NCBI GenBank assembly: GCA_963711155.1 | Contig: CAVQDB010000004.1 | Span: 336,486-400,485 of the forward strand | Length of the DNA stretch: 64,000 nt | From: an uncultured Armatimonadetes bacterium | GTDB taxonomy: Bacteria > Armatimonadota > UBA5829 | Direction: 5' to 3' | Program-made: the position numbers and the translations under genes | Part shown: one piece after another, positions 1 through 64,000 of the stretch | Numbering within the stretch: the stretch's first letter is position 1 | Layout of the letters: each line of letters opens with the position of its first letter | The notes under the pieces: model-generated | What the model saw: only the letters and a program-made list of their open reading frames with translations | What the model was told of the DNA's origin: nothing | Databases searched by the model: none

Positions 1-1982
1 TGCGCGCGCTCCACTCGGCATGGAACGTATCAGACTGAGCCTCATTTGAGAAGTCGTCGGAGTAGATGCCCTTCTTGGTCTGAGCGTCTCGGTTCTGCAG
101 GTCGTTGTTCATCTGGTACTGCGCGTCGTTGTACTTCAGGTCCTCGATGTCCTGGATGATCGCGGTGGATCTGGTCCATCGTGATCCGCGTGAGGCCGAA
201 GTTGTGGACGGTCATCTCGACCGAGTTGGCCGGGCAGTCGACGCTGGCGAGAGCGAGGCTGCCTTCGGGCACAACAGGCAGCTTCGGGAAGTCCGACGCC
301 GCACCCTCTAGCCGCTTTATCTCCCCAGCCGTGGCGTAGATGATGTCCTTGCGACCGAGGTAGTAGTCGTAATCGATACTGCAGTTCGAGCCGTTGACGG
401 GATCACTGCCCACGCCGGTCTTGCCGAAGTTGATGATGCTCGCGTTGCCGGTGGCCATCTCCGGCACGGGCTGCGAGAGTCCGCTCGAGTTGGAGGCTGG
501 CGGATTTGAGGCTGTGGTGTCATCCGCGCCGTCGTCAATGTATGACGTGACCGCCGAGCCGACTTCTTTGAGCCTCCTGAAGCTCGTGCGTCCTGAGTTG
601 GGAGACGCGCGGTATATGCGATAGCCGGTTGCGCCAGTGATCGGCCGCCAGGAAATGAGGTTGACCTCGCCGGCACCGGTTTGACGCGAGACGACGCGGC
701 CGCTCAGGTATTCGGTTTCGCCCGACGCCGACAGTGCTGTGACTGTATAGAAGTATTCGCCTGCGGCGGCGTACCCTGCCTGGCCGAACCAACCGCCGTC
801 GACGTAGTCCGTGCCCTTGACGCATCTGCTTCACGTATGTCCAGCGGACAGTGTAGGTCGTGCCGATTGCGGGCTCGCTGCCCGTGCCAATCCAATCGAC
901 ATAGTTGCCGGACTGCTGCCAGTCGGTGCCCTCGACGAAGTCAGTCGCGCCCTGGCTGACCTCCAGGATGTCAACGACCGGGTTCGGCGCGAGCAGGTCC
1001 TCGCCGCCGCCGACCGATCCGCGCGTGATGTTGGAGACTATCTCGACTATTGCCTCCACTTGCGTGGTTTGCTTGAGCGGTCCGCAGTTCAGGGCATAGC
1101 TGCGCTGGCCGGTGACGTAAGTCTTCTGCTCGCCGCGAACGCTCTTGGTCGCGATGGACTTCGGTACGATCGTAGTGGTCGGCAGGTCCTTCTGAAGACG
1201 GAATCCCTGGATGTAAGCACGGCCGGCGTTGGTGATCGCCTTCACGCTCACGCCGTCATCTGAGCCGATGAAGCTGTCGAAGCCTTTGACGAGATAGCTG
1301 CCCGCCTGGTCGTATGTCCGCTCGGCAAGGTTGGAGAGCAGTGAGTTGAGCCCCTCGGAGGCTGCAAAGGAAAGCTGGTCCTCGGTGATGGACGCGACCG
1401 TGATGCGATTGCCGGGCAGCGTGCCCAGGAAGTCGCTGAGGTAGATGCTGGATTTCTCCTGCACCGTCGGCCGTCACGTCGCCCGGTCTCGCGGTCGAAC
1501 TTGTATATCGCGACGACCTTGCGTTCGGTTACGTTGTTGGGCAGGTTCTCGCCGCTCGTTTCGTGGTCCTTAAGCGAAAGGACCCACTTCTCCCGCTCTG
1601 CTGTCGGCTCCCCGGTCGCAGGGTTGATGAGCCCGGCATCTTGATTGTAGCCGTAGTTGTACTTGAGGAGTTCGATGTAGACGTAATCGAAGCCAGAGGT
1701 TTTCGCCGGATCGTACGTAAGAACTGCTCCAGGGATAGCCTCGATATGCCCGTCGATATAGGTGACGCCGGCCGAGATCGTGAGGACGTTTGCCGCGACC
1801 GACACGAGCAGGCCGGAGATGATCGCGCCTTCCTTGAAGAGCAGGTCGGTGATCTTCTTTTGCTCGTGAATCGCGATATCCTGCTGCTCGTTAAGCTCCG
1901 AATCCAGCAGGTCGCGATCTTGATGGTATCTCACCCGTTTGTAGTTTCTGGACGGGCCGAATGTGTCCCTGGAGATTGTCAT
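1..1982 (-). CDS. Tail-fibre / distal baseplate protein (N-terminus resembles DUF4815 family); 3' end runs off the window; at least 3 apparent frameshifts
   Basis: Track ORFs 1248..1982, 535..1464 and 42..467 read as one protein. MTISRDTFGPSRNYKRVRYHQDRDLLDSELNEQQDI... continues into ...SIYLSDFLGTLPGNRITVASITEDQL... and then ...ATGNASIINFGKTGVGSDPVNGSNCSIDYDYYLG. Each piece turns into Arg/Pro-rich nonsense exactly where the next frame becomes sensible (near 1490, 830 and 180). It is the last gene of the baseplate/fibre operon. Confidence 0.55.
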
Positions 1983-1992
1983 CTTCTCCTCC

Positions 1993-2526
1993 TCATATCT
2001 TGATGACCCCGACGAGTTCGACGCGCGTGTCGGAGGTCTTGTTGAAGTCGGGGATGTTCTTCACTTCGTAGAGATAACCCGGGGCAAGCACCTGCCCGTC
2101 CGGGTTGGTCGCGTCATGGAACACACCGCCTGCGGCATAGTCAGACTGCAGCCCATCGACGTAGGCCACGTTGCCGCCGAAGAAGCCATATTCCCGGATC
2201 GTGATACCGTTTGCCTCGCCCTCCTCGAACCGGAAGAAGACGCCAATGATATTGGTCTGCTCAGTGGTCTCGGAGTAATGGATGCCGTTTACCACAAGTA
2301 CACCTTCTGGATCCTCGACAAGAAACGTGCGCTTGTAGTGCTTTTTGCGGGCGCACTCATGCGTGAGGGCCGTCTGCTCTATCGTAGGCGCTGGCGGGTT
2401 CAGCGGATCGGCAAATGTGGCGTCGCCGTCGCCTATGGCGCAGTGCGTTATCCCATCGATTGGGTCGCCCATCAGCAGCCGCGCCGTGAGGACCCGACCG
2501 CTGGTTGTTATGAGTCCTAGGGACAT
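1993..2526 (-). CDS. Tail-collar fibre-like protein
   Basis: Intact 177-aa ORF. The N-terminus MSLGLITTSGRVLTARLLMGDPIDGITHCAIGDGDATFADPLNP resembles the phage tail-collar fibre N-terminal domain (P2 gpH-like / DUF3751) as I recall it. It sits in the fibre module. Confidence 0.5.
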   Translation of the reverse strand: MSLGLITTSGRVLTARLLMGDPIDGITHCAIGDGDATFADPLNPPAPTIEQTALTHECARKKHYKRTFLVEDPEGVLVVNGIHYSETTEQTNIIGVFFRFEEGEANGITIREYGFFGGNVAYVDGLQSDYAAGGVFHDATNPDGQVLAPGYLYEVKNIPDFNKTSDTRVELVGVIKI

Positions 2527-2535
2527 TGTTTTCTC

Positions 2536-3119
2536 CTACACTTGTATCACGTGGCTCTCCCGGAAGAGATAGACGTAGATTCTTTGCTTAACGTCGGTGT
2601 CCGACATCATCCGATGCCACACCACCTGAGCACAATCCGACGACCTTTCCGTCGCCTGAAAGACTGCGGTGCTGGCGTCCGGCCCGACGCATACCGGTCT
2701 GTTGATGATCAAGTCGAGGTCGGAACTTATATCCAAAGGCCGAACCACTAGCGACCGCACATCCAGTGCAAGACTCGCTTGCCCGGTCACAGCCGCTCGT
2801 AGGTCGGCCGTGACCTCCAAGCTTCTGACCACTTCGGCCGACACATCGACCGTTCGGGCAATGGTTCGAACGCTGCTCGTAGCCTCCGGCAACTCAAACA
2901 CTGCCGCCTTGTTGCGCAAGCCAAGCGTCCGGTGCGTGGGGATCAGCAGACCCCGAGTGAATGCTAGAGCAGTCTTCCTTCCCTTACGAACCGCCACGTC
3001 TCAGCCTTCCACGGATGGGATATGCCCGGCCCACGACCTTGGCCAGGGACCTGCGCACCGGCACAAGGTTCCCCTTGGTAACCAACACATCCGCTTTCTT
3101 GCTTGGTTTCGTCGCCATG
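2536..3119 (-). CDS. Hypothetical virion protein (1 apparent frameshift near 2995)
   Basis: ATG at 3119 follows GGAGTAGAAC. MATKPSKKADVLVTKGNLVPVRRSLAKVVGRAYPIRGRL hits a stop and continues in track ORF 2536..2997 (VAVRKGRKTALAFTRGLLIPTHR...). Confidence 0.4.
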
Positions 3120-3121
3120 TT

Positions 3122-4109
3122 CTACTCCTTCACCGCGCACCAGCCGGAGCCGGAGATGTTGAATATTCTATAAGTGCTGGAACCGAGATCGAGAATGTCC
3201 TCGCTATCACCCGCCGCCGTGCCTATTGCATAGACCTCGATGATCTCTCCCCGGAGTTCCTCGTAGGCAGATGAGTTCATTGCGGCAAGCCAGGGGAACA
3301 TCGCGACCATGCCGTAGCGCAAGTCGGGATCGCAATAGACGTTCATGCCGCCGTGCGCAGCACCGCAGCTGCCGTTCTGACCGGAAGAGCTTTGCCATCC
3401 ATCGAACCTGCTCAGCGCGTAGAACGTTCCTGGGCTTTGAGTTCTGCCGACGATGACCGGCTGCGGGTCCTCGCCCACTTTCGCGCCGCTCGCATAGCCG
3501 TTGACCAGGTTCGCGACGGTGATGGTGTTGGGCGTGGATTCCGTATCCCTGGCCGTGATCTGCACCCGCTCGATGTTCGCGTTGTCCTTGATCATATAAT
3601 AGGTGCCGGCCGTGAACAGCGAGGCGTCGTTCACCTGGATGACGACGTTGCTTCCCGCCGTGACTGCAGCCTGCGTAATCGCCACGGCTCCAGACCAGAA
3701 GCGCTTGATGAGACCGCAGTAGTGGGCGTAGTATGTCGAGGCGAGCTTCGTCACTATGAATATGTGGTCCAGGTCAGCGTATATCCAGTAGAGAAACGCG
3801 ATGTTATCACGCGTGGCAAAGGCGGTGTATTGGGCGTAGAAGGCATCCTTTACCGGAGTATGCGTCGTCGGGTTCCAATATAGAGCGGCCCGCACCGAGA
3901 TGATATCGGTATAGGAGTCGTTCAGGAACTGAAGGTAGATGTCTCTCATTGCCGGACTCGCCGCTGGAACTGACCACGAAATATGGCTGCGCCAGGCCCA
4001 TCTGGTCGTCATGCAGCGTCCATCCGCACATCGAGACCAGGAAGTCCTTAAGCTTCGCATGCATATCGGCCGTATTGTTTGCTGTCCCTGTTGTGCTGTG
4101 ATACGCCAT
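3122..4109 (-). CDS. Hypothetical fibre-module protein (1 apparent frameshift near 3950)
   Basis: ORF 3807..4109 (MAYHSTTGTANNTADMHAKLKDFLVSMCGWTLHDD..., RBS GGAGAACGAA) joins the sensible C-terminal two thirds of ORF 3122..4198 (...DIYLQFLNDSYTDIISVRAALYWNP...AVKE). Confidence 0.45.
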
Positions 4110-4118
4110 TTCGTTCTC

Positions 4119-4712
4119 CTACAGGATGGGATACTCGGTGCCGAGAATTCGCAACCGGACGTCGGTCTTGTTCTGCACAGGTGTTCCGGCAGGCACACTC
4201 ATCCGACGCCAGAATGACAGCTTGGTCGCGTGGGGTTTGTCACCGAGGATGAGCTGCGCGCCGGGCGTTGCCGAGTCGAGTTCGACCTGTGTCGCGGCAA
4301 GCGTGCACCAGGAAGACTCGTCGTCGCCGGCGGCATCGAGCACCTGCACGACAAGCCCGGTGTAGTCGTAGCCCGAGTAGACTTTGGTGCCGGAGCTGTG
4401 GCCGGTCGGAGTCGTGCCGCCGTAGCCGCGCTCGACGGTTAGGTCGGTCGTGCCTCCGCCGCTCAGGACTCTCATCTGCTCACTGCCGATGATGATCGCT
4501 TCTTCGTTCGTGAAGCGCGGCTCGGAGAGCTGAACACCGGTCTGAGACGAGTTCATTGCAGCGGCAAGAGCGGTCTGCTCATTCGCGACGAATAGCTCGC
4601 GGTCCTTGGACTCGCCATCAGTACCGTTGTAGATGTCCGAGTCCGGGTTGGCCATCGTGCCCTCGGATATCTGGTCGGTGAGATCCGTGTCTGTATATAA
4701 ATGTATGGACAT
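4119..4712 (-). CDS. Hypothetical fibre/baseplate-associated protein
   Basis: Intact 197-aa ORF, tightly packed between neighbouring genes on the same strand. No family recognised. Confidence 0.5.
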   Translation of the reverse strand: MSIHLYTDTDLTDQISEGTMANPDSDIYNGTDGESKDRELFVANEQTALAAAMNSSQTGVQLSEPRFTNEEAIIIGSEQMRVLSGGGTTDLTVERGYGGTTPTGHSSGTKVYSGYDYTGLVVQVLDAAGDDESSWCTLAATQVELDSATPGAQLILGDKPHATKLSFWRRMSVPAGTPVQNKTDVRLRILGTEYPIL

Positions 4713-4721
4713 GGCGTTCTC

Positions 4722-5768
4722 CTAGTCGGTCGGCCACTGCAGGACCGTATAAAGATTGGCAGCCCCGGTGAATCCTGCCTGAGCGAACGAGTACAAGTCT
4801 CGCTGTTTGAAGAGCACGTGGCAGGCAGGTTGCGCGTGATTGAACCTTGCCCTATTGAGAAGCTGCTTGCAGGTGCGCAAAGCGGTCCTCACGGGTCCGT
4901 GATATGATCCAGTGTTCACCTCGCATGTGAACACCGCCTTACCCTCGCTTATCCAGAGGTTCGCAAGGGCCTGGGAGTTGAGTGATCCACCGTTGAGTTT
5001 GAAGCAGGGAGTTCGCTTCAGCCACCGCAATACGCGCGTGCCGGCGCGCTCGATGTCCTGCATCAGGGTCGAATGGCAGGAGATCTGCCAGGCTCCCCAG
5101 GTCTTCTCCTTGTATGTGAGTTTGTAACCCGAGTTGAGCCGGTTGTGCCTGACCACGAACGTCTCGTGCAGGTGGCACATCATCACCATCTCAACTAGTC
5201 TGGCGAGCGTGGCCGTGAATGTGTCCACCCCTTCGAATGAACGCAGCCATTGCAGGAAGAAAGTCTTCACGCCTGCCGGGTGGTGCGGCGCGAGCGCCTG
5301 GCGCAGGCCAGGAACCAGGTTGTCGCATTCGACGCGATAGACTCCGAGGCTGTGGATGCGGCCGGGAAGCTTCGCTTCATTTACACGCGACCTCTTGTTG
5401 AGCCGGAGCGCTGGACGGAATGTCTCATCTGTCTTGCCTGCCCAGCCTATGTTGGTGAGTGAGCGCTCGATGGCTGGAATGCTGCCTTTGCGGCGATAGG
5501 ACTCTATCGCTTCCCGAATCTCCCGCCGCTGCGTGTCCGGATCGCGGGTGGGATCGAAGGAATATCCGACAACGGCCGAAAGCAAGGGGATGAACCTGAC
5601 ATCGCACCGGTCGATATCGAAGATGTCCGGCAGTCGGTCGATGAGATCCTTGAGTTCGTCAAGAGTGATCGCCGGCACGCGTAGGAACGCCTGGAGATCA
5701 CCGGTCGTGTCCTGCTCGCGGTAGATTGGCGGGAGGAGATCCAAGAGCTTGTCTTCGAAGTACGCCAT
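4722..5768 (-). CDS. Phage tail protein I (P2 gpI-like baseplate protein)
   Basis: MAYFEDKLLDLLPPIYREQDTTGDLQAFL...DRCDVRFIPLLSAVVGYSFDP...REIREAIESYRRKGSIPAIERSL matches the Tail_P2_I pattern (LLP..., wdpd, kR.li...hr.kGT). The ATG at 5768 overlaps the reconstructed stop of gene J (TGATG). The order is W-J-I, as in P2. Confidence 0.75.
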   Translation of the reverse strand: MAYFEDKLLDLLPPIYREQDTTGDLQAFLRVPAITLDELKDLIDRLPDIFDIDRCDVRFIPLLSAVVGYSFDPTRDPDTQRREIREAIESYRRKGSIPAIERSLTNIGWAGKTDETFRPALRLNKRSRVNEAKLPGRIHSLGVYRVECDNLVPGLRQALAPHHPAGVKTFFLQWLRSFEGVDTFTATLARLVEMVMMCHLHETFVVRHNRLNSGYKLTYKEKTWGAWQISCHSTLMQDIERAGTRVLRWLKRTPCFKLNGGSLNSQALANLWISEGKAVFTCEVNTGSYHGPVRTALRTCKQLLNRARFNHAQPACHVLFKQRDLYSFAQAGFTGAANLYTVLQWPTD

Positions 5769-7245
5769 CAGGTCGTCCTCCGAATGTCGAGAGTCACCTC
5801 GCCCAGCGCCGCGATCTGCCCCGGCTTCAGTCTCGATATCAGCCTGGGGCGCGAACATCGTTACATGGCTCACGCCCTGGATGCCGTCGATGCAGTGAGA
5901 CGATGTCGGAGAAGTACACCGGCTGACCGAATGTCAGCTTGTCGAACGAGAAGAAGGCCTGAACCGCTTGTTCGATCCGCCGGCGCACCGCTTCTGTGTC
6001 CTCGGTCTGATACACGTAGACTTCCGCGTCGATATTGATCGGGCGATAGCACGGGTCGAACAGGTTCACCTCGATAGTGATCACTTTGCGAGACTCAATG
6101 AACTCGGCAAGCTGCTGCTTCAGAAGCGGCGAAGGCAGACCGCCGCCGTTCGGCGCGACAGCCATGTTGACCTGGTAGTAGCGGATGTTGGCGCAGTCGT
6201 TTGCATCCATTACCTGAGCCTTGGCGACCCCAGGGAAGCCCTCGGCGAGAGCCTTGTAGTCGTCCTTCGTGACCGCCTTCCAGAGCGACCGCAGTTCCGC
6301 CGGAGCCTGCAGCTTCGCGTGATCGAGTGTTTCTCTGTCACAGCCGTTTGTTGCCGGGATTGGATTGGTAACTCGAACCTGCACGATCTGCCCGTCGTGG
6401 TACAGGGGAGTCAGAATGTCGGTCACAAGGTTCGTGCCGATGTTGCCAGCAGAGCCGAGAGTCTCAAGATACTCGACGGTGATCGTATCACCCGTAGGCG
6501 GGACTGCTCCATGGATGCCGTCGCCGAAGATGATCCATGTAACGTCCAAGCCGTCAGTCTCGGCCTGGAAGTGCTTTGAGTCCGGCGCGCTGTCGATGAA
6601 GAACCGAGTCTCTTCCCAGTTGGAGTCCCCAACGCGCACGCGCACACTTCCCTGAGCGATGCTGGTAGAGGTAAGCGCGAATCGCTGATTGCAGTCCCCG
6701 GTGGCTTCGAACTCCTCGCTCTTGCGGCTGCCCTGCCGGGCACCGACATCGACCGATAGATGGCCGCGAGGAATCACAGCGTCCTCGACTGTTTCGAACT
6801 CGACGTCGCCATCATCTAGATTTGCCCTGCACGCTGTGTCGGCGGGAATGGTGATATCTGAGCCGAGCGCGGTCGGGAGACTGAAACGCAGCGCGGTTGT
6901 CGCCGCAACCGGAGTGTCCAACCTGTAGTTGATAAGTTTGCAGAGATTGATGACGTTCTGCCGCTGGCGGGCTGTCGGCAGAAATGCCTCGGCGGCCTGA
7001 GCATCGAGATAGTACGCGAGCATATCCCCAACGCCGCAGAATAGCTCCAGCAGCACCACGCCGAGGTCGGACTCATTGAAGTCAGTCCAGCGGTCGGTTA
7101 GCTGCGGCACCCGGGCAAGCAGTTCCTGCCTGAGCGACTCATAGTCCTTGTTCGAGTATGAGATGCTCGCTCTACCCAACGGCCACTCTCCTTGCCTCGC
7201 TGTCGAACGATTCAGCCAGTTCCTCGCGGCAGAACGGCCAGACAA
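5768..7245 (-). CDS. Baseplate J-like protein (P2 gpJ / T4 gp6 family); 2 apparent frameshifts in the last ~120 nt; start uncertain (TTG 7245 or TTG 7179)
   Basis: ...ISYSNKDYESLRQELLARVPQLTDRWTDFNESDLGVVLLELFCGVGDMLAYYLDAQAAEAF... is typical of Baseplate_J. The tail is reconstructed as ...YFSDIVSLIDGIQGVSHVTMFAPQADIETEAGQIAALGEVTLDIRRTT. Confidence 0.8.
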
Positions 7246-7627
7246 GGTTGCCCTCGACCTGCGTGTCTATCACTCGATAGGAAATCCGCACCGGCAGCGC
7301 GTTCGCGTCCGTCACCTCCGGCGACTCATCAAACGAGACATCCGTGACCGTCACCCGCTTCTCCCAACGTTCGATTGCGTCGGTGATGTAGTGCCGCAGC
7401 AGTCCCTTGAGCACGTGGCTATTGGGCTCGAAGACCAGGTCACGCACGTGAGCGCCGAACTCGGGGTTCATTAACCGCTCCCCGGGGCGCGTGCCGAGTA
7501 TCTGCAGGATGCTCTCGTGGATGTGCGCGTGGTCCATCGATGTGATGGTCGATACCTGTGCGCCGCCGGATCGCCGTTGAAATGCGAACGGAAACCGAAG
7601 CCCTCTGCCGAGGAAGTCAGTGCTCAT
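7172..7627 (-). CDS. Baseplate wedge protein W (GPW/gp25 family)
   Basis: MSTDFLGRGLRFPFAFQ...IHESILQILGTRPGERLMNPEFGAHVRDLVFEPN...AIERWEKRVTV carries the classic GPW_gp25 motifs. Confidence 0.85.
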   Translation of the reverse strand: MSTDFLGRGLRFPFAFQRRSGGAQVSTITSMDHAHIHESILQILGTRPGERLMNPEFGAHVRDLVFEPNSHVLKGLLRHYITDAIERWEKRVTVTDVSFDESPEVTDANALPVRISYRVIDTQVEGNLVWPFCREELAESFDSEARRVAVG

Positions 7628-8379
7628 CAGTCAGGCTCCTCGCATTCGAAGCATGTTGGGCCATTGTTGGGATTGCTTTCACCGCCCGAATCCTCCGGAA
7701 ACCTGAACACAAGATCCAGCCCGCTTGAGAGCATGAGATGGATTGTTCCGTCGGACTCGATCATCCCGGCATGCCCGCTCCCAAGCGCTCGGAAGCTCTT
7801 CGCACCGCCGGAGATGCTGCGCGCCTGCACCTCTTCCCCGATGCCATAGATACGCGATAGGCCGAGCACGTCTATCGTGCCGCTCGGGTTCGCAACGGCG
7901 ACAGCCTTCTCGGATTGGTAGACATCGATGCGTGTCCCATCGGGCAACACGACCGTATACCTGCCCGGCGATGCAAGGACCGGCTCGACGCCGTCCGGCA
8001 GGCCCTCTATGCCGGCAGCCTCGTGCGTCACTTTGAATGCGTCGGAAACTAGCGATAGCTCACGGCCATCCGGAAGTGTCACTTTGCCACCAACCGGGGT
8101 GCCGACCGATACGGGCGTTCCGCCGTCGTCGATCACGCTCATCTGCCCGTCAGGGAACACCCGCAGGAACGCGCCGTCGGAGAACGCAAAGAGCCTGCCG
8201 CCGTCCGGCAGGTCGCGCATTGTCGTCCCGGCCGGCATCGACTCGAACGGGTGATAGTCGACAGGCACCGGCTCCTCGACCTGCCTGATGTACTCCTGCG
8301 CGCTCTGGGCGTGCGCGTCCAGTATCCGCTGAGCCTCAAGCCTCATCTCCTCCGAGAGGGCAAAGGTCTGCTCCATCAT
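7627..8379 (-). CDS. Hypothetical baseplate-module protein
   Basis: Intact 250-aa ORF (MMEQTFALSEEMRLEAQRILD...). Its start is coupled to the upstream gene and its stop overlaps the gene W start. It contains repeated PDG-containing segments. Confidence 0.5.
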   Translation of the reverse strand: MMEQTFALSEEMRLEAQRILDAHAQSAQEYIRQVEEPVPVDYHPFESMPAGTTMRDLPDGGRLFAFSDGAFLRVFPDGQMSVIDDGGTPVSVGTPVGGKVTLPDGRELSLVSDAFKVTHEAAGIEGLPDGVEPVLASPGRYTVVLPDGTRIDVYQSEKAVAVANPSGTIDVLGLSRIYGIGEEVQARSISGGAKSFRALGSGHAGMIESDGTIHLMLSSGLDLVFRFPEDSGGESNPNNGPTCFECEEPD

Positions 8380-8542
8380 GACGCGTATCGCATGCAGATC
8401 GTCTCGAATCCGCCAAGATATGGCGTGCCGGTCCGGTAATGCACGAGCCCTTGTGGAGGACTTCGGCCAGAGCCATCAGCTCGTAGTGGTTCTCCGAGGA
8501 GCTTGTTTGTTCCACTATCAGGGGAATCTCGACCAGAACCAT
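8376..8542 (-). CDS. Small hypothetical protein (1 apparent frameshift near 8425)
   Basis: MVLVEIPLIVEQTSSSENHYELMALAEVLHKGSCITG then shifts to ...TPYLGGFETICMRYAS, whose TGA overlaps the ATGATG start of the next gene. Confidence 0.3.
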
Positions 8543-8554
8543 AGGTCCTCCCGG

Positions 8555-8839
8555 CTACGCCACCTCTATCTCGGCGGCCACGACTTCGACCTGCACGTAG
8601 CGAACACTCGTCTTTGCCTCGGAATCATAGACCAGGATCATCGTCGCGCCGGCAACGTGCCGAGCATGCACCCGACCGTTCGGGATGACATCAGCGATCC
8701 ACGGCTGCACGCTCTCGAACACCGGCTCGCCGCCTAGGTCGCCCCGGATCGAAAGAGGGATTATCACGTCCATCGCGTCCTGAGTGACCTTTATAGACTT
8801 GGGATAGACATCCCAGTACGGAACCTGCGTTTCTGCCAT
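8555..8839 (-). CDS. Hypothetical protein
   Basis: Intact 94-aa ORF in the operon, directly downstream of the PAAR gene. Confidence 0.4.
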   Translation of the reverse strand: MAETQVPYWDVYPKSIKVTQDAMDVIIPLSIRGDLGGEPVFESVQPWIADVIPNGRVHARHVAGATMILVYDSEAKTSVRYVQVEVVAAEIEVA

Positions 8840-8847
8840 CTGCTACC

Positions 8848-9114
8848 TCAGCTATCGATTGTGTTCAGACTGCCGCCGACAATCACCGCGCCGCAGCCGG
8901 TTATGTCGCCCATCCTCGCGTTGGGCCTGCCGTCAGTGGTCGTGTTCAGACTGCCGGTGACGATGGGCGTCACGCCGTGATGCGGCATTGGGCAGACGTG
9001 CATGTCACCCATCCGCGCTGCCGGTCTGCCGTTCACCATCGTTGTAAGCGAGCCGGTGATGATCGTTCCGCCGTGACTGGACATATCTCCGAGCCTTGCC
9101 TGCGGTCTTGCCAT
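8848..9114 (-). CDS. PAAR-domain spike-tip protein
   Basis: MARPQARLGDMSSHGGTIITGSLTTMVNGRPAARMGDMHVCPMPHHGVTPIVTGSLNTTTDGRPNARMGDITGCGAVIVGGSLNTIDS contains three PAAR-like repeats (GD...G.I..GS..V..NG.PAAR.GD). Confidence 0.85.
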   Translation of the reverse strand: MARPQARLGDMSSHGGTIITGSLTTMVNGRPAARMGDMHVCPMPHHGVTPIVTGSLNTTTDGRPNARMGDITGCGAVIVGGSLNTIDS

Positions 9115-9116
9115 CG

Positions 9117-9494
9117 TCAGTGCCTCGCGAAGTAGTTGATGATCGAGCTGATGACGCCGCTCAGGATCCCGCCGACAGCGACCATGAGGCCGACGACTTT
9201 CCACATCGTCTCGACACCGACCTTGCCTTCGAGGTCCTTGTGCAGGCCCTTGATCTCGTCAGCGTGCCGCTCGAGCTCGTCGTTGATTCCCCGAACGATA
9301 AGGTCGACGTTCTCCTTGTCGCTCTTCTTCTCGATCTCCCGCTCGATGCGCTCAAGCCGGCCCTGGATGTCGCGCCGATGCTCCTCAAGGATCGTGCGAA
9401 ACTCCGCGCGCCAGGCGTCGAAGGTCTTCGCAAGAAGCCTCTCGCTCTCGACCCAGCCGCACTTGCCCGGTCCCTGGCATTCGTTCTCAGCCAC
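9117..9494 (-). CDS. Hypothetical coiled-coil protein with C-terminal TM helix
   Basis: GTG start after GGAGGAAAAGAGA. VAENECQGPGKCGWVESERLL...RLERIEREIEKK...WKVVGLMVAVGGILSGVISSIINYFARH. Confidence 0.45.
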   Translation of the reverse strand: MAENECQGPGKCGWVESERLLAKTFDAWRAEFRTILEEHRRDIQGRLERIEREIEKKSDKENVDLIVRGINDELERHADEIKGLHKDLEGKVGVETMWKVVGLMVAVGGILSGVISSIINYFARH

Positions 9495-9513
9495 TCTCTT
9501 TTCCTCCACTTCC

Positions 9514-10619
9514 TCACGGGTTGATGAGCACCTTTCCGCTGGAGCGGACGATGACATGTCCCATCGCCCCGTCCATCGTGAGCTTGCTTCCCGCCTTGTC
9601 CGTCACCTGAATACGCTCTCTGCCGGATGCCGCGCTCAGCACAAGAGCCTGCCCGGCCTTGTCTGTCAGCCGAACCTGCTCCTTGCCGGCCGCGGAGCAT
9701 ATCTGAATCTCCTGAGTCCCGCCCAGGCCCCAGAGATGGATGGTCTCGTGGCCCTTGGTGGTGTCGATCAGTATCTTCTGCCAGCGGGAGCGCGTCTTGT
9801 CCGACGACTGGATGTGAATCTTCTCCTTGTCCTGCCACGCTTCAAGCCGCAGGAACTGCCGGCAGGCGTCCGTTACCTGAACAAACGCTTTGTTGCCTTT
9901 GATATCGCGCGCGATATCGATCTGTTGACCGCCCGGACCAGCACCCGCTTCGCCGTCTGTTTGGCCTGCTTCAAAATCGTGCGTCCCACGCCGCCGAGTA
10001 TTCTCACTCTGAACCTCCGCCTTGACCGGACAGTGCATGTGCAGGATCTGCCCGGCCCGGTCGATGATCTTCAGGAACTCCTCTTCATCGCGATCATCCA
10101 TCACGATGGTGTGGCCGGTCTCGGTCTTGACCAGCACCTTCCGACGCGGGCAGTAGTAAGGCGGGTGAGCGTGATACTTGCGATGCTCAAGGTTGTCCGC
10201 CGCAGTCCGACGCATGCTCCGCCTTGTCCTCGCAGTCCCGGCACGTCGCCGAGGAGCACAGCCGCTTCGACTTCCTCGGGCTGTTCGCCCGGGTTGCTCA
10301 TCGCGAGCCATACGCCGGTCCAGATGGGATACTGCGGATCGCCGCCCTCAAACTCCGCCCAGACGCTTGCGCCCTCTTCGGGCACAAGGAACATGCCGAT
10401 GTCATCGTTGCCGCCGTAGGGAAAGCACGGCCACGCCCAGTCCGACCAGTTCTCCTTGCCGACCCCGAGTACTGCAGGCACTTCCAACCTACATCTGCCC
10501 AGTCGCTCGGGGTCGTTGTTATCACGCACGAAGGCGCGGTACTTGCCGTACCATTTGTCTTTGTAGCGCTCTTCGTGCTGCTGGTCCTGGAACTCAAGCA
10601 TGGCCTGCCCTAGCTGCAA
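9514..10619 (-). CDS. Baseplate central spike (gpV / gp5 / VgrG-like OB-fold); at least 2 apparent frameshifts (10200-10270)
   Basis: ...YRAFVRDNNDPERLGRCRLEVPAVLGVGKENWSDWAWPCFPYGGNDDIGMFLVPEEGASVWAEFEGGDPQYPIWTGVW is the Phage_base_V signature. The C-terminal beta-helix-like part lies in ORF 9514..10311 (...KVLVKTETGHTIVMDD...HVIVRSSGKVLINP). A Cys-rich linker (CSSATCRDCEDKAEHASDCGG) sits in a third frame. Confidence 0.85.
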
Positions 10620-10924
10620 CCCCGAAAGACTTCCTTCAGGAACCGGACTACCGCGCTCTGCGGAGTCTTCTTCGGGTCGGCCTTGGCGACGGAGTTCTGA
10701 ATGGCGTCCTTTGCCGCTGCCGAAAGGTCGGCCTCAGCCTGCGCGACTCTGCTCTTGATCTCGCCCGCGCCGATGCGCTCGATGATCCCGGTAACGGTAT
10801 CAAGCGCCGCCGACTTGGCCTTGCCCCAGGCCGTGAGCTTGATGACTGCGATAAGCGAGACAAGGAACGCAGCCACGACCTCCCGGTTCTCGACGACTGT
10901 CTTGATGATCTGATCCAAATGCAC
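10610..10924 (-). CDS. Hypothetical small protein (one hydrophobic helix)
   Basis: Intact 104-aa ORF (MHLDQIIKTVVENREVVAAFLVSLIAVIKLTAWGK...) between gpD and the spike gene. Confidence 0.4.
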   Translation of the reverse strand: MHLDQIIKTVVENREVVAAFLVSLIAVIKLTAWGKAKSAALDTVTGIIERIGAGEIKSRVAQAEADLSAAAKDAIQNSVAKADPKKTPQSAVVRFLKEVFRGCS

Positions 10925-10939
10925 TGATTTGCCTCCTCG

Positions 10940-12276
10940 TTAGTTGCTGATGATCCGACCGGTGTTGGCGTCGATTCGGACCATCTTCGGCTTGGGCTTC
11001 ACTGGCCGCGCCTGCGTTGATCGCTTGGCATCCGACGCGCGCTTCGCCGACTTGGCCGCCTGCCGCTTCGGGTGTCGCGGAGCTTCCTGCTTGTTCTGCT
11101 TGCCCTTGACCTCGGTCGCCTTGCCTCCCGCGCCCTTGCCGAGAGCATTGCGCTTGAGCTTGAGCTCGCACGAGTAGCCGTCCTGGAAGACGTGCCGCAC
11201 GGAAGTGCAGTAGTAGGTCCCTGAGAACTTCCTGCCGACGCCCCTGACCTCGATGTTCTGCTTTGCCACAAGAGCTCGGGATGCCGATGGTCATGGCCGT
11301 CGCTTCGACCTGCTTCATCTCGGCGTTCTTGAACTGGCTCTCGGCCTTGTCCTGAGCCGGCTCCTGCCGAGGCTCTTCGTGAAACGACTCCGAGCGCTCC
11401 GATGCTCGGCACGATCTTGCCGGACTCCTGCTTCCTGAACTTGCCTTCGCCCGTGCTGCCATCGACGAGATATGTCTTCTTGCCGAGAGACGCCCGATCC
11501 GGCGTCGTGGCGTTGTTCGCCTTGTGCTCGACGGGCTTCTTCTTGCGCGGGTCGACGCCGACCGCTTTCGTCTCGGTCCCCGCGCCCTTCACCGACTGCG
11601 ACTGCGTGGACGGCTTGAACGAGCGCAGCACGCCCTCACGGTCGGTGAAGTACTCCAGCACAAGGGCGGGCCTCGCGGCGAGTCCGCGCGGGTGAAAGTG
11701 CAGCTCGTCGTCCTGAACGTAGAACACATATCCCGTCACCCCTTTGCCGTCGCGGTCCCTGGACTTCGCGGCCAGCTCCTTCAGGAACTGCGCGTCCGAC
11801 TTGTTCGCCTGGACAACCCGCAGATGCCGGCCGACCGTCTTCGTCACGACCGGCGTCAGCCCGTGTTCGCGGGCGATCTGCTCGGCGATCTCGGAGTAGA
11901 GAATCCCTGGAGCCGGCTTCTGCCAGACCCGCTGGATCTGCTTGCCCGCGAGCTTGTGGCCCTTGTCGTAAGCCTTGAGCTGGATAGTCGGGTCGCCGCC
12001 ATCCGGGAAGTCGTAATCTATCTCCTTGATGACGGCGACCTTCTTTAGTGAGAGGTCATCGGCATACCCGAAGCGGGCGACGATCTCGTTGCCTTCCTGG
12101 AACAGCGGATCGTCCACGAACTGCAAATACCGGTCGGTGATAGAGACCTCCATCACGTCGAGTTCCTCCTCGTTGTCCTCGAAGACGAACGAGGTGATCT
12201 CGTGCGTGATGTCCTTTGACAGCCTCCTGCCCTCGATCTCTATCAGGAATGTGGGCTGATATACGTCTAGCTCCAC
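10940..12276 (-). CDS. Phage late control D-like protein (gpD / baseplate hub family); at least 2 apparent frameshifts (11280-11420)
   Basis: VELDVYQPTFLIEIEGRRLSKDITHEITSFVFEDNEEELDVMEVSITDRYLQFVDDPLFQEGNEIVARFGY... and C-terminal ...NIEVRGVGRKFSGTYYCTSVRHVFQDGYSCELKLKRN match the Phage_GPD pattern. The probable start is GTG 12276; the track ORF starts at 12312 inside the promoter motif. Confidence 0.8.
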
Positions 12277-12309
12277 TCGACCCGCCTCGGGTGGTCGAAC
12301 GACCTCTCC

Positions 12310-12344
12310 CATTGATTACTTACCGGGGAAGCGGGGAAGTGTCG
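12310..12344 (-). promoter_or_regulatory. Copy A of a 5-copy conserved promoter-like motif
   Basis: Minus strand reads CGACACTT-N12-GGTAAGTAATCAATG, directly upstream of gpD. See the other copies at 30399, 39862, 44332 and 47467. Confidence 0.55.
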
Positions 12345-12518
12345 AGGACTGCCACTAAGCATGTGAAAACTGGACTGCGGACTCGCAGATGCATCTTGGG
12401 ACAGAGAGGAGCGATTGGCCAATACAGGTGGGGGTATGGAAATGGGTGACGTGAGACTTGCTGAGCGTCAGGCCAAAACGTAGGCAGTTAGCGTTTCGGC
12501 TTGCAGGAATCACCGTGT

Positions 12519-13843
12519 CTACGCTTCGGGATAGAGACGGACAGCAAGCCCAAGGTGTGCGCCAACATACTCGACAAAGTCTTTGGTCGGCATATCAAAT
12601 CCACCGTCCGTGACGATAAGCAATTCATTAACACCGGCGTTCTTGGCCGGTCCCTCAATGATCTCAATCAACGGCCTGGCATTTGTCCCATCGTCCAAAG
12701 CTAGACCGGTATAGGTGTCGTGGCCGTCCTGCAACCATTTATGGAAGCCGGTCATGCACTGTGCGCTACCAGCGAAGCAAACAAAATCGTCTATGCATCC
12801 ATGGTCTTCGCCTTTTTCCAGAAGCTCGGATCGCAATGAACTGAGAGCACTAGGCAGAGAGTCACTGAAGCTACTTGACAAATCGATACAGACCAACCTG
12901 TTCAGTAGTGACGGGTGGAGTTGCTCCAGCTTGTCCAGTAGCAATCCAAGCCCTCCACCGCCCGGATGGCAGTCGTAAATGAGAAACGCACCTCGGCGAA
13001 TTCAACTGGATTTTCCAGCCCAAGGCCACTCTTGTCGAAATACTCAGCAACAAGAGAGAGGTCAGCCCCAAAGCTAGTCTTGTAACGCTCTGCTGTTTCC
13101 TTGTAGTCAGATAGCGTATACCCGCCCGCTTCGGAATGCTTGGGGTCCAGACTCCACATAGCTTTCGCGTCAACAGATGGGCCGGACAGCAGCGATATGT
13201 CGGGCATGTTTCCCGACGACCTATAGAGCTGATAGAAGAGGTAGTAGCTTTGGCTGCGCCCGTGGACTACAGCGCACGGTTGTGAGCTTCGAGCGTACGA
13301 AAGCGACCACTGAAAAGGCAGACTGCCTCCACGTTGTTGTGTTTGGAGCAACTCGACTTTGTATCCTTGTCTGCGCAGCCATTGAACGACCGTTAGAAGC
13401 ATCCATATTTCGTACAACTGCGGACGAGTTGACCAGATGTCCAAACGGATAAGGTCCTCCAGCTGGCTCTCTCGTTGAGCTAGGTTGCCGAGCAAGAAGG
13501 CATCTTCAAGGAATCTGTCAAGCAGAGATGGAAACGCCTTCGAAGTGCATCTGGCGATATCAGACTCGGAAAGCTCCCCGCGATCAGCATGTCGTGAGCC
13601 GCGACGACCTGTGCGCAAGGGCTTGTTTAAGGTTCTTTCCGCAACACTGACGAGCTCGTGAGCATCACGAAGGATGAGAGTGAGCATTTGTGGTCGTAAT
13701 CCGGTCGGAATGGCCTCGATCTTATCTATCAGTGCAGCAACCTTGCTGACCAGATGAGCGAGAACACTCTGGGCGCGTTCATCGGATCTATCTCTGTAGT
13801 CGTAGACCGTTTCGCGTCGTATATACGAATCCACGACGTTCAA
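12519..13843 (-). CDS. PD-(D/E)xK nuclease-like (McrC/DUF2357-like core) fused to a vWA domain; 1 apparent frameshift near 12950
   Basis: Nuclease-like core: LYEIWMLLTVVQWLRRQGYKVEL...GNMPDISLL...AMWSLDPKHSE (PD...D-x-K). After the frameshift, ORF 12519..12944 shows a vWA MIDAS-like signature: VCIDLSSSFS (DxSxS) ... LLIVTDGGFD. The region is visibly lower in GC than its neighbours. Confidence 0.5.
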
Positions 13844-13912
13844 ACGTCGGCTAGAGCGGGGCTCCGCATCTTCAAGAAGACTCCTCCATATCGGACGGAA
13901 GCTCCGCCAGCG

Positions 13913-14305
13913 TTAATGAACGTCCTGTAGCTCCGCATCCAACCTCGACCAATCACTTACTGATGCCATATCGCTGAGCAGGCCGATTGTTTGTTGAGAT
14001 AGATCGAGATCCACTGCGTCTCCGCTCGCGGTAGGGTCTTTCAGCATGAAGATGCACCCTGTAGTTCTAATTGCTATGCCGAAAGACTCGAGCGCGGAGA
14101 ACACCTGCTGCAGCATCCGTAGGGTTGGGTCGGCGGCAATCAGCACCAGCCGAACCACCTCATATCTTGGGAGGGAAGAGAGTGTATCTGCGAGTTGTGT
14201 CGGATTGGAGTCGTCAGGTAGCCCGCACGCAGCAGCGATTCTCTGGCGCTCGTGTGAGTCGATCAATGACAAAAACCTGCGAGTTGAGATTGCGAAATCG
14301 TCCAT
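13913..14305 (-). CDS. Hypothetical protein (first gene of the low-GC cassette)
   Basis: Intact 130-aa ORF (MDDFAISTRRFLSLIDSHERQRIAAACGLPDDSNP...). No family recognised. Confidence 0.4.
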   Translation of the reverse strand: MDDFAISTRRFLSLIDSHERQRIAAACGLPDDSNPTQLADTLSSLPRYEVVRLVLIAADPTLRMLQQVFSALESFGIAIRTTGCIFMLKDPTASGDAVDLDLSQQTIGLLSDMASVSDWSRLDAELQDVH

Positions 14306-14525
14306 CTAGTAGGCGACCATATAGGTTGATAGTCCGGTGCAATTGACAGCTAGCCGTTGAGTCCCGACATGAGTCAATGACGACTCCTCCGCCACTGGGC
14401 AAGCCGAATCCTTCATTCTGCACTCTGCGTTTGCGTCGGGCCTGTGCCGAGGCAAGCCAAGAATTTGCGATTCTCGACCCACGCATTCCCGTATGCAACA
14501 CCTGCTTAGTCCGTGTCCCACGTGT

Positions 14526-14816
14526 TCACACGAGCAGGCGCATTTGCACGAGTTCGGCCGACGCTACTCTCAGCACCATCCCCACCTCCAACTCCAGCGG
14601 AGAGAAGATGTCGTTGTAGTCGCAGATCACCCACCACAGATCAGCGCGGCCGAGGTAGCGGTAGGCGATGAGGTCGATCCGGTCGCCCTCGACCACGGTG
14701 TGGAAGACATCATCGGGCTGAGGCGAGGTGTCGATGCGAGGCCGCGTGCCCAGGAACTCCTCCTGCCCATCGACGTAGAGCACGCACGTTGCGTATCTGG
14801 AATCCGGCCCTATCAT
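14526..14816 (-). CDS. Tail protein X (P2 gpX-like, LysM-like fold)
   Basis: ...HTVVEGDRIDLIAYRYLGRADLWWVICDYNDIFSPLELEVGMVLRV matches the Phage_tail_X/LysM pattern. An ATGA overlap joins it to the upstream gene. Confidence 0.75.
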   Translation of the reverse strand: MIGPDSRYATCVLYVDGQEEFLGTRPRIDTSPQPDDVFHTVVEGDRIDLIAYRYLGRADLWWVICDYNDIFSPLELEVGMVLRVASAELVQMRLLV

Positions 14817-15285
14817 CTGCGCACCTCCGTGTAGCTGACTGACTTCTGCACTATCTCCTCAAGCGTCATCTCCACCTCCGCGTGCTGCGGCAGAAGGCTT
14901 CTCGGAGTCGAACATGTGGAAGTAGCGCGCCCGCACCTGGCGCACGATGCAGAGCACGCCCGGATAGAGGTCGCCGAGGAAGAAGAGCACCTTGTGCGGG
15001 GCGTTCTTGAGCATGGTCTTCGTCGTGCTGCGGGTAGAGAAGCGACTGCAGCCAGGCAACTTTCTGCTTCACAGGTCCCTTGAAGAACACGAGCTTGAAC
15101 GCGATCTTCCGCGCTTCGCCCGCCACATACTGATACCTCGGGTGGCTCATGCCCGGAATCTTTATCGTGGCGAAGTCGGTGCTCTTCTCGTCGGATACCT
15201 CGTCCGGGTTGTACTGGAACTCCAGCGACTCGCGCGTCACCACATCCACGAGATAGCCGGTCGTCTTCTTCAGATCGAGGCGCAA
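14813..15285 (-). CDS. Contractile-tail tube-like / tube-initiator protein (partner of gpX); 2 apparent frameshifts (near 15060 and 14890)
   Basis: TTG start at 15285. (M)RLDLKKTTGYLVDVVTRESLEFQYNPDEVSDEKSTDFATIKIPGMSHPRYQYVAGEARKIAFKLVFF... follows the FQ(Y/F)NP pattern seen in CIS tube-family proteins encoded before LysM/X genes. Confidence 0.5.
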
Positions 15286-15616
15286 AGCCGCACCTCCCGG
15301 ATCTCGACGATGCGCTTCCCAAGCAGCCGGGCGTGCGCGATCTCCCGGCGCATGCCATCTGAATATCCCATCGCCGACGTAGACCCAGACCTCATCGCAG
15401 ACTTCCATGAACCGCAGACCCAGGGATATTCCGAGCTCGCGCTGCGCCGGATCGTCGTCATCAAGGAACCTGCGTGTAGAGCAGGTGCGGAGCGAACGGC
15501 GCATATCCGGCCTCGACAGCCATCCGGCAGAGAGCCAGCGCGGTCTCGACGTTGCGCTCGATGTCACCGACGTATCTGCTGCAGATGAAGACCCGCCTCG
15601 CCTCAGGCCGACTCAT
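15270..15616 (-). CDS. Nucleoside 2-deoxyribosyltransferase-like fold protein (DUF4406/DUF1937-like); 2 apparent frameshifts
   Basis: MSRPEARRVFICSRYVGDIERNVETALALCRMAVEAGYAPFAPHLLYT...LDDDDPAQRELGISLGLRFMEVCDEVWVYVGDGISDGMRREIAHARLLGKRIVEI was reconstructed from three frames. The pattern recalls NDT-like phage proteins. Confidence 0.45.
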
Positions 15617-18600
15617 AGTTCTTGACCTTCTGCTCCCGCATATCTTTGTAGACCGACCGAGCAATCTGCCGGCCATCGAGCTTCGTGGTCACGCTCACCT
15701 CGATTGGCCGCTCGGAGAGTCCATCGAGCTTCGCCAGTATCGCTTCAAGAAGCGGTCGCAGATCGTCGGAACGAGCGGCGATGCCAGAAGCCTGCTCGGA
15801 CGCAAGAGACCCGCGCGTGACTGCCAAGGAGCCTTGATCTGTCAGCTGCTCTGCCGGCTGGTTGCGCGGCGGCGATGCTGGGCACAGCGCCTGCGACAAC
15901 CGGCGTGAGCGCGAGCGTGGCCGCCAGAGCGCTCGCCGGCAGTCCGACGTTCAGCAGGCTTCTCGCTGCTCCCAGGCTGCCGTGAAGCGCCCGGGCAGGC
16001 AGTTCCGACGCGCGAGAGATGCCCGCGCTGAACGCCTCAAGCATCGCCGCGCCGCTTCGGGTAAGCGTAGAAAGCGGACCCTCCTGCGCATCCGAGAATG
16101 GCAGAAGTCTTCTCAGCCGCGACAGCGCCGACCTTGCCGCCTCATACGGAGCGGCGACAGCCGAGCGGATACCGCTGGCGATGGTGGTCATGACAGATCG
16201 GCCGCTTTGGAATGCCGCCGACACCAGGCTCGACGAACTGGAGAGGATGTAGGAGAACGCGTTCGATGCCGCTCCGCGCACGGTAGACCATGCGGCAGAC
16301 GCTCCGCTTGCCAGCGCGCTGAACGGCGCTCGCAGCCAGCCCGCGGCATTGGATGCCATTGAGGTGATGCTCGACCAAGCCGATGCGGCCGATCCCCTGA
16401 CACGCGACCAGACGGACCCAGCGAAGCTGCCTATCTGTGAGAATGCTCCCGAGACAGTGGAAACGAGGCCCGACCCAAGGGCACGCAGTTCGTCCCAGAC
16501 CCAGCTTGCCGCGTTAAGCATGCTTCTGAACACCGCGCTCAGGACCTGACCGGGGAGCGAGATGAGAGACTGCATTCCCTGGGCGAGAGTGCGCAGGATC
16601 GCCGCACCGGAAGCCGTGAGAGTTGAGAGCGGTCCCTCCTGGGCATCGGAGAATGGCAGCAGCCTTCGAAGCCAACCCAGCGCTCGCTTCAGCACCTCGA
16701 ACGGATATGTCACCGCCGACCAGATTCCCTGGCCGAGCGTTATGAGTATTCGCTTGCCCGCCTCGGCGAAGTTGATCTGCCCGGAGATGAGCGAGCGGAT
16801 CGTGCCGAAGACGCTGAGTGATGGTGCTGACGACCGGCAAGCTCGAGAGATGCGGCCAGGAGCGAGTTGCCGGCCGACCTGAAGAAGCCACCAACGCCGG
16901 AGAACGCGTTCCGGAGCCAGTTCCACGTCGCGGATGCGACATCCCGAACCCACAGGAACGGAGTGGACAGGAAACCGAAGATTGCGCCGCCTATTGCCTT
17001 CAGCCCATCGACCACTGAGATGTCGCCGGTGATCATCCGCCAGACTGTGTACGCGACGCGGCCTACAGTAAGCAGCGCTTGGACGATCATGCGCAGCGGA
17101 AGCGAGAAGCGATAGACGTATGGAGCGGCGGCAACCAGCGCCGTGACGATGGTCTTCCCGAACCACACGACAGCCTGGACGACTGCCGCCACAATCCGGA
17201 TCACCCAGGAGAGCGGGTAGACGATGAACTTGATGATGTAGGCTGCGACCTGCGCGATGATGCCGAGGATCGTGCCGAGAGTCTGGCCGAAGCTCTTGAA
17301 CGAGGATGCATCCACGGCGGTAGTCGCCAACCCGAAAGCCGCGAAGACTGAGCCGAGCGCCTTACCCAGTTCGCCGAACGCTCCCATCAGCGCACGCACC
17401 GCTGGTTCCAGGATCGCCCGGATCTTGCCGAAGACAGAAGAGAACGCCTCCCACAGCCCTGACAGAAACTGTCGCACCCGGTAGTAGACCTGGAACACAG
17501 TTGTGACGAACTTGAGCAAGCCCGCTGCCTGCAGCTTCTGGGCGAGTTCCGCCGACATCTGTCCCGTTCCGCCCGAGAGCGACCCGATGAGCGCTCGGAC
17601 TCCCTGGAAGACAAGGCTTATACGATTCCACACGCCGAGGACGACATCCCGGATTCCGGCGAAGTTTGTCTCCCAGGCTTTCTTCAGCGCGATCACCGCG
17701 ATTACAACCGCCGCGATGACAGCAACCACCGGCCAGAAAGAGGCCGACACTGCCGATCCCACGCCGGCAAGCATCGGTCCCAGCGCCGCGATTCCGGCCT
17801 TGACTGCCGGCAGCACGATGCCGACCGTCCCCAAACCTGCGGTCACACTGCCCACCACGACCAGCGCCGCGCCGAGGGCCGCACACAGAGTCAGCACGAC
17901 CCGAGTCACACCCGGCGTCGATCTCGCCATGTCCTGTAGGTGCAGAATGAACCTGCGACACGCCCTGAAAGAGCGGGATCACCACAGGCAGCAGCGTACG
18001 CCCGAGGATTTCGGCCAGGTTGGCAAGCTGCTGCTTCACAAGCCCATACTGCGAGCCGATGTCCAGGTTCATTGCCTGGGCCATCTTCTCGCGTGACGAC
18101 GGTTCCAGACTTCATCGCCTGCTCGACGGACTTGATATTGCCCTCGAGCTGGTCCATCCCCATCGACATCTGAAGCAGGAACCGCACTGCCTCGTCCGAG
18201 CCGAATGCTTTCTTGAGCTGGAGTTGAGCCTCGGCGTTCGAGAGGTCGGGAAAGCCGCGCTTGAGTTCTTGCAGGATCGGGATGATGCCCTTGAGCCGTC
18301 CCTGGGTGTCGGTGAACGAGAGTCCCAGTTCCTGACCGGCCTTGGCAACCTGCATCATGAATGCCTTGTATAGCGTGCCTGCTTCCGAGCCCGGCATTGT
18401 TGTCTGAAGCTGACCGAGGATCGCGATCTGCTCTTCAAGAGGCACGTTGGATGCGGCGGCGATTGCGCCGATGTTCTTGATGGCCTCGGCCATCTGCGGA
18501 CCGGTGGTCTTGAACTGGGCGACGGTCTGAGCGAGCGCGCCTGAGAACATCTTCGCCCAGTCGATGTCGGACATGTCCTTGGCGAGCGGCTTGAAGATGC

Positions 18601-19086
18601 CGTATCCCGTGGTGAATGTTTCCACCATCTCCTGCGTGGTGGCTTTCGTGGCCTTGGCCGTAAGCGCCGCCATTGCCGCGAACGTGCCGACCGCCTGATC
18701 CGAGAGGCTGGCAAGAGCGGACTTCACATCGTAGGCAGCGGATATGAACTCGGCTTTGTTGGTGCCGGCCCACTGGTTGGTGAACGACTCGGCGGCGTCC
18801 TCCATTGCCCGGAAGTCCTTGACGCCAACTGATGCCAGTTCGCCCAGAGCCTTCTGCGTGGCGGCAGTAGACGCGACAAGACCGGCAGGAATCGCCAGAA
18901 GAGCAAGGCCTGCGCCGGTCATCATCGTGCCTTTCTCGATGAGACCGAGGTTGCGGGTCATGTTGTCACTGGCGGCTTCGACCGACGCATCCAGAGTCTG
19001 CATCGATGACTGGATACGCGTGGCGTTCTGAGTGAACGCGTCCTTGAGGCTGAAACGATTATGCCGAGGCCGAGGTCACTCATCAT
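15603..19086 (-). CDS. Tail tape measure protein; at least 5 apparent frameshifts
   Basis: The N-terminal third (...FTNQWAGTNKAEFISAAYDVKSAL...IAILGQLQTTMPGSEAGTLYKAFMMQ...LKKAFGSDEAVRFLL) is a canonical TMP core. It is followed by a long Ala/Gly/Ser-rich TM-like and helical region. An internal duplication, LRRLLPFSDAQEGPLSTLT(A/R)SGAA, occurs at about 16037-16130 and 16591-16685. The gene sits directly after the chaperone gene (ATGA overlap at 19083-19086). Confidence 0.9.
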
Positions 19087-19259
19087 TTCCGATTGCGCTC
19101 CAGTTCCTGGCGCTCGAAGTCGAGCTGCCGCTCAAGTGCGTCGACGAAATCCTGCCGCGTCCTGATCGGCAGCTTTGCGACCTCGGCATACTCCCAGTGA
19201 AGCCCTCCGTAGGCGAGGAAGAAGGCGTCCTTCAGGAGCGAACTCCGGGGAATAAAAAA
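19083..19259 (-). CDS. -1 frameshift extension of the tail assembly chaperone (gpGT/E+E' analogue)
   Basis: The -1 frame is open from 19310 to 19083 and encodes ...FFIPRSSLLKDAFFLAYGGLHWEYAEVAKLPIRTRQDFVDALERQLDFERQELERNRK. It ends in an ATGA overlap with the TMP start. Confidence 0.6.
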   Translation of the reverse strand, partial: FFIPRSSLLKDAFFLAYGGLHWEYAEVAKLPIRTRQDFVDALERQLDFERQELERNRK

Positions 19260-19911
19260 GCGGGTTCGGCCTCCAGCTTCGTGCGGATTCGCGCGCCGCA
19301 GGAGTCGCACTCACACTCGATATTGGTGTCGATTCCAGCATCCACGCGGAGCATCTCAGCCCGCAGCGCGCTCCGGTCCCGCATCGACATCTCCGCGAGC
19401 GCTTTCTTCGAGGGAGCGGTGCCGTCTATCTCCAGAATGCGGATCATCATTGCGGCGGAGATGTTCGGCTCCTGCATCTGAGCCAGCCGCTTCTCTTTGT
19501 TGCCGTCGAGGTGGACGAACTTCACCTTCTCGCCGGAACCTGGCAGCGTGAAGGCGAACTCGCGCTCTTCGCCATAGGGCGTGACCGGAAGATCGTTGAG
19601 GTTCACGACGACATGGTTCTTCGCTCGGCAAGCCGTGTTCGGAGCAGACCGGGTCGAGTTCGACCTCGTCGCCGAGCGATACCTGTCGCAGCCGCACAAG
19701 CGTGAAGAGCCGGTCGCCGGAGAGCATGTTCAGCATGTCGCTCGACCGCCGGCTCGTCGCTGTCGCCCAGCCGGAGGATGCAGTTCGCAAGCACACGGTT
19801 GACGGCGTCGCCGCTTCGGATCAGCCGCTGATTGGTAAGCAGTTCCTCCTCCGCGCCGGTCATCTCCCGAAGCTCTATCTCAGGCCCGCTGGGCAGTTCG
19901 AATGTATACAT
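19232..19911 (-). CDS. Tail assembly chaperone, 0-frame product (gpG/gpE analogue); 2 apparent frameshifts near 19750 and 19620
   Basis: MYTFELPSGPEIELREMTGAEEELLTNQRLIRSGDAVNRVLANCILRLGD...DMLNMLSGDRLFTLVRLRQVSLGDEVEL...IECECDSCGARIRTKLEAEPAFLFPGVRS. RBS GGAGG. It occupies the position immediately upstream of the tape measure gene. Confidence 0.65.
19253..19259 (-). promoter_or_regulatory. Programmed -1 ribosomal frameshift slippery heptamer T_TTT_TTA
   Basis: Minus strand reads GCT TTT TTA in the chaperone 0 frame, an X_XXY_YYZ heptamer. Five nt downstream is GGAG-TTCG-CTCC, a small UUCG-tetraloop hairpin. Confidence 0.6.
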
Positions 19912-20380
19912 GCTCGCCTCCTAAATCCAGTACCTGGTAGCAGATCGTGATCTTCTCGATGGTGTTGTCGGAGCTTCCGCCTTCGAGGTCGTCATACTCA
20001 AGCGACTTCACCCAGGCCCCGACAAGCGTCCATCTGCGCGTCTCGTTGCCCGCGCGGTCGTAGCGGACGATGTCGATATCGCGCATATACTCTTCCGGCA
20101 GTGTGCCGACGCCAGCGTTCACATCGGCCTGGATGCGGACCCAGTCGCGGGCAGCCTCGTCCGAGCCGTCAGCGAGCACGCCCTTCTCAAGGGTGACATC
20201 TCCGAACTTCATTCGGCCGGCGACCTTCTGGTCGAACATCGAACCTGCCGGCGCGAACGCGACTTCCTCGAACTCGGTCTTCGGCTCCTGGCCTTTCTTG
20301 AACAGAGCCACGTCAAACCCGTTCACCTCGATGGCGAACTGCCAGTTCTGATATAGGCTCTGAGGCATCATCACTTCCAT
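19880..20380 (-). CDS. Tail tube protein (T4 gp19-like / contractile tail tube family)
   Basis: ...WQFAIEVNGFDVALFKKGQEPKTEFEEVAFAPAGSMFDQKVAGRMKFGDVTLEKGVL...RWTLVGAWVKSLEYDDLEGGSSDNTIEKITICYQ. The 3' end may be frameshifted: the alternative end YQYWI-stop lies just before the chaperone RBS. Confidence 0.85.
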   Translation of the reverse strand: MEVMMPQSLYQNWQFAIEVNGFDVALFKKGQEPKTEFEEVAFAPAGSMFDQKVAGRMKFGDVTLEKGVLADGSDEAARDWVRIQADVNAGVGTLPEEYMRDIDIVRYDRAGNETRRWTLVGAWVKSLEYDDLEGGSSDNTIEKITICYQVLDLGGEHVYIRTAQRA

Positions 20381-20501
20381 AGTTTCACCTCTTGCGGTTT
20401 CAGTTGACTGATTCTGTCGTGTGCGATATGCTTATGTCAGATGACTTGCCTGTCCCAACTATGTGGCGCAGGTGTCACGCGCTGGTTTGCCCGAAGCCAC
20501 T

Positions 20502-21138
20502 ATGAAGATTAGCCGTTTTCTATGCATAGCCATGCTGCTCCTAGCCGCTGTCGTCGCGTACCCAAGGATGTATGCCGGCACGCTTCTCGTAAAGTACGAC
20601 CTGCTCTTCTGGGACTCCCGGGGTGCCGGCTATGTGCCGACCACCGTTGCCTTAGGTGCTAAGCTGCTCAGTTGTTCCCTCGCCCTTGTGGCACTTGCTA
20701 TGCTGTTCAAGGATCGCACCAGGCGATTGGCGTGGGCCCTCATATTGCCAGTATCCTTATTGTCTCTACTCAGCATTTCTGCGCCGTCGAGCCACGATTT
20801 GTCGCATGTGATCGACCAGGGCGAGAGGCTGGTAGCCCAGATAGACTCCTATCACAAACGAGAAGGCAAGTATCCATCCAGCCTAGAGGCTATTCGCAAC
20901 GTCCCCAAGACAGGTCTCGCGAGAGAAGCGCAGGTTTTACTATGCCACGGCTCAGAGCAACGCCAACGACCGAGGGCCATGGTTTCCTAACACGAGAGCA
21001 TATCTCGGAAGATCACCCTATGTTATCTGCGTTCCGCTGGTCCCAGGTGGGACGCTAGTATACCGTCCGAACAGCGATTACTCCGATTTGCCTGGACACG
21101 CTCAACGCGATGGCTGGTTCTCCACCTCCAGGGACTAG
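20502..21138 (+). CDS. Membrane protein, moron between the sheath and tube genes (1 apparent frameshift near 20935)
   Basis: MKISRFLCIAMLLLAAVVAYPRMYAG... has 3-4 hydrophobic helices, then ...QIDSYHKREGKYPSSLEAIRNVPKTGLAREAQ shifts to FYYATAQSNANDRGPWFPNTRAYLGRSPYVICVPLVPGGTLVYRPNSDYSDL. It lies on the opposite strand to all flanking genes, and the region is lower in GC. Confidence 0.45.
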
Positions 21139-21143
21139 ATAGG

Positions 21144-22991
21144 TCAAAAGATCTCAGAAAAATCCGCGCCGGTCGCAGTGAGGATGAAGTTGAGCTCAAC
21201 GAACTCGGCGGTCTTGGTGGGCTTCACGAACACCCGGCAGACCATCTGGTTCTGGTCGATCATCTGAGGCGTATTCGTCTCCTCGTCGCACTGGACGCGG
21301 TAGTCGTAGAACCCGCCCTTGCTCTTGATGCCCTGCAGGAACGGGGTGATGAGTCGAACCAGCGCCCGCCACGTCTGTGAGTTGTTCGGCTCGAATACCA
21401 CGAACCGCGCCGACTGAGAGATTGCCTCTTCGACATACATCATCAGCCGGCGCACGTTGATGCGGTCGAGCGCCGAGGACTGGGACTGCAGCGTCTTCTG
21501 TCCCCAGATGTTGACGCCGGTGTCGGGAAAGCTGGCGATGACGTTGATGCCCTCGGAGTAGAGTGCATCTCGCTCGCCCCGGCTGGTCTTATAGGCAAGC
21601 GAGAGCACGTTGAAGATGCGCCCCCGGTCAATGCCCGCCGGCGCATACCACACATCTGTCTTCTGATCCGACCGCGCGATGCACCCTGCGACCGCTCCGG
21701 TCGGAGGCACGAGCTTGCTTTTCCCTGTCAGCGGGTCGGATATCTCGATCCAGGGATAGTAGAGCGCTGCATAGGACGAGTCGAATGCAGCGTGGGTGTA
21801 TGAGCCCTTGCCTTTGCGGAAGTCGATCACCTCAAGCGGCTCAAGGTGGATAGGCGGCTCGGCGATGAATAGCAGATCCTTACGGCTCTCAGCGTAGGCG
21901 GTTCCGCCCGCGATGACCTGCGCAGTTGTAACGCCCGGCACGAGCAGGATGTTCAGCGCATCGATCTCATCGAACGCCGAGAAGCCCGTGTGCTGGGAGG
22001 AGTCGCCGACGTAGTCGGCATCGGTCAGGCCGGTGCTTCCATCATCGCCTGCTGCAAGCGAGAACGTTCCGGCGGCGGGGCGATTCTGAGCCGCATTTGC
22101 CGTCGCCGACAGATCATCGACCGTGATATACTCGGACACTTCATTGATGACGATCTCCACGTGATTCGGCTTCGACTCGTCCATCGAGAGATTCCTGAAT
22201 ACTTCGACAGTCTCGCCCTTCAGCCGGACCATGAGGTCGAACTCGTTCGCCGGGTCCTGCGTGCCGTCGGTGATCTGGATGGAGAGTGCATCACCCCACT
22301 TGCCCTCGTCAATGGCGCTTACGCTCAGCGTGTCCTGCGGGTCCTGCCCGCTGGCGAGATGCGTCACAGCTACAGGCGCGACTATGCCGGAATCCGTGGA
22401 TGTCGCCTGAACCAAAGCCGACGCCTCCGTGCTCCCGGTGACTGCAGTGACCACCTGACCTGCGGTGCTAGTAGCACTGCCCTCGCTGTCCGTTGCCAGA
22501 TGAACCGTGATCGCCTGGTCGGTTACCTCAACCGAAAGCGGAGTGTCGTTTCCCGATGCGACCAAGGCGACGGTGATGGAGTTGCCCGCCGCGCCGGGGG
22601 TCTTCGCGGTCCAGACGATCCTGTCGGTGCCCTGGGTTCCGGTTGTGGCTGTCGCGGCGGCACCGCTTCGGTCCTTGAGCGCCACGGCCGCTTTTTTGGC
22701 AGCGAGAGTCGCCTTGTCGGCAGGATCGGTATAATGCGCCACGCGGTTCACGTAGAGCACCTGGCCGCCGTTATCGAAGAACGCACGGGCCGCGTACGCG
22801 AGGTATCCGTCAGCGATATAGGAGCCGAACCTGCGCACGAACTGCTCCCAGCTCGTCACCAACACCGGTTTGTTGATGGGGCCTTTCTCCGCGATCCCGA
22901 TCATGCCGCAGGCAGACGTCGATATCTGCTTCACGTAATAGCTGAAGTCGGTTTCGCGAGTATAGACTCCGGGCGAGAGATACGATGTCAT
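21144..22991 (-). CDS. Contractile tail sheath protein
   Basis: Intact 615-aa ORF. MTSYLSPGVYTRETDFSYYVKQISTSACGMIGIAEKGPINKPVLVTSWEQFVRRFG... and C-terminal ...DVWYAPAGIDRGRI...INVIASFPDTGVNIWGQKTL... are hallmark sheath motifs. Confidence 0.95.
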   Translation of the reverse strand: MTSYLSPGVYTRETDFSYYVKQISTSACGMIGIAEKGPINKPVLVTSWEQFVRRFGSYIADGYLAYAARAFFDNGGQVLYVNRVAHYTDPADKATLAAKKAAVALKDRSGAAATATTGTQGTDRIVWTAKTPGAAGNSITVALVASGNDTPLSVEVTDQAITVHLATDSEGSATSTAGQVVTAVTGSTEASALVQATSTDSGIVAPVAVTHLASGQDPQDTLSVSAIDEGKWGDALSIQITDGTQDPANEFDLMVRLKGETVEVFRNLSMDESKPNHVEIVINEVSEYITVDDLSATANAAQNRPAAGTFSLAAGDDGSTGLTDADYVGDSSQHTGFSAFDEIDALNILLVPGVTTAQVIAGGTAYAESRKDLLFIAEPPIHLEPLEVIDFRKGKGSYTHAAFDSSYAALYYPWIEISDPLTGKSKLVPPTGAVAGCIARSDQKTDVWYAPAGIDRGRIFNVLSLAYKTSRGERDALYSEGINVIASFPDTGVNIWGQKTLQSQSSALDRINVRRLMMYVEEAISQSARFVVFEPNNSQTWRALVRLITPFLQGIKSKGGFYDYRVQCDEETNTPQMIDQNQMVCRVFVKPTKTAEFVELNFILTATGADFSEIF

Positions 22992-23031
22992 TTGGTTTTT
23001 CCTTTCTTCGAGCTTGCCTGCGGTTCAGGGG

Positions 23032-23271
23032 CTAGCTCGGGCTCTGCGGCTGTTCGCTACTGCTTTCAATGCCCAAAGCATGATCGATCCCTTCGCCGAA
23101 CTTGCCCATCAGCGACACAAGCCCGCGGGCGGCGGCGAGTTGAATCTCCTGGGAGATGCTCTGAGCGAGTATATCCCTGCACTCGCGCGCCGTGAGATGC
23201 AGCCCTTCGCCGTCCGTCGCCAGGTGAAGCGCAAGCGGCTGAAAGAGCAGGTTCTTGATGCTTATCTTCAT
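23032..23271 (-). CDS. Small hypothetical protein
   Basis: MKISIKNLLFQPLALHLATDGEGLHLTARECRDILAQSISQEIQLAAARGLVSLMGKFGE... lies on the same strand as the operon. The overlapping plus-strand ORF 23014..23334 looks like a shadow ORF. Confidence 0.35.
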   Translation of the reverse strand: MKISIKNLLFQPLALHLATDGEGLHLTARECRDILAQSISQEIQLAAARGLVSLMGKFGEGIDHALGIESSSEQPQSPS

Positions 23272-23284
23272 CAGGTGCACTCCT

Positions 23285-23805
23285 TACATGCTCAGTTCCA
23301 GTCTCAGCCCGGTCGCGAGCTTGCCGCTGGCTGACGCGGCCGTCGTAGACGGGGCAATCCTCGATCCGGCACTTGCCGGCCGCCTGCCGCAGGTTCGATA
23401 GGTTCACCCGCTTCAGCCCACCGAGCGGCGTTAGCTCCGTGACGTTCAGCGTTCCGTGATCCCCAACCTCAAGCACCGGGTGAAGCTGATAGAACCGCGC
23501 CACCCGCTCCGTCAGGTCGAGCAGACTCGCCTTCCTTGCCGGTCGTGACGATCACGTCGAACTCCAAGTGATACAGCCTCGGGTGCCTGCGCTCTTCGAA
23601 AGTCAGATCGCTCTGGCTCTTCCTGATCTGCCTTGCTGGTGTTCTTCGGGCCTGGTCTTCGATCAGTGTCGGACCCTGCAGGATGACACTCGGCGTCTTC
23701 GTCACCTCGAACACATCGTCAGCCGCCACCAGGACAGCGCTCTCGTCGATCTCTAGTCTTCGCGAGGCGAATGAACGTCTCGACGACTTCCCGAATCAGC
23801 TCCAA
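23285..23805 (-). CDS. Putative neck / tail-terminator protein; about 3 apparent frameshifts
   Basis: Reconstructed as (M)ELIREVVETFIRLAKT / LEIDESAVLVAADDVFEVTKTPSVILQGPTLIED...RHPRLYHLEFDVIVTTGKEGESA / LLDLTERVARFYQLHPVLEVGDHGTLNVTELTPLGGLKRVNLSNLRQAAGKCRIEDCPVYDGRVS / ASGKLATGLRLELSM. It sits between the head-completion genes and the sheath. Confidence 0.35.
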
Positions 23806-23815
23806 TCCTCGACCT

Positions 23816-24304
23816 CACCTCAGCACCGAGAGCAGAGCGTCGTGGTAGTTCCGCATCACCTGGTCCCGGTATTTCTCCATCGTCGGATGCAGGAACGGCC
23901 TCGGCGGGATGACGATCACCGCGCCGCTCAGGGTGGTTGATCGTCGCGCCGAACTCCATAATCGCCCCGATATTCGCGGCGCTCTCGCCGCCTTTGTAGA
24001 AGCTCGTCCGCAGCAGCCCCACGAACGCCCGGTCGGACATTATCTTCTGAGTGATCGAGTTCACCAGAAAACCGGTGTCGATGAGCGCCTTACTCGACCC
24101 TTTGCGGTCGATTGTCACCTGCGCAAGCGGCGCGAACTGCTTTCCACCCGGAGCCTGGTCCCGTATCCCCCGCTTTATCTCACGGACCAATAGCAGCGCG
24201 TTCTTGATCGTCGCCTGCCGAATCGCGAGGGCAAGCCGCTGACCGGGGTTGTTGCAGAGCAGCTCCTTTGCCCTCTCCCAGTCGCCAAACCGCCTAATCG
24301 CCAT
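23816..24304 (-). CDS. Virion morphogenesis / tail-completion protein (Mu gpG-like or HK97 gp10-like); 1 apparent frameshift near 23930
   Basis: MAIRRFGDWERAKELL...VTIDRKGSSKALIDTGFLVNSITQKIMSDRAFVGL... (the l.dtG.L..Si motif), then ...GATINHP / GAVIVIPPRPFLHPTMEKYRDQVMRNYHDALLSVLR. Confidence 0.6.
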
Positions 24305-24657
24305 GCAGCACCACCAACTCAAGCACCTTGTGCGTCACCACTCCGAAGAGCGACTGCGGCGCAACGGTCTGCACACGAAAGTCTCGACTCTCGAAACGAA
24401 CACGATCCTCCACGCGAACATCCAGCTCAGGCAGAACACTTGCGACCGCATCGGCCTTCTGCGCAATGTCTGCTGGCGGAGCCTCTGAAAGCTCCAGCGC
24501 GAATGTGCAGACCTCCGCAAACGTCCCCTCGTCGGCGCCATACAGGTTCTCACCTGACTGCTTTCTCAGCAGCGTTGCCGATTGACCCGATGCAGTGATG
24601 AGATCTCCTGACCTCGGCAGCCGCAGCCACTTTCTCCGAATCAGTGAGTATGGCCAT
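24294..24657 (-). CDS. Head-tail joining protein (Phage_H_T_join-like); 1 apparent frameshift near 24600
   Basis: MAILTDSEKVAAAAEV / GDLITASGQSATLLRKQSGENLYGADEGTFAEVCTFALELSEAPP...VRVEDRVRFESRDFRVQTVAPQSLFGVVTHKVLELVVLHGD. Confidence 0.55.
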
Positions 24658-25117
24658 GGTGATCGTGATGGTGATGCCGACCCTGCTCGAATATGACAGG
24701 CCTGAGCGGCTTCGGCGTGAAGATGTAGCCATCATCGACTGCCGCATCCGGCTTGATCTCCCGAAGCCGCTCGTGATAGGTCGCCGTCAGGTCACTCTCC
24801 AGTTTCGCCCAGTTCTGCGGCTGGCTCGTCTTGTCCACCCGCTTGTCGCCCGATGAAAACGAGAACGAATTAGCGGTCGCGATGCGCATGAACCGGCAAG
24901 CTTCAATCTGAGCCTGCAGGAGCAGCATCTCAAGTGCTTCGCCCTGCGGCTCCGGCATCACCTCGCCAATGCTGACCGACATCTCCACACCGAGGTCGCG
25001 ACCGACCGGGGAGACGCTCTTCAGGATGCAGCGCTTGAGCACTTCGTCTTTGAACGTCTCCGCGTTCGGGTCGGCAAGATCGGCGCGCAGCAGTCCGACC
25101 AGATCACTTAGGGGCAT
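24641..25117 (-). CDS. Putative head-tail connector/adaptor with His-rich C-terminus
   Basis: MPLSDLVGLLRADLADPNAETFKDEVLKRCILKSVSPVGRDLG... resembles gp6-like connector N-termini. It ends in ...FEQGRHHHHDHHGHTH. Confidence 0.4.
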   Translation of the reverse strand: MPLSDLVGLLRADLADPNAETFKDEVLKRCILKSVSPVGRDLGVEMSVSIGEVMPEPQGEALEMLLLQAQIEACRFMRIATANSFSFSSGDKRVDKTSQPQNWAKLESDLTATYHERLREIKPDAAVDDGYIFTPKPLRPVIFEQGRHHHHDHHGHTH

Positions 25118-25496
25118 CTTCCGTCCCCAGGAGCTGACCCTGGCCCGCTTCACCCGGCTGCTCCGGCTTCTGCTCCGGGTCGCCATCGGGAGCCTGAGGC
25201 TGCTCGCCTTCTGCGGGCTGGACCTTGCTCTTCTTGGCTGTCTCCTTGTTGCCTGCGGCATCGGCGGCAGTCTTGCCTTTGGGTTTGCTCTCGGCTGTGG
25301 TGGCCGTCTTGTTGTCGGCTTTGGCATCAGGCTTTGCTGCAGCCGCCTTCTCGGTGCAGGCGAGCAGACCATCATCAATGGCCTTCCGCGCCTGTGGTGT
25401 GAGTGCATCCAGATCGACCGACTCGCCCGGCGCAAGCTTGAGCCCAGCGTCGGCAATGATGAGAATCCCCGGTCGGACGTTCTTTATCTTGACCAA
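25104..25496 (-). CDS. Hypothetical head protein with K/A/E/P-rich disordered tail
   Basis: Intact 130-aa ORF (MVKIKNVRPGILIIADAGLKLAPGESVDLDALTPQARKAIDDGLL...) directly downstream of the capsid gene. Confidence 0.45.
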   Translation of the reverse strand: MVKIKNVRPGILIIADAGLKLAPGESVDLDALTPQARKAIDDGLLACTEKAAAAKPDAKADNKTATTAESKPKGKTAADAAGNKETAKKSKVQPAEGEQPQAPDGDPEQKPEQPGEAGQGQLLGTEDAPK

Positions 25497-25506
25497 TGTG
25501 CGCCTC

Positions 25507-26357
25507 CTAAGCCAGTATCCGGATCTTGGCGAGAATGTCGGGCCGCGTGACGCCTTGGCCGACTTCCGACCACACGAGCCAGCCCGTCTTGAACCGGGTC
25601 TTCTGCTCGATGGGATCGGTCTTGAGCGACTCGCGGACCGGGAACTTCCCGATCTCCTCGTCAGGAACGAGAATGATCTCGTTCATCTCGGCGGACGCGG
25701 TCAGCAGAATGCCGCCGGTGCCGTAGTTCTTGATGACGCCCTTGGTCCGCAGTTCGGCCCTGGTCTCCGGGTCGAGGTCCCAGTCGCGCATGTCGTTGAA
25801 CCGCCGACCGCGCATCACGATGTACTTCACCGTGAGTTCCAGGTCCTCGATGATGGAGATTGCCTCGTTCAGCGCGTCGTCGGTGAGCTTCCCGCCCGTG
25901 ACCTCAATGGTGTTCGCGGCGGGGATGGCGGCGGAGATGACCGTGATAGTGCGCTTGTCCATCTCCTTGCGTATCTCGCGCAGCGGCCGATGTCTGGATG
26001 TCCATCAGCGTTCCGATGTTGCCGTGCTTCAGGACCGAGATATCGACCATCGGCGCGGAGTGGATCCTGTGGGTCGGGAACTCGATCTTCATCCTGTCCG
26101 AGTTCCTGCTCCCGAGCTTCGCCCTCGTTGCTTATCCAGTAAGCCTTGACCTTGGGCTTCTTCTGGTAGATCGGCCGCTCGCCTTTGGGCAGGTCGTGCT
26201 GAGTCAGGAGCAGCGAGGTGATCTCCTTGCGCTTTATCTCCTGCTCAATCGGGTCGGCGATGGCTGCGGCAAGGGCGCGCATGCCCTCGGGGGACTCCAG
26301 GGCCTCGCTCATCAGGCGGGCCATCGCGTCCATGTATTCCTGGCTGTGCACGTTCAC
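25507..26357 (-). CDS. Major capsid protein (HK97-fold, small encapsulin-like type); at least 2 apparent frameshifts (near 26090 and 25960)
   Basis: Three track ORFs (25869..26357, 25904..26092, 25507..25962) join up: ...IYQKKPKVKAYWISNEGEA.../...KIEFPTHRIHSAPMVDISVLKHGNIGTLMDIQ.../...TVKYIVMRGRRFNDMRDWDLDPETRAELRTKGVIKNYGTGGILLTASAEMN...GWLVWSEVGQGVTRPDILAKIRILA. The gene follows the protease, scaffold and decoration genes. Confidence 0.7.
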
Positions 26358-26382
26358 TTGTGTCTGGTTCCACTGGCCCCTC

Positions 26383-26746
26383 CTAGATGAGCAGGCGGAA
26401 CTTGAGTTCCCCGCCCGATATCGAGATAGCCCTAGCGATGACCAGGTCTCCGGCTCCCGACTCCGGCGGTGAGCTTGCCGTTCGCCGAGACCTTCAGGTC
26501 GTCGTTCGGGTTGATGGTGCCCTCGAAGACATCCGTTTCGTAGATGCCGCCCATGCAGAAGATGCCGGGCATCTCCCCGTTCTTGTAGTCCTTGATGAGG
26601 ACGCCAAAGGACTTCACGGCCGGGTCGGTGTTGACGGCGAAGAGGTCATTGCCGACCAGCTTCACAACCTGGCCGAGCTTGCCTTCGCCCTGCATATAGC
26701 CATCGCCGTATGCGGTGCCGCGATGGCTCGGATTCATATATGGCAC
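26383..26746 (-). CDS. Head decoration-like protein (DUF2190-like); 1 apparent frameshift near 26450
   Basis: MPYMNPSHRGTAYGDGYMQGEGKLGQVVKLVGNDLFAVNTDPAVKSFGVLIKDYKNGEMPGIFCMGGIYETDVFEG...GKLTAGVGS / GDLVIARAISISGGELKFRLLI. Confidence 0.55.
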
Positions 26747-26788
26747 GTTGCTTCCTCCTGGATTGATGGTGTTGCATGGGTGAGCAGG

Positions 26789-27380
26789 CTACGACTTGCC
26801 GGCAGTCGCCCCGATCCGGTCCTGGTATGCGGCCATGAAGCCCGCCTTGAGCTTGTCCTCAAGGCTCGTCTTCGTGTCGTCCACGTCAAGCGGCCGCACA
26901 CCGGCGTCGGTTCGAAGCTGCTTGTCGCCGCCCTTCGAGTCGGCCTTGGACTTGTTGGCGTCGTCGCCGTCTTTGTCTGTCGCTCGCCCTTTTCAGGGCA
27001 GCCGGGCTTTCGCTGAGATAGCCCGATCATAGGTTGCCTCGGCGGCGGCGAATGCGTCGTCGGAGAGGCCGGCGAGCCGGCTGAGTTCCTTCTCGCGCTC
27101 CTCGTCCGAAGCGAACGTCATGCCGCCCTTCTCAAGCTTCTGTATCAGCTTCTGGGCACGAGCCTTGTTCGCGGCAGCCTTGCTCTGCGCCTCAAGTTCT
27201 TGAACTGTGCTTCTGCAGATCCGGCGACCTGCTGCTTGAGCTGCTTGTTCTCGTCCTCAAGCTCCTTTATGCGGGCCTTGTCGTCCGCGGGCGGCAGCGC
27301 CTCCGCCGCCCGGAGCGTCCTTTCTTGGCAGCATCCTCGTGCTGCTCGTCTGTCGCTGTCTCTCGTCTTCCACTGGATGT
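26789..27380 (-). CDS. Scaffolding protein (coiled-coil); several apparent frameshifts or an in-frame stop; boundaries approximate
   Basis: Reconstruction: ...LPPADDKARIKELEDENKQLKQQVAGSAEAQFKNL / EAQSKAAANKARAQKLIQKLEKGGMTFASDEEREKELSRLAGLSDDAFAAAEATYDRAISAK... / ...DKDGDDANKSKADSKGGDKQLRTDAGVRPLDVDDTKTSLEDKLKAGFMAAYQDRIGATAGKS. Confidence 0.5.
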
Positions 27381-27975
27381 CCTCCTGAAGATGTCTGGGT
27401 TGCCTGCTGCGAGGCGACCTGGGTTATCCGTGCGTTCTCGTCGGCGCCTTTGCGGTCCAGAAGACCAAGCCCGGTGAACGTGACGCCGTGCAGGATCTCG
27501 AACACCGGCTTGCCCTGGAACTCGCCGCCCTTGTACTTGCGGAGATGGGTGCAGTAGTCGTTCTTGGAGGCGACGGTCTTGCCGCAGATGGAGCACTCGC
27601 CCATCTCGTAGTCGCACTCCATCGAGACCTGGCTGATGATGCCGCGCTTCATGAGCTTGTAGGCAAGAGCCGCCGCCGGCGCTTCAGCCACATAGAGCTC
27701 GCCCACGCACTCGACGCGCCCGCCGGTCTCGTCCTCGATGAACTCGGAGTTGATGATCCCGCCGACGATATCCGTCAGGTCCTGCGAGTGCTTGAGGTCG
27801 ATCTTCTTGTTGATCGCCGTGGTGTAGCGAGCCGCCAGCTCGTCGGCGGTGAAGTGGTCGCCGTTCTTGTTCGTGCCCGCGCGGCACATTATGAAGCTGA
27901 ACTGCGGCTCGCCCGCATTCGGGTTCAGATCGAGAGCGGAAGCGGAAAGCCCGTCGCCCTCGGCTATAGCTCACC
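27380..27975 (-). CDS. Putative prohead (capsid maturation) protease; start unresolved
   Basis: ...ALDLNPNAGEPQFSFIMCRAGTNKNGDHFTADELAARYTTAINKKIDLKHSQDLTDIVGGI...QVSMECDYEMGECSICGKTVASKNDYCTHLRKYKGGEF.... The NKNGD.F...EL...D..H pattern and the position before the scaffold suggest an XkdF-like prohead protease. Confidence 0.45.
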
Positions 27976-29164
27976 TCGACCGGGATGGACGTGTGGCAGT
28001 TGGCCGGCAGCGCAGCCGCAGCGGCCTTGGGCGCACCCTTGCCATTCGAGGCGACGAAGAGCAATTCGCGGCCGTGCTTGCCCTCGCTCTCCTTGCCGAG
28101 GACAATGCCATACTCGACATCCATCCCCCGGACGCGCACGTTGCCGAAGCGCTGCGAGAAGATGTCGCGGATCTCGTTTCGGTCGGGAATGCCTTGTCGC
28201 GGTAGGAGAGAATGACGGTCCCGTACTTGCCGCGGGCCTCCGACGCCAGGTTCTCTATGAGCGAGCGGATGCTGTCGCGGTCGTAGTGGGTCCGCGACTT
28301 GTAGCTGCGGCGGTTGTCGCTGAGCAGCTCCTTGTCCGCCCAGCGGTTCATCAAGCCCCTCGACGAAGTGCAGCGAATACTCGTAGTCGTTGTTCGAGAA
28401 CTGGGTGATGTAGGGCGGGTCGAGATACAGCACATCCCCGCCGAACTTGCGCACCGCCTCGACCGCGTCGCCGTGGAACGCCTTGCACTCCTGGCCGTTG
28501 TCGAAGACCAGCTTGTTGAGCTGGCTCGCATATCGCTTGAAGCTCTCGACCATGCTGGAGACTGGGAATGCTGGTGAGCTGGCTTTCCTTGAATCCGCCG
28601 GCCTCTGTCTCAGTCGGCGTCAGCTCCATGTCGGCCTTGAGGTTGAGTCTTCGAGCGATGGAACTGGCCGTAGAGGCACTTGGCCTTCACGGTGTTGCCG
28701 AGCGCCGCGAGCGCCAGGTCTTTCTTGTAGCCGGGCAGCTTCTGGATATTCGCCCACACCTGATCGAGCCACGCGAGCACCTTCTTGGTGTAGTAGTAGC
28801 CGTGGAAGTTGTCGACGATGAACGTGCCGGCGTCGGCGTTGGGCGCGAGGATCTTCTCGATATCCTCGTCGGTCAGAGTCTCGTGGGAGTTCTCGACCAC
28901 GGCCCGGGCGATGTGATAGGGATAGAGCAGCAGGTCGTTCGCGATGACTTTCAGGCCCTTGCGCTTGAAGTGGTAGGCGACGTTCGCGCCACCGGAGAAC
29001 GCATCGACGATGGTCTTCGCCTCTTTCGGCACCTGCCGCTCGATCCAGCCGAGCATCATGTATTTGTTGCCCATGAAGCCGGTGACGCGGACCGGGTCCT
29101 CGCCGGCCTGGCAGCTCAGAAGCTCCAGTTCGTCGGCAAGAGGCGCATCCGCCAGGGCCTGCAT
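27976..29164 (-). CDS. DNA N6-adenine methyltransferase, D12/Dam-like class, copy B; about 3 apparent frameshifts
   Basis: ATG 29164 follows GAGGAGAAC. MQALADAP...VTGFMGNKYMMLGWIERQVPKEAKTIVDAFSGGANVAYHFKRKGLKVIANDLL... then ...DVLYLDPPYITQFSNNDYEYSLHFVEGL... and ...GTVILSYRDK...ELLFVASNG. The motif order is YxGxK, DxFxGxxxV, DPPY. Confidence 0.7.
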
Positions 29165-30357
29165 GTTCTCCTCGATGCGCAGGGTCACTTCCGGTGAATG
29201 GCCGTCCTCATCTGCCTGAGCAGACTTGCCGCCCTTGGTGCAGACGAACAGCCGCTCTATGGCAACCGAGTTCTCGCAATGCTTCGCGGAAATGCGATAC
29301 TGGTGCTCCTGCGACTGCATCCGGCTGGACATGCCGTTTGCCGAGATGATGTCTTTCATCTCCCCCTCGTTCGGGTAGGCGTGGTCGCGGTAGGAGATGA
29401 GCCAGTTCGGGATGTGCTTCGCGTTGGCGAGGAACGTGCCGAAGAACTCGCCGGCGTTCGCCTTGGTGACCGTCTTGTGGTCGGTCTCGTAGTGGTGGGT
29501 CTTGGAGTCCGCCACGATCTTCAGCCCGTCCCAGTAGGTCATCAGGCCTTCGACGAAGTGATAGGCCTTCTCGTAGTTGGTCGTCGAGAACTCGGTCGCG
29601 TAGGGCGGGTCGAAGTAGGCGAGGTCCACCTTGGCATCGGCCAGCAGCGTCGTTCATGTCCTTGCAGGTCGCCTTGCACTCCTTGCCGTTGTCGAAGACG
29701 AGCGCGTTGATGCGCGCGACGTTGTTCGCGAACCGCTCCTTGAACTCGTCGGGGGTGTCCTGCCGCTTGCCGTAATCGGTCGAAGAGGAGAAGTGGCCGA
29801 AGCCGCCTTTGCCGGACATGCACGTCTTGCCGAGGGCGAAGAGCGCGATGTCCTTCTTGAACCCGGAGAGCGCGTCGACGTTCGCGCGGATGGTGTCGAT
29901 GACCTTGTGGACGCCGTCGGCGAAGAAGAGGCCCTTGAAGTTGTCCCGGACGAACGTGCCGGCCTTGGGGTTGTCGGCAAGCAGCGCGTCGAGTTCCTCC
30001 TGGGCTGATGCGAACGCTGCCGTTCTCGATGATGGCCCGGGCGGCGTGGTGGGAGTAGTGCAGCCGGTCGTTGGCGACGACGCGCAGGCCCTTGGTCTTG
30101 TACATATACGCGACGACCGCCGAGCCGCAGAACGCGTCAAGCACGCTCGCGACTCCCTCCGGCGTGTGCTTCCAGATCCAGTCAACGAGCTTCTGCTTCG
30201 AGCCTATGTAGTTGGTGATGTATTTCGGACGCTCATCCGGCGGCAGTTCCTCGGTGACAAGCTCCGCGCCCTGGGCGATAAGGTCTTCCAGGTAGCAGGA
30301 AGCATCCGTCTCCAGCAGGAACGCCAGCCGATCAAGGTCCGTGGCGAAAAGCTCCAT
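29165..30357 (-). CDS. DNA N6-adenine methyltransferase, D12/Dam-like class, copy A; about 2 apparent frameshifts; no in-frame stop before copy B
   Basis: MELFATDLDRLAFLLE...PKYITNYIGSKQKLVDWIWKHTPEGVASVLDAFCGSAVVAYMYKTKGLRVVANDRL... then ...FDNGKECKA... and DLAYFDPPYATEFSTTNYEKAYHFVEGL...WLISYRDHAYP...IERLFVCTKGG. Confidence 0.7.
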
Positions 30358-30398
30358 CCATCTCTCCGGCTGCAGGGGCCAATGCAGACTGGCTCTTC

Positions 30399-30434
30399 CA
30401 ATGGTTACTTACCGGAGGAAATCAGGAAGTGTAG
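30399..30434 (-). promoter_or_regulatory. Copy B of the conserved promoter-like motif
   Basis: Minus strand reads CTACACTT-N13-GGTAAGTAACCATTG. It lies 41 nt upstream of the methyltransferase A start codon. Confidence 0.55.
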
Positions 30435-30576
30435 AGGGCACCATTGAGTGCGTGAGGGCCGACCATGGAGTCCTAGCCTCATCCATTCCGCATGTCCATG
30501 TCACGCGTGTGTTTGACAGAAGGCAGTTGCTGGCTGAAATTCTCTACCATTCAGCCTTGGATAACAGGGGGAGTAT

Positions 30577-31209
30577 GTGAGCGTTGATATCGCATCAAGA
30601 ATAGTGCAGCTTATCAAGCTTCCTTTCAGGCATCTGTGGATCATCGCTATCGCGTCCGGTGTGCTCCTGTTCTCGCCAGCGAGGATGCTACACAGATTGA
30701 GAATGGCTGAGTTCGTCGGCGCATATGGCACTTGGGTCGCTGTGGTGTTTCTGCTGTCTGCAGTATCGATTCTCGTGAACTCATTTCACTGGGCTTGGCA
30801 AGCCCGCGCCCGTAGTTCTAAGCGGGCTAGTTTCGAGTTCGGACGGCTGCCGGTCCCTCTCAGGAGGTTGTCGCATCAGGAGAAGGGTGTCCTGCGGGAG
30901 TTCTTCATACAGGGGCAAAATACTTTGCGGCTACCGATTGATAATCCGGCCGTCACGGGCCTTCTGCGAAACGGCATTTTGGTTCAGCTCGATAGCCTCT
31001 GTGAGGGTTCCCTCGCGGGGCTCCTGGCACCGGTGTCTATTGCTGATGGGCTCTCAGACTTATTGGTGGCCAGCCACATTGATCTTCCTTGTGAGCCCGT
31101 CTCCGATGCCGACAGGGACTATGTGCTGAACAATCGTCCGGACTTTCTGCCAGAGATCGAGCATCATAACGAGATCTTCCACACGTCGTGGCGCCGGTCG
31201 ACGTTCTAG
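30577..31209 (+). CDS. SieB-like superinfection-exclusion membrane protein (by resemblance)
   Basis: GTG start after GGGGGAG. There are two N-terminal TM helices (HLWIIAIASGVLLF, WVAVVFLLSAVSILV), then LSHQEKGVLREFFIQGQNTLRLPIDNPAVTGLLRNGILV, which matches my recollection of the SieB family (PF14163) core. Upstream, TTGACA (30513-30518) plus N16 plus TGAAAT forms a promoter-like pair. The region is low in GC. Confidence 0.45.
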   Translation: MSVDIASRIVQLIKLPFRHLWIIAIASGVLLFSPARMLHRLRMAEFVGAYGTWVAVVFLLSAVSILVNSFHWAWQARARSSKRASFEFGRLPVPLRRLSHQEKGVLREFFIQGQNTLRLPIDNPAVTGLLRNGILVQLDSLCEGSLAGLLAPVSIADGLSDLLVASHIDLPCEPVSDADRDYVLNNRPDFLPEIEHHNEIFHTSWRRSTF

Positions 31210-31294
31210 CTGATTCGATTAGAAGCCGCTTAGTCGTGGCAAACCACGTGAGCGGATCTGGTTACGCCCTATTTGCTAAGATGAGAGATCTGAC

Positions 31295-32451
31295 ATGCTT
31301 TTCTGTGCAAGCGAACGCAGAATGATAGTGTTACGTGTGCCAAATCCCAGAGCATACCGACGGGGTCGGCTGGCTCTCTTTGTCACACTGACCCTTCTGA
31401 CAGTCTTGATGTGTGTGCCTAATGTTGAGGCAAGAAATCTGGGTTCGCACGTGGTAACCGACGTTATTGATGGAATGACACTATGCGTTCAGGCCTCGGC
31501 CAAGTCAGACTCATTGGTGTGAGGTCCCCTGCTCAGAGCGACGATATCAGAATGCCAGAGTCTGTGCTCAACAGAGCAGGATCGGTCTTGCAGGTACTGG
31601 CAGTGAAAAGAACTGTAATCGTTGAGACTGACATTCGAGAGAGAGACAACGAAGGGTGTCTACTGGCATACGTATGGCTCGATGATGGTTCATTGCTCAA
31701 TGCTGTCGTGATTAGATCAGGTTATGCGATTGCGATCCCGTGTCCACCCAACATCAAGTATGGATCCAAGCTGCAGAGAATGCAGATTGATGCCATAGAC
31801 CACGGGAGGGGAATATGGGAAGAACCACCGGCTTTGCTGTCCAATCGACCGTTCTGGCCCGTCTTGCCTAAGTCGTGGATGGTGACTATTCCGCTGCTTG
31901 CCGTATCACTGTTGTTGCTGATCAGGACCTATGAACTGATTGGCACGTTGTTGTGGCTTGCATGCAAGAGCAAGACATGCAAAGTGGACTATGACGGGTA
32001 CATCAGAGATTTGCGACTCCAGATGCAGATAGCAAACCAGCCTGTCACTACAAGTGGCGTGCCTACATTTCGTGAGGGGCTGAGAGAAGTTCAGAGGTGG
32101 GCAGGTCGCAGGATTCAGGAACTTGATGCGCGTTACCGTCGACCTGAATCTCGAGTAATGAGATTTGTGAAGAGGACCTGTGGGCAAGCTGGCGCCAATA
32201 TGGCGTATAGGTGGCTTAACTTGATGCTTCTCACAGCAATGCTTGCAGCACTTGTCTCGGACGATTCCGTGATGACGGCGTCGGTGGTGTTCCTGGCTAT
32301 GTTTGCATTTGCTACAGGCGGTCTAGTTCAGATCGCCCATCTGATCGCTTCCCGAATGGTACAGATTCGACCACGCTCGCGACAAAGCCAATGCAGCCAA
32401 TATGTCAGTGCAGATGGGGCTTCCTCCCGAGATGGGAGAAGCGACCGCTAG
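31295..32451 (+). CDS. Exported SNase-fold (thermonuclease-like) domain with degenerate catalytic residues, followed by a multi-TM region; 1 apparent frameshift near 31490
   Basis: Signal-peptide-like N-terminus (RRGRLALFVTLTLLTVLMCVPNVEA). SNase core: HVVTDVIDGMTLCVQ / GLGQVRLIGVRSPAQ...NEGCLLAYVWLDDGSLLNAVVIRSGYAIA...GRGIWE. Compared with staphylococcal nuclease, IDGDT becomes IDGMT, VDTPE becomes VRSPA, and YGRGLAY becomes EGCLLAY. Hydrophobic helices then follow (WMVTIPLLAVSLLLL, LNLMLLTAMLAAL, VVFLAMFAFATGGL). Confidence 0.6.
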
Positions 32452-32773
32452 ACGAAAGGATGTGGTTAGTGAGTTCGTTACGGTGTTCCTCGTCACGTTT
32501 GGAGTCTTGGTTCTAGGCTATGGAGGCATATACGCCGGCCTTAGCAAGGTAGGCATAGGTGGAAGTGCATTTCACGGACTGGCAATCGACCAGAGTCCGT
32601 TTGCTCAGTTGTTGTACTTCAGTATCGTCACGATTGCCACTCTGGGATACGGTGACATCGCACCGTCAAGCTTCTTGGCTAGGCTAGCAGTGTCCTCAGA
32701 AGTCCTGTGCAGCTTCGCGCTAATAGTCTTGCTTGTCGCAGTAGTCTCGTTGACCTCACAAACGGACGAATAG
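32402..32773 (+). CDS. Miniature 2-TM potassium channel pore protein (may be the frameshifted C-terminus of the previous ORF)
   Basis: TM1 FVTVFLVTFGVLVLGYGGIY, pore helix plus selectivity filter LLYFSIVTIATLGYGDIAP (TxGYGD), TM2 LAVSSEVLCSFALIVLLVAVVSL. Confidence 0.75.
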   Translation: MSVQMGLPPEMGEATARRKDVVSEFVTVFLVTFGVLVLGYGGIYAGLSKVGIGGSAFHGLAIDQSPFAQLLYFSIVTIATLGYGDIAPSSFLARLAVSSEVLCSFALIVLLVAVVSLTSQTDE

Positions 32774-32858
32774 CGCATAGTGAATAGCTGTTGGGCACTC
32801 TGTGTTCTGGTCGATTCCAGAGTAGTCTCCGGCGAACTCCTCCCAGTTGTGCCTTGGC

Positions 32859-33209
32859 TCAAGACTGCATTGATATGAGAAGTGTCGCGATAACTTGATA
32901 TATGCATTCCTTTGCCGTCGCGAACTCCTCCGTCTCCACAATCTCTCCTCGCATCCCACGATACGGCGACATCGTCGCCTGGTGATACTCCAGGAAATCC
33001 TCCGGCAGCGATTTGATGTCGTTCTCCACCAGCCGGTTGATGACCCAGTCCGCGTCTTCCTGGAACTCCTCATTGCCAGGCAGGTATTCCATCACGATAT
33101 CCAGCCCCGGCCCAGGACCTTGCACCCAGACGCCGATGGGCTCGTAGTGCGGGTTCGTGTCCCGGTCACGAAGCGCATACTCGATCATGTATCGCAGCTT
33201 CATTGCCAC
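32859..33209 (-). CDS. Hypothetical protein (candidate immunity/accessory to the MuF polyvalent protein)
   Basis: Intact 116-aa acidic ORF (MAMKLRYMIEYALRDRDTNPHYEPIGVWVQGPGPGLDIVMEYLPGNEEFQED...). It overlaps the end of the upstream gene. Confidence 0.45.
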   Translation of the reverse strand: MAMKLRYMIEYALRDRDTNPHYEPIGVWVQGPGPGLDIVMEYLPGNEEFQEDADWVINRLVENDIKSLPEDFLEYHQATMSPYRGMRGEIVETEEFATAKECIYQVIATLLISMQS

Positions 33210-33677
33210 GCCTCCGCGATGCTCGCGTGCTCCTCAAGAAGCTGCGCGTCGATCTGCTCGAACATCGCCTTGTTCTCGGCTTTGTATGCCTGCCAGTCTT
33301 TCCAGTCGGCGCAGAGCGCGAGGTCCTGAGTCGGGAACAGCAGTTCCATGTGGTAGCGCCGGCCGAGGTCGTCTGTGAGGTCGAGAAGATATGTATCGTC
33401 CTGGCTCCAATCGACGACCTTGATAGTGTGGGCGTACTGCCAGCCGTTATTGTAGCCCGCCGACTTGAAGAGGAGCCAGAAATCAGTCTTGGTGACATTG
33501 CCCGCGGCATCGAAGTGCGGCGCGACGCGCGTGACAGTGTAGCTATCGATCAGCCCGAACTCAAGCGGTTCGTCAGTGCCTTCCCGCATCGTCCATCCAG
33601 GAGCCGTCCTCGTTGAATGGATCGAAGAGCGCCTGCAGCCTCGACTTTTCGCTCGCAATGAAATCCGCTATGCTCAT
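33200..33677 (-). CDS. Hypothetical protein (candidate immunity/accessory); 1 apparent frameshift near 33590
   Basis: MSIADFIASEKSRLQALFDPFNEDGSWMD / ...REGTDEPLEFGLIDSYTVTRVAPHFDAAGNVTKTDFWLLFKSAGYNNGWQYAHTIKVVDWSQDDTYLLDL.... Its ATG forms an ATGA overlap with the stop of the giant upstream gene. Confidence 0.45.
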
Positions 33678-36600
33678 CTGTCTATCACTATCTCCTCGAT
33701 TCTGCGCCCATCCGGCAATACTGATATGCCGTGTTTCCTGAACACCGCAAGGACCTTCTCTCGCTCGGTCTGACCCCGGACGACGATGCACTCCAGGTTG
33801 TCCAGCAGCGTGACGGAGTACTTGAGGATGGTCTCATTGCTGGAGTTGCGGGAGAATGCTCTTCCACGTCCCGGGTCGGCCCCACGGTTTTGAGAGACGA
33901 AGTCGTCCTTCACTTTGCCGTAGCAGTCGTGGTTATAGCTTATCGCGTCCATCCGTCGCAGAAGCTGCTTCTTGAAGTAGAGCCCGGGTTCACCCGAGGA
34001 TGCCGTGGGTAGCTTCTTGATGCGGGTGAAGACGTAGGTCGCCCCGCCGCTGTTCATGTCCTCCGCAGGGGACATGCCACCCGGCGTTATCCCAGCTCGA
34101 AGCTTCTCGACCGTGCTTATCATCGCTCCGTTGTCTCCAAGCGCCGTGTCAAGGAACGAGCTTACGCTTTCGCCGTTCGTGAGATGGTGATGCAGGCCGT
34201 AGCCTTTCATCTCGCGCTCCAGATCGGCGTCCGAGATGTCGAAGCGGTATTGCTGCCGATAGCCTCCCGCGATCTTGCTGTCCTTGAACCCCCGCTGATA
34301 CTCGCCTATTGGATCATAGCCAGGCAGTCTTCGTGATGTCAGTAACACCCAGCCGCTTCTCCCAGTACCGATCGCATCGCTTGAACCTGCTCGGCCTTGG
34401 AGGCGTTCCTGGCGTCGAGGTCGGAGATCATCTTCGTGTACTCCGGCTCACGGTCGGTCTTGGCGATATAGGCCGCCTTGCCAAGATACATCAGTTCAGA
34501 GTCCTCGGCAGTCGAAACTGTGGCATTCACTCCAAGCTCTGTCGATATGCTCAAGCGCCTTGTCGAGGGTCTTCGGGTCTGGACGATCTGGCAGAACAAG
34601 CTCGAACTCGCCCTGCTGCGCATAATGGTTCTTGTCCGACCACGGTCTATACACGGCGGTGATGCCGTCGCCAAAGTCGATTTCATACTGCTCACCGTCG
34701 CGCATCGACCGGCCCTTGAACAGCGCGGTGTTGTCCGCACCCTCTTTCTCGACCGCGAGTTCGCCCTTGCTGATCGTCCGCTTGGTCATCAACACCTTGG
34801 ACTTGCGGACGGTGAAGTCCAGTTCCTTAGCTTTGCTCTTGGGCGACGGGTATCTCTTCAGATACGCTTCGAAGACGCCGGATATCCGTTGGCGCTCCTG
34901 TGCCGCCTGCTGAACCTTTTCGATCCATCCGATGTAGTTCGCTGCCATCTCTCGCACGTCAGGATCATCGGACTTCGCGAGCTTGCGCAGCGCCTCCAGG
35001 TGCTTCGCAGCCTTGTCGATGTGTGGCCTGGTTGTAGCCTCCATCCTGAGCATGGTGGTTGATCGTCTTCACCGCCGCGAGGATATCGCCAGAGAAGCTG
35101 TCTTCCGACAAGGGCTGGCCGACCTTGGGGACGGTGGTCTGGCGGTCGGCTTTCCTGAGCTGCGGCAGGATCTTCGGCTCAGCCTCCGGCCGGATCTTCA
35201 TCTTGATCACCGTGCGCTGCTGCCCGTTGATGGTCTCGGTGAAGATGAGCGCATTCTGGTCCTCGATGTCGCTCTCATCGATTGGCAGAGTCTTTCCCTG
35301 CCAGCCCAGCCGCCGCACGTCTTCCAGCAGATCTTCCTCGGCCTTACCGATTCTGCCTTTGACCGGCGCCTCGACCACGTCCTCGAACCTGAACCCCGGC
35401 TTGCCTAGGACATCGGCGTAGAACCCCTCGAAGTCCGTGCGCAGGCTGTGCTTGCGCGCAAGCGCCAGTTCGTAGAAACGCCTTTCTCTTTGCCTCGCTG
35501 CTGCCGAACCTGCCCTCCGACATACGGCCGTATCAGCGCGAGGTAGTCATCGTCGGATATCCGCTCGACCTCGCGGATGTAGCGCAGCGTGACGGACGGA
35601 TCGACCGCCACCTTGCCCTGCTTCGCGGCGCGAAAGAGCGTGTTGTAGAACGGCTCACTCTCGCCGCAGACGCCGTTGGGATGGTAATCGATGGAGAGCT
35701 TGTCCTCTCCCAGGAACTTGAAGAGCTGGCCCTTGTCGATGCCGTAGACCTTGCCGTCCTTGGCGCGCAGGAACTGCTTGGAGTGCCCATCGTGGTTGGA
35801 GATGAGCCAGTCAATCACGTGCTCGCGCTGAACCTGCGCGATCTCGTCGCGCTGAGAGTTCGGTGACGTCGATAGCTGAGAAGTCGTGTTCCTTGGCGAG
35901 ACCGGTCTTCGCCACTTCTGGATCGAGCCCGTGCGGCCGTTGAGGCGGATCGTTCTGACTTCGATGGCATCCGGATCGATCAGCCTGCCAATCTTGTAGG
36001 CGGCCTCCTCGCCATGCGCGATGAACTCATCCGACGCTTTGCCGCGGCTTGAAGAGCCACTTGTCGCCGTTCTCGTCCAGCCAGAACTCCTTCTCGTGCG
36101 CGCCGCCGACATTGGCTTTGCCGTCATACTTGAACTTCTCAGGCTTGCCATGCTCTGCCCAGGCCGCATCGACGGCGTCGAACTCCGATCCCTTCTTCGC
36201 GAATGTGTTCGGGGACGCGGATGTGACTGGCTGTGAGAGTGGCTGTGGCTCTGTCGGCTTGGCTGTTGGGCTGGGCAGCTTTGCCCGGCGTCGCGAGATG
36301 CTTCTCGGCCCACTTGGCGTGCTTCGCCTCGATACTCGCCTGCGCCGCCGACACCTTCGTCGGATCAGTCTCCGTGAACAGGGTAGTCAGTTCGTCTTTC
36401 GATGCCCACTGCCAGTGCTTGACCTTGGTCTGCTTCGCAAGGTCCTTGAGCTCGCCCGACTTCATCGCCGCGACCTGCTGCTGGAACGTGTGCTTCTTGA
36501 GCGCGATCTCCTTGGCGTGTTCCTGGAGCACCGACGCCGGCAGCCCGGAGTCCTTTGCGAGTTCCGCTTCGGCAGCCTTTACTGAATCGAGGAACGATGA

Positions 36601-38260
36601 GTACTGCGTCGGGAGAGGACGGCATTACTATCTGCGATGTGGCGTCCTTGAGAGCTTGCTCGGCTTTCTTCAGCGCCTCTTGCTTCGCCGCATCGAGGGC
36701 CTGCTGCTTGGCTTGGTCAGCCATCTGCTGGCCGGCCGCTTTCTCCAGAGCCTTGGCGAGCTGCTCCTTGTTCTTGAGCGGAGGAATGCCGTACTTCTGC
36801 TTCGCGGCGATCAGGGTCTTGCCGGAGTAGTTGTAATGGTCTATGTGCGGCTCAAGACCGTCCAGCATCTCGATGACTTCAGACTTGGTGAGGTTCAGTG
36901 ACACGCCGTGCTGCTTGGCCATGTCCTTGAGCTGGACCATAGTCAAGCTGGAGAGGTCGGTCTGAGGGGCGGCGTTCTTCGCGGCCTCTTCCAGTGCCTT
37001 GGCCTGCTTGATCACCGCCTGCTTCTCGGCAAGGAGTAGGCCAGTTCGTCCTTGCTTCGCAGCGCTGCGATGTTGTACTGCTTGATCTTTGCCTGGAGCG
37101 CTTTGCCAGCCAGATCGCCGTGGTGGATTCCAGGTTCTGCCAGGTCGAGGAGCTTGATGAAGTCGGACTTCGTGCGGGCGACGGCTATGCCGTTCTGCTT
37201 CGCGAGTGTTTGAAGCTGCTTGACGGTGAGAGTGCCGAGGTCCGCGATCTGCCCGGACTCGAATGCGCCTTTGAGCTTCTTCTCTTCTTCGGCTTTCTGT
37301 TGTGCCTGTAGTTCAGTCGCCTGGGGAGGAAGGATACAGGCGCTCTGGCCAGGCGCAGCGGTCGCGCCGAGATCACCGCCACAAATGACCAGCGGCCATG
37401 CGACCACGCTGGTGCACCGGCAGTTGGGATGCGCGGGCTGGCTGGGGAAGCGGTCGGTGTCGAAGACCTTGCCATCGAAGCCGCCGCAGACCGGGCACAT
37501 CCGCTCGTCTTCCATCGCCACCCATTCGAGTTTCTGCACGCCGACCTGCTGGTGGAACTTGATGCGGCCCTGGTTGTGAGCGCGCAGGACCTCGGTGCGG
37601 GCGATCATCTCCATCCGGTACTGCGCCTTGGTGAACACCTTGCCGCCAGCGTTGCGGAACGACTCCTTGTCCTCGATCACCGTCCCGAGGTCGCGCACGA
37701 TGTCCTCGACACCCTTGCCCGTGGCGATACCAGACAGGATCGTGCGCTTGATGCCGGCCTCAAGCTCACGATGCACGTCGCCCGCGAGCACCAGGTTGTA
37801 GTTGGCCATGAAGTCGAGCGCGTCGGTGTCGATGAGCGTGAACGCCGATGGTCGTGAGCTTGTCGATCCCGTCCGGCGTGAGATCACGGTAGAACGGCAT
37901 CTGCGCAGTCGCGAACTCCTCGATCCCTCGATAGACACCCTTGCGGAAAGCCGCCCGCGAACTGCTGCGGAACATCAGGGTCTGGTCCTTGCGCAGTGTC
38001 CTCATCGCGTCCCGGATCTCGGCGTCGAGCTTCTCCAGGCCCTTCAGCGCCGCGAGCTTGTTGTCGGGAAGCGAACCGAGGCTCTTGTAGTTAAGCAGCG
38101 CCTTGTGAACCTGTTCCTGCGCGGACTTGAGGGACTGCGTGAGCTGATGCGCGACCTGCTCCGAATAGAGGTCGCGGGCAAGCAGGCTCTTCAGTGTGGC
38201 TTCGCGGATTGCCTGAGCCTGAGAGGTCGTGTCGGCGATGGCGCACATCGGTGCCTGCAT
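33674..38260 (-). CDS. Giant MuF-domain polyvalent virion protein (~1500 aa): MuF/SPP1-gp7 head-morphogenesis domain, HeH/SAP-like repeats, kinase-like domain and unknown C-terminal domains; at least 10 apparent frameshifts
   Basis: At least 9 consecutive track ORFs (37766..38260, 37012..37938, 36365..37015, 36139..36531, 35405..36313, 34965..35378, 34496..35053, 34339..34740, 33674..34348) each become sensible where the previous one degenerates. I found no convincing internal start or stop signal between them. The MuF signature is ...YRMEMIARTEVLRAHNQGRIKF...WVAMEDERMCPVCGGFDGKVF...PAHPNCRC. Confidence 0.65.
35430..36200 (-). other. Atypical kinase-like domain (PI3/4-kinase / HipA-like catalytic-loop pattern) inside the polyvalent protein
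   Basis: My own translation of the minus strand at 36041-36120 gives KANVGGAHEKEFWLDENGDKWLFKP. Downstream lie HVIDWLISNHDGHSKQFLRAKDGKVYGIDKGQLFKF (D-x-H-x-K-Q ... IDKG). This is a motif-level resemblance only. Confidence 0.35.
36370..37270 (-). repeat. Array of HeH/SAP/Rho-N-like helix-extension-helix repeats (coding)
   Basis: LTVKQLQTLAKQNGIAVARTKSDFIKLLD; LAGKALQAKIKQYNIAALRSKDELAYLL; LTMVQLKDMAKQHGVSLNLTKSEVIEMLDGL; GKTLIAAKQKYGIPPLKNKEQLAKAL; GELKDLAKQTKVKHWQWASKDELTTLF. Confidence 0.6.
37330..38260 (-). other. MuF / SPP1 gp7 head-morphogenesis domain of the polyvalent protein
   Basis: HPNCRC motif, ARTE...A.N.G motif, and position immediately after the portal gene. Confidence 0.8.
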
Positions 38261-38271
38261 TGCTTGCGCCC

Positions 38272-39856
38272 TCAGACTCTCTTGTGTTCAAAGAAGCGGC
38301 AGGCGGGGGAGTCGAACGTGGTCTCGGCCTGCGTGACGCCGCACTTGTTCTGCTCGTCACCGAAGAAGCCGCACGAGTCGCACATTTCGATCGCGTAGTG
38401 CAGCGCCGCCTGTGCTTGAGCCGGCTTGTTCTTTGCCGGATCGAGGCCGAGCATCTCCTGCGCGGCTTCGATGCCCATGATCCCGGCCACGACCATATCG
38501 ACAATCGGCTTGACCTGCTTCTCGTCCAGCAGGTCCACGGACTTGCCCTCGCTGCGCCGATGCGCTTCCTCCACATCCGGGTCGAGGTCCATCTTGAGCT
38601 GCAGGCTTGAGCGGCTTATGAGCTTGCGGTCGTATAGCTCGATCAGGAGCTTCTTGAAGTCCACCGCGTCCGTGGGATCGAGGTCGTTGAAGACGAACTG
38701 CACGCTCTTGTCCTGGTGCCCGGACATCTCCAGCCAGTCGGCGAATATCCAGTCGAGGATCGTCCGTCGCCGCGTGCTTTATCTCCCGGATCATGATGAG
38801 CATCTTCTGCATACTCACCGACGCCGTTGCGAAGTTTGGGCCGTCGCCGGCGACGAGTGAGCGCGAAAGACCCAGCGCGACGACGATGTCTTCCTTGACC
38901 TCCCGCACTTTCTCCTCGACGTTGAGGACCTGCCCCTCGGTGCCGTGGGTCTCGACCGTCACGTAGAACGGCACGACCAGGCCGCTCTTGAGGTCCATCT
39001 TGTTGACCATGTCGCGGACCTGTTCGAGCATCTTCTGGTCGGGCATCACCATCTTCTGCCCGTATGCCCCGCCGACTTTGAGGAGCCGGAACGGTGTCGC
39101 CCAGCGCTTCGCGATGGCCTTCTCCGCGCGGCGATAGTCCCGCAGAAGCTCGATGGACTCGAACGCCGGCAGGACCAGGGAGTTACCGCGAGGAGAGAAC
39201 GATGGGGCATCCCACTTGAGGTGCAGAGTCTGCTCGACCGGCAGCTTCAGACCGTCGCCTGTGGCCGGGCTGTCTTCGGGGAATTGCTGCACCTCGACGA
39301 GCTGGCCTTGGGCATACTTCACCTTGATCGAGACCGGGTTCACGCACGTGACTTCCTCGATGTCCTTGCCGTCCTTGGTGTATCGTTTGAACCCGACCGC
39401 GTCGCCCTTGACGAGCAGTTGGAGGATCATGTCCTTCACGAACTCGGAAACATCGAGCCGGTCGGCAAGATCGTTCGCCTCCTCCTTCACGGTGTCATCG
39501 TCGCTGGTGATCTTGATCTCGTCGCCCACCGCGAACGTGCGCCAGGAGTTGATGCAGTTCTTGACCAGCGGCTCCTCGACATAGTACTCCCAGGCTTTCT
39601 TCGCCCGGTCTTCCCAGGTCTTCGGGATCGCGCACTCGTCGGCATGGAGCTTCGCAAAGGTCGACGAGTCCAGCATAGCCGCAGTAGCCAGCGGCGCGAC
39701 GATGATGCCCTGCGCTTCGTTCGCGGCGGTGTCGACAACGCCAGCCGATCTGTTTGCAGTTCTCCTTGGACGGGGCTTTCGACTCTCGCTCTCCACGCTG
39801 ACCTCGATCCTTACGGGGTCGGAGCGCGCACGCGGCGATGTGGCCGCGAGATGCAC
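38272..39856 (-). CDS. Portal protein; 1 apparent frameshift near 38760; start uncertain (alternative ATG at 39676)
   Basis: ...WEDRAKKAWEYYVEEPLVKNCINSWRTFAVGDEIKI...LHLKWDAPSFSPRGNSLVLPAFESIELLRDYRRAEKAIAKRWATPFRLLKVGG...FATASVSMQKMLIMIREIKHAAT / ILDWIFADWLEMSGHQDKSVQFVFNDLD.... The gene order is terL, portal, MuF. The C-terminus carries a Cys cluster, CDSCGFFGDEQNKCGV...PACRFF. Confidence 0.8.
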
Positions 39857-39861
39857 GCTCT

Positions 39862-39897
39862 CACTGATTACTTACCGGGGCCGGCGACGAACTGTAG
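39862..39897 (-). promoter_or_regulatory. Copy C of the conserved promoter-like motif
   Basis: Minus strand reads CTACAGTT-N13-GGTAAGTAATCAGTG, upstream of the portal gene. Confidence 0.55.
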
Positions 39898-40099
39898 GCT
39901 CCGCCGTGTGCTACCTTTACGATGCCGGCAATACTGCCGGGTTTGCTGTTCGTTCACGCTGAGAGCACTGCGGCCACGTCATCATTCCCCGCTCAAAATA
40001 CTGGTATTTACCGAATCATATAAGTAGCACTCCACGTGGCACAAACATGATGGCAGGAGAATGCGGCAAGCGCCCTGACTAAGCGTGGAGGTGGCAAGC

Positions 40100-40336
40100 A
40101 TGAGACGGTTCAATACGATGTGGATTTACGCGGCAGGCGCGACGGCTTCAGCGTTCGTGTTCAGATTCACTGATTGCCCCGACTCGTTCTTCGCCTGCCT
40201 ATCGGTCGCGCTCGCCGTGGATGCCATCACCAGCATGCTGAGGATGTGCGACAGACTGCTCGACCCGCCCGTGGGCATCTTCGTCGCATTCGGCCTGCAC
40301 GGGAATAACTTCAACCATTTGCCGCACATGCCTTGA
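40100..40336 (+). CDS. Small hydrophobic protein, first gene of a 2-gene plus-strand cassette
   Basis: ATG follows GGAGGTGGCAAGC. MRRFNTMWIYAAGATASAFVFRFTDCPDSFFACLSVALAVDAITSMLRMCDRLLDPPVGIFVAFGLHG.... Confidence 0.4.
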   Translation: MRRFNTMWIYAAGATASAFVFRFTDCPDSFFACLSVALAVDAITSMLRMCDRLLDPPVGIFVAFGLHGNNFNHLPHMP

Positions 40337-40409
40337 CTTCACCTGCCGAACAGAGTTTGAATGCACCCCGCGCTTCGGCGCAGACTCGCGACAAAGGAGA
40401 AGATCAGCA

Positions 40410-40724
40410 ATGAAAGACCCGATGGAGTATCAGGGAGTATTAGGGCAGGCAATCGTGGCAAGGCGGGAGAAGCTCGGCTACAGCCGCGATAAGCTCGCCA
40501 GGATCATCGGAGTAGACACGGACTATGTGGCCTTTGTGGAAGACGGCAAGAACGATCTGGAGCTTTCCGAGATGATCGTCATAGCCAGAGCATTGCGCAT
40601 TCCACTATCGACGCTTCTTGCGGTTGCGGAGTCGGGGCTGCCGGAGAACATAGCGAACGCCGATCAGAAGAAAATCGGGTCCGTCAGCACCGGCATCACG
40701 CAGACCGTCTCCTCGCTCACCTGA
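40410..40724 (+). CDS. XRE-family helix-turn-helix regulator
   Basis: LGQAIVARREKLGYSRDKLARIIGVDTDYVAFVEDGKNDLELSEMIVIARALRIPLSTLL is a classic HTH_3 pattern. Its 3' end converges on and overlaps the terL 3' end. Confidence 0.8.
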   Translation: MKDPMEYQGVLGQAIVARREKLGYSRDKLARIIGVDTDYVAFVEDGKNDLELSEMIVIARALRIPLSTLLAVAESGLPENIANADQKKIGSVSTGITQTVSSLT

Positions 40725-42196
40725 TCGAGGCTTCGCTGCTCCCGCACGAGCATCGCGCAGCGGACGGCGTCGATGATGTGGTCGTTGCCTTTGGAGTAGA
40801 TCACGTTGCCGTTCGAGAGCGTGTAGGTGTGGGTCGTGAACTGGTCTTCTATCTCCAGGTCGTCAGAGGGCAGTATCATCTGCCTGCGCTGCAGAGCGCC
40901 ATTGATGAGGCTGGTCATCAGTTCCTTGGTGCGCTTCTTCACCTCCTGGCCTTCACGCACCGCAAGAGTCGTCATGCCGCCGAAGTCGTAGCCGTGCAGC
41001 CGGCCTTCGAGTTGCAGCAGCTTGTACTTGTCGAGCGTCAGGAGTTCCTGCACGACCGCAAGACCGTTCCCGCCGTTGTCCACGCCAATCCCGACCGGCG
41101 TGAAGTACCTCTCCAGCAGGGATATGACTTGGGCGATGTGTGGATAGGACACGTGCTCCAGATGGATGCGCAGGACAAGCTTCACGACCGAGCGATCCCC
41201 GACCTCTATCTCCTGGAACACGACGATCTCCGTCGGGTCGTTCGTGTAGCCCAGGTCGCCGCCTATCCAGAACATGCCGACCTGCGGCATCAGGTTCAGG
41301 AGCATCTCCAGCCGGTCGTATGACTCCTCCTCGGTCTCGCAGTCGCGCAGTTCCTCGCCGGTTATCGTGACCTTCTGATACTCCAGCAGCTCCTGGCGGC
41401 ACAGGTTCAGATGCTCGATGTTGAATGCGCCATAGGAGGGCTTGCCGTGTTCGCCGGCGACCTCGTGCTGCCAGCCGGAAGTGTCACGTCCCCCATAGAA
41501 CTCCAGAAGCTCGCTCTCACGATGATCGGTCCAGTTCGGATTGAGCCACGAGGGCCACCTGAACACTTTGAACTGCGAGGACAGAGTGAGCCGGTAGTAG
41601 GTCGTGTTCCGCAGGCCGTTGGGCGTGGAGTAGATGCGCAGCTTGCCGCCAGCCTTGAGGCACTGCCGCAGCGCCTTCCACGCCTTCTCCGTGAGCCACG
41701 CGCCCTCGTCCACCCAGACGCGATCAACGTGCAGCGACCGAAAAGCGTCGCCGTAGGCTCCGGCAGGTCGGAAGTAGAGGATAGCGCCGTTGGTGAACTC
41801 CACCCGGAAGTAGGGCTTGCGGTGGATCTTGACCTTCCCGTACTTCGTGATAGCGACGCTGGCCATTAGATCGGGATTGGAATCGAGCTGGAACTCCATC
41901 TCCTCGATAAGCGTGTCCAGATGTCCCTGGTGCGGAGCGGCGATAAGCCCCTGTCCTCCGCGAGTCGTGAAGGCAAAGTGCATCGCGTCAGTGGTAAGCA
42001 CGATGCTCTTGCCGACATCGCGGCCGTCGAGGTGGACGATGTTCTTGCTGTCGCAGTGCATGTCCTCGACCTGGTGCGGCCAGTACGATCGGTCGGAACC
42101 GTCCCGGTTGCGCAGATAGGTCTGACCCCACATCACCGGGTCCTGCAGGGAAAGCGCGATCCGCATCTCCTCGGAAGTGACGTTGCTCACTGACAT
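40664..42196 (-). CDS. Terminase large subunit
   Basis: MSVSNVTSEEMRIALSLQDPVMWGQTYLRNRDGSDRSYWPHQVEDMHCDSKNIVHLDGRDVGKSIVL (Walker A-like) ...HVDRVWVDEGAWL (Walker B-like) ...FWIGGDLGYTNDPTEIVV...GIGVDNGGNG... (RNaseH-like nuclease). The ORF is intact. The track ORF extends to 42769, but the upstream part is low-complexity nonsense. Confidence 0.9.
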   Translation of the reverse strand: MSVSNVTSEEMRIALSLQDPVMWGQTYLRNRDGSDRSYWPHQVEDMHCDSKNIVHLDGRDVGKSIVLTTDAMHFAFTTRGGQGLIAAPHQGHLDTLIEEMEFQLDSNPDLMASVAITKYGKVKIHRKPYFRVEFTNGAILYFRPAGAYGDAFRSLHVDRVWVDEGAWLTEKAWKALRQCLKAGGKLRIYSTPNGLRNTTYYRLTLSSQFKVFRWPSWLNPNWTDHRESELLEFYGGRDTSGWQHEVAGEHGKPSYGAFNIEHLNLCRQELLEYQKVTITGEELRDCETEEESYDRLEMLLNLMPQVGMFWIGGDLGYTNDPTEIVVFQEIEVGDRSVVKLVLRIHLEHVSYPHIAQVISLLERYFTPVGIGVDNGGNGLAVVQELLTLDKYKLLQLEGRLHGYDFGGMTTLAVREGQEVKKRTKELMTSLINGALQRRQMILPSDDLEIEDQFTTHTYTLSNGNVIYSKGNDHIIDAVRCAMLVREQRSLDQVSEETVCVMPVLTDPIFF

Positions 42197-42301
42197 GCGC
42201 CTCCGAACATTCTCTGCGAATAATGTGGCATTCGGCCTTGACTTTCTTGCCTGGTCCAAGCGTGAATGTGAATGCAAGACACAATCACTGGAGGTAGTGA
42301 A

Positions 42302-42655
42302 ATGGCAGAAAAGACTCTTCACGAAGCTATCCAGGAACACCTTGAGCACCTCAAGGCCCTGGGCAAGACCGAACGCACGCTTTACACTTACGGGATGGAC
42401 CTGCAGCAGGTCGAGGCGTTCTTCAAACCGGACAGGAAGCTCCGCTCGATCCTGACCCCGCACGTCGGGAGCTTCCTCAAGTCGGACGCGCTGCTGAAGA
42501 TGCGCGGCGACAAGGATCGCTCGGAGATCACGGTCAAGAAGACGATCCGCGTCTTCCGCACGTTCCTCGTGTGGGCAAAGGAGCAGGGCTACATCGACAA
42601 GCTCCCGCTGCCGAAGGACACGCCGATGGGCACGCAGCCTGAAGAACGGGAGTGA
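42302..42655 (+). CDS. Stand-alone phage-integrase N-terminal SAM-like (core-binding) domain protein
   Basis: RBS GGAGGTAGTGAA. MAEKTLHEAIQEHLEHLKALGKTERTLYTYGMDLQQVEAFF...TVKKTIRVFRTFLVWAKEQGYIDKLPLP. No catalytic domain follows in this ORF. Confidence 0.65.
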   Translation: MAEKTLHEAIQEHLEHLKALGKTERTLYTYGMDLQQVEAFFKPDRKLRSILTPHVGSFLKSDALLKMRGDKDRSEITVKKTIRVFRTFLVWAKEQGYIDKLPLPKDTPMGTQPEERE

Positions 42656-42736
42656 GGTGCAGGATGCCGGCGAACACACCGACGATCCGGCTGCTGCCGA
42701 GTAACGATCTCGCAGCAGTCGCTGGAAGCATTTGCC

Positions 42737-43600
42737 GTGAGGCTCCGAGCGCAGGGGCGCTCGGAGCACACGGTCTCTTCGTATCTCAGAGACCTGCGCC
42801 TGTTCGTGCGAGTCCTTAGCGACCAGTATCCCAGCGCGTCACTCCCCGATATCACGCCGGCGATGATAGACGCCGTGCTCACCGATCCATCAGTGACGCA
42901 CTCGCAGGATGGATCGCAGCGCTCGCCGGCGACAATGCATCGCTTCAAGGCGTCGGTCCGTTCGTTCTTTGCATGGGCAGTCGAGGCTGGTCTTGTGGAA
43001 TCCAATCCGGCGAAGTCGATCACCACGAAACGGCTAGCGCGCAGGCCCCCGGAGTTCCTGACCGAGGCCGAGAAGCGCAGGCTCCTCAAGGAGCTTCGCG
43101 ACAGGACGAATCCACTCGCCAAGCGCGACCGCATCATCTTCGAGCTGTTCCTCGGCACCGGCATTCGCCTCTCTGAACTAGTGAACCTGGACATCGACGA
43201 CGTCGACCTCGACGGCAAGCACATTCGCATCCTGGGCAAAGGCAGCATCCCGCAGGTGAAGTTCATCAAGTCGTCCCTGCGCACCGTGCTGCGAGCCTAC
43301 CTCGCTGACCGCCGGCGCACCGCCACTGGCGAATGCCCTGCGCTCTTCCTTTCCTCACGCGGAACACGATTATGCCAGCGGCAGATCGCGCTGCGACTCA
43401 CGCATTGGCTCGGCCGCGCCGGCATCGCCAGGAAGATCACCCCGCACGGCCTGCGGCACACATTCGCGACGCACCTCTACGCGAAGACCTCCGACCTGCT
43501 TCTGGTCAAGCGCGCCCTGGATCACCGCGACATCTCCACGACCGAAATCTACACACACCTCGCCGACGAGGCCCTCGAAGAAGCTATCGAGCGGCTCTAA
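42737..43600 (+). CDS. Tyrosine recombinase / integrase (XerC/D-like)
   Basis: LRAQGRSEHTVSSYLRDLRLF...GTGIRLSELVNLDIDDVDL...ITPHGLRHTFATHLY...LDHRDISTTEIYTHL supplies the R, H-x-x-R and H-Y catalytic residues. The true start may lie upstream (ATG 42664 in another frame). Confidence 0.9.
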   Translation: MRLRAQGRSEHTVSSYLRDLRLFVRVLSDQYPSASLPDITPAMIDAVLTDPSVTHSQDGSQRSPATMHRFKASVRSFFAWAVEAGLVESNPAKSITTKRLARRPPEFLTEAEKRRLLKELRDRTNPLAKRDRIIFELFLGTGIRLSELVNLDIDDVDLDGKHIRILGKGSIPQVKFIKSSLRTVLRAYLADRRRTATGECPALFLSSRGTRLCQRQIALRLTHWLGRAGIARKITPHGLRHTFATHLYAKTSDLLLVKRALDHRDISTTEIYTHLADEALEEAIERL

Positions 43601-44262
43601 TCCGACACCCATTGCTGCGGCTGGAGCATTCGAGCAGATCCCGACTTCGCATAACACGTCTTATCTGAACTCCGATTTCTGCCGAGCCGAGAATCCACGC
43701 GTGGATCGCGCCGGTCGGCAGCAGCCGCGCCGGTGTTATGCGAAGTCATTCCTGCGTTTTCTCCGCGAACTCGCTCGGACTGATCGGATGACTTGGCTTC
43801 TGACTCCCTCAGCTTCTCAAGAAGCGCGGTCGCCCACTCAGCGGGCGTCGTCTCCGGTCCCTTCGGCTCCTCACCCTCCCGCGCTATCTTGGTTGCCTTC
43901 AGGTCCTTGAGGTGGCAGCGGATCATCCGGTCCAGCTTCTCGGCCGCATCCCAGTCGCCCGCCAACTGCGCTCGCCCCAGCTTCAGGAAGTAGACCGCCA
44001 CCAACTCCACCTGCATGAAGTCCGAGCTCTTGTTGAACACGAAGTCCTCGTGCAGTTGGGCAATGATGGCGGCGAAGAGTGGCCGCTCTTCTTCCGAGAG
44101 AAAGCGATCCGCGTAGATGCCGTGCCGAAGGGCGTTCGTGTTATTCTCTGGCGCGCCAGGACCCTGTTTGACCTCGGCGTTCCTGTGCCAGCGCTCGAGG
44201 CGCTTGGTATCCTCCGAGCCTACGCCCGATGATGGATCGTGGATGTGTTCTGAGTCGACCAT
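43597..44262 (-). CDS. Possible terminase small subunit-like protein
   Basis: MVDSEHIHDPSSGVGSEDTKRLERWHRNAEVKQGPGAPENNTNALRHGIYADRFLSEEERPLF.... The GAP.(G)N.NAL(K/R)HG.Y motif recurs in proteins annotated as small terminase. It is the first gene after promoter-like copy D. The C-terminal ~50 aa look low-quality, possibly frameshifted. Confidence 0.4.
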   Translation of the reverse strand: MVDSEHIHDPSSGVGSEDTKRLERWHRNAEVKQGPGAPENNTNALRHGIYADRFLSEEERPLFAAIIAQLHEDFVFNKSSDFMQVELVAVYFLKLGRAQLAGDWDAAEKLDRMIRCHLKDLKATKIAREGEEPKGPETTPAEWATALLEKLRESEAKSSDQSERVRGENAGMTSHNTGAAAADRRDPRVDSRLGRNRSSDKTCYAKSGSARMLQPQQWVSD

Positions 44263-44331
44263 AATTGTTTGCGCAGTCCGGAGATGGGCATGGAAGGCGA
44301 ATTTTGCCTTGCATATACGCCGATAGGTTCC

Positions 44332-44367
44332 CACTGATTACTTACCGGCGCATTCCGAGAAGTGTAG
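44332..44367 (-). promoter_or_regulatory. Copy D of the conserved promoter-like motif
   Basis: Minus strand reads CTACACTT-N13-GGTAAGTAATCAGTG, about 70 nt upstream of the ATG at 44262. Confidence 0.55.
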
Positions 44368-44387
44368 TACTTTCGCGTATATGTTTT

Positions 44388-44883
44388 TCAGAAATCGGTT
44401 CGCTTGAGCCAAGGTTGAGGCACGTTCGGGTTATAGAGGCGGTTGGGCTTGCCGTGCTCGTGCAGGTAGACGATCTCGATGTATGCACGCTGTGACCTCT
44501 CCAACCTGCCGAGCGCCTGAAAGGAAGCAGACCAGGCCATACTCCTGTCCATAGGGAAACGGATATCGCCCTCGGTTCTGATAGAGACCCGCTTCAGTCC
44601 ATCCCAACTGCATCGCCTCCTCGCGAATCGCATCCACTTGCGCGACAGCTTCCGGTGCGACGGACAGCGTAGAGGGCAAACAGCCATCTCTTGGAAACAG
44701 ATGCTCAGTCGACGGCGTCGGAGCGCTCGCCTCCTGAAGCTCCTGCATGATCGCCGCCTTGTTCTCGAGCGCCAAGGTGCGGATGTCGTCGGTGATGGCC
44801 GACCTCGGCTCAAGCCAGAGGATGTTCCCCGACCGGACGGATGCCCGAATGCCGTGCTTGGCGAGCGTCTCCAGGTATGGCAT
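44388..44883 (-). CDS. Hypothetical protein downstream of the primase (1 apparent frameshift near 44510)
   Basis: MPYLETLAKHGIRASVRSGNILWLEPRSAITDDIRTLALENKAAIMQEL... then ...QEYGLVCFL / QALGRLERSQRAYIEIVYLHEHGKPNRLYNPNVPQPWLKRTDF. Confidence 0.4.
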
Positions 44884-47277
44884 CAGAACGCCTCCCCGTC
44901 GGACCAGTCCAGGTCGTTCTCAGCCTCACCGGAATCGGCGGGTTGATGATGTTGATCTTGTTGACCTGGTTCATGTAGATTTCTCATGCATGAGGTATTT
45001 GCGCATGAATCGTTTTCCTCATGCGCGCATGAGGAATTCTCATGATCTAGGTCAACAAGGTCAATAAGGTCAACTTGACCTTCAGACCTGCGGTCGGCAA
45101 GTCCCACCCCACGCCACCACTTGTACCCCTTCGCACCAGTATATGTCTCACAGTTGCCGCGCTCGCCCATCCGCAGGCCGAACCAGCGCTGCGACAGTGG
45201 CCTCTCGCCAGCCTGCTCGGCCCACTCGCAGTAAGCCTGGAACAGGTCCTTTGCCGACACACGTGCCTGGGGTTGGAAGACACACGACTCCGAGAGAAAG
45301 CCGCCCAGCACATCCATATCCTGCTGCAGCTTGCCCGTGGCTGCCTTGACCGCCTTTGCCGCAGGCAGAGCATTGCGCTGCCACTCCAGGCAGCCTCTGA
45401 GCACCCAAGCGAGGATTCCGGGATACTCTTCTCGCAGCTTCTCGGGAAGTGTCTTGTCTTTGTATGGACCAACCGGCGAGTCGGGATCATGGAACTCGAC
45501 GGTGAACGGGATCAGCCGAATTCTGCGCCAGATCCCTTTCTCCTGGCCGTGGATGACCGGCACGTGGTTGCACGCCAGCCAGAGCTTGAAGACCGGAATG
45601 AACTCGAAATACTCCTGATAGAGGAACCTTGCCGTTATCGCATCCTGCCCAGTCAGTTCCTTCACGAGTGCCTCTGCCAGCCTCTTGCCGGCGCTGGTCT
45701 CGATGGCCGAGACGAACCGCGCGCCTCTCAGGCGGGCGACGTCGTTGCTTGCGCTGCCCGCCTGCTTCTCGAGGATCGCGTCGGTAGATGTCTTCTGACC
45801 ATAGTCGCCGAAGATGTCGCGCAGGACGTTGACGAATGTGCTCTTGCCGTTGGAGCCGGAGCCGTGCAGGATGAAGAACACCTGCTCCCTGCGTGTCGCC
45901 GGTGAGCGTGTAGCCGCAGGCAGCCTGAACGAAACCGATAAGCTCCTCGTCTTGGTTGAAGATGTCCGCGAGGAACCGTTCCCAAGTGGGGCAGGGTGCG
46001 TCGCTGTCAAACTCGACGGGGCTGAGCTTGGTTATCATGTCCTCGCGTCGGTGGGGTCTGAGCTGACCGGAGCAGAGGTCGAGGGTACCGTTGGTGCAGT
46101 TGAACAACCAGGGATCGGAGTCCATGTCCGAATACAGCACCGGCACGCCGCATTCCGACTGAGCCTGAAGAAGCATCGCAACAACTCGGCCGTTGTTGCC
46201 TGACGCGATGGTATGCTTCTCGAACTCCTTCGCTGCGGCAAGCGCCGCCTTGTCGGCATCTGCTTCCGCCTTCTCGCGAGCTTCCTGGGCACGCACCAGC
46301 ATTGCGTCAATGGTGCGCTTCGCCATCCGCACGACTTCGCCAGTCTGATCCTCAGCCCAATGCCTGCCGTCCCACGTGTACCATCGCCCGCGGTCACAGC
46401 AGTAGCGGATGGAGTCACCGTGAGCTGACACGAGCCGGCGGGCGTTGCCGATGTCGTTGAGCTGTTCACCATCGATGCCGACAGGAGCATCGGGGTCTCC
46501 TCCGGGCATCCAATCGGGCGCTTCACTCACGATCCGGCGAATGTCCTCGGCTGTCCCGCCAGCCTCTATCCAATCCGTCACATCGCCCTTTGGCTGCAGG
46601 TTCGGAAGCTCCACGACCCGAATCCGTGCCGCAAGGCCGTCGAGGCTGGTCGCGACCTTATCGGCATGGCCCCTGCCAGGCAAGTCATTGTCGGGCAGGA
46701 TGACGACGTCCGCGCCGGCGAGCTGCTGGGAATAGGGTTTCAGCCACTTGCCGGCTCCGCCCGGATTGCACGTTGCCGTGAGTCCCAGTCGCTCAAGGGT
46801 CAGTGCGTCCTTCTCGCCCTCGACGACATAAACGATCCGACCTTGGGCGATTGCTGCCTTGACCTGTGGGAGCCGGAAGAGGTATCTCGTTACGCCCTTG
46901 ATGTTCCAGACCCACTTGGTGCCATTCGCCGTGACCTCACGCCGGCGCTGGCTGAAGCCCTTGGGCCGGAATCGCACAACTTGATACGCGAGCTTGCCTT
47001 GAGCGTCGGTGTAGTCGTAGGTGGCGACGATCCTACGCCCTGTGTCAGCGGATGATTGCTGCTGACCGGCAGGGAACAGATTCTGCATCTTGAGGCCGAC
47101 CGCGTGCAGGATGTCCTTGAGCTCACATCCGGCGTGGCAGTGGAGCAGTATCTTGCCGTCTTCCTGAACGCTAATGCTCAGGCTGGCGACCTTATCATCA
47201 TGCGCCGGGCACTTCGCCTGCCAGCCGTTCGGAGTCTTCTTCGCGCCTGGGAATCTGGATAGTACGTCGTCGATCAC
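44883..47277 (-). CDS. Bifunctional DNA primase / helicase (zinc-finger + Toprim + D5_N/P4-type NTPase); 1 apparent frameshift near 45890
   Basis: GTG start after GAGGGTGG. WQAKCPAHDDKVASLSISVQEDGKILLHCHAGC (Zn finger); IVYVVEGEKDALTLERLGL...VVILPDNDLPGRGHA (Toprim); after the frameshift, FFILHGSGSNGKSTFVNVL (Walker A) ...KLWLACNHVP...WRRIRLIPF. Confidence 0.9.
44942..45080. repeat. Iteron/palindrome cluster: candidate replication origin embedded in the primase 3' coding end
   Basis: Left: GTTGATGAT GTTGATCTT GTTGACCTG (44942-44968). Centre: perfect palindromes CTCATGCATGAG (44983-44994) and CCTCATGCGCGCATGAGG (45017-45034), plus a further CTCATG at 45039. Right: GGTCAACAA GGTCAATAA GGTCAACTT GACC (45050-45080), the inverted complement of the left set. 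Confidence 0.6.
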
Positions 47278-47466
47278 GGGTAGCCACCCTCATCAGTGGA
47301 GCAGCTCACCCCACGACTCCTGCAGCCGGCACAGACGAGAGGAAAGGCTCGACACGTTCCGCGAAGATGGGTCGAAAGCAGTTACCACTGCAACCAGAGC
47401 GAACCAAGTGTCGAGCCTCCATTCCGAAAAGTGCTGTGCTGGCGTGCGAGTGGAAGAGGTTCCACT

Positions 47467-47502
47467 CACTGATTACTTACCGCTACAGGGCACGAAGTGT
47501 AG
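47467..47502 (-). promoter_or_regulatory. Copy E of the conserved promoter-like motif
   Basis: Minus strand reads CTACACTT-N13-GGTAAGTAATCAGTG, about 190 nt upstream of the primase start. Confidence 0.55.
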
Positions 47503-47688
47503 GGAAGCGGTGCAGCCGACAGAGGCTAAAGACACATACGTATGCACATTGACAGTCTTGACCAGCCTGTCACAACACTTTACGCGCGTTCCCCGCAAAT
47601 GCCGCAGGATGTAGTCACACACGAAGATGGCATGATCCATGTACAACACCACTGAGTGCCTGGCCGATCAGGGAAAAGAGGTGCCAAG

Positions 47689-48918
47689 ATGCAGTGCTAC
47701 AATTCGCTGTGTTTTTCACACCCTGATGTGCTGGAAGCGATCTCGCCGAAATGGTTGGTCCGCTTCCTTGAGCCTCACTCGGCCTTTCTGGAATCCAAAG
47801 GCCTCAATCTACCTTCCTCCGATGAAGACTGCGACAGTATGGACCTCGACAGGCTTCTGAGTATCCTGATGACTCCCGACCCCGAGATGCCCAGGGACCT
47901 CGTCGAGTCGCTCTACCACCTGCATGAGATGGGAAACCCCGAGGCTATGGATTCCCTGCTCGATGACGCCGAGTCGCGAGGAATCCCAATCGACGATGAG
48001 TCAGACCCCACTCCCCACGACGTCGCGATCCAGATGTGGCTGCACGACAGTCATCTAGTGAAGCATCATCATGCCGAGAGAACGGTGGGCAAACCTTACA
48101 CGTTCGTCTACTTCCAGGGTTCGGTGGATCGAGCCTCCGGTCTCTGGACGCCCGACGACCGGGTCATACAGGCTCTTGAAAGCGACCTCGCGGAATGGTT
48201 CGAGAAGAGGAAACGCGGCCCATACTCGATGGTCCAGTTCTATGCGCGCGAAGACTGCATGCGGTTCGTCGTAGGCCATGGCCAACCAGCCAGGCGAGAA
48301 GGGTGTGTTTGCGGGCACCGGCACGGCACTGAGTTCTACCATCCTGAGCAGTACGACCTTGTGATCTACAGACCGAGCACGGGTGAGTTGCAGGTCCACG
48401 CGAGCACTTCGGCTGAGACGAAGACCTACAGCAGGCTGTTCGGCCGGCACCTTTTCGGCAACGACGACCACTTCTCCGGCGCACGGAAATACACTCTCGA
48501 TCCCCTGAAGAGGGACGGCCAGAAGGCTCTGGTCTGTCTGGACGTCCATGGGATGGAATCCGTTCGAGTGACAGAGATCCAATATGAGCTGGGCGGACCG
48601 CACGGCGGCAGCGAGATTTGCAGAGCTGATGATGTGCTGGCTCTCATGAGTGAGCGCCATGAAGCCATACCGGAAGAAGCCCGGATCACCGAGGCAGGCT
48701 TCGCCGTCGCTTTCAGCGATTCGCGCACGCCGAGGACAGTGGTTCTCGAACCATCCGATACCGCTGGCTACGAGCGTGCCGGCGACGGCGACCGCGTCGG
48801 CCGGTGGTTGGCAATGCGGGGCTTTGCGCTCTTCAGCTATCTCCTTTTGACGCTTTCGACCTCATGGTTCTTGCAGATGCTGCAAGACGCGGACGAAGTG
48901 CTTTGTGCCGTGACCTGA
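47689..48918 (+). CDS. Hypothetical protein (409 aa), no family recognised
   Basis: Intact ORF. ATG follows AAGAGGTGCCAAG. MQCYNSLCFSHPDVLEAISPKWLVRFLEPHSAFLESKGLNLP.... It is divergent from the primase operon. Confidence 0.55.
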   Translation: MQCYNSLCFSHPDVLEAISPKWLVRFLEPHSAFLESKGLNLPSSDEDCDSMDLDRLLSILMTPDPEMPRDLVESLYHLHEMGNPEAMDSLLDDAESRGIPIDDESDPTPHDVAIQMWLHDSHLVKHHHAERTVGKPYTFVYFQGSVDRASGLWTPDDRVIQALESDLAEWFEKRKRGPYSMVQFYAREDCMRFVVGHGQPARREGCVCGHRHGTEFYHPEQYDLVIYRPSTGELQVHASTSAETKTYSRLFGRHLFGNDDHFSGARKYTLDPLKRDGQKALVCLDVHGMESVRVTEIQYELGGPHGGSEICRADDVLALMSERHEAIPEEARITEAGFAVAFSDSRTPRTVVLEPSDTAGYERAGDGDRVGRWLAMRGFALFSYLLLTLSTSWFLQMLQDADEVLCAVT

Positions 48919-48937
48919 TCCGAAAAGCGGGCAAGAG

Positions 48938-50008
48938 ATGGACTTGGTGCGCTTCTGGTCTGCGTGCGAGACTCTCATCGGCCCGGCCGCTGTCGAGGCC
49001 GAGTGGAAACAGCACGCGGGCGACAATTACGAAGCCGCCAGAGTATTCCTACGACCCCTTCAGGACCCAGCCACGAGCTACCCATGTTCCCGCGAGCCCC
49101 GCTGCGCATGCTGCCATCGGATCGTAAGGCACGATGATGGCAGCATAGTCGCCGTCTGTCGCTGCCAACCCCGCCGCTGCGATACCATTCAGCTTGCCGA
49201 AGCGGACATCGTCGTGTACGAGCTGAACCGGACGGCGCTATTTGCTGCGGTTGCGGATGTCATGTCCCTCCAGCCGGCACAACCCGATGTTCCCTCTCTA
49301 CCGTGGGCAACTCGCGTCGGCTTCGACTCTCCCTGCGCTGGATACCGTTTTCCGGTTTATCTGATCATCACGCCCCGACGGGACAGGTTGACAAGCGCGG
49401 TGTGCTCACTTACCGCAACCAACGCCTGCCCGTTCATCGTGATCGCCCCGACGAACCGGCAGTGCGAGCCGGGCTGCCTTGAACTGCTCGCTGCTCGAAA
49501 GTCTTTGTTCCTCACCATCTCCGATATCCTGAGCATCGACGGAAGCGGAGTGCCCGCCGCCAGTGAGCAATGCGTGAGGCTCCTGAGCGAGTTCCACCTT
49601 GCTATCCTCCCCGCGCTGCAGCCAAACTCCGCCGAAGCCAACCCGGTGGCGTTCTTCGCGACTCCACCGAATGCCGCTTGGAACGATGTGCATATCCGCT
49701 TCCTCGACGGCCACACGGTCTCGGTCAGTGTCAGCGACAAGGTCGGGGTCTACACCTACTCCCAGATGGGCATGTCCAAACGCAACTCAGGCACGCCGAC
49801 CGCGCAGTGGAAGCTGCTTGAGGCATTTGCGAAAGGCCGCGGCGTCTTCGACTGGAAGAGCGAACACGCCGACCGCCATCAGAAAAAGCAGAAGCAACTC
49901 CTTGCCAAAGCCCTCTGCGAGTTCTTCCGCATCGATGGCGACCCATTCCGATACGTTGAAGAGCTGAAAGGCTGGGAAGCCCACTTCGACATAGAGCCCT
50001 CCAGCTAG
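48938..50008 (+). CDS. Hypothetical Cys-rich protein (356 aa), no family recognised
   Basis: Intact ORF, 19 nt after the previous gene. It contains CSREPRCACCHRIVRHDDGSIVAVCRCQPRRC. Confidence 0.55.
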   Translation: MDLVRFWSACETLIGPAAVEAEWKQHAGDNYEAARVFLRPLQDPATSYPCSREPRCACCHRIVRHDDGSIVAVCRCQPRRCDTIQLAEADIVVYELNRTALFAAVADVMSLQPAQPDVPSLPWATRVGFDSPCAGYRFPVYLIITPRRDRLTSAVCSLTATNACPFIVIAPTNRQCEPGCLELLAARKSLFLTISDILSIDGSGVPAASEQCVRLLSEFHLAILPALQPNSAEANPVAFFATPPNAAWNDVHIRFLDGHTVSVSVSDKVGVYTYSQMGMSKRNSGTPTAQWKLLEAFAKGRGVFDWKSEHADRHQKKQKQLLAKALCEFFRIDGDPFRYVEELKGWEAHFDIEPSS

Positions 50009-50198
50009 CCTCCTAGCACCTCTCCAGGGAACTTTTCGCACCCGCTGAAATTCGACCCCATCTTTTTTTCACGCCTCGGAAACAACTGATTCCACGCTCA
50101 GAATGTCCTCATCAGCCCATCAACGGCCGCCCGGCCATCCCTCCTCCGAGCGAAATTTCGCCATGTGAGGTTGACAGACTCGAAGCGAGGGATTCCGG

Positions 50199-50787
50199 AT
50201 GGGCATTCCCAGAAACATACCCGGTCTGAACAGCCAGACCATCAACCTCATAAAGCACAAGGCGTGGGGCCTGATAGGCACCATCGGATTCACGGCCTCC
50301 GACCGTGACGACATCGAGCAGGAACTGGCCATTGACGTCCTGCAGCGACTGCCCAGATTCGACCCCGAACGCGCGCAGCTCGCGACCTTCATCGTCCGCA
50401 TAATCGACAACAAGATCGCCTCGATCATCGAGGCGCCGAAAGAGCCGCTTCTACGACTTCCGGCTCCATGCCCATTCGCTCAATGAACTCACCCAGGACG
50501 CCGACGGCTGGATCATCGAGCGCGGCGACGAGATCGACGAGGACGATTACCTTCAGCGCGTCGGCTGGCGCTGTCACCCGGCGCAGGACCTCCTGAACCT
50601 CAAAGCCGATATCGCGCGAATTCTCCCAACCCTCCCACCCGAACTGCGCGATCTGTGCTTCCGGCTCCAGACCCAGAACGTCACCGACATCTCCGCCGAG
50701 ACCGGCGTTTCGCGATACCGCATCTACACGGAGATCCGCAGGATTCGACAAGCCTTCGAACAGGCCGGGCTAAGGGATTACCTTTGA
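50199..50787 (+). CDS. ECF-type (group 4) sigma-70 family factor; 1 apparent frameshift near 50435
   Basis: Region 2: DRDDIEQELAIDVLQRLPRFDPERAQLATFIVRIIDNKIASIIEA / RKSRFYDF.... Region 4: LPPELRDLCFRLQTQNVTDISAETGVSRYRIYTEIRRIRQAFEQAG. A TTGACA box lies at 50171. Confidence 0.75.
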
Positions 50788-50825
50788 CCGTCACCGGACG
50801 GCACGAGAAGAAAGCGAGGTCAACA

Positions 50826-51032
50826 ATGAAAGGCAAAATGCAAGGTGTTTCTCACGCAGTGAACGAGGCGCTATTCGAGGTGGCGCTCATCCTTGCCACC
50901 GGATTATTCCGGGCACGGCAGCGAGCACTCCCGATGCCGGCAGATGCCGGCTTCTCCGAGACAGGGCTTGACTGTCCGCAAAAACCGAGCGTTCATACAA
51001 TGACGCTGGCAGCGCGAGGTGGGCAACTATGA
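50826..51032 (+). CDS. Small single-TM protein, translationally coupled to the endolysin (holin-like or anti-sigma candidate)
   Basis: RBS GAGG. MKGKMQGVSHAVNEALFEVALILATGLFRARQR.... Its stop overlaps the endolysin ATG (ATGA). Confidence 0.3.
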   Translation: MKGKMQGVSHAVNEALFEVALILATGLFRARQRALPMPADAGFSETGLDCPQKPSVHTMTLAARGGQL

Positions 51033-51442
51033 GCGCCTCACGCGTCGGTCTCGATCCTGAGTTTGCGAAGAAGCTTGCGCTGTTCGAGAAGAAGCTCGCC
51101 TCCAACGGCATCAAGGTGATCCTTACTGCCGGCTACAGGTCCATTCAGGAGCAGAACGGTCTGTACGCTCAGGGACGAACAAAGCCGGGCAAGAAGGTGA
51201 CCAATGCGCGCGGCGGAGAGAGCTGGCACAACTTCGGCCTTGCCGGCGACTACGCGTTCGTGATCAACGGCAAGGTCACCTGGAACGGCCCGTGGCCAAC
51301 GTTCGGCAGGATAGCCCGCGAGTGCGGGCTCGAGTGGGGCGGCGACTTCAAGACGATACTCGACCGCCCGCACGTGCAGTGGACGCGCGGCAAGACGCTC
51401 GCGCAGATGCGCCAGGCCGCCCAAACAAAGAAGACGTGCTGA
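51029..51442 (+). CDS. Peptidase M15 (VanY / L-Ala-D-Glu peptidase-like) endolysin
   Basis: ...ILTAGYRSIQEQNGLYAQGRTKPGKKVTNARGGESWHNFGLAGDYAF...GLEWGGDFKTILDRPHVQW carries the S.H..G.A.D and D.pH zinc-ligand motifs. Confidence 0.8.
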   Translation: MSASRVGLDPEFAKKLALFEKKLASNGIKVILTAGYRSIQEQNGLYAQGRTKPGKKVTNARGGESWHNFGLAGDYAFVINGKVTWNGPWPTFGRIARECGLEWGGDFKTILDRPHVQWTRGKTLAQMRQAAQTKKTC

Positions 51443-51525
51443 ACGGTCTTTCTCTGCACGGCACTTGATTTCCTTGTGGTTGTGAGTGATGAATGGTCAT
51501 CAGGAACTACCACCAAGGAGGCATA

Positions 51526-51994
51526 ATGGCCGACTCTGTTGTGAAGCAGGTTGCGAGCCTGCCCAAACTCAAATACGAAGAGCTCAAGGCTATGTACGTG
51601 GCGCTCTACGGCAAGGAGCCTCCTGCCTACAATCGGGACCTGATCATCAAGCGTCTGGCCTATCGCCTGCAGGAGATTGCCTATGGCGGTCTGCCTGAGC
51701 GGGTGTTGCGCCGGCTTGATGAAGTGCTGGTCGAGAATGGCTATGACGAGAACGCGATGCCAATGGGCGTGTCCAAAGCGCAAGCGCAAAGTGATGAAAG
51801 ACCACCCGTGATCGGCACGGTGCTCGTGCGCGAGTGGCGCGGCGAGACGATATGAGGTCACCACCCTCCGAGATGGCTTTGAGTTTCAGGGGCGCAGGTA
51901 TCGCAGCCTCTCGGCTATTGCCGCCGCGATCACGGGTGCGCACCAGAGCGGTGTCGCGTTCTTCGGTCTGAAGCCTGCGAGGAGGAAGCAGTGA
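51526..51994 (+). CDS. DUF2924-family protein (recombinase-associated); 1 apparent frameshift near 51850
   Basis: RBS AAGGAGG. MADSVVKQVASLPKLKYEELKAMYVALYGKEPPAYNRDLIIKRLAYRLQEIAYGGLP...LVREWRGET / YEVTTLRDGFEFQGRRYRSLSAIAAAITGAHQSGVAFFGLKPARRKQ. A GTGA overlap joins it to the recombinase start. Confidence 0.7.
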
Positions 51995-53352
51995 TAACAC
52001 GAGATGCGCCGGCAGTCCGCACTCTTCGTTGCGCGGTCTACACTCGGAAGAGCACCGAAAAGGGCCTGGAGCAGGACTTCAACTCACTCGACGCCCAGCG
52101 CGAGGCGTGTGAGGCATACATCGCGAGCCAGAAGCACGAGGGCTGGGTCTGCCTGCGCGAGCAATACGACGATGGCGGCTTCAGCGGCGGCAACATGGAC
52201 AGGCCGGCACTGCAGAGGCTGATCGCCGATATCGAGAAGGGGAGGGTGGATGCGGTCATAGTCTACAAGATCGACCGCATCTCCCGCTCGCTCTTGGATT
52301 TCGCCAAGCTGATGGAGCTTTTCGAGCAGCACAAGGTGGCCTTCACGTCCATCACGCAGCAGTTCTCCACAACCACGGCTATGGGCAGGCTCACCCTCAA
52401 CATCCTCCTGAGCTTCGCCGAGTTCGAGCGCGCCATCGCCTCCGAGCGTGTCCGCGACAAGATCGCCGGAGCCAAGAAGCGCGGCAAGTACCTGGGCGGC
52501 ACACCGGCTTACGGCTATGACGTCGACTACAACGACAAGCGGTTGGTCGTCAATCCGAAAGAGGCCGACACCATCCGCTGGCTGTTCAGGCGATACCTCG
52601 CGACCAACTCGCTTGTCGGCATCGCCAAGGAACTCAATGCCAAGGGCATCACGACCAAGTCCTGGACGACAAAGAGAGGCAACTACCGCCAGGGCAGCCT
52701 GTGGACCGCTCAGCATGTGTACCGGGCACTCAACAACAAGATATTCCTGGGACTCGTCGAGCATGAGGGTGAGGTATACCCTGGCGAACAGGAAGCCATC
52801 ATCGACCAGAAGCTCTGGGACGATGTGCAGAGGGTTCTGGCATCGGGCCTGGGCAGGCAGCGACGCCAGCCGACACACGAGACCAACGCGCTGCTGCACA
52901 AGCTGATCCGCTGCGGTCACTGCGGCAAGGCGATGACCAACAGCTACACGAGGAAGAACGGCAAGGTCTATCGCTACTATGTCTGCGGCACCGCCGCCAA
53001 GCTCGGCTATGACGCCTGCCCGATCAGGACAGTCCCGGCCGGCGATATCGAGAACGCAGTGCTGGATCACCTGCGCGCGATTCTCCGCTCACCCGAACTC
53101 GTCGCCCAGACGTTCCGCGCGATGCAGACTCAAGCCGCCAGCGATCCCGACCTGCCGATAGCCGGCCTCACTGAACAAGACGTCGCCGAGTCACTGAACA
53201 CTCTGGACCCGGTATGGAGCGAGCTATATCCCGCCGAGCAATACCGGATCATGCGCGCCTTGGTCGACCACGTGATCGTCACCGAAGGCGGCATCGACAT
53301 CACGCTACGCGCCGACGGCCTCTACTCCGTCGCGTGCGAACTCAGAGAATAG
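51991..53352 (+). CDS. Large serine recombinase (resolvase/invertase N-domain + recombinase + zinc-ribbon domains)
   Basis: RCAVYTRKSTEKGLEQDFNSLDAQREACEAYI...YDDGGFSGGNMDRPALQRLIADIEKGRVDAVIVYKIDRISRSL...MGRLTLNILLSFAEFERAIASERVRDKI...YGYD...LIRCGHCGKAMTNSY...YYVCG. The ORF is intact. Confidence 0.9.
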   Translation: MITRDAPAVRTLRCAVYTRKSTEKGLEQDFNSLDAQREACEAYIASQKHEGWVCLREQYDDGGFSGGNMDRPALQRLIADIEKGRVDAVIVYKIDRISRSLLDFAKLMELFEQHKVAFTSITQQFSTTTAMGRLTLNILLSFAEFERAIASERVRDKIAGAKKRGKYLGGTPAYGYDVDYNDKRLVVNPKEADTIRWLFRRYLATNSLVGIAKELNAKGITTKSWTTKRGNYRQGSLWTAQHVYRALNNKIFLGLVEHEGEVYPGEQEAIIDQKLWDDVQRVLASGLGRQRRQPTHETNALLHKLIRCGHCGKAMTNSYTRKNGKVYRYYVCGTAAKLGYDACPIRTVPAGDIENAVLDHLRAILRSPELVAQTFRAMQTQAASDPDLPIAGLTEQDVAESLNTLDPVWSELYPAEQYRIMRALVDHVIVTEGGIDITLRADGLYSVACELRE

Positions 53353-53369
53353 GAGAGCAACGAACACGC

Positions 53370-53803
53370 ATGGCAGTGCAACTCATAGAATCCCCGGATG
53401 GACCGAGAATCCACATTCCGCTCAACCTGAAGCGCACGAGCGGCCGCAAGCGGATCGTCTTCCGTGAGGACCCAGAGTCGACAGCGGCCGAGAACACACA
53501 CTGCACCGCGTACCGCAACGCAATGCTCATCGCCATCGCCCGAGGCTTTCAGGTGGAGGAAGCTACTGGACGAAGGCAGATACATGTCCATCCGCCAGAT
53601 GGCGGACGATCTCGGCGTCGCTCGCTCCTTATATGTCCCGACTTATCCGACTGTCGCTTCTCGCCCCGGACATCATCGAGGCAATTGTCGACGGCCGCGA
53701 GCCGGATGGGATGTCGATTGAGAGGCTGCGAGGGCAGATGCCGTTGGTCTGGGAGGAGCAAGAGCGGGTGTTGGGGATGCCGGCCCCGGATGCCGTAGGA
53801 TAG
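53370..53803 (+). CDS. Recombinase-associated HTH-like protein (third member of the DUF2924/recombinase triad); 2-3 apparent frameshifts
   Basis: MAVQLIESPDGPRIHIPLNLKRTSGRKRIVF...NAMLIAIARGF / RWRKLLDEGRYMSIRQMADDLGVARS / ...LIRLSLLAPDIIEAIVDGREPDGMSIERLRGQMPLVWEEQERVLGMPAPDAVG, assembled from three frames. Confidence 0.5.
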
Positions 53804-53848
53804 GAAGCAGTGCAACCTTGCGCCACTGAGGCTGCACTGCTCTAGAGA

Positions 53849-53986
53849 CTACTTGCCTCTTTTCGATGGCCGCTGAGACAACGCGCTACCTGCCGCAGTC
53901 TTGCTGGCCTTTCCCGTGCTGCCACTCTTTAGAACTTTGGAGGCTGCACTGGCTGCCTTTGCACTGGTCACTTTTCCTCCAGCCAT
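53849..53986 (-). CDS. Small basic Lys/Ala/Ser-rich protein (45 aa), not in the ORF track
   Basis: My own translation: MAGGKVTSAKAASAASKVLKSGSTGKASKTAAGSALSQRPSKRGK, preceded by GGTGAGGGAAAA. Confidence 0.3.
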   Translation of the reverse strand: MAGGKVTSAKAASAASKVLKSGSTGKASKTAAGSALSQRPSKRGK

Positions 53987-54068
53987 TTTTCCCTCACCAC
54001 CTTCCAACAGGATGACTCAGAGTCGGGTGCCCGACCGAGTAGAACAACTTGGGCCTTGTAAACGGCAC

Positions 54069-54098
54069 TTGACGCAGACCTGTCGGAAGTAGTATACT
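54069..54098 (+). promoter_or_regulatory. Sigma70-like promoter of the XRE/ImmA/R-M operon, with a palindromic AGTATACT box
   Basis: TTGACG (54069-54074), an 18-nt spacer, then TATACT (54093-54098). The -10 sits inside the 8-bp palindrome AGTATACT (54091-54098). A second AGTATAC lies at 54149-54155, just before the XRE start. Confidence 0.45.
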
Positions 54099-54170
54099 AC
54101 TATTCGGGTGAGTCCGTCAACATTACTGGACTGCTCATTGTAGCCATTAGTATACACGGTGGTAGTAGAA

Positions 54171-54585
54171 ATGCGAAATGCCAATTCTGGCGAAGACACG
54201 AGCGCACTGGGCGCGCGGATAACCGGAGCGCGAACGGCGAAGGGCATCTCTGTGGCTCAGCTTGCTGACTTAGCCGGAGTATCCAAAGCATACATGCACC
54301 AGATTGAGAACGGCGAATGCAAGCGCCCGTCTGCACAAGTCATGTTTGACATAGCCAACGTTCTCGGAACGAGCGTCGGATACATTCTCGGCCGGGTACC
54401 CGATAATCCTGAGCCTGGAAAAGTCTAGAATTCCTGCCAGTCTGCAGGAGTTTGCCGATTCCCAGCCGGAACTCGTGGAAGATGAGATTGAGATGCTCGC
54501 CAGAATTCGTCATCGCGGAGATCAGCCGAAGACCGCTAAAGACTGGGAGTATCTCTGGGAGTCGATCAAGAGGTCTGTGAAGTAA
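54171..54585 (+). CDS. XRE-family HTH regulator; 1 apparent frameshift near 54420
   Basis: LGARITGARTAKGISVAQLADLAGVSKAYMHQIENGECKRPSAQVMFDIANVLGTSVGYILG (HTH_3), then ...PEPGK / SRIPASLQEFADSQPELVEDEIEMLARIRHRGDQPKTAKDWEYLWESIKRSVK. The stop lies 3 nt before the ImmA ATG. Confidence 0.8.
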
Positions 54586-54588
54586 CTC

Positions 54589-55485
54589 ATGGTGAATTAC
54601 GACCGGGTTATTGGAAGTGGCGGCCGTGTCTACTACAGCCAGATCGCTAGGGCTCTCGTAGACACGACCGGCATGCCGGATCCGGTTGCGGCAGTTGAGC
54701 ACTTGTCGAGTCAGCTGCTGCGGGAAGCCGATGTTGCGAGTCCGCCAATTGCTCTAGAGATGCTTGCTTCATTCCAGGGTGTCACGGCAATCAAGCTCGT
54801 TGATATGCCTGGGTCAGGTAGGATTGTGCCTAGAGGAGGCGGGAGCCTGGAAGTTCATCTCCGGATTGGCGATTCGCCAGGCCGTCGCAACTTCTCATTG
54901 GGGCACGAGATCGGTCACACCCTAATGCCTGGCTATCGGGCTCACCCGGAAGAAAAGCATGACCTTTATACAGGAGAGTTTGCCGAGAAGAACGAGGAGG
55001 AGTACTTCTGCGATATTGCGGCACGAAGTCTGCTGTTGCCGGAGGAGTTGTTTCGGTCGGTATGTACCGGCATGAGTCCATCGATTAATGGCCTACTCAT
55101 GTTAGCGGAGCAGTTTCAATGCTCTCTTGAAGCGGTTGCCCTGAGGATCGACCAGTCACGTGTCTGGCCGTGCATTCCTATCGTATGGGAACTGCAGCTG
55201 AAGCCTACACAGGTGAAGACGAAGAACGATTTGGCTCTACCTGGATTTGAGGAGTTGAGTATTCCGCAAGAGGAGTATCGAGTGAAATTCCACGCGGGAC
55301 GCGGTGCGCATGTATTCTTCCCGGCATTCAAGCATATTGGCAAAGACTGCCCTATGGTGCTTGGATGTATGCAGGAAACCAGCTTCAAGGGAAAGTGCTT
55401 GCTGCCAGCTTCCAAGAAGGACGTTGAGTGCTATGCTGAGGCAGTCGCTGTGCCTTACCGGGATAGAATCTTGTCCAGCGACTAA
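54589..55485 (+). CDS. ImmA/IrrE-family (M78) zinc metallopeptidase with a ~130-aa C-terminal extension
   Basis: RRNFSLGHEIGHTLMPGY (HExxH) ...EEYFCDIAARSLLLPEELF...LAEQFQCSLEAVALRI. The ORF is intact. Confidence 0.85.
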   Translation: MVNYDRVIGSGGRVYYSQIARALVDTTGMPDPVAAVEHLSSQLLREADVASPPIALEMLASFQGVTAIKLVDMPGSGRIVPRGGGSLEVHLRIGDSPGRRNFSLGHEIGHTLMPGYRAHPEEKHDLYTGEFAEKNEEEYFCDIAARSLLLPEELFRSVCTGMSPSINGLLMLAEQFQCSLEAVALRIDQSRVWPCIPIVWELQLKPTQVKTKNDLALPGFEELSIPQEEYRVKFHAGRGAHVFFPAFKHIGKDCPMVLGCMQETSFKGKCLLPASKKDVECYAEAVAVPYRDRILSSD

Positions 55486-55521
55486 GGATCATCTCACTAG
55501 CATTTGTGTGAGGACCAAAGG

Positions 55522-56301
55522 ATGGATATTACAAAGCTCATAGATAGTTTGGAGACGGTTTTCTACGAGGTTTTTGGGCTCCTTGTTCCGGCTGCATGTT
55601 TGTGTGCTCTTATGCTTCCATTCTTGCCGACAGCATACTGGTCTGATGCCGTTCGGCTGGAGCCTGCAGGTCCGCAGTACGTAGCTGTCGTTGTGCTGTT
55701 GTACATCCTTGGCGTGTTCCTAAATGCTGCTCGCAAGACGGAAGCAGCAGTGCTTGCGGCAATCGGACGATTCGTGAAAAGGGGCAAGAGCGAGAAAGAG
55801 ACAGGCACCGATCCAGCTTCTGCATATCCAGATCGCAACATCTACAGAGCTGCGCGCGACCAGATTGCTGCTCACTTCGGAATGCCTGCTGATGCTCTAT
55901 CCGATCTAGAAGTATTCAACCTATGCTTGAGTGTAGCTGGCGACAGAGCTGTAGCATATCGGAAGTTCGTATCCTTACGTGACATGATGCGAGGGATGGG
56001 TTTCGCTGTGACCGTTGCGGTAGTGGCGACGCTGACCAGACTCACTACATCCCCTTCCACGGCTTTGAGCATCGCACCATTCGCCAAGCTCACCGGTGTC
56101 CATCTGGCAGGAACCCTCAATAGTCTTGGTGGCGGCAGGCTTTTCTACGCTGGGATGCTTGTTGTATTGGTGGTTGCCAAGTGGGCGTTTTTCGGGCGTG
56201 AGAAACGGTACGAGGGCATTGGGCGCAGGATCATCTACCCGCTCGCACTGCAGGCATTAAGAAGTGCTCCAGGCTCACAAGAGAAAAGAGAGGAAAGCTA
56301 A
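55522..56301 (+). CDS. Multi-pass membrane protein of unknown function
   Basis: MDITKLIDSLETVFYEVFGLLVPAACLCALMLPFL...YVAVVVLLYILGVFL...GFAVTVAVVATL...LFYAGMLVVLVVAKWAFF. Its stop overlaps the next ATG (TAATG). Confidence 0.6.
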   Translation: MDITKLIDSLETVFYEVFGLLVPAACLCALMLPFLPTAYWSDAVRLEPAGPQYVAVVVLLYILGVFLNAARKTEAAVLAAIGRFVKRGKSEKETGTDPASAYPDRNIYRAARDQIAAHFGMPADALSDLEVFNLCLSVAGDRAVAYRKFVSLRDMMRGMGFAVTVAVVATLTRLTTSPSTALSIAPFAKLTGVHLAGTLNSLGGGRLFYAGMLVVLVVAKWAFFGREKRYEGIGRRIIYPLALQALRSAPGSQEKREES

Positions 56302-57158
56302 TGGTAGGTAAGCTGGAAGCGGTTGTTTTCGATGTTGGACATGGTGCTTGTATCCTGATCCGAACACCGAACGAGCGAACAGTTTTGATCGATCCTGGAT
56401 GCACCGATAAGTTCAGCCCTTCGGATCATCTTTTCACCGAATGGAAGACGACAAGTGTCGACATGATGGTTGTGACTCATCCACACGGCGACCACATCAA
56501 CGACATGGTCAATGTGGACCTGTATATGCATGTCGATTCTCTTCTGCGGAACAAGACTATGCCAGAGAGCATGATCTGTTCCGGTGGCGACAAGGCACCT
56601 GAAGCCGACCGGACATACTTAGTGAAGTATCACCGGAAGTACACGAGTAAGCGCGACTGGCAGGTTTCGATGATGAACCCGGATTACAATGGGGGCGTGA
56701 CGGTTCTGTCTGGAACCCTGGACTATGATCCGCGAACCCCCCTGAGCGCCAATAATCTCAGTCAGGTGATCAGGTTTCGATATGGGTGCTTGGACCTTCT
56801 TTGTCCAGGGGACATTGAACCAGCGGGTGTTGCTTTGCTCGCTGAAAAAAGTCCCAAACTTCTGGCTGCCGATGACGCAGCCTTGGAGTATCGCGTGATG
56901 ATCGCTCCACATCATGGCAGAGACTCTGCCGCTTCATCTGATCTCATAAAGCTTTTCAATCCTCACCTGGCCGTAATTTGTGATGAACACGGTGTGAAGA
57001 CCACCAACGACGACTTCTACCGATATCACTGCACTGGCCTGAGAGTGTATCGGAAGAGCACAGACACTGTAGAAGAGAAGTGCGTGCTTACAACCAAAAC
57101 AAACGACTATGTCTACCTCAGGGCAGACGATCAAAACCTCCTCGTGCAGGTACCGTAG
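56301..57158 (+). CDS. MBL-fold metallo-hydrolase (ComEC/Rec2-related beta-lactamase-fold type)
   Basis: AVVFDVGHGACILIRTPNERTVLIDPG...MMVVTHPHGDHIND (HxHxDH) ...LLCPGDIE...MIAPHHGRDSA. The ORF is intact and ends 13 nt before hsdM. Confidence 0.8.
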   Translation: MVGKLEAVVFDVGHGACILIRTPNERTVLIDPGCTDKFSPSDHLFTEWKTTSVDMMVVTHPHGDHINDMVNVDLYMHVDSLLRNKTMPESMICSGGDKAPEADRTYLVKYHRKYTSKRDWQVSMMNPDYNGGVTVLSGTLDYDPRTPLSANNLSQVIRFRYGCLDLLCPGDIEPAGVALLAEKSPKLLAADDAALEYRVMIAPHHGRDSAASSDLIKLFNPHLAVICDEHGVKTTNDDFYRYHCTGLRVYRKSTDTVEEKCVLTTKTNDYVYLRADDQNLLVQVP

Positions 57159-57171
57159 CCAAGGAAGAGAT

Positions 57172-59190
57172 ATGCCAAGACTTACACAACAAAAACTCGA
57201 GGCCCATCTGATGGGCGCGGCGAATATCTTGCGCGGGCGAACTGCCGGGCAGGACTACAAGACGTATATACTGACCCTGATGTTCTTCAAGCGTCTCTCG
57301 GACCAGTGGGACTATGAGGCTGAGGAGAAGATTCGGGAGATGGAGGCGCAGCGGGGCGAGCCATTTACGGATGCCCAGCGGAACGCGCTGCTGGCTACCG
57401 GCAACGTCCATCGGTTCACCATACCGGATGAATGTCATTGGCGGGATGTTCTCCGGCACTCCGAGAACATCGGTGAATGGCTTACCAAGGCGACAAAGGG
57501 CATCGCGACCGCGAATCCCGAGCTTATCGGCGTGTTCACGGTCGATTGGAACCAGCCCGCTCCCGATGGTCAGGGCAAGCTGATAGCCAATCCCGTCGTA
57601 AGCGCGCTGGTGCAGCACTTCAACGAGCTGAATTTGTCCAGCGAGAACGTCGAGCCCGATCTTCTTGGCCGCGCCTATGAATACCTTATCAAGTACTTTG
57701 CCGACGACGCCGGCGCGAAGGCGGGCGAGTTCTTTACGCCACCCGAGGTCGTCGATATTCTCATCCGCTGCCTTGAGCCTCAGCCTGGAGAGACGGTCTA
57801 TGACCCGACATGTGGCTCCGGCGGCATGCTTGTGCATTCGGCGGACTTTCTGAAGGAGCACGGATACAGGCCGGACCAGGTTCAATACTTCGGTCAGGAG
57901 ATGAACTGGTCTACCTACGCCATCGCCAGAATCAATATGATCCTGCACGGGCTTGAGGCAAAGATACGCGGCGGCAAGAGCACGCTCACCGATCCTCAGT
58001 TCCTGAAGGATGACGGCAGTATAGATCAGTTTGATGTGGTCATCGCCAATTTCCCATTCTCTGATGAGGTCTGGTGGCTGCCAGAAGATCAGCGGACGGA
58101 CGACCAGGTCAAGAAAGCCAAGAAGCAGATGAGCAAGGACGGCTTCCGTGACCCGTATAACCGGTTCACTTTCGGCAGGCCGCCGGCGAGCAACGGTGAC
58201 TTTGCGTTCATACAGCACATCATCGCCAGCGCCAAGAAAGACGGCAGGTGCGGCGTCGTGTGCCCGCAGGGGGTGCTGTTCCGTGGCCAGCCAGAAATCG
58301 AGGAAGAGACCGAGGAACTGGACAAGAACGGCAACCCAAAGATTCGGCGGCGCAAGGCGGATGATGAGTATCTGATCCGCAAGGGCATGTTGGACGCCCG
58401 GATGATCGACTCCATTATAAGCCTGCCTCTTAATGTGTTCTATGGAGCCGGTGTGCCCGCGTGCTTGCTGATTCTCAACAAGAACCGTGCTAAACGCGAG
58501 GATAAGGTGCTCTTGGTATATGCGGCGCGGCATTACCAGGAGCTTTCCGCCCAGAACAAGCTCCGTCCGCAGGACATAATGCGCATTTTGGTCCATTACC
58601 ACGCCTATGGTGACCCCGCGAAGGCCGCGCCGCTTGTGGAGTATCATCGCGACAGACTACACGGCATAGTGACTACTAATGAGGAAGAGGATGTCGCCAG
58701 GGTGTGGACCGAGTATGAGGAATTTGCCGCGAAGCTCGGTGAGTTCGAAGATGAGTTGGCCAAGGTAGACTCTCAGATCGCGGCGGAATCACGCAAGACT
58801 GAGCGAGCCAAACTCGAAAAGACAAAGGCACGGCTGGAAAAGCAGGCGGACAGGCCCAGAAAGAAGCTGGAGGAGCGTGACGACCGCATATCAGAGACTC
58901 GCAAGCGTGCCGAGGAAGAGCGCCAGGCGATACATGCCGTCGGCGCGGAGTTGATAGCCCTATACAATGATCCGGCGGAACTGGCGAAGCACGCCCGCGT
59001 TGTGGATATGGAAGAAATCGACGAAAACGAGCACAACCTCAACATCCCTCGTTACGTGGACACCTTTGAGCCGGAAGAGCCGATTGATGTGAATAAGGCT
59101 CTGGCTGAGTTGGACACTGCCGAGGACGAACGGCTGAAGGCAGATACCCATCTGCGGAAGCTGCTTGCGGAGGTAGGGTATGCAGGTTGA
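57172..59190 (+). CDS. hsdM: Type I restriction-modification system, methyltransferase subunit
   Basis: MPRLTQQKLEAHLMGAANILRGR...DYKTYILTLMFFKRLSD (HsdM_N); GEFFTPPEVVDILIRCLEP...VYDPTCGSGGMLV; DVVIANFPFS (an NPPF-type motif, here NFPF). A long C-terminal coiled coil follows. The ORF is intact. Confidence 0.92.
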   Translation: MPRLTQQKLEAHLMGAANILRGRTAGQDYKTYILTLMFFKRLSDQWDYEAEEKIREMEAQRGEPFTDAQRNALLATGNVHRFTIPDECHWRDVLRHSENIGEWLTKATKGIATANPELIGVFTVDWNQPAPDGQGKLIANPVVSALVQHFNELNLSSENVEPDLLGRAYEYLIKYFADDAGAKAGEFFTPPEVVDILIRCLEPQPGETVYDPTCGSGGMLVHSADFLKEHGYRPDQVQYFGQEMNWSTYAIARINMILHGLEAKIRGGKSTLTDPQFLKDDGSIDQFDVVIANFPFSDEVWWLPEDQRTDDQVKKAKKQMSKDGFRDPYNRFTFGRPPASNGDFAFIQHIIASAKKDGRCGVVCPQGVLFRGQPEIEEETEELDKNGNPKIRRRKADDEYLIRKGMLDARMIDSIISLPLNVFYGAGVPACLLILNKNRAKREDKVLLVYAARHYQELSAQNKLRPQDIMRILVHYHAYGDPAKAAPLVEYHRDRLHGIVTTNEEEDVARVWTEYEEFAAKLGEFEDELAKVDSQIAAESRKTERAKLEKTKARLEKQADRPRKKLEERDDRISETRKRAEEERQAIHAVGAELIALYNDPAELAKHARVVDMEEIDENEHNLNIPRYVDTFEPEEPIDVNKALAELDTAEDERLKADTHLRKLLAEVGYAG

Positions 59191-60452
59191 GTGTTTTCCG
59201 AATGTGCCCAGCGATTGGGAGCAACGGCTGTTTAGCAAGCTTGCGGATGTAAACCCCCGCTATCCGATCCAGAAGGACCACGAGTATCCATTTGTTGAGA
59301 TGGCTGCAGTCGAGGAAGACTTCGGTGGCATCTCCGGTTTCGACAGGCGGAGAGCCGAATCCTCGGGACTGGCCAAGTTCGCTCTCCACGACACGATATT
59401 CGGCAAGATCACGCCGTGCGCTGAAAACGGGAAAGTGGCATACGTTGATCGCCTGCCAGGTGACTACGGCTTGGGCTCCACGGAGTTTATAGTGCTGTTC
59501 TCCGAAGAACGGCTGCGATTCCAGATACCTGTATGCCCTTGCTTGCTCGAATCCGGTGTTGGGACGCGCGATCTCTAGGATGGAGGGCTCGACCGGGCGC
59601 TTGCGTGTGAAGGAAGACACTTTCACGAAATGGCTTTTGGTACCATGTCCCCCGCTCCCGAGCAGGCCTCGATAGCGCGCATCCTGGACGCGGCAGACAG
59701 CGCCATCGATTCCACTCACAAGGCCATTGAGAAAGCTCAGAGGGTGAAGAAGGCGCTGATGCAGAAGCTGCTGGGAGATGCCCACTTGCCCGTCCGCAAA
59801 ATGGGAGCGTTCATTGCGGACATTAGCTATGGCACCTCCAAGGCGTCCAATGACAGGACGCACGGATACCCTACTCTTCGGATTCCGAATGTGGTGGGTG
59901 ACACGATTGACACAACCGATCTAACATACGTTGAGGTATCAGGTTCTGAGCGGCGGAAGTATAGCCTATATCCCGGTGACCTTCTTCTGGTGCGCACGAA
60001 TGGCAATCCTTCATACATTGGTCGCTCCGCAGTCTTCTCGCACAAGGACAATGAAACTTGGCTTTACGCATCATACCTGATTCGGGTTCGATTCTCAGAC
60101 GAGTTGCGGCCTAAGTTTGTCGATGAGTTCCTTAAGTCCGAGCGTGGTCGCAGGGAGTTGTTCCGAAGAGTCACGACATCAGCCGGCAATTACAATATAA
60201 ACACCCAGAGCATCAAAGCAATACCAGTGCCGCTGTTCGATCCCGATCAACAGGATCGAATTGTGGGTTTGACGGATGCCGCGAATGAAGAGCTAAGAAC
60301 ACTGGCAAAGCAGGAGTCTGTGTTGCTACAGTCTCAAGCGCGGCCTCATGCAAGACCTTCTCACAGGCAAGGTGCGAACTGCGGCAATCGCCGAGAGAAT
60401 CCTCGCAGGCGCGGAACCGGCGCTAGCGGAGATCGGAGGGGTGAAGCCTTGA
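59180..60452 (+). CDS. hsdS: Type I R-M specificity subunit; about 3 apparent frameshifts (near 59495, 59655 and 60330)
   Basis: TRD1: ...LAKFALHDTIFGKITPCAENGKVAYVDRLPGDYGLGSTEFIVL. Central helix: PEQASIARILDAADSAIDSTHKAIEKAQRVKKALMQKLL. TRD2: ...TLRIPNVVGDTIDTTDLTYV...GDLLLVRTNGNPSYIGRSAVF.... Tail: LKRGLMQDLLTGKVR. Confidence 0.85.
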
Positions 60453-63400
60453 CCGAGCAAGGATATGTGGAGAAGCCCATACTGGAATGGCTCGCAGGGA
60501 ATTTGGATGATCCCACCGACCTCGGGATGGGCTGGACCTATCGCTCTCCTGAGATGATGGAGTCCTACGGCAGGAACATCACCGATCCGCTCGTAGAGGC
60601 CATCCTCATTCCCGCCATAATGCGGATCAACGACAGCGTGAACACCGAGGATCAGGCACGGAAAGTCATCAGCGTGTTTCGCAGAATAATGGCCGCGCCC
60701 GATTTGCTGACCGCGAACAGGGAAACCCTGTCTGCGCTCGCCGATGGCATTTCTGTGGTTCTGAGCCCCGGCGAGGACGCGACGACAGTTAGGCTGATCG
60801 AGTCCGATCCCTGCAAGCGTGACCTCAACGATTTCACCGTGACCAACCAGTACCCAGTGAAGGGCACGAAGACCTGTAAGGCGGATACTGTGCTGCTGGT
60901 GAATGGCATACCGGTAGTGGTCGCCGAGTACAAGAGCTATATATCCAGCTCGCACGATTGGACCGAAGGGGTACGGCAGGTGCACAGATACCAGCGCGAA
61001 GCTCCGGCGCTCCTGGCCACGAACATATTCTGCGTGGCGGCGGATGAGCAGGAATTCCGCTATGGCGCGGTGGCGTTCGCGCCGGATTCCGAGAAGGCGA
61101 TCAGTGCCCAGATGGAGTACTGGAACCCCTGGCTCAGCCAGTATCCCAAGACGGAACTATACTGGACACTGCCAGAAGGAGAACGTGACGACGACAAAGT
61201 GCGCGCGGCGGCCCACGGCCTGCTGCTGCCGGGCAATGTGATCGACTTCATCGAGAACTTCGTCGTGTTCGAGACCAGCAAAGGCAAGACCGTTAAGAAG
61301 ATCGCCCGGTATCAGCAATTCGAAGCCGCGAACGACATTGTGGACCGGGTGCTCGATGGCAGCCACAAGACCGGCCTTATCTGGCACACGCAAGGGTCAG
61401 GCAAGAGCCTCACGATGGTTTATGCCGGTTATAAGCTACGCCGGCAGACCGCGCTGGACAATCCCACAGTGTACATAGTTGTCGACCGCACGGACCTCAA
61501 GACCCAGATAGCCGATGAGTTCGAGTACCGTGATTACCCAAACGTGGTGAAGGCGATGGGCGTGCGAGATCTGAAGAGCAAGATCGCCGGGGACAGGCGG
61601 GAGACAATCGTCACTACCATCCAGTGCTTCCAGGCAATGAACGATCTTCAGCCGAACCTGCGCCACAACATCATCATGATGATAGACGAAGCTCACAGGA
61701 GCCAGAAAGGCGGCTCTGGCTTGCGCGGCGGGCGCGATCAGGCGGCAAGCTTCGCCATGACGATGCGCGCCAAGATGCCGCACGCATTCCGCTTCGGCTT
61801 TACCGGCACCCCGATTGATCGCACGATGGTCAACACTCACCGAGAGTTCGGCCCGATCGTCGATGGGGAGCAGGAGAGGTATCTCAGCTACTATGGCATT
61901 CGACAATCCATCACCGACGGAGCCACGCTGGAAGTCCACTACAAGCCGAGTTACATCCCCGTCAGGGTAGACGAAAAGCCGCTCAACGTATCGTTCGAGC
62001 AGATGTGCACGGAAATGGAGCTTGAGGACGAGGAAGAGAAAGACTTCTTGCAGCGCAAAGAGGCCCGATGGAAGGCGCTGGTCAAGGATAGCCGACGCAT
62101 CAAAGAGGTGATTTCGCACATGGTGGAGCATTTCCTTGAGCATCCTGATCCCAATGGGTTCAAGGCGCAACTTGTCACCATCGACCGCGAAGCGTGCTCC
62201 ATGTATAAGGACGAGATCGACGCCCAACTAACGGCGGCGGGTTATCCGGCACAGTGGTCGGATGTCGATTATCTCGGAGGGCCAGAATGACCCACCGGAA
62301 CTTGAGCGGTTCCATTACTCGAAAGAGAAGACCGAGGACATCATCACCCGCTTCAAATTGACGCCGGCGCAGTTCGAGAAATACAACCGGGAAAAGCACG
62401 GAGAAGACAGATCCAAGTGGGAGACTCCGCTCAAGATTCTCATTGTCTGCGACAAGCTGCTCACCGGCTTCGACGCCCCGATTGAGCAGGTGATGTATCT
62501 GGACAAGCCTCTGCGCGACCATAATCTGCTTCAAGCAATTGCGCGCACGAATCGACCGTTCCCCGAGATGGGCAAGCGCGACGGCTTGATCGTGGACTAC
62601 TTCGGCGTGTTCAACGACCTTGAGAAGGCGCTCAACTTCGACAAGAGCATCCGCGAGGAAGCCGTTATCGACTGGGACAAGCTCCGCGAAGAGGTGCCGA
62701 TTCAGGTCGGACAGTGCATGGGGTTCTTTCACGGCATCAAGAAGGAAGATACCCGCCAGTGCCTGCTGGAATGTCTGCGCAGGCTTGCCGACGAGGAGCG
62801 GGCTCGACAGTTTGAAACGCAGTTCAAAAGGTTGGAAGTGCTCTGGGAAGCGTTGTCGCCGGATGAGTGTCTGTATGACTACCGGTTCGACTACGCCTGG
62901 CTGTGCGGCATCTACATCGCACACCGTCGGCGGAATCGGCGGGCGCTGGCGTCACACGAGGAACTGGCGGCAAAGACTCGCGAGCTTATCCGGCAGCATA
63001 CAACGTTCATGGACATAGCCGAGGATGTGCCTGTCTACAGGATCGACCAGGATTACCTGGTCAAGGTGACGGAACTGAAGTCACCTCAGGACCGCGCTGC
63101 CGAGTTGCAGAAAGCACTGGAGCGGGAACTGGTGGAAGGTGGGGGATTCCTCTATAAGCTACTGGGCGAGCGTCTGAAGAAAGCCATCGACAAGAAGGAG
63201 GCCGACGATCAGGCTGCGCTCAGGTTCATCGAAGAGGCCGAGGCCATAGTTGCTGAGATCAACGAGGCCAAACAAGAACCTGCCCGCCTTGGCCTGACTG
63301 GCACAGGTGAGTTCGAGGTGTTCCAGGTGATCCACGAGTTTGCGGCGGACAAGGACGAGCAGTTGTGCGTCAGAGCGGCGAAATCCATGCCGGATCAGCT

Positions 63401-63587
63401 CAGCAAGAAACAGCTCATGCCGAAAGGTTGGGCCAATACAGTCGGTGGACGGCAGAACGTAAGCCTCGCCCTACAGGTGGCATCGTGGGACCAGGAGTTC
63501 GAGAAACTGAATCTCTGCCCGACCGACCAGGCAGATCCCCCGTTCCTGCAAGCCGCTGTTGAGGAACTGGCGAGGGTTTCTGAATGA
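60449..63587 (+). CDS. hsdR: Type I R-M restriction/helicase subunit; 1 apparent frameshift near 62270
   Basis: TTG start after GGAGGGG, overlapping the hsdS stop. (M)TEQGYVEKPILEWLAGN...; nuclease region ...KADTVLLVNGIPVVVAEYKS; helicase motifs IWHTQGSGKSLTM, MMIDEAHRSQ, FGFTGTP; after the frameshift, ...ILIVCDKLLTGFDAP...LLQAIARTNR. Confidence 0.9.
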
Positions 63588-64000
63588 ACTTGCTCACGGA
63601 CGACAAACGATGTGTGGAGCTAGGCGGCAGGCAAGTCGAGTATGGCATCCGTCACTCACGACAGGCGAAGCGTCTACGGATAAGAGTGAACCCCGGTGGC
63701 GTTGAGGTAGTGCTTCCGAAGGGCAAAGACGCTCAGCAGGCAGACGATTTCGTCGTAAACAACGCAGCGTGGGTATTGGACCAGATCGAGTATATCAACC
63801 GCAGGGGTAGCATTCTGAGACCGAAACCGGATAGCGACCTGCGGACAATCCTGTTCTACGGACTTGAGACGCCGGTGAGGGTGACGGAAGAAGAGTCTAA
63901 CAGGCGTTTCGGAATCGTGCAACAGGTTAGGAAGCACATCAGAGTGCGTGTCCCCAATGGCGGGAGCATCGACCCTAACCGCTCATTAGAGTCCTGGCTT
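63584..64000 (+). CDS. YgjP-like / DUF45 (M48-type) metal-dependent hydrolase, 5' part (runs off the window)
   Basis: My own translation: MNLLTDDKRCVELGGRQVEYGIRHSRQAKRLRIRVNPGGVEVVLPKGKDAQQADDFVVNNAAWVLDQIEYINRR.... An ATGA overlap joins it to the hsdR stop. This family frequently accompanies type I R-M operons. Confidence 0.65.
   Translation, partial: MNLLTDDKRCVELGGRQVEYGIRHSRQAKRLRIRVNPGGVEVVLPKGKDAQQADDFVVNNAAWVLDQIEYINRRGSILRPKPDSDLRTILFYGLETPVRVTEEESNRRFGIVQQVRKHIRVRVPNGGSIDPNRSLESWL

What the first reader, a model, noticed from the sequence alone, without database searches (positions are those of the whole stretch)
44942..45080. Symmetric iteron and palindrome array inside the 3' end of the primase-helicase gene: candidate phage origin
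Three 9-bp direct repeats (GTTGATGAT, GTTGATCTT, GTTGACCTG) at 44942-44968 are mirrored by three inverted copies (GGTCAACAA, GGTCAATAA, GGTCAACTT) at 45050-45076. Between the two sets lie two perfect palindromes, CTCATGCATGAG (12 bp) and CCTCATGCGCGCATGAGG (18 bp), plus additional CTCATG/GCATGA half-sites. This ~140-bp structure lies within the last ~65 codons of the primase ORF, where the protein reads ...VDLIDLVDLDHENSSCAHEENDSCANTSCMRNLHE..., i.e. sequence dictated by the repeats. Origins embedded in or next to the initiator/primase gene, built from iterons, are well known in satellite phage P4, lambdoid O genes and PICI elements. The organised symmetry is very unlikely to be coding-driven.
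Basis: seen in the sequence. Interest (0 to 1): 0.6.

Follow-up and report, generated by a model that had tools for sequence, protein, structure and literature searches.

The report
Phage replication origin inside primase-helicase gene
The repeat-and-palindrome array is real and is very probably the replication origin of an Armatimonadota prophage, written into the last 71 codons of the phage's own P4-type primase-helicase gene; it is a known kind of origin in an unusual, in-frame position.

Summary
There are three 9-bp units at 44942-44968 and three inverted units at 45050-45076. An 81-bp low-GC spacer between them holds a 12-bp and a 22-bp perfect palindrome and seven CATG. On a 3+3 symmetry score the array reaches 47 of 54. 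The rest of the 64-kb window reaches at most 41, and shuffles give 35.0 ± 1.1.

The array lies on the coding (minus) strand of a Toprim / D5_N / SF3 / winged-helix primase-helicase of the P4 family. It sits in a predicted disordered C-terminal tail.

In 13 of 16 close relatives (Armatimonadota MAGs, IMG/VR) the same 3+3 layout occupies the same tail, always with a 9-bp period. The core sequence differs between loci (TTGAC, GGACC, GTGAC, GTAGA, GTGTAGG), and both arms change together. In distant Bacillaceae relatives the gene stops earlier and the array is non-coding, with periods of 7-11 bp.

Iteron divergence tracks the winged-helix domain, not the ATPase. P4 crr and the SaPI ori have the same position and layout.

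The verdict is a candidate origin, a new member of a known kind. No replication was tested. This scan has noted the same kind of element many times on other DNA.

The parts
44883..47277 (-). Primase-helicase gene of the prophage (about 797 aa if read through). In this assembly it is split into two overlapping frames, 47277..45487 and 46010..44883.
   Evidence: Pfam Toprim_2, D5_N, DUF5906 and Pox_D5. NCBIfam TIGR01613 P4-family primase C-terminal domain, 214.7 bits against a cut-off of 108.7. PHROG DNA primase, E 4e-79. PDB profile hits to ASFV C962R, SaPI5 PriRep5 (7ola) and poxvirus D5.
45888..45892 (-). One extra base that breaks the frame between the D5_N part and the Walker-A part. Probably an assembly error.
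   Evidence: Alignment with three intact relatives shows a single-base insertion here (sequence). The next gene is also frameshifted. Earlier agents called this assembly error-ridden.
45090..45314 (-). Coding sequence of the C-terminal winged-helix domain, the proposed iteron reader. It ends in the beta-hairpin CETY-TGAKG-YKWW.
   Evidence: AlphaFold2 residues 192-266 of the 334-aa C-terminal half have pLDDT 74-94 and the topology H-E-H-H-E-E. Best Foldseek hits are winged-helix DNA-binding domains: RFX-DBD (TM 0.71 on the target) and Orc1/Cdc6 on origin DNA, at E about 0.01-0.03. Pfam Pox_D5 covers the same stretch.
45050..45076 (.). Gene-proximal iteron arm: three 9-bp units. On the coding strand they read AAGTTGACC TTATTGACC TTGTTGACC and are translated as (Q)VDL IDL VDL.
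   Evidence: (family D2).
45066..45082 (.). A local palindrome, AAGGTCAA-c-TTGACCTT, formed by the outermost unit and one extra opposed TTGACC copy.
   Evidence: inverted pair I9.
44969..45049 (.). Spacer between the arms. It has low GC (0.42-0.43), seven CATG, and TCATG/CATGA half-sites in both orientations. Proposed melting region.
45015..45036 (.). Perfect 22-bp palindrome TTCCTCATGCG|CGCATGAGGAA. Its CCTCATGCGCGC core is conserved in relatives that carry different iterons.
   Evidence: I4. Conservation.
44983..44994 (.). Perfect 12-bp palindrome CTCATGCATGAG. The closest relative keeps CCTCATGCATG.
44942..44968 (.). Gene-distal iteron arm: three 9-bp units, GTTGATGAT GTTGATCTT GTTGACCTG on the + strand, inverted relative to the proximal arm. 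Translated as (P)GQQ DQH HQ(P).
   Evidence: (I1, I2, I5).
44886..44915 (-). Codons for the conserved C-terminal peptide DLDWSDGEAF. They also carry the GGGGAGG Shine-Dalgarno-like run for the next gene.
   Evidence: The peptide is conserved in relatives L003, L008, L009, L095-L097, L099 and L101. DNA.
44431..44883 (-). Downstream gene of unknown function. Its ATG overlaps the primase-helicase stop codon (TGATG). It is conserved in relatives and is itself frameshifted near 44500-44558 in this assembly.
   Evidence: No Pfam or PHROG family.

Best explanation
This is the replication origin, or at least the initiator-docking array, of the prophage. It is a P4/SaPI-type origin placed inside the coding sequence of its own initiator.

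The primase-helicase (Toprim primase, D5_N, SF3 ATPase, C-terminal winged helix) would bind the two opposed sets of three 9-bp iterons (core TGTTGACC) through its winged-helix domain. One oligomer would sit on each side, facing inward. The 81-bp low-GC spacer between them would melt, and the helicase rings would load themselves there for bidirectional unwinding. The Toprim domain of the same protein would lay the first primers.

The array sits in the gene segment that encodes a disordered linker between the winged helix and a short conserved C-terminal peptide. The protein therefore tolerates whatever the iterons dictate, and the only cost is that the iteron period must be a multiple of three (9 bp).

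Shown here: the anatomy, its statistical singularity, conservation of the architecture with co-varying arm sequences, family membership of the protein, and position equivalent to P4 crr and the SaPI ori.

Inferred: binding by the winged helix, melting of the spacer, two-sided loading, and any role for the CATG-rich palindromes.
For: (1) The array is unique in the window: score 47 of 54 against at most 41 elsewhere, and shuffles give 35.0 ± 1.07.

(2) Across 146 distinct homologue loci, the 430 nt after the winged-helix coding sequence score a mean of 39.95. Five hundred and eighty control segments of the same loci score a mean of 35.7, 99th percentile 39, maximum 41. Thirty-five loci score 42 or more.

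(3) In the clade above 55% identity, 13 of 16 loci have z > 4. All have their best period at 9 bp and all arrays are inside the ORF. The cores differ: TGTTGACC, GGACC, TGTGACGC, GTGAA, TGTAGAG, GTGTAGGG, ATGTGGC.

(4) The arms co-vary. A consensus built from the direct arm alone finds an inverted triple downstream at 21-24 of 27 matches in 11 of 16 loci. The same strand gives 12-16 of 27. Positions between the cores are not complementary, so these are binding sites, not a stem.

(5) In relatives at or below 55% identity (Bacillaceae prophages and others), the ORF stops 9-120 nt after the winged helix. Clear opposed iterons, for example TTTTGTTAC, TAGGGATAG and GTGACGGAA, lie in a 250-700-nt non-coding gap, with periods of 7-11 bp. 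The genes downstream differ: ERCC4, VRR-NUC, HNH plus terS, or unknowns. The array therefore travels with the primase-helicase.

(6) Iteron distance correlates with winged-helix-domain distance once ATPase distance is controlled for: partial Mantel 0.43, permutation p = 0.0005. The reverse partial correlation is -0.08.

(7) The window and its closest relative L095 (87% identical in the helicase part) differ in iteron core (TTGACC against GGACC). Their winged helix also differs at three residues of the wing tip.

(8) The protein belongs to the P4 family (TIGR01613, 214.7 bits) and is a homologue of SaPI5 PriRep5 (7ola, E 1.2e-5).

(9) The known counterparts match. In SaPIs, iterons are oppositely disposed around an AT-rich region immediately downstream of rep and are bound by the winged-helix C-terminal domain. 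SaPI5 iterons L2-L4 are TGCAACC + AA, which is 9-bp spacing. P4 crr lies directly after the alpha gene and carries opposed type-1 octamers TGTTCACC, one base different from the core here. Two of them are spaced 9 bp apart, and they surround an A/T-rich stretch.

(10) GC3 of the array codons is 0.31 against 0.74 in the phage genes, and the tail is predicted disordered with pLDDT 22-31.
Against: No replication, binding or melting has been observed.

The correlation between the winged-helix domain and the iterons could partly reflect physical linkage. The two are adjacent on the DNA and would be co-inherited in mosaic exchange whatever their function.

The relation between iteron and wing is not one-to-one. 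GTGAC-type iterons occur with at least two different wing sequences.

The spacer is only moderately AT-rich (GC 0.42-0.43) and in some relatives it is not AT-rich at all (GC 0.52-0.59).

P4 needs two cis sites, ori and crr. This array could be the crr-like one, although no second iteron cluster was found in the 64-kb window.

The primase-helicase gene is frameshifted in this assembly. If that is real, this copy of the origin would be orphaned.

The structural model is poor outside the winged helix (mean pLDDT 47), and no Foldseek match reaches E ≤ 0.001.
Confidence: 0.8

Rival explanations
1. It is a crr-like auxiliary cis element, not the start site. As in P4, the initiator would bind here, but replication would begin at a second iteron cluster elsewhere in the phage, and this array would only stimulate or regulate it.
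For: The protein belongs to the P4 family. In P4 the iteron region directly after the alpha gene is crr, and the annotated rep_origin lies about 4.5 kb away.
Against: No second cluster of TTGACC / GTTGAY comparable to this one exists in the 64-kb window: the top cluster elsewhere has 3 copies against 5 here. The genome holds no second copy of the array. There is no 120-bp duplication like that of P4 crr. SaPI replicons of the same general family use the single array after rep as their ori.
Confidence: 0.08
2. It is a binding array for a different protein or process, such as a transcriptional operator, a partition-type centromere, a pac site for the nearby terminase, or a recombinase site.
For: Opposed short repeats at sub-helical spacing also occur in centromeres and operators. 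TTGACC plus 17 nt plus GAGAAT gives a weak promoter-like match.
Against: Across more than 100 loci the array keeps its place right after the winged-helix coding sequence of the primase-helicase, while the downstream genes change (ERCC4, VRR-NUC, HNH plus terS, unknowns). The iteron type tracks the primase-helicase C-terminal domain. The promoter-like match depends on the TTGACC core, which relatives replace with GTGAC, GTAGA and others.
Confidence: 0.07
3. It is a nucleic-acid secondary structure. A long hairpin in the mRNA or in single-stranded DNA, or a cruciform, would act in termination, translation control or priming, and the iterons would simply be its stem.
For: The arms form a 48-nt imperfect inverted repeat. 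The window's spacer folds better than shuffles as ssDNA (z = -3.4). Rfam gives only a sub-threshold hairpin-precursor match across 44946-45071.
Against: Only the 5-7-nt cores match between the arms. The positions between cores are not complementary in any locus. Spacer hairpin potential is not conserved: z ranges from -3.4 to +0.6 across 12 relatives. No Rfam family reaches its threshold.
Confidence: 0.03
4. It is a coding-driven peptide repeat or a chance pattern with no DNA-level function.
For: The region is translated, and the tripeptide repeats (VDL/IDL/VDL) could in principle be selected as protein.
Against: The symmetry score lies far outside shuffles and the rest of the window. The inverted arm encodes an unrelated peptide (GQQ DQH HQ). 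Relatives keep the DNA symmetry while the peptides change. Non-coding versions exist in distant relatives and in P4. GC3 is 0.31 against 0.74.
Confidence: 0.02

Closest known systems
Satellite phage P4: alpha primase-helicase with its type-1 iterons in ori and crr (record NC_001609)
   Same: The protein has the same family and domain order: a Toprim-type primase, D5_N, an SF3 helicase and a C-terminal DNA-binding domain. TIGR01613 is passed at twice its cut-off. An iteron region lies directly at the 3' end of the gene. The octamers are opposed around an A/T-rich stretch. Two adjacent octamers are spaced 9 bp apart. The core TGTTCACC differs from TGTTGACC here by one base.
   Different: P4 crr is non-coding, lies after a terminator, and consists of two 120-bp direct repeats. 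P4 also has a separate ori about 4.5 kb away with type-2 repeats. Here there is one array, in frame inside the gene, with no duplication and no second cluster in the window. The element here is a full prophage with terminase, portal and head genes, not a satellite.
SaPI/PICI Rep and PriRep5 self-loading helicases with their ori (PMC9371898; bioRxiv 10.64898/2026.10.17.759575)
   Same: The layout is the same: penta- to heptanucleotide iterons in opposite orientation on the two sides of an AT-rich region at the 3' end of rep. They are read by the winged-helix C-terminal domain of an SF3 helicase that loads itself. In SaPI5, three consecutive iterons are spaced 9 bp apart. The protein here is a distant homologue of PriRep5 (7ola, E 1.2e-5 with a profile).
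   Different: The SaPI ori spans about 300 bp with a roughly 100-bp AT-rich centre and is described as immediately downstream of the ORF. Here the array is about 135 bp long and entirely inside the ORF, and the spacer is only moderately AT-rich and carries CATG/CGCGCG palindromes. The host element is a phage, not a phage-inducible island. Sequence identity to PriRep5 is low.
Phage lambda ori inside the O gene (from general knowledge, not tested here)
   Same: The origin iterons lie inside the initiator's own coding sequence, in a segment that encodes a flexible linker. The DNA sites therefore dictate a tolerated stretch of protein, and transcription of the gene passes through the origin.
   Different: Lambda O is not a helicase or primase and is unrelated in sequence. 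Its iterons are four direct 19-bp repeats with the AT-rich region on one side, and helicase loading needs lambda P and host DnaB. No symmetric 3+3 arrangement exists there.
SV40 large T antigen and papillomavirus E1 origins (SF3 helicases; from general knowledge)
   Same: Short recognition elements in inverted orientation recruit two SF3 helicase assemblies head to head at a site next to easily melted or palindromic DNA.
   Different: In those viruses the inverted pentamers are central and the melting elements flank them, which is the reverse of the order here. Their DNA-binding domain is not a C-terminal winged helix. They are eukaryotic viruses.

Membership tests
P4-family phage/plasmid primase-helicase (NCBIfam TIGR01613) | The C-terminal primase/helicase region scores above the curated model cut-off. 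| tested here: met
   TIGR01613 scores 214.7 bits against a cut-off of 108.7 on the C-terminal ORF piece. The N-terminal piece continues the same model at positions 2-74.
P4-family phage/plasmid primase-helicase (NCBIfam TIGR01613) | Domain order: Toprim-type primase, D5_N, SF3 ATPase with a Walker A motif, C-terminal DNA-binding domain. | tested here: met
   Toprim_2/Toprim_3 (weak), D5_N (E 4e-39), DUF5906 and Pox_D5, with a weak dnaG Toprim match. GSGSNGKST is seen in the translation. A winged-helix fold is predicted with pLDDT 74-94.
P4-family phage/plasmid primase-helicase (NCBIfam TIGR01613) | An intact single reading frame. | tested here: not met
   One extra base at 45888-45892 splits the gene. 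It is probably an assembly error, because the next gene is also frameshifted. Reads could not be consulted.
SaPI/PICI-type Rep-ori replicon | Iterons in opposite orientation on the two sides of a central low-GC region. | tested here: met
   There are 3 + 3 opposed 9-bp units around an 81-bp spacer of GC 0.42-0.43, against about 0.61 for the gene.
SaPI/PICI-type Rep-ori replicon | The ori lies immediately downstream of the rep open reading frame. | tested here: not met
   The array is at the 3' end but inside the ORF, at codons 7-57 of the 71-codon tail. In distant relatives it is downstream and non-coding.
SaPI/PICI-type Rep-ori replicon | The initiator is a self-loading SF3 or SF6 helicase homologous to Rep/PriRep. 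| tested here: met
   A profile of the C-terminal half hits 7ola (SaPI5 primase-helicase) at E 1.2e-5 over 246 residues. The homology is distant.
SaPI/PICI-type Rep-ori replicon | The winged-helix C-terminal domain binds the iterons specifically. | not testable with these tools
   Only indirect support is available. Iteron divergence tracks C-terminal-domain divergence (partial Mantel 0.43, p = 0.0005). Physical linkage is a confounder.
SaPI/PICI-type Rep-ori replicon | The element is a phage-inducible chromosomal island: small, without its own structural and packaging genes. | tested here: not met
   Large terminase, portal and MuF head genes follow on the same strand, along with a terS-like gene. 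It is a prophage, so it works like a SaPI ori but is not a PICI.
P4 ori/crr | Type-1 octamer iterons (TGTTCACC) in both orientations, bound by the alpha protein. | tested here: inconclusive
   The core here, TGTTGACC, matches 7 of 8 positions and occurs in both orientations. Whether this reflects shared recognition is not known.
P4 ori/crr | Two cis sites: ori plus crr, with crr made of two 120-bp direct repeats. | tested here: not met
   The array is single, with no long direct duplication and no second iteron cluster in the window or the genome.
Functional replication origin (any family) | It supports initiator-dependent initiation of DNA synthesis. | not testable with these tools
   No experiment was possible, and the read-depth route was closed.

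The most novel reading that the evidence does not exclude
The origin and the initiator's C-terminal linker are one piece of DNA under dual use, and this may be more than a packing accident. Codon phase locks the iteron period at 9 bp. Any switch of origin specificity rewrites the initiator's own tail. Transcription and translation of the initiator gene must pass through its own docking sites, which would give a built-in feedback between initiator expression, translation of the coupled downstream gene and origin firing. In addition, the CATG cluster (7 in 81 bp) and the conserved CATGCGCGC tract could be a methylation- or Z-DNA/cruciform-sensitive timing element, analogous to the GATC clusters in oriC.
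Probability: 0.12. Interest if true: 0.6.

Novelty: new member of a known kind. Interest (0 to 1): 0.38.

Why it matters
This gives a concrete candidate origin, about 135 bp long, together with its initiator, for a temperate phage of Armatimonadota. As far as I know, no phage replicon or genetic tool has been characterised in that phylum. The set of relatives forms a natural specificity series: the architecture stays the same while at least six iteron cores are used. That series could be used to work out how the wing of P4/SaPI-type winged-helix domains reads DNA. It also shows one protein family with its origin before, across or after the stop codon. The period is fixed at 9 bp only when the array is translated, which is a clean example of coding phase constraining a cis element. 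In kind, however, it is what specialists would expect next to a P4-type primase-helicase.

Tried and rejected
- **Exact k-mer search.** A search for 3+3 arrays found nothing, even at the window's own array, because the arms share only 4 invariant bases. I replaced it with a column-majority score.
- **blastn against phage records.** A search with the 2.9-kb region found no match.
- **Conserved hairpin or cruciform in the spacer.** Rejected as a general feature. ssDNA folding z-scores across 12 loci run from -3.4 (the window) to +0.6.
- **Known RNA family.** Only sub-threshold miRNA-precursor-type matches to the inverted repeat.
- **Promoter reading of TTGACC.** One 9-of-12 match. Relatives replace the core, so I dropped it.
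- **Second iteron cluster (P4-like ori plus crr).** None in the window or genome.
- **pac-site reading.** Rejected because the downstream context varies while the array stays with the primase-helicase.
- **AlphaFold2 model.** Only the winged helix is confident (mean pLDDT 47), and no Foldseek hit reaches E ≤ 0.001. I use the fold assignment as support only.
- **One-to-one code between wing and iteron.** Not found. GTGAC iterons occur with different wings.
Full report
**Observation.** Three 9-bp units lie at 44942-44968 (GTTGATGAT, GTTGATCTT, GTTGACCTG). Three inverted units lie at 45050-45076 (GGTCAACAA, GGTCAATAA, GGTCAACTT). The 12-bp palindrome CTCATGCATGAG is at 44983-44994. CCTCATGCGCGCATGAGG is at 45017-45034 and is in fact part of a perfect 22-bp palindrome at 45015-45036. 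The repeat finder joins the two arms into a 48-nt inverted repeat, 77% complementary. GC drops to 0.42 against about 0.60-0.65 around it.

I built a score that sums the majority count per column over three direct and three inverted 9-bp units (maximum 54). The array scores 47. The best other place in the 64-kb window scores 41. Three hundred dinucleotide-preserving shuffles of the region give 35.0 ± 1.07, with a maximum of 39. The spacer also holds 7 CATG in 81 nt, where 0.22 are expected. This is the densest CATG cluster in the window.

**Context.** The genes here are on the minus strand. The array lies in the 3' end of a primase-helicase gene that carries Toprim, D5_N, DUF5906 (SF3 ATPase, Walker A GSGSNGKST) and Pox_D5 domains. 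The gene passes the NCBIfam model for P4-family primases at twice its cut-off. A profile of its C-terminal half hits ASFV C962R, SaPI5 PriRep5 (7ola, E 1.2e-5) and poxvirus D5 among solved structures.

Downstream on the same strand come several genes. First is a small conserved gene whose ATG overlaps the primase-helicase stop (TGATG). Then come a terS-like gene, the large terminase, the portal and a MuF-like head gene. So this is a prophage. Record titles of the closest genomic relatives name Armatimonadota MAGs.

In this assembly the primase-helicase is split by one extra base at 45888-45892, relative to three intact relatives. The next gene is also frameshifted. Earlier agents on this genome described the assembly as error-ridden.

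**Is the array really translated?** Yes. The last conserved domain ends at …WWRGVGL (45099). The frame then stays open for 71 more codons. In 14 of 16 relatives above 55% identity (the window's own tail included), the frame likewise stays open for 147-336 nt. About half end in the same peptide, (S/G/D)LDWS(N/D)G(V/E)AF, followed by the same TGATG overlap with the next gene.

Between the domain and that peptide the protein sequences are not alignable. AlphaFold2 predicts no structure there (pLDDT 22-31), whereas the preceding 75 residues form a confident winged helix with pLDDT 74-94. Their best structural matches are winged-helix DNA-binding domains such as RFX-DBD and Orc1/Cdc6 on origin DNA, at E about 0.01-0.03, so this is support only.

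The array codons have GC3 of 0.31 against 0.74 in the phage's genes and use rare codons such as GTT, ATT, CTA and AGA. The DNA, not the protein, sets this sequence.

**Comparative evidence.** I collected homologous loci from related genomes, from one genome per GTDB species, and from IMG/VR. That gave 146 distinct loci.

- The 430 nt after the winged-helix coding sequence score a mean of 39.95 on the 3+3 measure. Five hundred and eighty control segments of the same loci score a mean of 35.7, 99th percentile 39, maximum 41. Thirty-five loci reach 42 or more.
- In the clade above 55% identity, 13 of 16 loci have z > 4. Every one has its best period at 9 bp and the array inside the ORF.
- The layout is constant: three direct units starting 5-15 codons after the domain, a 48-90-nt spacer, then three inverted units.
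- The core differs between loci: TGTTGACC (window), GGACC (L095), TGTGACGC (L096, L097, L099, L006 and, less exactly, L003, L009), GTGAA (L101), TGTAGAG (L005), GTGTAGGG (L007) and ATGTGGC (L008, L012).
- The two arms of a locus always carry the same core. A consensus derived from the direct arm alone finds an inverted triple downstream at 21-24 of 27 matches in 11 of 16 loci. The same strand gives 12-16 of 27.
- Positions between the cores are not complementary between the arms. The symmetry is therefore that of protein-binding sites, not of a stem.

**Distant relatives.** In relatives at or below 55% identity, mostly Bacillaceae prophages, the gene usually stops 9-120 nt after the winged helix. 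Clear opposed iterons such as TTTTGTTAC, TAGGGATAG, GTGACGGAA and TGACGGGTT lie in a 250-700-nt non-coding gap. Their best periods are spread over 7-11 bp. Some of the high scores in AT-rich gaps are low-complexity sequence and should be discounted. The first genes after the gap differ: an ERCC4 nuclease, VRR-NUC, HNH plus terS, DUF2399, or unknowns.

So the array belongs to the primase-helicase, not to packaging or any other neighbour. The strict 9-bp period appears only where the array is translated.

**Who reads it?** Across 29 loci with clean arrays, pairwise iteron distance correlates with distance in the last 60 residues (the winged helix), with Spearman 0.43. With ATPase-domain distance held constant, the partial Mantel correlation is 0.43 with permutation p = 0.0005. 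The ATPase domain has no independent predictive value (-0.08).

The window and its closest relative L095 are 87% identical in the helicase part. They differ in iteron core, and their winged helix also differs at three residues in the tip of the beta-hairpin wing (TGAKG against KGPRG). This fits the cryo-EM description of SaPI5 PriRep5, where the wing reads the iteron bases in the major groove.

Two caveats apply. The domain and the array are adjacent, so linkage alone could produce some correlation. And GTGAC-type iterons occur with more than one wing sequence.

**The spacer.** The window's palindromes are real, but hairpin potential is not a conserved property. ssDNA folding z-scores of 12 spacers range from -3.4 (the window) to +0.6. 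What is conserved in the nearer relatives, across different iteron types, is a (C)CATGCGCGC tract 20-30 nt after the first arm. Its length varies, and it is expanded in L099. There is also an excess of CATG: 20 against 4.2 expected in 15 relatives, which are not independent. Between the window and L095, the islands CCTCATGCGCGC and CCTCATGCATG are kept while the iterons have changed. I cannot say what this element does. Candidates are a second protein's site, a primer start, a methylation cluster, or a supercoil-sensitive alternating purine-pyrimidine tract.

**Comparison with what is known.**

- *P4.* In the P4 record, the cis replication region crr lies directly after the alpha gene. Each of its 120-bp repeats has type-1 octamers in both orientations around an A/T-rich stretch. 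Two adjacent octamers are 9 bp apart. The octamer TGTTCACC differs from the window's TGTTGACC by one base.
- *SaPIs.* Six to twelve penta- to heptanucleotide iterons lie immediately downstream of rep, half on each side of an AT-rich region and pointing in opposite directions. The winged-helix C-terminal domain of the self-loading SF3 helicase binds them, presumably one hexamer per side. SaPI5 iterons L2-L4 are TGCAACC + AA, which is 9-bp spacing.
- *This element.* It has the same position, the same symmetry and a homologous initiator. It differs in being wholly inside the ORF (as lambda ori is inside O, from general knowledge), in being compact (about 135 bp), in having only a moderately AT-rich spacer with CG/CATG motifs, and in belonging to a complete phage and not to a satellite or island.

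**Mechanism proposed.** Winged-helix domains of the primase-helicase dock on the three iterons of each arm. The two assemblies face each other across the spacer. The spacer is distorted and melted, and the SF3 rings load themselves. The Toprim domain primes. The conserved acidic/aromatic C-terminal peptide, reached through the disordered, origin-encoded linker, is a plausible contact for another replication protein. That last point is inference by analogy with the C-terminal tails of SSB and T7 gp4, from memory and untested. Only the anatomy, its conservation and the family relations are shown here; every biochemical step is inferred.

**Rivals.** These are a crr-like auxiliary site with the true start elsewhere (0.08), a site for another protein or process (0.07), a nucleic-acid structure (0.03), and a coding-driven or chance pattern (0.02). 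The grounds are in the Rival explanations section.

**Novelty and interest.** This is a new member of a known kind, the P4/SaPI-type initiator-adjacent iteron origin. It has one layout twist (in-frame, codon-phased) and comes from a phylum with no characterised phage replicons. This scan's earlier notes list the same kind of element many times on other DNA, including an in-gene version in actinobacterial plasmids. Those are unchecked AI notes and I do not count them as evidence. A specialist would find this tidy but not surprising, so interest is 0.38.

Noticed in passing
window 45888-45892 (minus strand): The primase-helicase gene carries one extra base relative to three intact relatives. This splits it into ORFs 47277..45487 and 46010..44883. 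It is probably an assembly indel.
   Followed up: partly
window 44373-44883 (minus strand): The conserved gene translationally coupled to the primase-helicase (TGATG overlap) is 180 aa in the closest relative. Here it is split between two frames near 44500-44558. This is a second frameshift within 1.5 kb.
   Followed up: partly
window 44969-45049: There are seven CATG in 81 nt (0.22 expected), the densest cluster in the 64-kb window. CATG is also enriched in the spacers of relatives (20 against 4.2 expected). It could be a methylation-site cluster or the half-sites of a second binding protein.
   Followed up: partly
spacers of L003, L006, L008, L012, L095-L097, L099, L101 (and window 45017-45028): A (C)CATGCGCGC alternating purine-pyrimidine tract of variable length sits 20-30 nt after the first iteron arm in loci with different iteron cores. 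In L099 it is expanded to about 35 nt. Its function is unknown.
   Followed up: partly
window 44886-44915; same position in L003, L008, L009, L095-L097, L099, L101: A conserved C-terminal peptide, (S/G/D)LDWS(N/D)G(V/E)AF, ends the primase-helicase. It is acidic with an aromatic end. Its codons also contain the GGGGAGG/GGGGTGG Shine-Dalgarno-like run for the next gene.
   Followed up: no
L044, L046-L048, L073, L075 and other Bacillaceae loci (primase-helicase tails): Some Bacillaceae relatives have tails reading …RVTERVTE… or …GVNEGVNE…, which suggests in-frame iterons with a 12-bp (four-codon) period. Many tails end in EEEI, VEEDI, DVPF or DEPF. My 9-bp score did not capture these.
   Followed up: no
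window 45036-45064 (minus strand): The iteron TTGACC, a 17-nt spacer and GAGAAT give a 9-of-12 sigma-70-like promoter match pointing towards the downstream genes. It is probably incidental, because relatives replace the core.
   Followed up: partly
window 50119-50170: A minor cluster of GTTGA[CT] (3 copies in 150 nt) lies upstream of the phage sigma-factor gene. It is the only other place in the window with more than two copies.
   Followed up: no
L175 (phage P4, NC_001609) 4291-4590 and 9310-9413: The P4 type-1 iteron TGTTCACC differs by one base from the core here (TGTTGACC). SaPI5's iteron is TGCAACC. P4-family winged-helix domains in very distant hosts seem to read related TGNNNACC-like words.
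   Followed up: partly

Follow-up and report, generated by a model that had tools for sequence, protein, structure and literature searches.

CapH and CapP regulate CBASS and other immune operons and are related to the IrrE/DdrO and ImmA/ImmR pairs (Lau et al. 2022, 10.1101/2022.04.27.489752; Calloji et al. 2026, 10.64898/2026.05.16.725639). In the published systems an XRE-HTH repressor with a C-terminal tail is encoded beside an HExxH peptidase of the M78 family (~300 aa), and both regulators are divergent from their own operon. In EPEC, a small repressor, RptR, heads an operon that combines a type I R-M system with an unrelated second defence module, DarTG2; the operator there is a short palindromic sequence within the promoter (Zhang et al. 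2025, PMC12255303). ComEC-related dsDNA nucleases of the metallo-beta-lactamase (MBL) fold are established defence effectors, and occur in the trypsin-MBL modules of Avs, Hachiman, pAgo and DRT (PMC12642450, PMC12799240).

The window analysed here (64,000 nucleotides from an uncultured Armatimonadetes bacterium) ends in eight co-directional genes downstream of a promoter-like site (Table 1). We read them as a defence operon under a CapH/CapP-type switch, with a composite cargo of a membrane protein (TM), an MBL hydrolase and a type I R-M system, and put the probability of this reading at about 0.6. It draws on observed homologies and domains, on the packing of the genes, on a conserved promoter and operator, on reuse of the regulator cassette and on recurrent TM-MBL synteny; the defence role is inferred. 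We see the locus as a new combination of known parts, not as a system of a new kind. Prophage occupies the first ~51 kb of the window, a point that the initial annotation overlooked.

The locus resembles CapH/CapP in pairing an XRE-HTH repressor that has a C-terminal tail with an adjacent M78 peptidase of similar size. Whereas the published regulators are divergent, those in the window and in four orthologous loci are the co-directional first two genes of the cargo operon. The cargo also differs in including type I and type IIG R-M and the TM-MBL pair, the palindromic −10 serves two face-to-face promoters, and a conserved 45-aa ORF belongs to the cassette. RptR resembles the present arrangement in heading an operon with restriction and a second module, but is from another regulator family, is a single small protein without a peptidase partner or known DNA-damage input, and its embedded cargo and gene order differ from those in the window. 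Type I R-M loci may also hold restriction-linked genes, such as PrrC and RloC, which are non-R-M defence genes co-transcribed with hsd; in contrast to these, the extra genes here are from other families and lie upstream of hsdM, not between hsd genes.

Table 1. Features of the operon and its left flank, in window coordinates.
Feature	Position	Strand	Evidence
Stable hairpin, 13-nt arms	53806..53841	.	Inverted repeat; RNA fold −29.7 kcal/mol, z = −2.27
45-aa Lys/Ala/Ser-rich small ORF (MAGGKVTSAKAASAASKVLKSGSTGKASKTAAGSALSQRPSKRGK)	53849..53986	−	Same position in all six cassette loci
Face-to-face promoter pair, dyad symmetry	54069..54120	.	Both strands 10/12, 18-nt spacer
Second TAGTATAC box (54148-54155) and Shine-Dalgarno GGTGGT (54158-54163)	54148..54163	+	Six-locus alignment
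XRE/CapH-like repressor	54171..54585	+	N-terminal HTH and conserved C-terminal helical tail; Pfam HTH_31 7.6e-12
ImmA/IrrE/CapP-like Zn metallopeptidase	54589..55511	+	HEIGH, residues 106-110; Pfam Peptidase_M78 1.3e-9
259-aa all-helical membrane protein, ~4 TM	55522..56301	+	Hydropathy; AF2 pLDDT 75.6
285-aa stand-alone ComEC-type MBL-fold hydrolase	56301..57158	+	DVGHG, HPHGDH, NNLS, PGD, PHHG
hsdM, type I methyltransferase (672 aa, long)	57172..59190	+	Pfam N6_Mtase 1.4e-85, HsdM_N 5.8e-21; PADLOC MTase_I 2.8e-108
hsdS, specificity subunit	59180..60452	+	PADLOC Specificity_I matches on fragments; three-frame reading
hsdR, restriction subunit	60449..63587	+	Pfam HSDR_N, SWI2_SNF2, ResIII, T1R_D3-like
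YgjP-like metallopeptidase gene	63584..64000	+	Pfam YgjP-like 2.7e-8; overlaps hsdR stop

The regulator cassette and its promoters

The XRE and ImmA proteins gave their best PADLOC matches to capH (1.9e-12 as sequenced; 3.3e-13 after frame correction, over residues 11-111) and capP (1.4e-21), respectively. Among solved structures, ImmA matched IrrE (1.7e-8) and CapP (7t5t; 0.026 with the single sequence, 0.0019 with a five-orthologue profile). These matches bear out the initial view of the pair as a derepression-type switch and, by sequence, we assign it as a regulator cassette of the CapH/CapP type. The peptidase had also been described as carrying an extra C-terminal part, and it does: besides the HEIGH motif it has ~115 C-terminal residues that were matched by no profile searched. 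As the matches to IrrE and CapP stop at residue ~190, the GAF-like C-terminal domain of these proteins is not confirmed in ImmA, and its likeness to CapP, with its GAF domain and cysteine switch, concerns the part up to that residue.

The same two proteins also match the PADLOC models of RmrA, an XRE-M78 fusion, down to 4.9e-9 and 1.9e-6, and ImmA weakly matches the NCBIfam 'spr1629 family repressor/antitoxin' model. The pair could thus be the antitoxin half of a Rosmer-like toxin-antitoxin or abortive infection system, with the TM protein, with or without the MBL, as toxin and the R-M genes as mere neighbours. Small membrane proteins are frequent toxins, and a relative of the 45-aa ORF adjoins a HigB and M78 peptidase cluster in Xanthomonas. 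However, the capH and capP models score far better (1e-12 to 1e-21), the XRE and M78 domains are here separate, unfused proteins, the same cassette precedes non-toxin cargo (CBASS, DISARM and R-M), and in one locus (L031) TM and MBL genes occur with no recognisable M78 gene upstream. We consider this alternative improbable.

The promoter-like site picked out in the initial annotation (TTGACG-N18-TATACT, 54069-54098, with a 10/12 match) is conserved in six orthologous loci. It is faced by a mirrored TTGACG-N18-TATACT on the − strand (54120-54091), which had been overlooked; the −35 elements are TTGACG at 54069-54074 (+ strand) and CGTCAA at 54115-54120 (− strand). The shared −10 is a perfect 12-bp palindrome, GTAGTATACTAC (54089-54100), predicted to be the probable operator of the XRE repressor, and TTGAC, AGTATA-T and GTCAA are invariant in the alignment of the six loci. 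The palindrome had been thought to recur 50 nt downstream. A second, positionally conserved box is indeed present, but as a 7/8 match (TAGTATAC/AGTATACA, 54148-54156) lying 58 nt downstream; the exact AGTATACT sequence has a single copy in the window (54091-54098). The second box lies within the 5' UTR and immediately precedes the Shine-Dalgarno sequence, and the TAG..AC and GGTGGT columns are invariant. The −35, palindromic −10, mirrored −35, second box and Shine-Dalgarno sequence are all kept in 6/6 cassette loci.

Off the mirrored promoter, and divergent from the XRE gene, lies the small ORF, which was also missed by the initial annotation. Changes at third codon positions dominate in it (16/21 and 26/37). 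It had no match in Pfam, PADLOC or NCBIfam, although its family comprises at least 376 protein clusters elsewhere.

Orthologous cassettes, with the same face-to-face palindromic promoter and divergent 45-aa ORF, occur in five other loci, with identities of 59-82% for XRE and 49-64% for ImmA. Their cargoes are a CBASS cyclase, E2 and HNH-SAVED effector (L030, where the cassette is divergent as in the canonical CapH/CapP layout), DISARM drmD and drmMI (L028, an association also published for CapH/CapP), type I hsdM-hsdS directly after ImmA (L029), HKD-Snf2 with type IIG R-M (L040), and TM and MBL (L024). The grouping of XRE, ImmA, TM and MBL into one four-gene module, as first proposed, does not hold, since the same cassette also heads CBASS, DISARM, type IIG R-M and type I hsdM-hsdS.

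On its left the module borders a myovirus-like prophage, together with a gene for a large serine recombinase (51991-53352). XRE and ImmA might therefore be a switch of the ImmR/ImmA type that controls lysogeny or excision, either for the prophage or for a serine-recombinase island, with TM, MBL and R-M as passengers expressed on induction. CapH/CapP are homologous to ImmR/ImmA systems, the related cassette in L040 abuts a prophage with 76-80% identity, and a serine recombinase adjoins the CBASS cargo in L030. Against this, no phage or recombinase gene lies under the two promoters, which instead serve the small ORF and the defence cargo; the G+C content falls from 0.61 to 0.53 at 54 kb; and the module is set apart from the recombinase by convergent orientation and by the hairpin, which lies between the recombinase-side gene (ending at 53803) and the small ORF (ending at 53849) and probably terminates transcription in both directions, insulating the module from the left. 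Moreover, the L028 and L029 cassettes have no adjacent phage genes within the available DNA, and scans of a viral contig collection with MBL and ImmA alignments found no relative. We consider control of a mobile element an improbable explanation for the switch, which we favour as a regulator of the defence operon.

The membrane protein and the MBL hydrolase

The membrane protein, initially given 4-5 TM helices, is predicted to have 3-4 by hydropathy and the AF2 model, with a conserved cytoplasmic helical insert at residues ~100-150. It is a near-orphan, with 7 relatives among 1.84e9 representatives and no match in Pfam, PADLOC or NCBIfam, and its model, of moderate confidence, had no structural match in the PDB. 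From the overlap of the two genes in TAATG (56299-56303), it appears to be translationally coupled to the MBL gene.

The MBL hydrolase was confirmed as ComEC-type by its HPHGDH motif, by profile and by fold. Its family profile matched the ComEC MBL domain best in the PDB (9ic4, 5e-23), as did its confident AF2 model (pLDDT 90.7; Foldseek E 2e-15, TM-score 0.70/0.74), and DVGxG, HxxxDH, NNxS, GD and PHHG are common to both. The catalytic residues are invariant in 19 relatives. It is predicted to be a Zn-dependent phosphodiesterase or nuclease, and we read it as a probable nuclease because it is closest to the ComEC nuclease domain by profile and fold and keeps all the metal-binding motifs. The second-best structural relative is phosphorylcholine esterase, so a substrate other than nucleic acid is possible. 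ComEC is likewise a membrane-associated MBL nuclease, but the membrane partner here is unrelated to ComEC.

A competence role was considered for the MBL and rejected: it is a stand-alone protein without the ComEC channel or OB domain, scored 33 bits against a cut-off of 190 with the ComEC_Rec2 model, and lies in a defence context.

In PADLOC-DB v2.0.0 the MBL matches the B component of PDC-M48 over its full length (PDC-M48B, 3.3e-36). An A component is also required for this system, but matches to PDC-M48A were found neither for the TM protein nor among the neighbours in 26 related loci; PDC-M48 is thus represented by its B component only. A literature search found no published mechanism for PDC-M48.

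Profile searches supported a conserved TM-MBL pair, with relatives in defence islands and type I R-M operons. The synteny recurs in three loci, including L024 (11-nt overlap) and L031 (where a ComEC-like MBL protein again comes after a distant homologue of the TM protein, 26% identical). Counting against a pair, TM-family members in L025 and L026 have no adjacent MBL gene. MBLs of the sister clade pair instead with patatin phospholipases, often within type I R-M operons or adjoining 6A-MBL systems. Relatives of the MBL lie inside type I R-M operons in L002/L003, L004, L005 and L018, and beside E2-E1-JAB 6A-MBL operons in L001, L007-L010, L014 and L015; in L002, L004, L005 and L018 the sister-clade MBL-patatin pair sits between hsdM/hsdS and hsdR. 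The fold and genomic neighbourhood suggest that TM and MBL may act as an effector pair, with nuclease activity and an anti-phage role.

An adjacent protease activates zymogen ComEC-related MBL-fold dsDNA nucleases in Avs, Hachiman and others (PMC12642450, PMC12799240, 10.1101/2025.09.03.673762), as in trypsin-, caspase- and subtilisin-MBL proenzyme modules. One operon here encodes both a peptidase and an MBL, and the N-terminus of the MBL gives weak matches to the effector models RTasMBL, LmuA and Avs1a, which would fit ImmA licensing the MBL or the TM protein by site-specific cleavage. Those matches span only the first ~60-70 residues, however, and the MBL is from a different clade and compact (285 aa, versus 266 aa for the ComEC domain), with no occluding linkers conspicuous in the confident model as a whole. 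The peptidase is M78, not trypsin, caspase or subtilisin; its own XRE substrate is encoded alongside and it travels with MBL-free cargo. Such activation is highly unlikely here.

Operon layout, restriction genes and apparent frameshifts

The hsdM, hsdS and hsdR genes make up an ordinary type I R-M system, accompanied as usual by a YgjP-like gene, which also lies 3' of hsdR in L002, L003 and L005 and here extends past the window end. The C-terminal part of HsdM is coiled-coil, and the protein scored 181 bits with the NCBIfam hsdM model, below the cut-off of 243. The two pieces of HsdR matched PADLOC REase_I (5.7e-78 and 2.4e-30); the gene starts with TTG and overlaps the hsdS stop.

Most junctions described initially could be read directly in the sequence: besides the TM/MBL overlap, these are the 13-nt gap from MBL to hsdM and the overlaps of hsdM/hsdS (11 nt), hsdS/hsdR (TTGA, 60449-60452) and hsdR/ygjP (ATGA, 63584-63587). 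Others depend on the reading frame. As sequenced, XRE stops at TAG 54426-54428 after 85-89 aa; with one extra base near 54426 removed, the product is 137 aa from ATG 54171, in line with the orthologues, 5/5 of which read through ...PEPGKVRIPASL... to 137-142 aa. The 3-nt gap reported between XRE and ImmA exists only after this correction. The ImmA ORF ends at 55485 as sequenced, and orthologue alignment and frames point to a shift near 55464 that hides a conserved tail (...LVQRLRIISLAFV); the gene probably ends at TGA 55509-55511, leaving 10 nt to the TM start codon (ATG, 55522). Gaps of up to 36 nt had been claimed; the close packing stands, and after frame correction every junction is an overlap or a gap of at most 13 nt. 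With no convincing + strand terminator found from the promoter to 64000, this tight packing is consistent with a single transcript, as first suggested.

The initial annotation had silently read through these disruptions. There are about six within 9.5 kb: one each in XRE, ImmA and hsdR (near 62255), and three in hsdS (near 59500, 59665 and 60325). Taken at face value, the sequence gives a repressor with no C-terminal domain and broken hsdS and hsdR genes, which counts against a switch-controlled operon and would suit a decayed, currently functionless remnant. Yet past each shift the frame remains open and fully conserved, and frameshifts are spread over the whole window: the unrelated prophage DUF4815 gene falls into four frame segments compared with an intact 1203-aa homologue, and a gene at 53.2-53.8 kb is likewise split. 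A window-wide indel pattern of this kind is typical of long-read assembly errors. Because of this distribution we read the shifts in XRE, ImmA, hsdS and hsdR as most likely assembly indels, and regard a pseudogenised locus as unlikely. If they were real, the repressor, hsdS and hsdR would be inactivated, the operon constitutively on and restriction dead.

A probable portable switch for defence operons

For the favoured reading, a switch-controlled defence operon, we propose that the CapH-like repressor, through its HTH and C-terminal oligomerisation tail, would bind the TAGTATAC palindromes, which are found over the −10 shared by the face-to-face promoters and again immediately ahead of the ribosome-binding site. 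Once bound, it would repress the operon to the right as well as the 45-aa ORF to the left, and cleavage of the repressor by ImmA would induce the whole operon. Repression, ssDNA-triggered cleavage and induction are suggested by the literature on CapH/CapP and IrrE/DdrO. The ~4-TM inner-membrane protein and the coupled cytoplasmic MBL would form a conserved two-gene cargo module, in which the MBL may be a Zn-dependent nuclease that works together with its TM partner at the membrane, or the TM protein a paired membrane-damaging effector. One point against this reading is that a repressor would also control hsdM, an awkward arrangement without some basal or internal promoter activity.

The packing fits the suggestion of a second defence layer co-transcribed with restriction, for which the operon of RptR, DarTG2 and type I R-M is a precedent (PMC12255303). 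In the window, XRE/ImmA most likely controls the whole operon, restriction included. The same cassette stands before differing cargoes, so it would serve as a portable head for defence operons that is not specific to TM and MBL; by sequence, XRE/ImmA appears to be a generic, portable regulator.

The eight-gene operon and its reading frames

Eight co-directional genes occupy the + strand from 54.07 kb up to the end of the window (XRE, ImmA, TM, MBL, hsdM, hsdS, hsdR and a YgjP-like gene), headed by a sigma-70-like TTGACG-N18-TATACT site. No convincing terminator was found on this strand between the promoter-like site and the window end. The initial annotation had recognised all eight genes, and its gene junctions proved correct when the DNA was read directly, but it overlooked frameshifts in XRE, ImmA, hsdS and hsdR.

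The hsdM, hsdS and hsdR genes of the type I restriction-modification (R-M) system were all recognised in the Pfam and PADLOC searches; the three frame breaks in hsdS and the one in hsdR are probably assembly errors. Their exact sites could not be placed by tblastn, as the available homologues are too distant. HsdM scored 181 bits against the NCBIfam hsdM model, below the cut-off of 243. It is also unusually long (672 aa); ahead of its C-terminus lies a coiled-coil stretch of ~150 aa rich in Glu, Lys and Arg. Both the type I R-M set and the YgjP gene of the window are ordinary.

Frameshifts also occur outside the module. The prophage DUF4815 gene (0-2 kb) falls into four frame segments when compared with an intact 1203-aa homologue (76% identical), and the gene at 53.2-53.8 kb spans three frames. 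Every shifted frame in the window is open and conserved past the shift. For both of these reasons the frameshifts are most probably assembly indels rather than decay; long-read assemblies with indel errors typically show such a window-wide pattern.

Coordinates of features in the window and in the comparison loci (L handles); junctions were read from the DNA
Feature	Position	Strand	Detail
Prophage DUF4815 gene	42-2060		four frame segments
M15-type peptidase (lysin)	51029-51442		prophage
Left flank	51493-53803	+	DUF2924-like gene, 453-aa large serine recombinase (CcrB/XisF-like), frame-split 'recombinase-associated' gene
Gene spanning three frames	53214-53803
Hairpin	53806-53841
45-aa ORF, window	53849-53986	-
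43-45-aa ORF, comparison loci	L024 168-305; L028 2226-2363; L029 1006-1140; L030 9288-9419; L040 5942-6079
Promoter	54069-54098	+	TTGACG-N18-TATACT
Mirrored promoter	54120-54091	-	TTGACG-N18-TATACT
Shared palindrome	54089-54100		GTAGTATACTAC
Second box	54148-54156		TAGTATAC(A)
XRE frameshift	TAG stop 54426-54428	+	conserved C-terminal 51 codons run on in another frame
XRE/ImmA junction		+	TAA-CTC-ATG
ImmA frameshift	near 55464	+	conserved tail lost; corrected stop TGA 55509-55511, 10 nt before TM ATG
TM gene	55522-56301	+
TM/MBL junction		+	TAATG overlap
MBL gene	56301-57158	+
MBL/hsdM junction		+	13-nt gap
hsdM	57172-59190	+
hsdM/hsdS junction		+	11-nt overlap
hsdS frameshifts	~59500, ~59665, ~60325	+	three frame changes
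hsdS/hsdR junction		+	TTGA overlap
hsdR frameshift	~62255	+	one frame change
hsdR/ygjP junction		+	ATGA overlap
Cargo, L024			TM+MBL pair as in window; co-directional
Cargo, L028			DISARM drmD + drmMI; co-directional
Cargo, L029			type I hsdM-hsdS right after ImmA; co-directional
Cargo, L030			CBASS (cyclase, E2, HNH-SAVED); divergent, the published CapH/CapP layout
Cargo, L040			HKD-Snf2 helicase + type IIG enzyme; co-directional
TM homologue + MBL	L031 765-2861
MBL+patatin pairs	L002 8001-10022; L004 3069-5127; L005 9995-11977; also L007-L009, L012, L013, L017, L021
E2-E1-JAB + MBL operon	L001 3447-7666

A CapH/CapP-type cassette and its promoter

In the described CapH/CapP systems, CapH represses through its HTH and requires a C-terminal oligomerisation domain, and CapP makes an ssDNA-stimulated cut inside that domain, so that DNA damage induces the operon (Lau et al. 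2022, 10.1101/2022.04.27.489752; Calloji et al. 2026, 10.64898/2026.05.16.725639). Both proteins have counterparts in the window. XRE matched Pfam HTH_31/HTH_3 and, once corrected for its frameshift, PADLOC capH (3.3e-13, profile positions 5-93 of 103). Its C-terminal tail is out of frame in the window as sequenced and is kept in five orthologues; by homology, XRE is a predicted HTH repressor with a C-terminal domain of the oligomerisation/cleavage-site kind. The adjoining ImmA, whose HExxH motif reads HEIGH, belongs with the M78/IrrE-type Zn metallopeptidases, as shown by matches to Pfam Peptidase_M78 (1.3e-9), PADLOC capP (1.4e-21) and the solved structures of IrrE (1.7e-8) and CapP (7t5t, 0.0019). 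No profile extends into its C-terminal ~115 residues, although ImmA equals IrrE and CapP in length there. [quoted passage not shown] The proposal that XRE and ImmA form a derepression switch, made in the initial annotation, is supported by these best matches. XRE and ImmA matched the PADLOC models for the Rosmer antitoxin (RmrA) only weakly, below capH/capP; the pair does not correspond to RosmerTA, in which RmrA is a single XRE-M78 fusion next to an RmrT toxin: XRE and ImmA are separate genes, and no RmrT match was found.

Searches that started from the TM protein and from an ImmA alignment led to five further loci with this cassette (L024, L028, L029, L030 and L040), in which XRE (137-142 aa) is 59-82% and ImmA (301-341 aa) 49-64% identical to the window proteins. 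The cassette lies beside an anti-phage operon both in the window (type I R-M) and in the orthologous loci (CBASS, DISARM, type I R-M, and HKD-Snf2 with type IIG R-M). As the cargo differs at each of the five loci, XRE+ImmA is a portable head of the CapH/CapP type that serves various defence operons, and not a private regulator of the TM+MBL pair. The single four-gene XRE-ImmA-TM-MBL module of the initial annotation is rejected, since the same cassette heads unrelated CBASS, DISARM and R-M cargo elsewhere.

The cassette departs from the known systems in its orientation. The described CapH/CapP layout is upstream of the regulated operon and divergent from it, on the opposite strand (Lau et al. 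2022), and this was found only in L030; in the window and in L024, L028, L029 and L040 the cassette is co-directional with its cargo. Given this placement, which the window shares with four of its five relatives, XRE and ImmA would be autoregulated first genes of the operon. The window operon resembles a CapH/CapP-controlled immune operon in having both defining proteins and the link to an immune operon, but lacks the divergent orientation. The best reading, as the initial annotation had it, is that the operon adds to restriction a second layer that is regulated and transcribed together with it, except that the regulator belongs to a whole class of operons.

The promoter is mirrored on the - strand, and the two promoters share a perfect 12-bp palindrome, GTAGTATACTAC, the centre of which is the exact centre of a 52-bp dyad. 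The initial annotation had described a palindrome recurring 50 nt downstream. A second box, TAGTATAC(A), is indeed present, lying 58 nt downstream of the AGTATACT palindrome; it is not an exact repeat, as exact AGTATACT occurs once in the window. Aligning the six cassette loci showed TTGAC, part of the spacer, AGTATA-T and the mirrored GTCAA to be invariant, together with the second TAG..AC box and, ~10 nt downstream of it, the GGTGGT Shine-Dalgarno. Such conservation across six loci is better evidence of function than chance expectation within one window. Since the palindrome is the -10 element itself, it can be called only a putative XRE operator.

The leftward promoter faces a Lys/Ala/Ser-rich ORF of 45 aa that changes mainly at third codon positions. 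An ORF of 43-45 aa (consensus MA.GKVTSA.AA.AASKVL.SGSTGK.SKTAAGSALSQRP...) is divergent from the XRE gene in all six cassette loci; in L030 the CBASS operon begins with it. The family spans phyla and comprises at least 376 clusters, none of them annotated; Xanthomonas, Saccharimonadales and Armatimonadetes are among the groups that have it. In Xanthomonas the small ORF adjoins DUF488, and in some strains directly follows HigB, M78 peptidase and Beta_protein genes. Between the module and the recombinase genes lies a stable hairpin, and an Rfam search of the whole window gave no known RNA family.

The TM and MBL proteins

The TM protein has no Pfam match and could not be assigned to a family. 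A word-index search returned only the protein itself, and an exhaustive search was needed to find its relatives, just seven among 1.84 billion representatives. Its structural model, of moderate confidence, is all-helical with about four predicted TM segments, and Foldseek found no solved structure like it (no match at E <= 0.001, best E-value 0.33). The TM+MBL pair is conserved, with translational coupling both in the window and in L024. A further comparison locus, L031, has a distant TM homologue (26% identical) and, 9 nt behind it, a ComEC-like MBL of 468 aa with a large insertion; two other TM homologues have no MBL neighbour. L031 extends the pairing to a high-G+C lineage, and its contig ends directly past the MBL gene; the L024 sequence, too, breaks off at or just past MBL.

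For MBL, a word-index search found 19 relatives (26-37% identity), in which the metal-binding motifs are all invariant. The initial annotation's ComEC-type hydrolase was confirmed: the family profile matched the ComEC C-terminal nuclease domain (9ic4) at 5e-23, and the predicted structure (pLDDT 90.7) superposed on the ComEC MBL domain in Foldseek with a TM-score of 0.70/0.74. The window MBL shares this nuclease domain with ComEC/Rec2 but lacks the multi-pass channel and the N-terminal OB domain, Pfam giving Lactamase_B only, with no competence channel or OB domain. Its score against the ComEC_Rec2 equivalog TIGR00361 was 33.3 bits (cut-off 190), and its synteny is with defence genes. A ComEC/competence function, which the initial annotation had named as an alternative, was rejected on these grounds.

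When they are paired with proteases, ComEC-related dsDNA nucleases of the MBL fold are established effectors of defence (PMC12642450, PMC12799240). The adjacent protease of such a module is missing here: 54-64 kb holds no trypsin-like, caspase-like or subtilisin protease, its sole peptidases being M78 and YgjP-like. MBL matched PDC-M48B, one component of the PADLOC candidate PDC-M48, along its whole length (PDLC04675, 3.3e-36, residues 1-271 on profile 1-272 of 291). The window pair is nevertheless only a half-match, with the B component present and the A component not detected: the TM protein gave no PADLOC match of any kind at E up to 1, and none of 26 neighbours of related MBL genes, patatin included, matched PDC-M48A. 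A literature search for 'PDC-M48' found no paper.

A first metagenome scan for closer MBL relatives found nothing. The 19-sequence alignment was too divergent for a locus search; a sub-alignment worked, and found only a sister clade (20 genomic loci, HPDxDH variant). Here a patatin-like phospholipase of ~375 aa, without a PADLOC match, almost always follows MBL, and the two look like an uncharacterised two-gene defence candidate. As for the co-occurrence of MBL with R-M, which the initial annotation had suggested checking, type I R-M operons enclose sister-clade MBL genes in L002/L003, L004, L005 and L018. Several MBL+patatin pairs are inserted between hsdM/hsdS and hsdR.

Beside sister-clade MBL genes, seven loci (L001, L007, L008, L009, L010, L014 and L015) carry operons of an MBL (~380-415 aa) and a fused E2-E1-JAB protein (~760 aa), a few kb from MBL+patatin pairs. 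These operons match '6A-MBL', named anti-phage in NCBIfam, and in L001, L007 and L009, plus L011, they include a TM protein. Kinship of that protein with the window TM protein was rejected (hhalign probability 0.4%). Membership of 6A-MBL was likewise ruled out for the window MBL, which scored 28.6 bits against model NF058524 (cut-off 220) in a window without an E2/E1/JAB gene.

TM+MBL is a rare, uncharacterised pair. From guilt by association plus fold, we infer that it is a defence module: MBL would be its enzyme, a nuclease or phosphodiesterase dependent on metal, while the variable partner of MBL (TM or patatin) would act at the membrane.

A bolder reading joins three proposals, and we consider it unlikely to hold as a whole (probability roughly 0.15): that TM+MBL is a new two-gene anti-phage system, that restriction feeds an induction loop, and that the conserved divergent 45-aa ORF is a third, unrecognised component of this CapH/CapP cassette class. 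The pair might take either of two forms. The 4-TM partner could hold a ComEC-type nuclease at the inner membrane, where incoming phage DNA would be destroyed at entry, or MBL could be the constant enzyme and its partner (TM or, in the sister clade, patatin) a swappable membrane-killing effector. In the loop, type I restriction would yield ssDNA, activating the CapP-like peptidase, which would destroy the repressor and induce both layers.

Genomic setting and significance

The first ~51 kb of the window (1-51500, mostly - strand) are a myovirus-like prophage with DUF4815, a baseplate wedge/tail-fibre network, P2 gpI, baseplate J and gp25. DUF2924 and large serine recombinase genes (51.5-53.4 kb) separate it from the module, and G+C falls from 0.61 to 0.53 at 54 kb. 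In L040 (Armatimonadetes MAG JACPPP010000116.1), where XRE and ImmA are 77% and 62% identical to those of the window, the cassette adjoins a prophage with tail genes 76-80% identical, in DNA and protein, to the window prophage, which hints at the window's lineage. The module may be cargo of the prophage or a neighbour of it. As large serine recombinases lie beside both the window module and the L030 CBASS cargo, the cassette may travel on serine-recombinase elements. The module is not commonly plasmid-borne or catalogued as viral, since plasmids searched by tblastn for the small ORF and ImmA gave no match, and three scans of viral contigs, based on alignments of MBL and ImmA, found no relative.

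In its overall logic the window operon resembles the RptR-DarTG2-type I R-M island (PMC12255303). New here are the co-directional architecture, R-M-type cargo under a CapH/CapP-type switch, the bidirectional promoter with its shared palindrome, the conserved 45-aa ORF of the cassette and the TM+MBL pair itself.

Far less is understood of how anti-phage systems are controlled at transcription than of how they work, and the usual assumption about methylation-based systems (type I, type IIG, DISARM) is that they are constitutive. The loci described here show that one well-conserved CapH/CapP-type cassette, which includes a small divergent ORF and a bidirectional promoter built on a palindrome, serves as a plug-in head for varied defence cargo, methylation-based systems of all three kinds included. 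The arrangement suggests cross-talk, in which DNA breakage by restriction could raise the expression of a second defence layer. TM with its ComEC-like MBL, and the sister MBL with patatin, are candidates for an uncharacterised defence mechanism. The window locus and its five relatives extend current models rather than overturn them.
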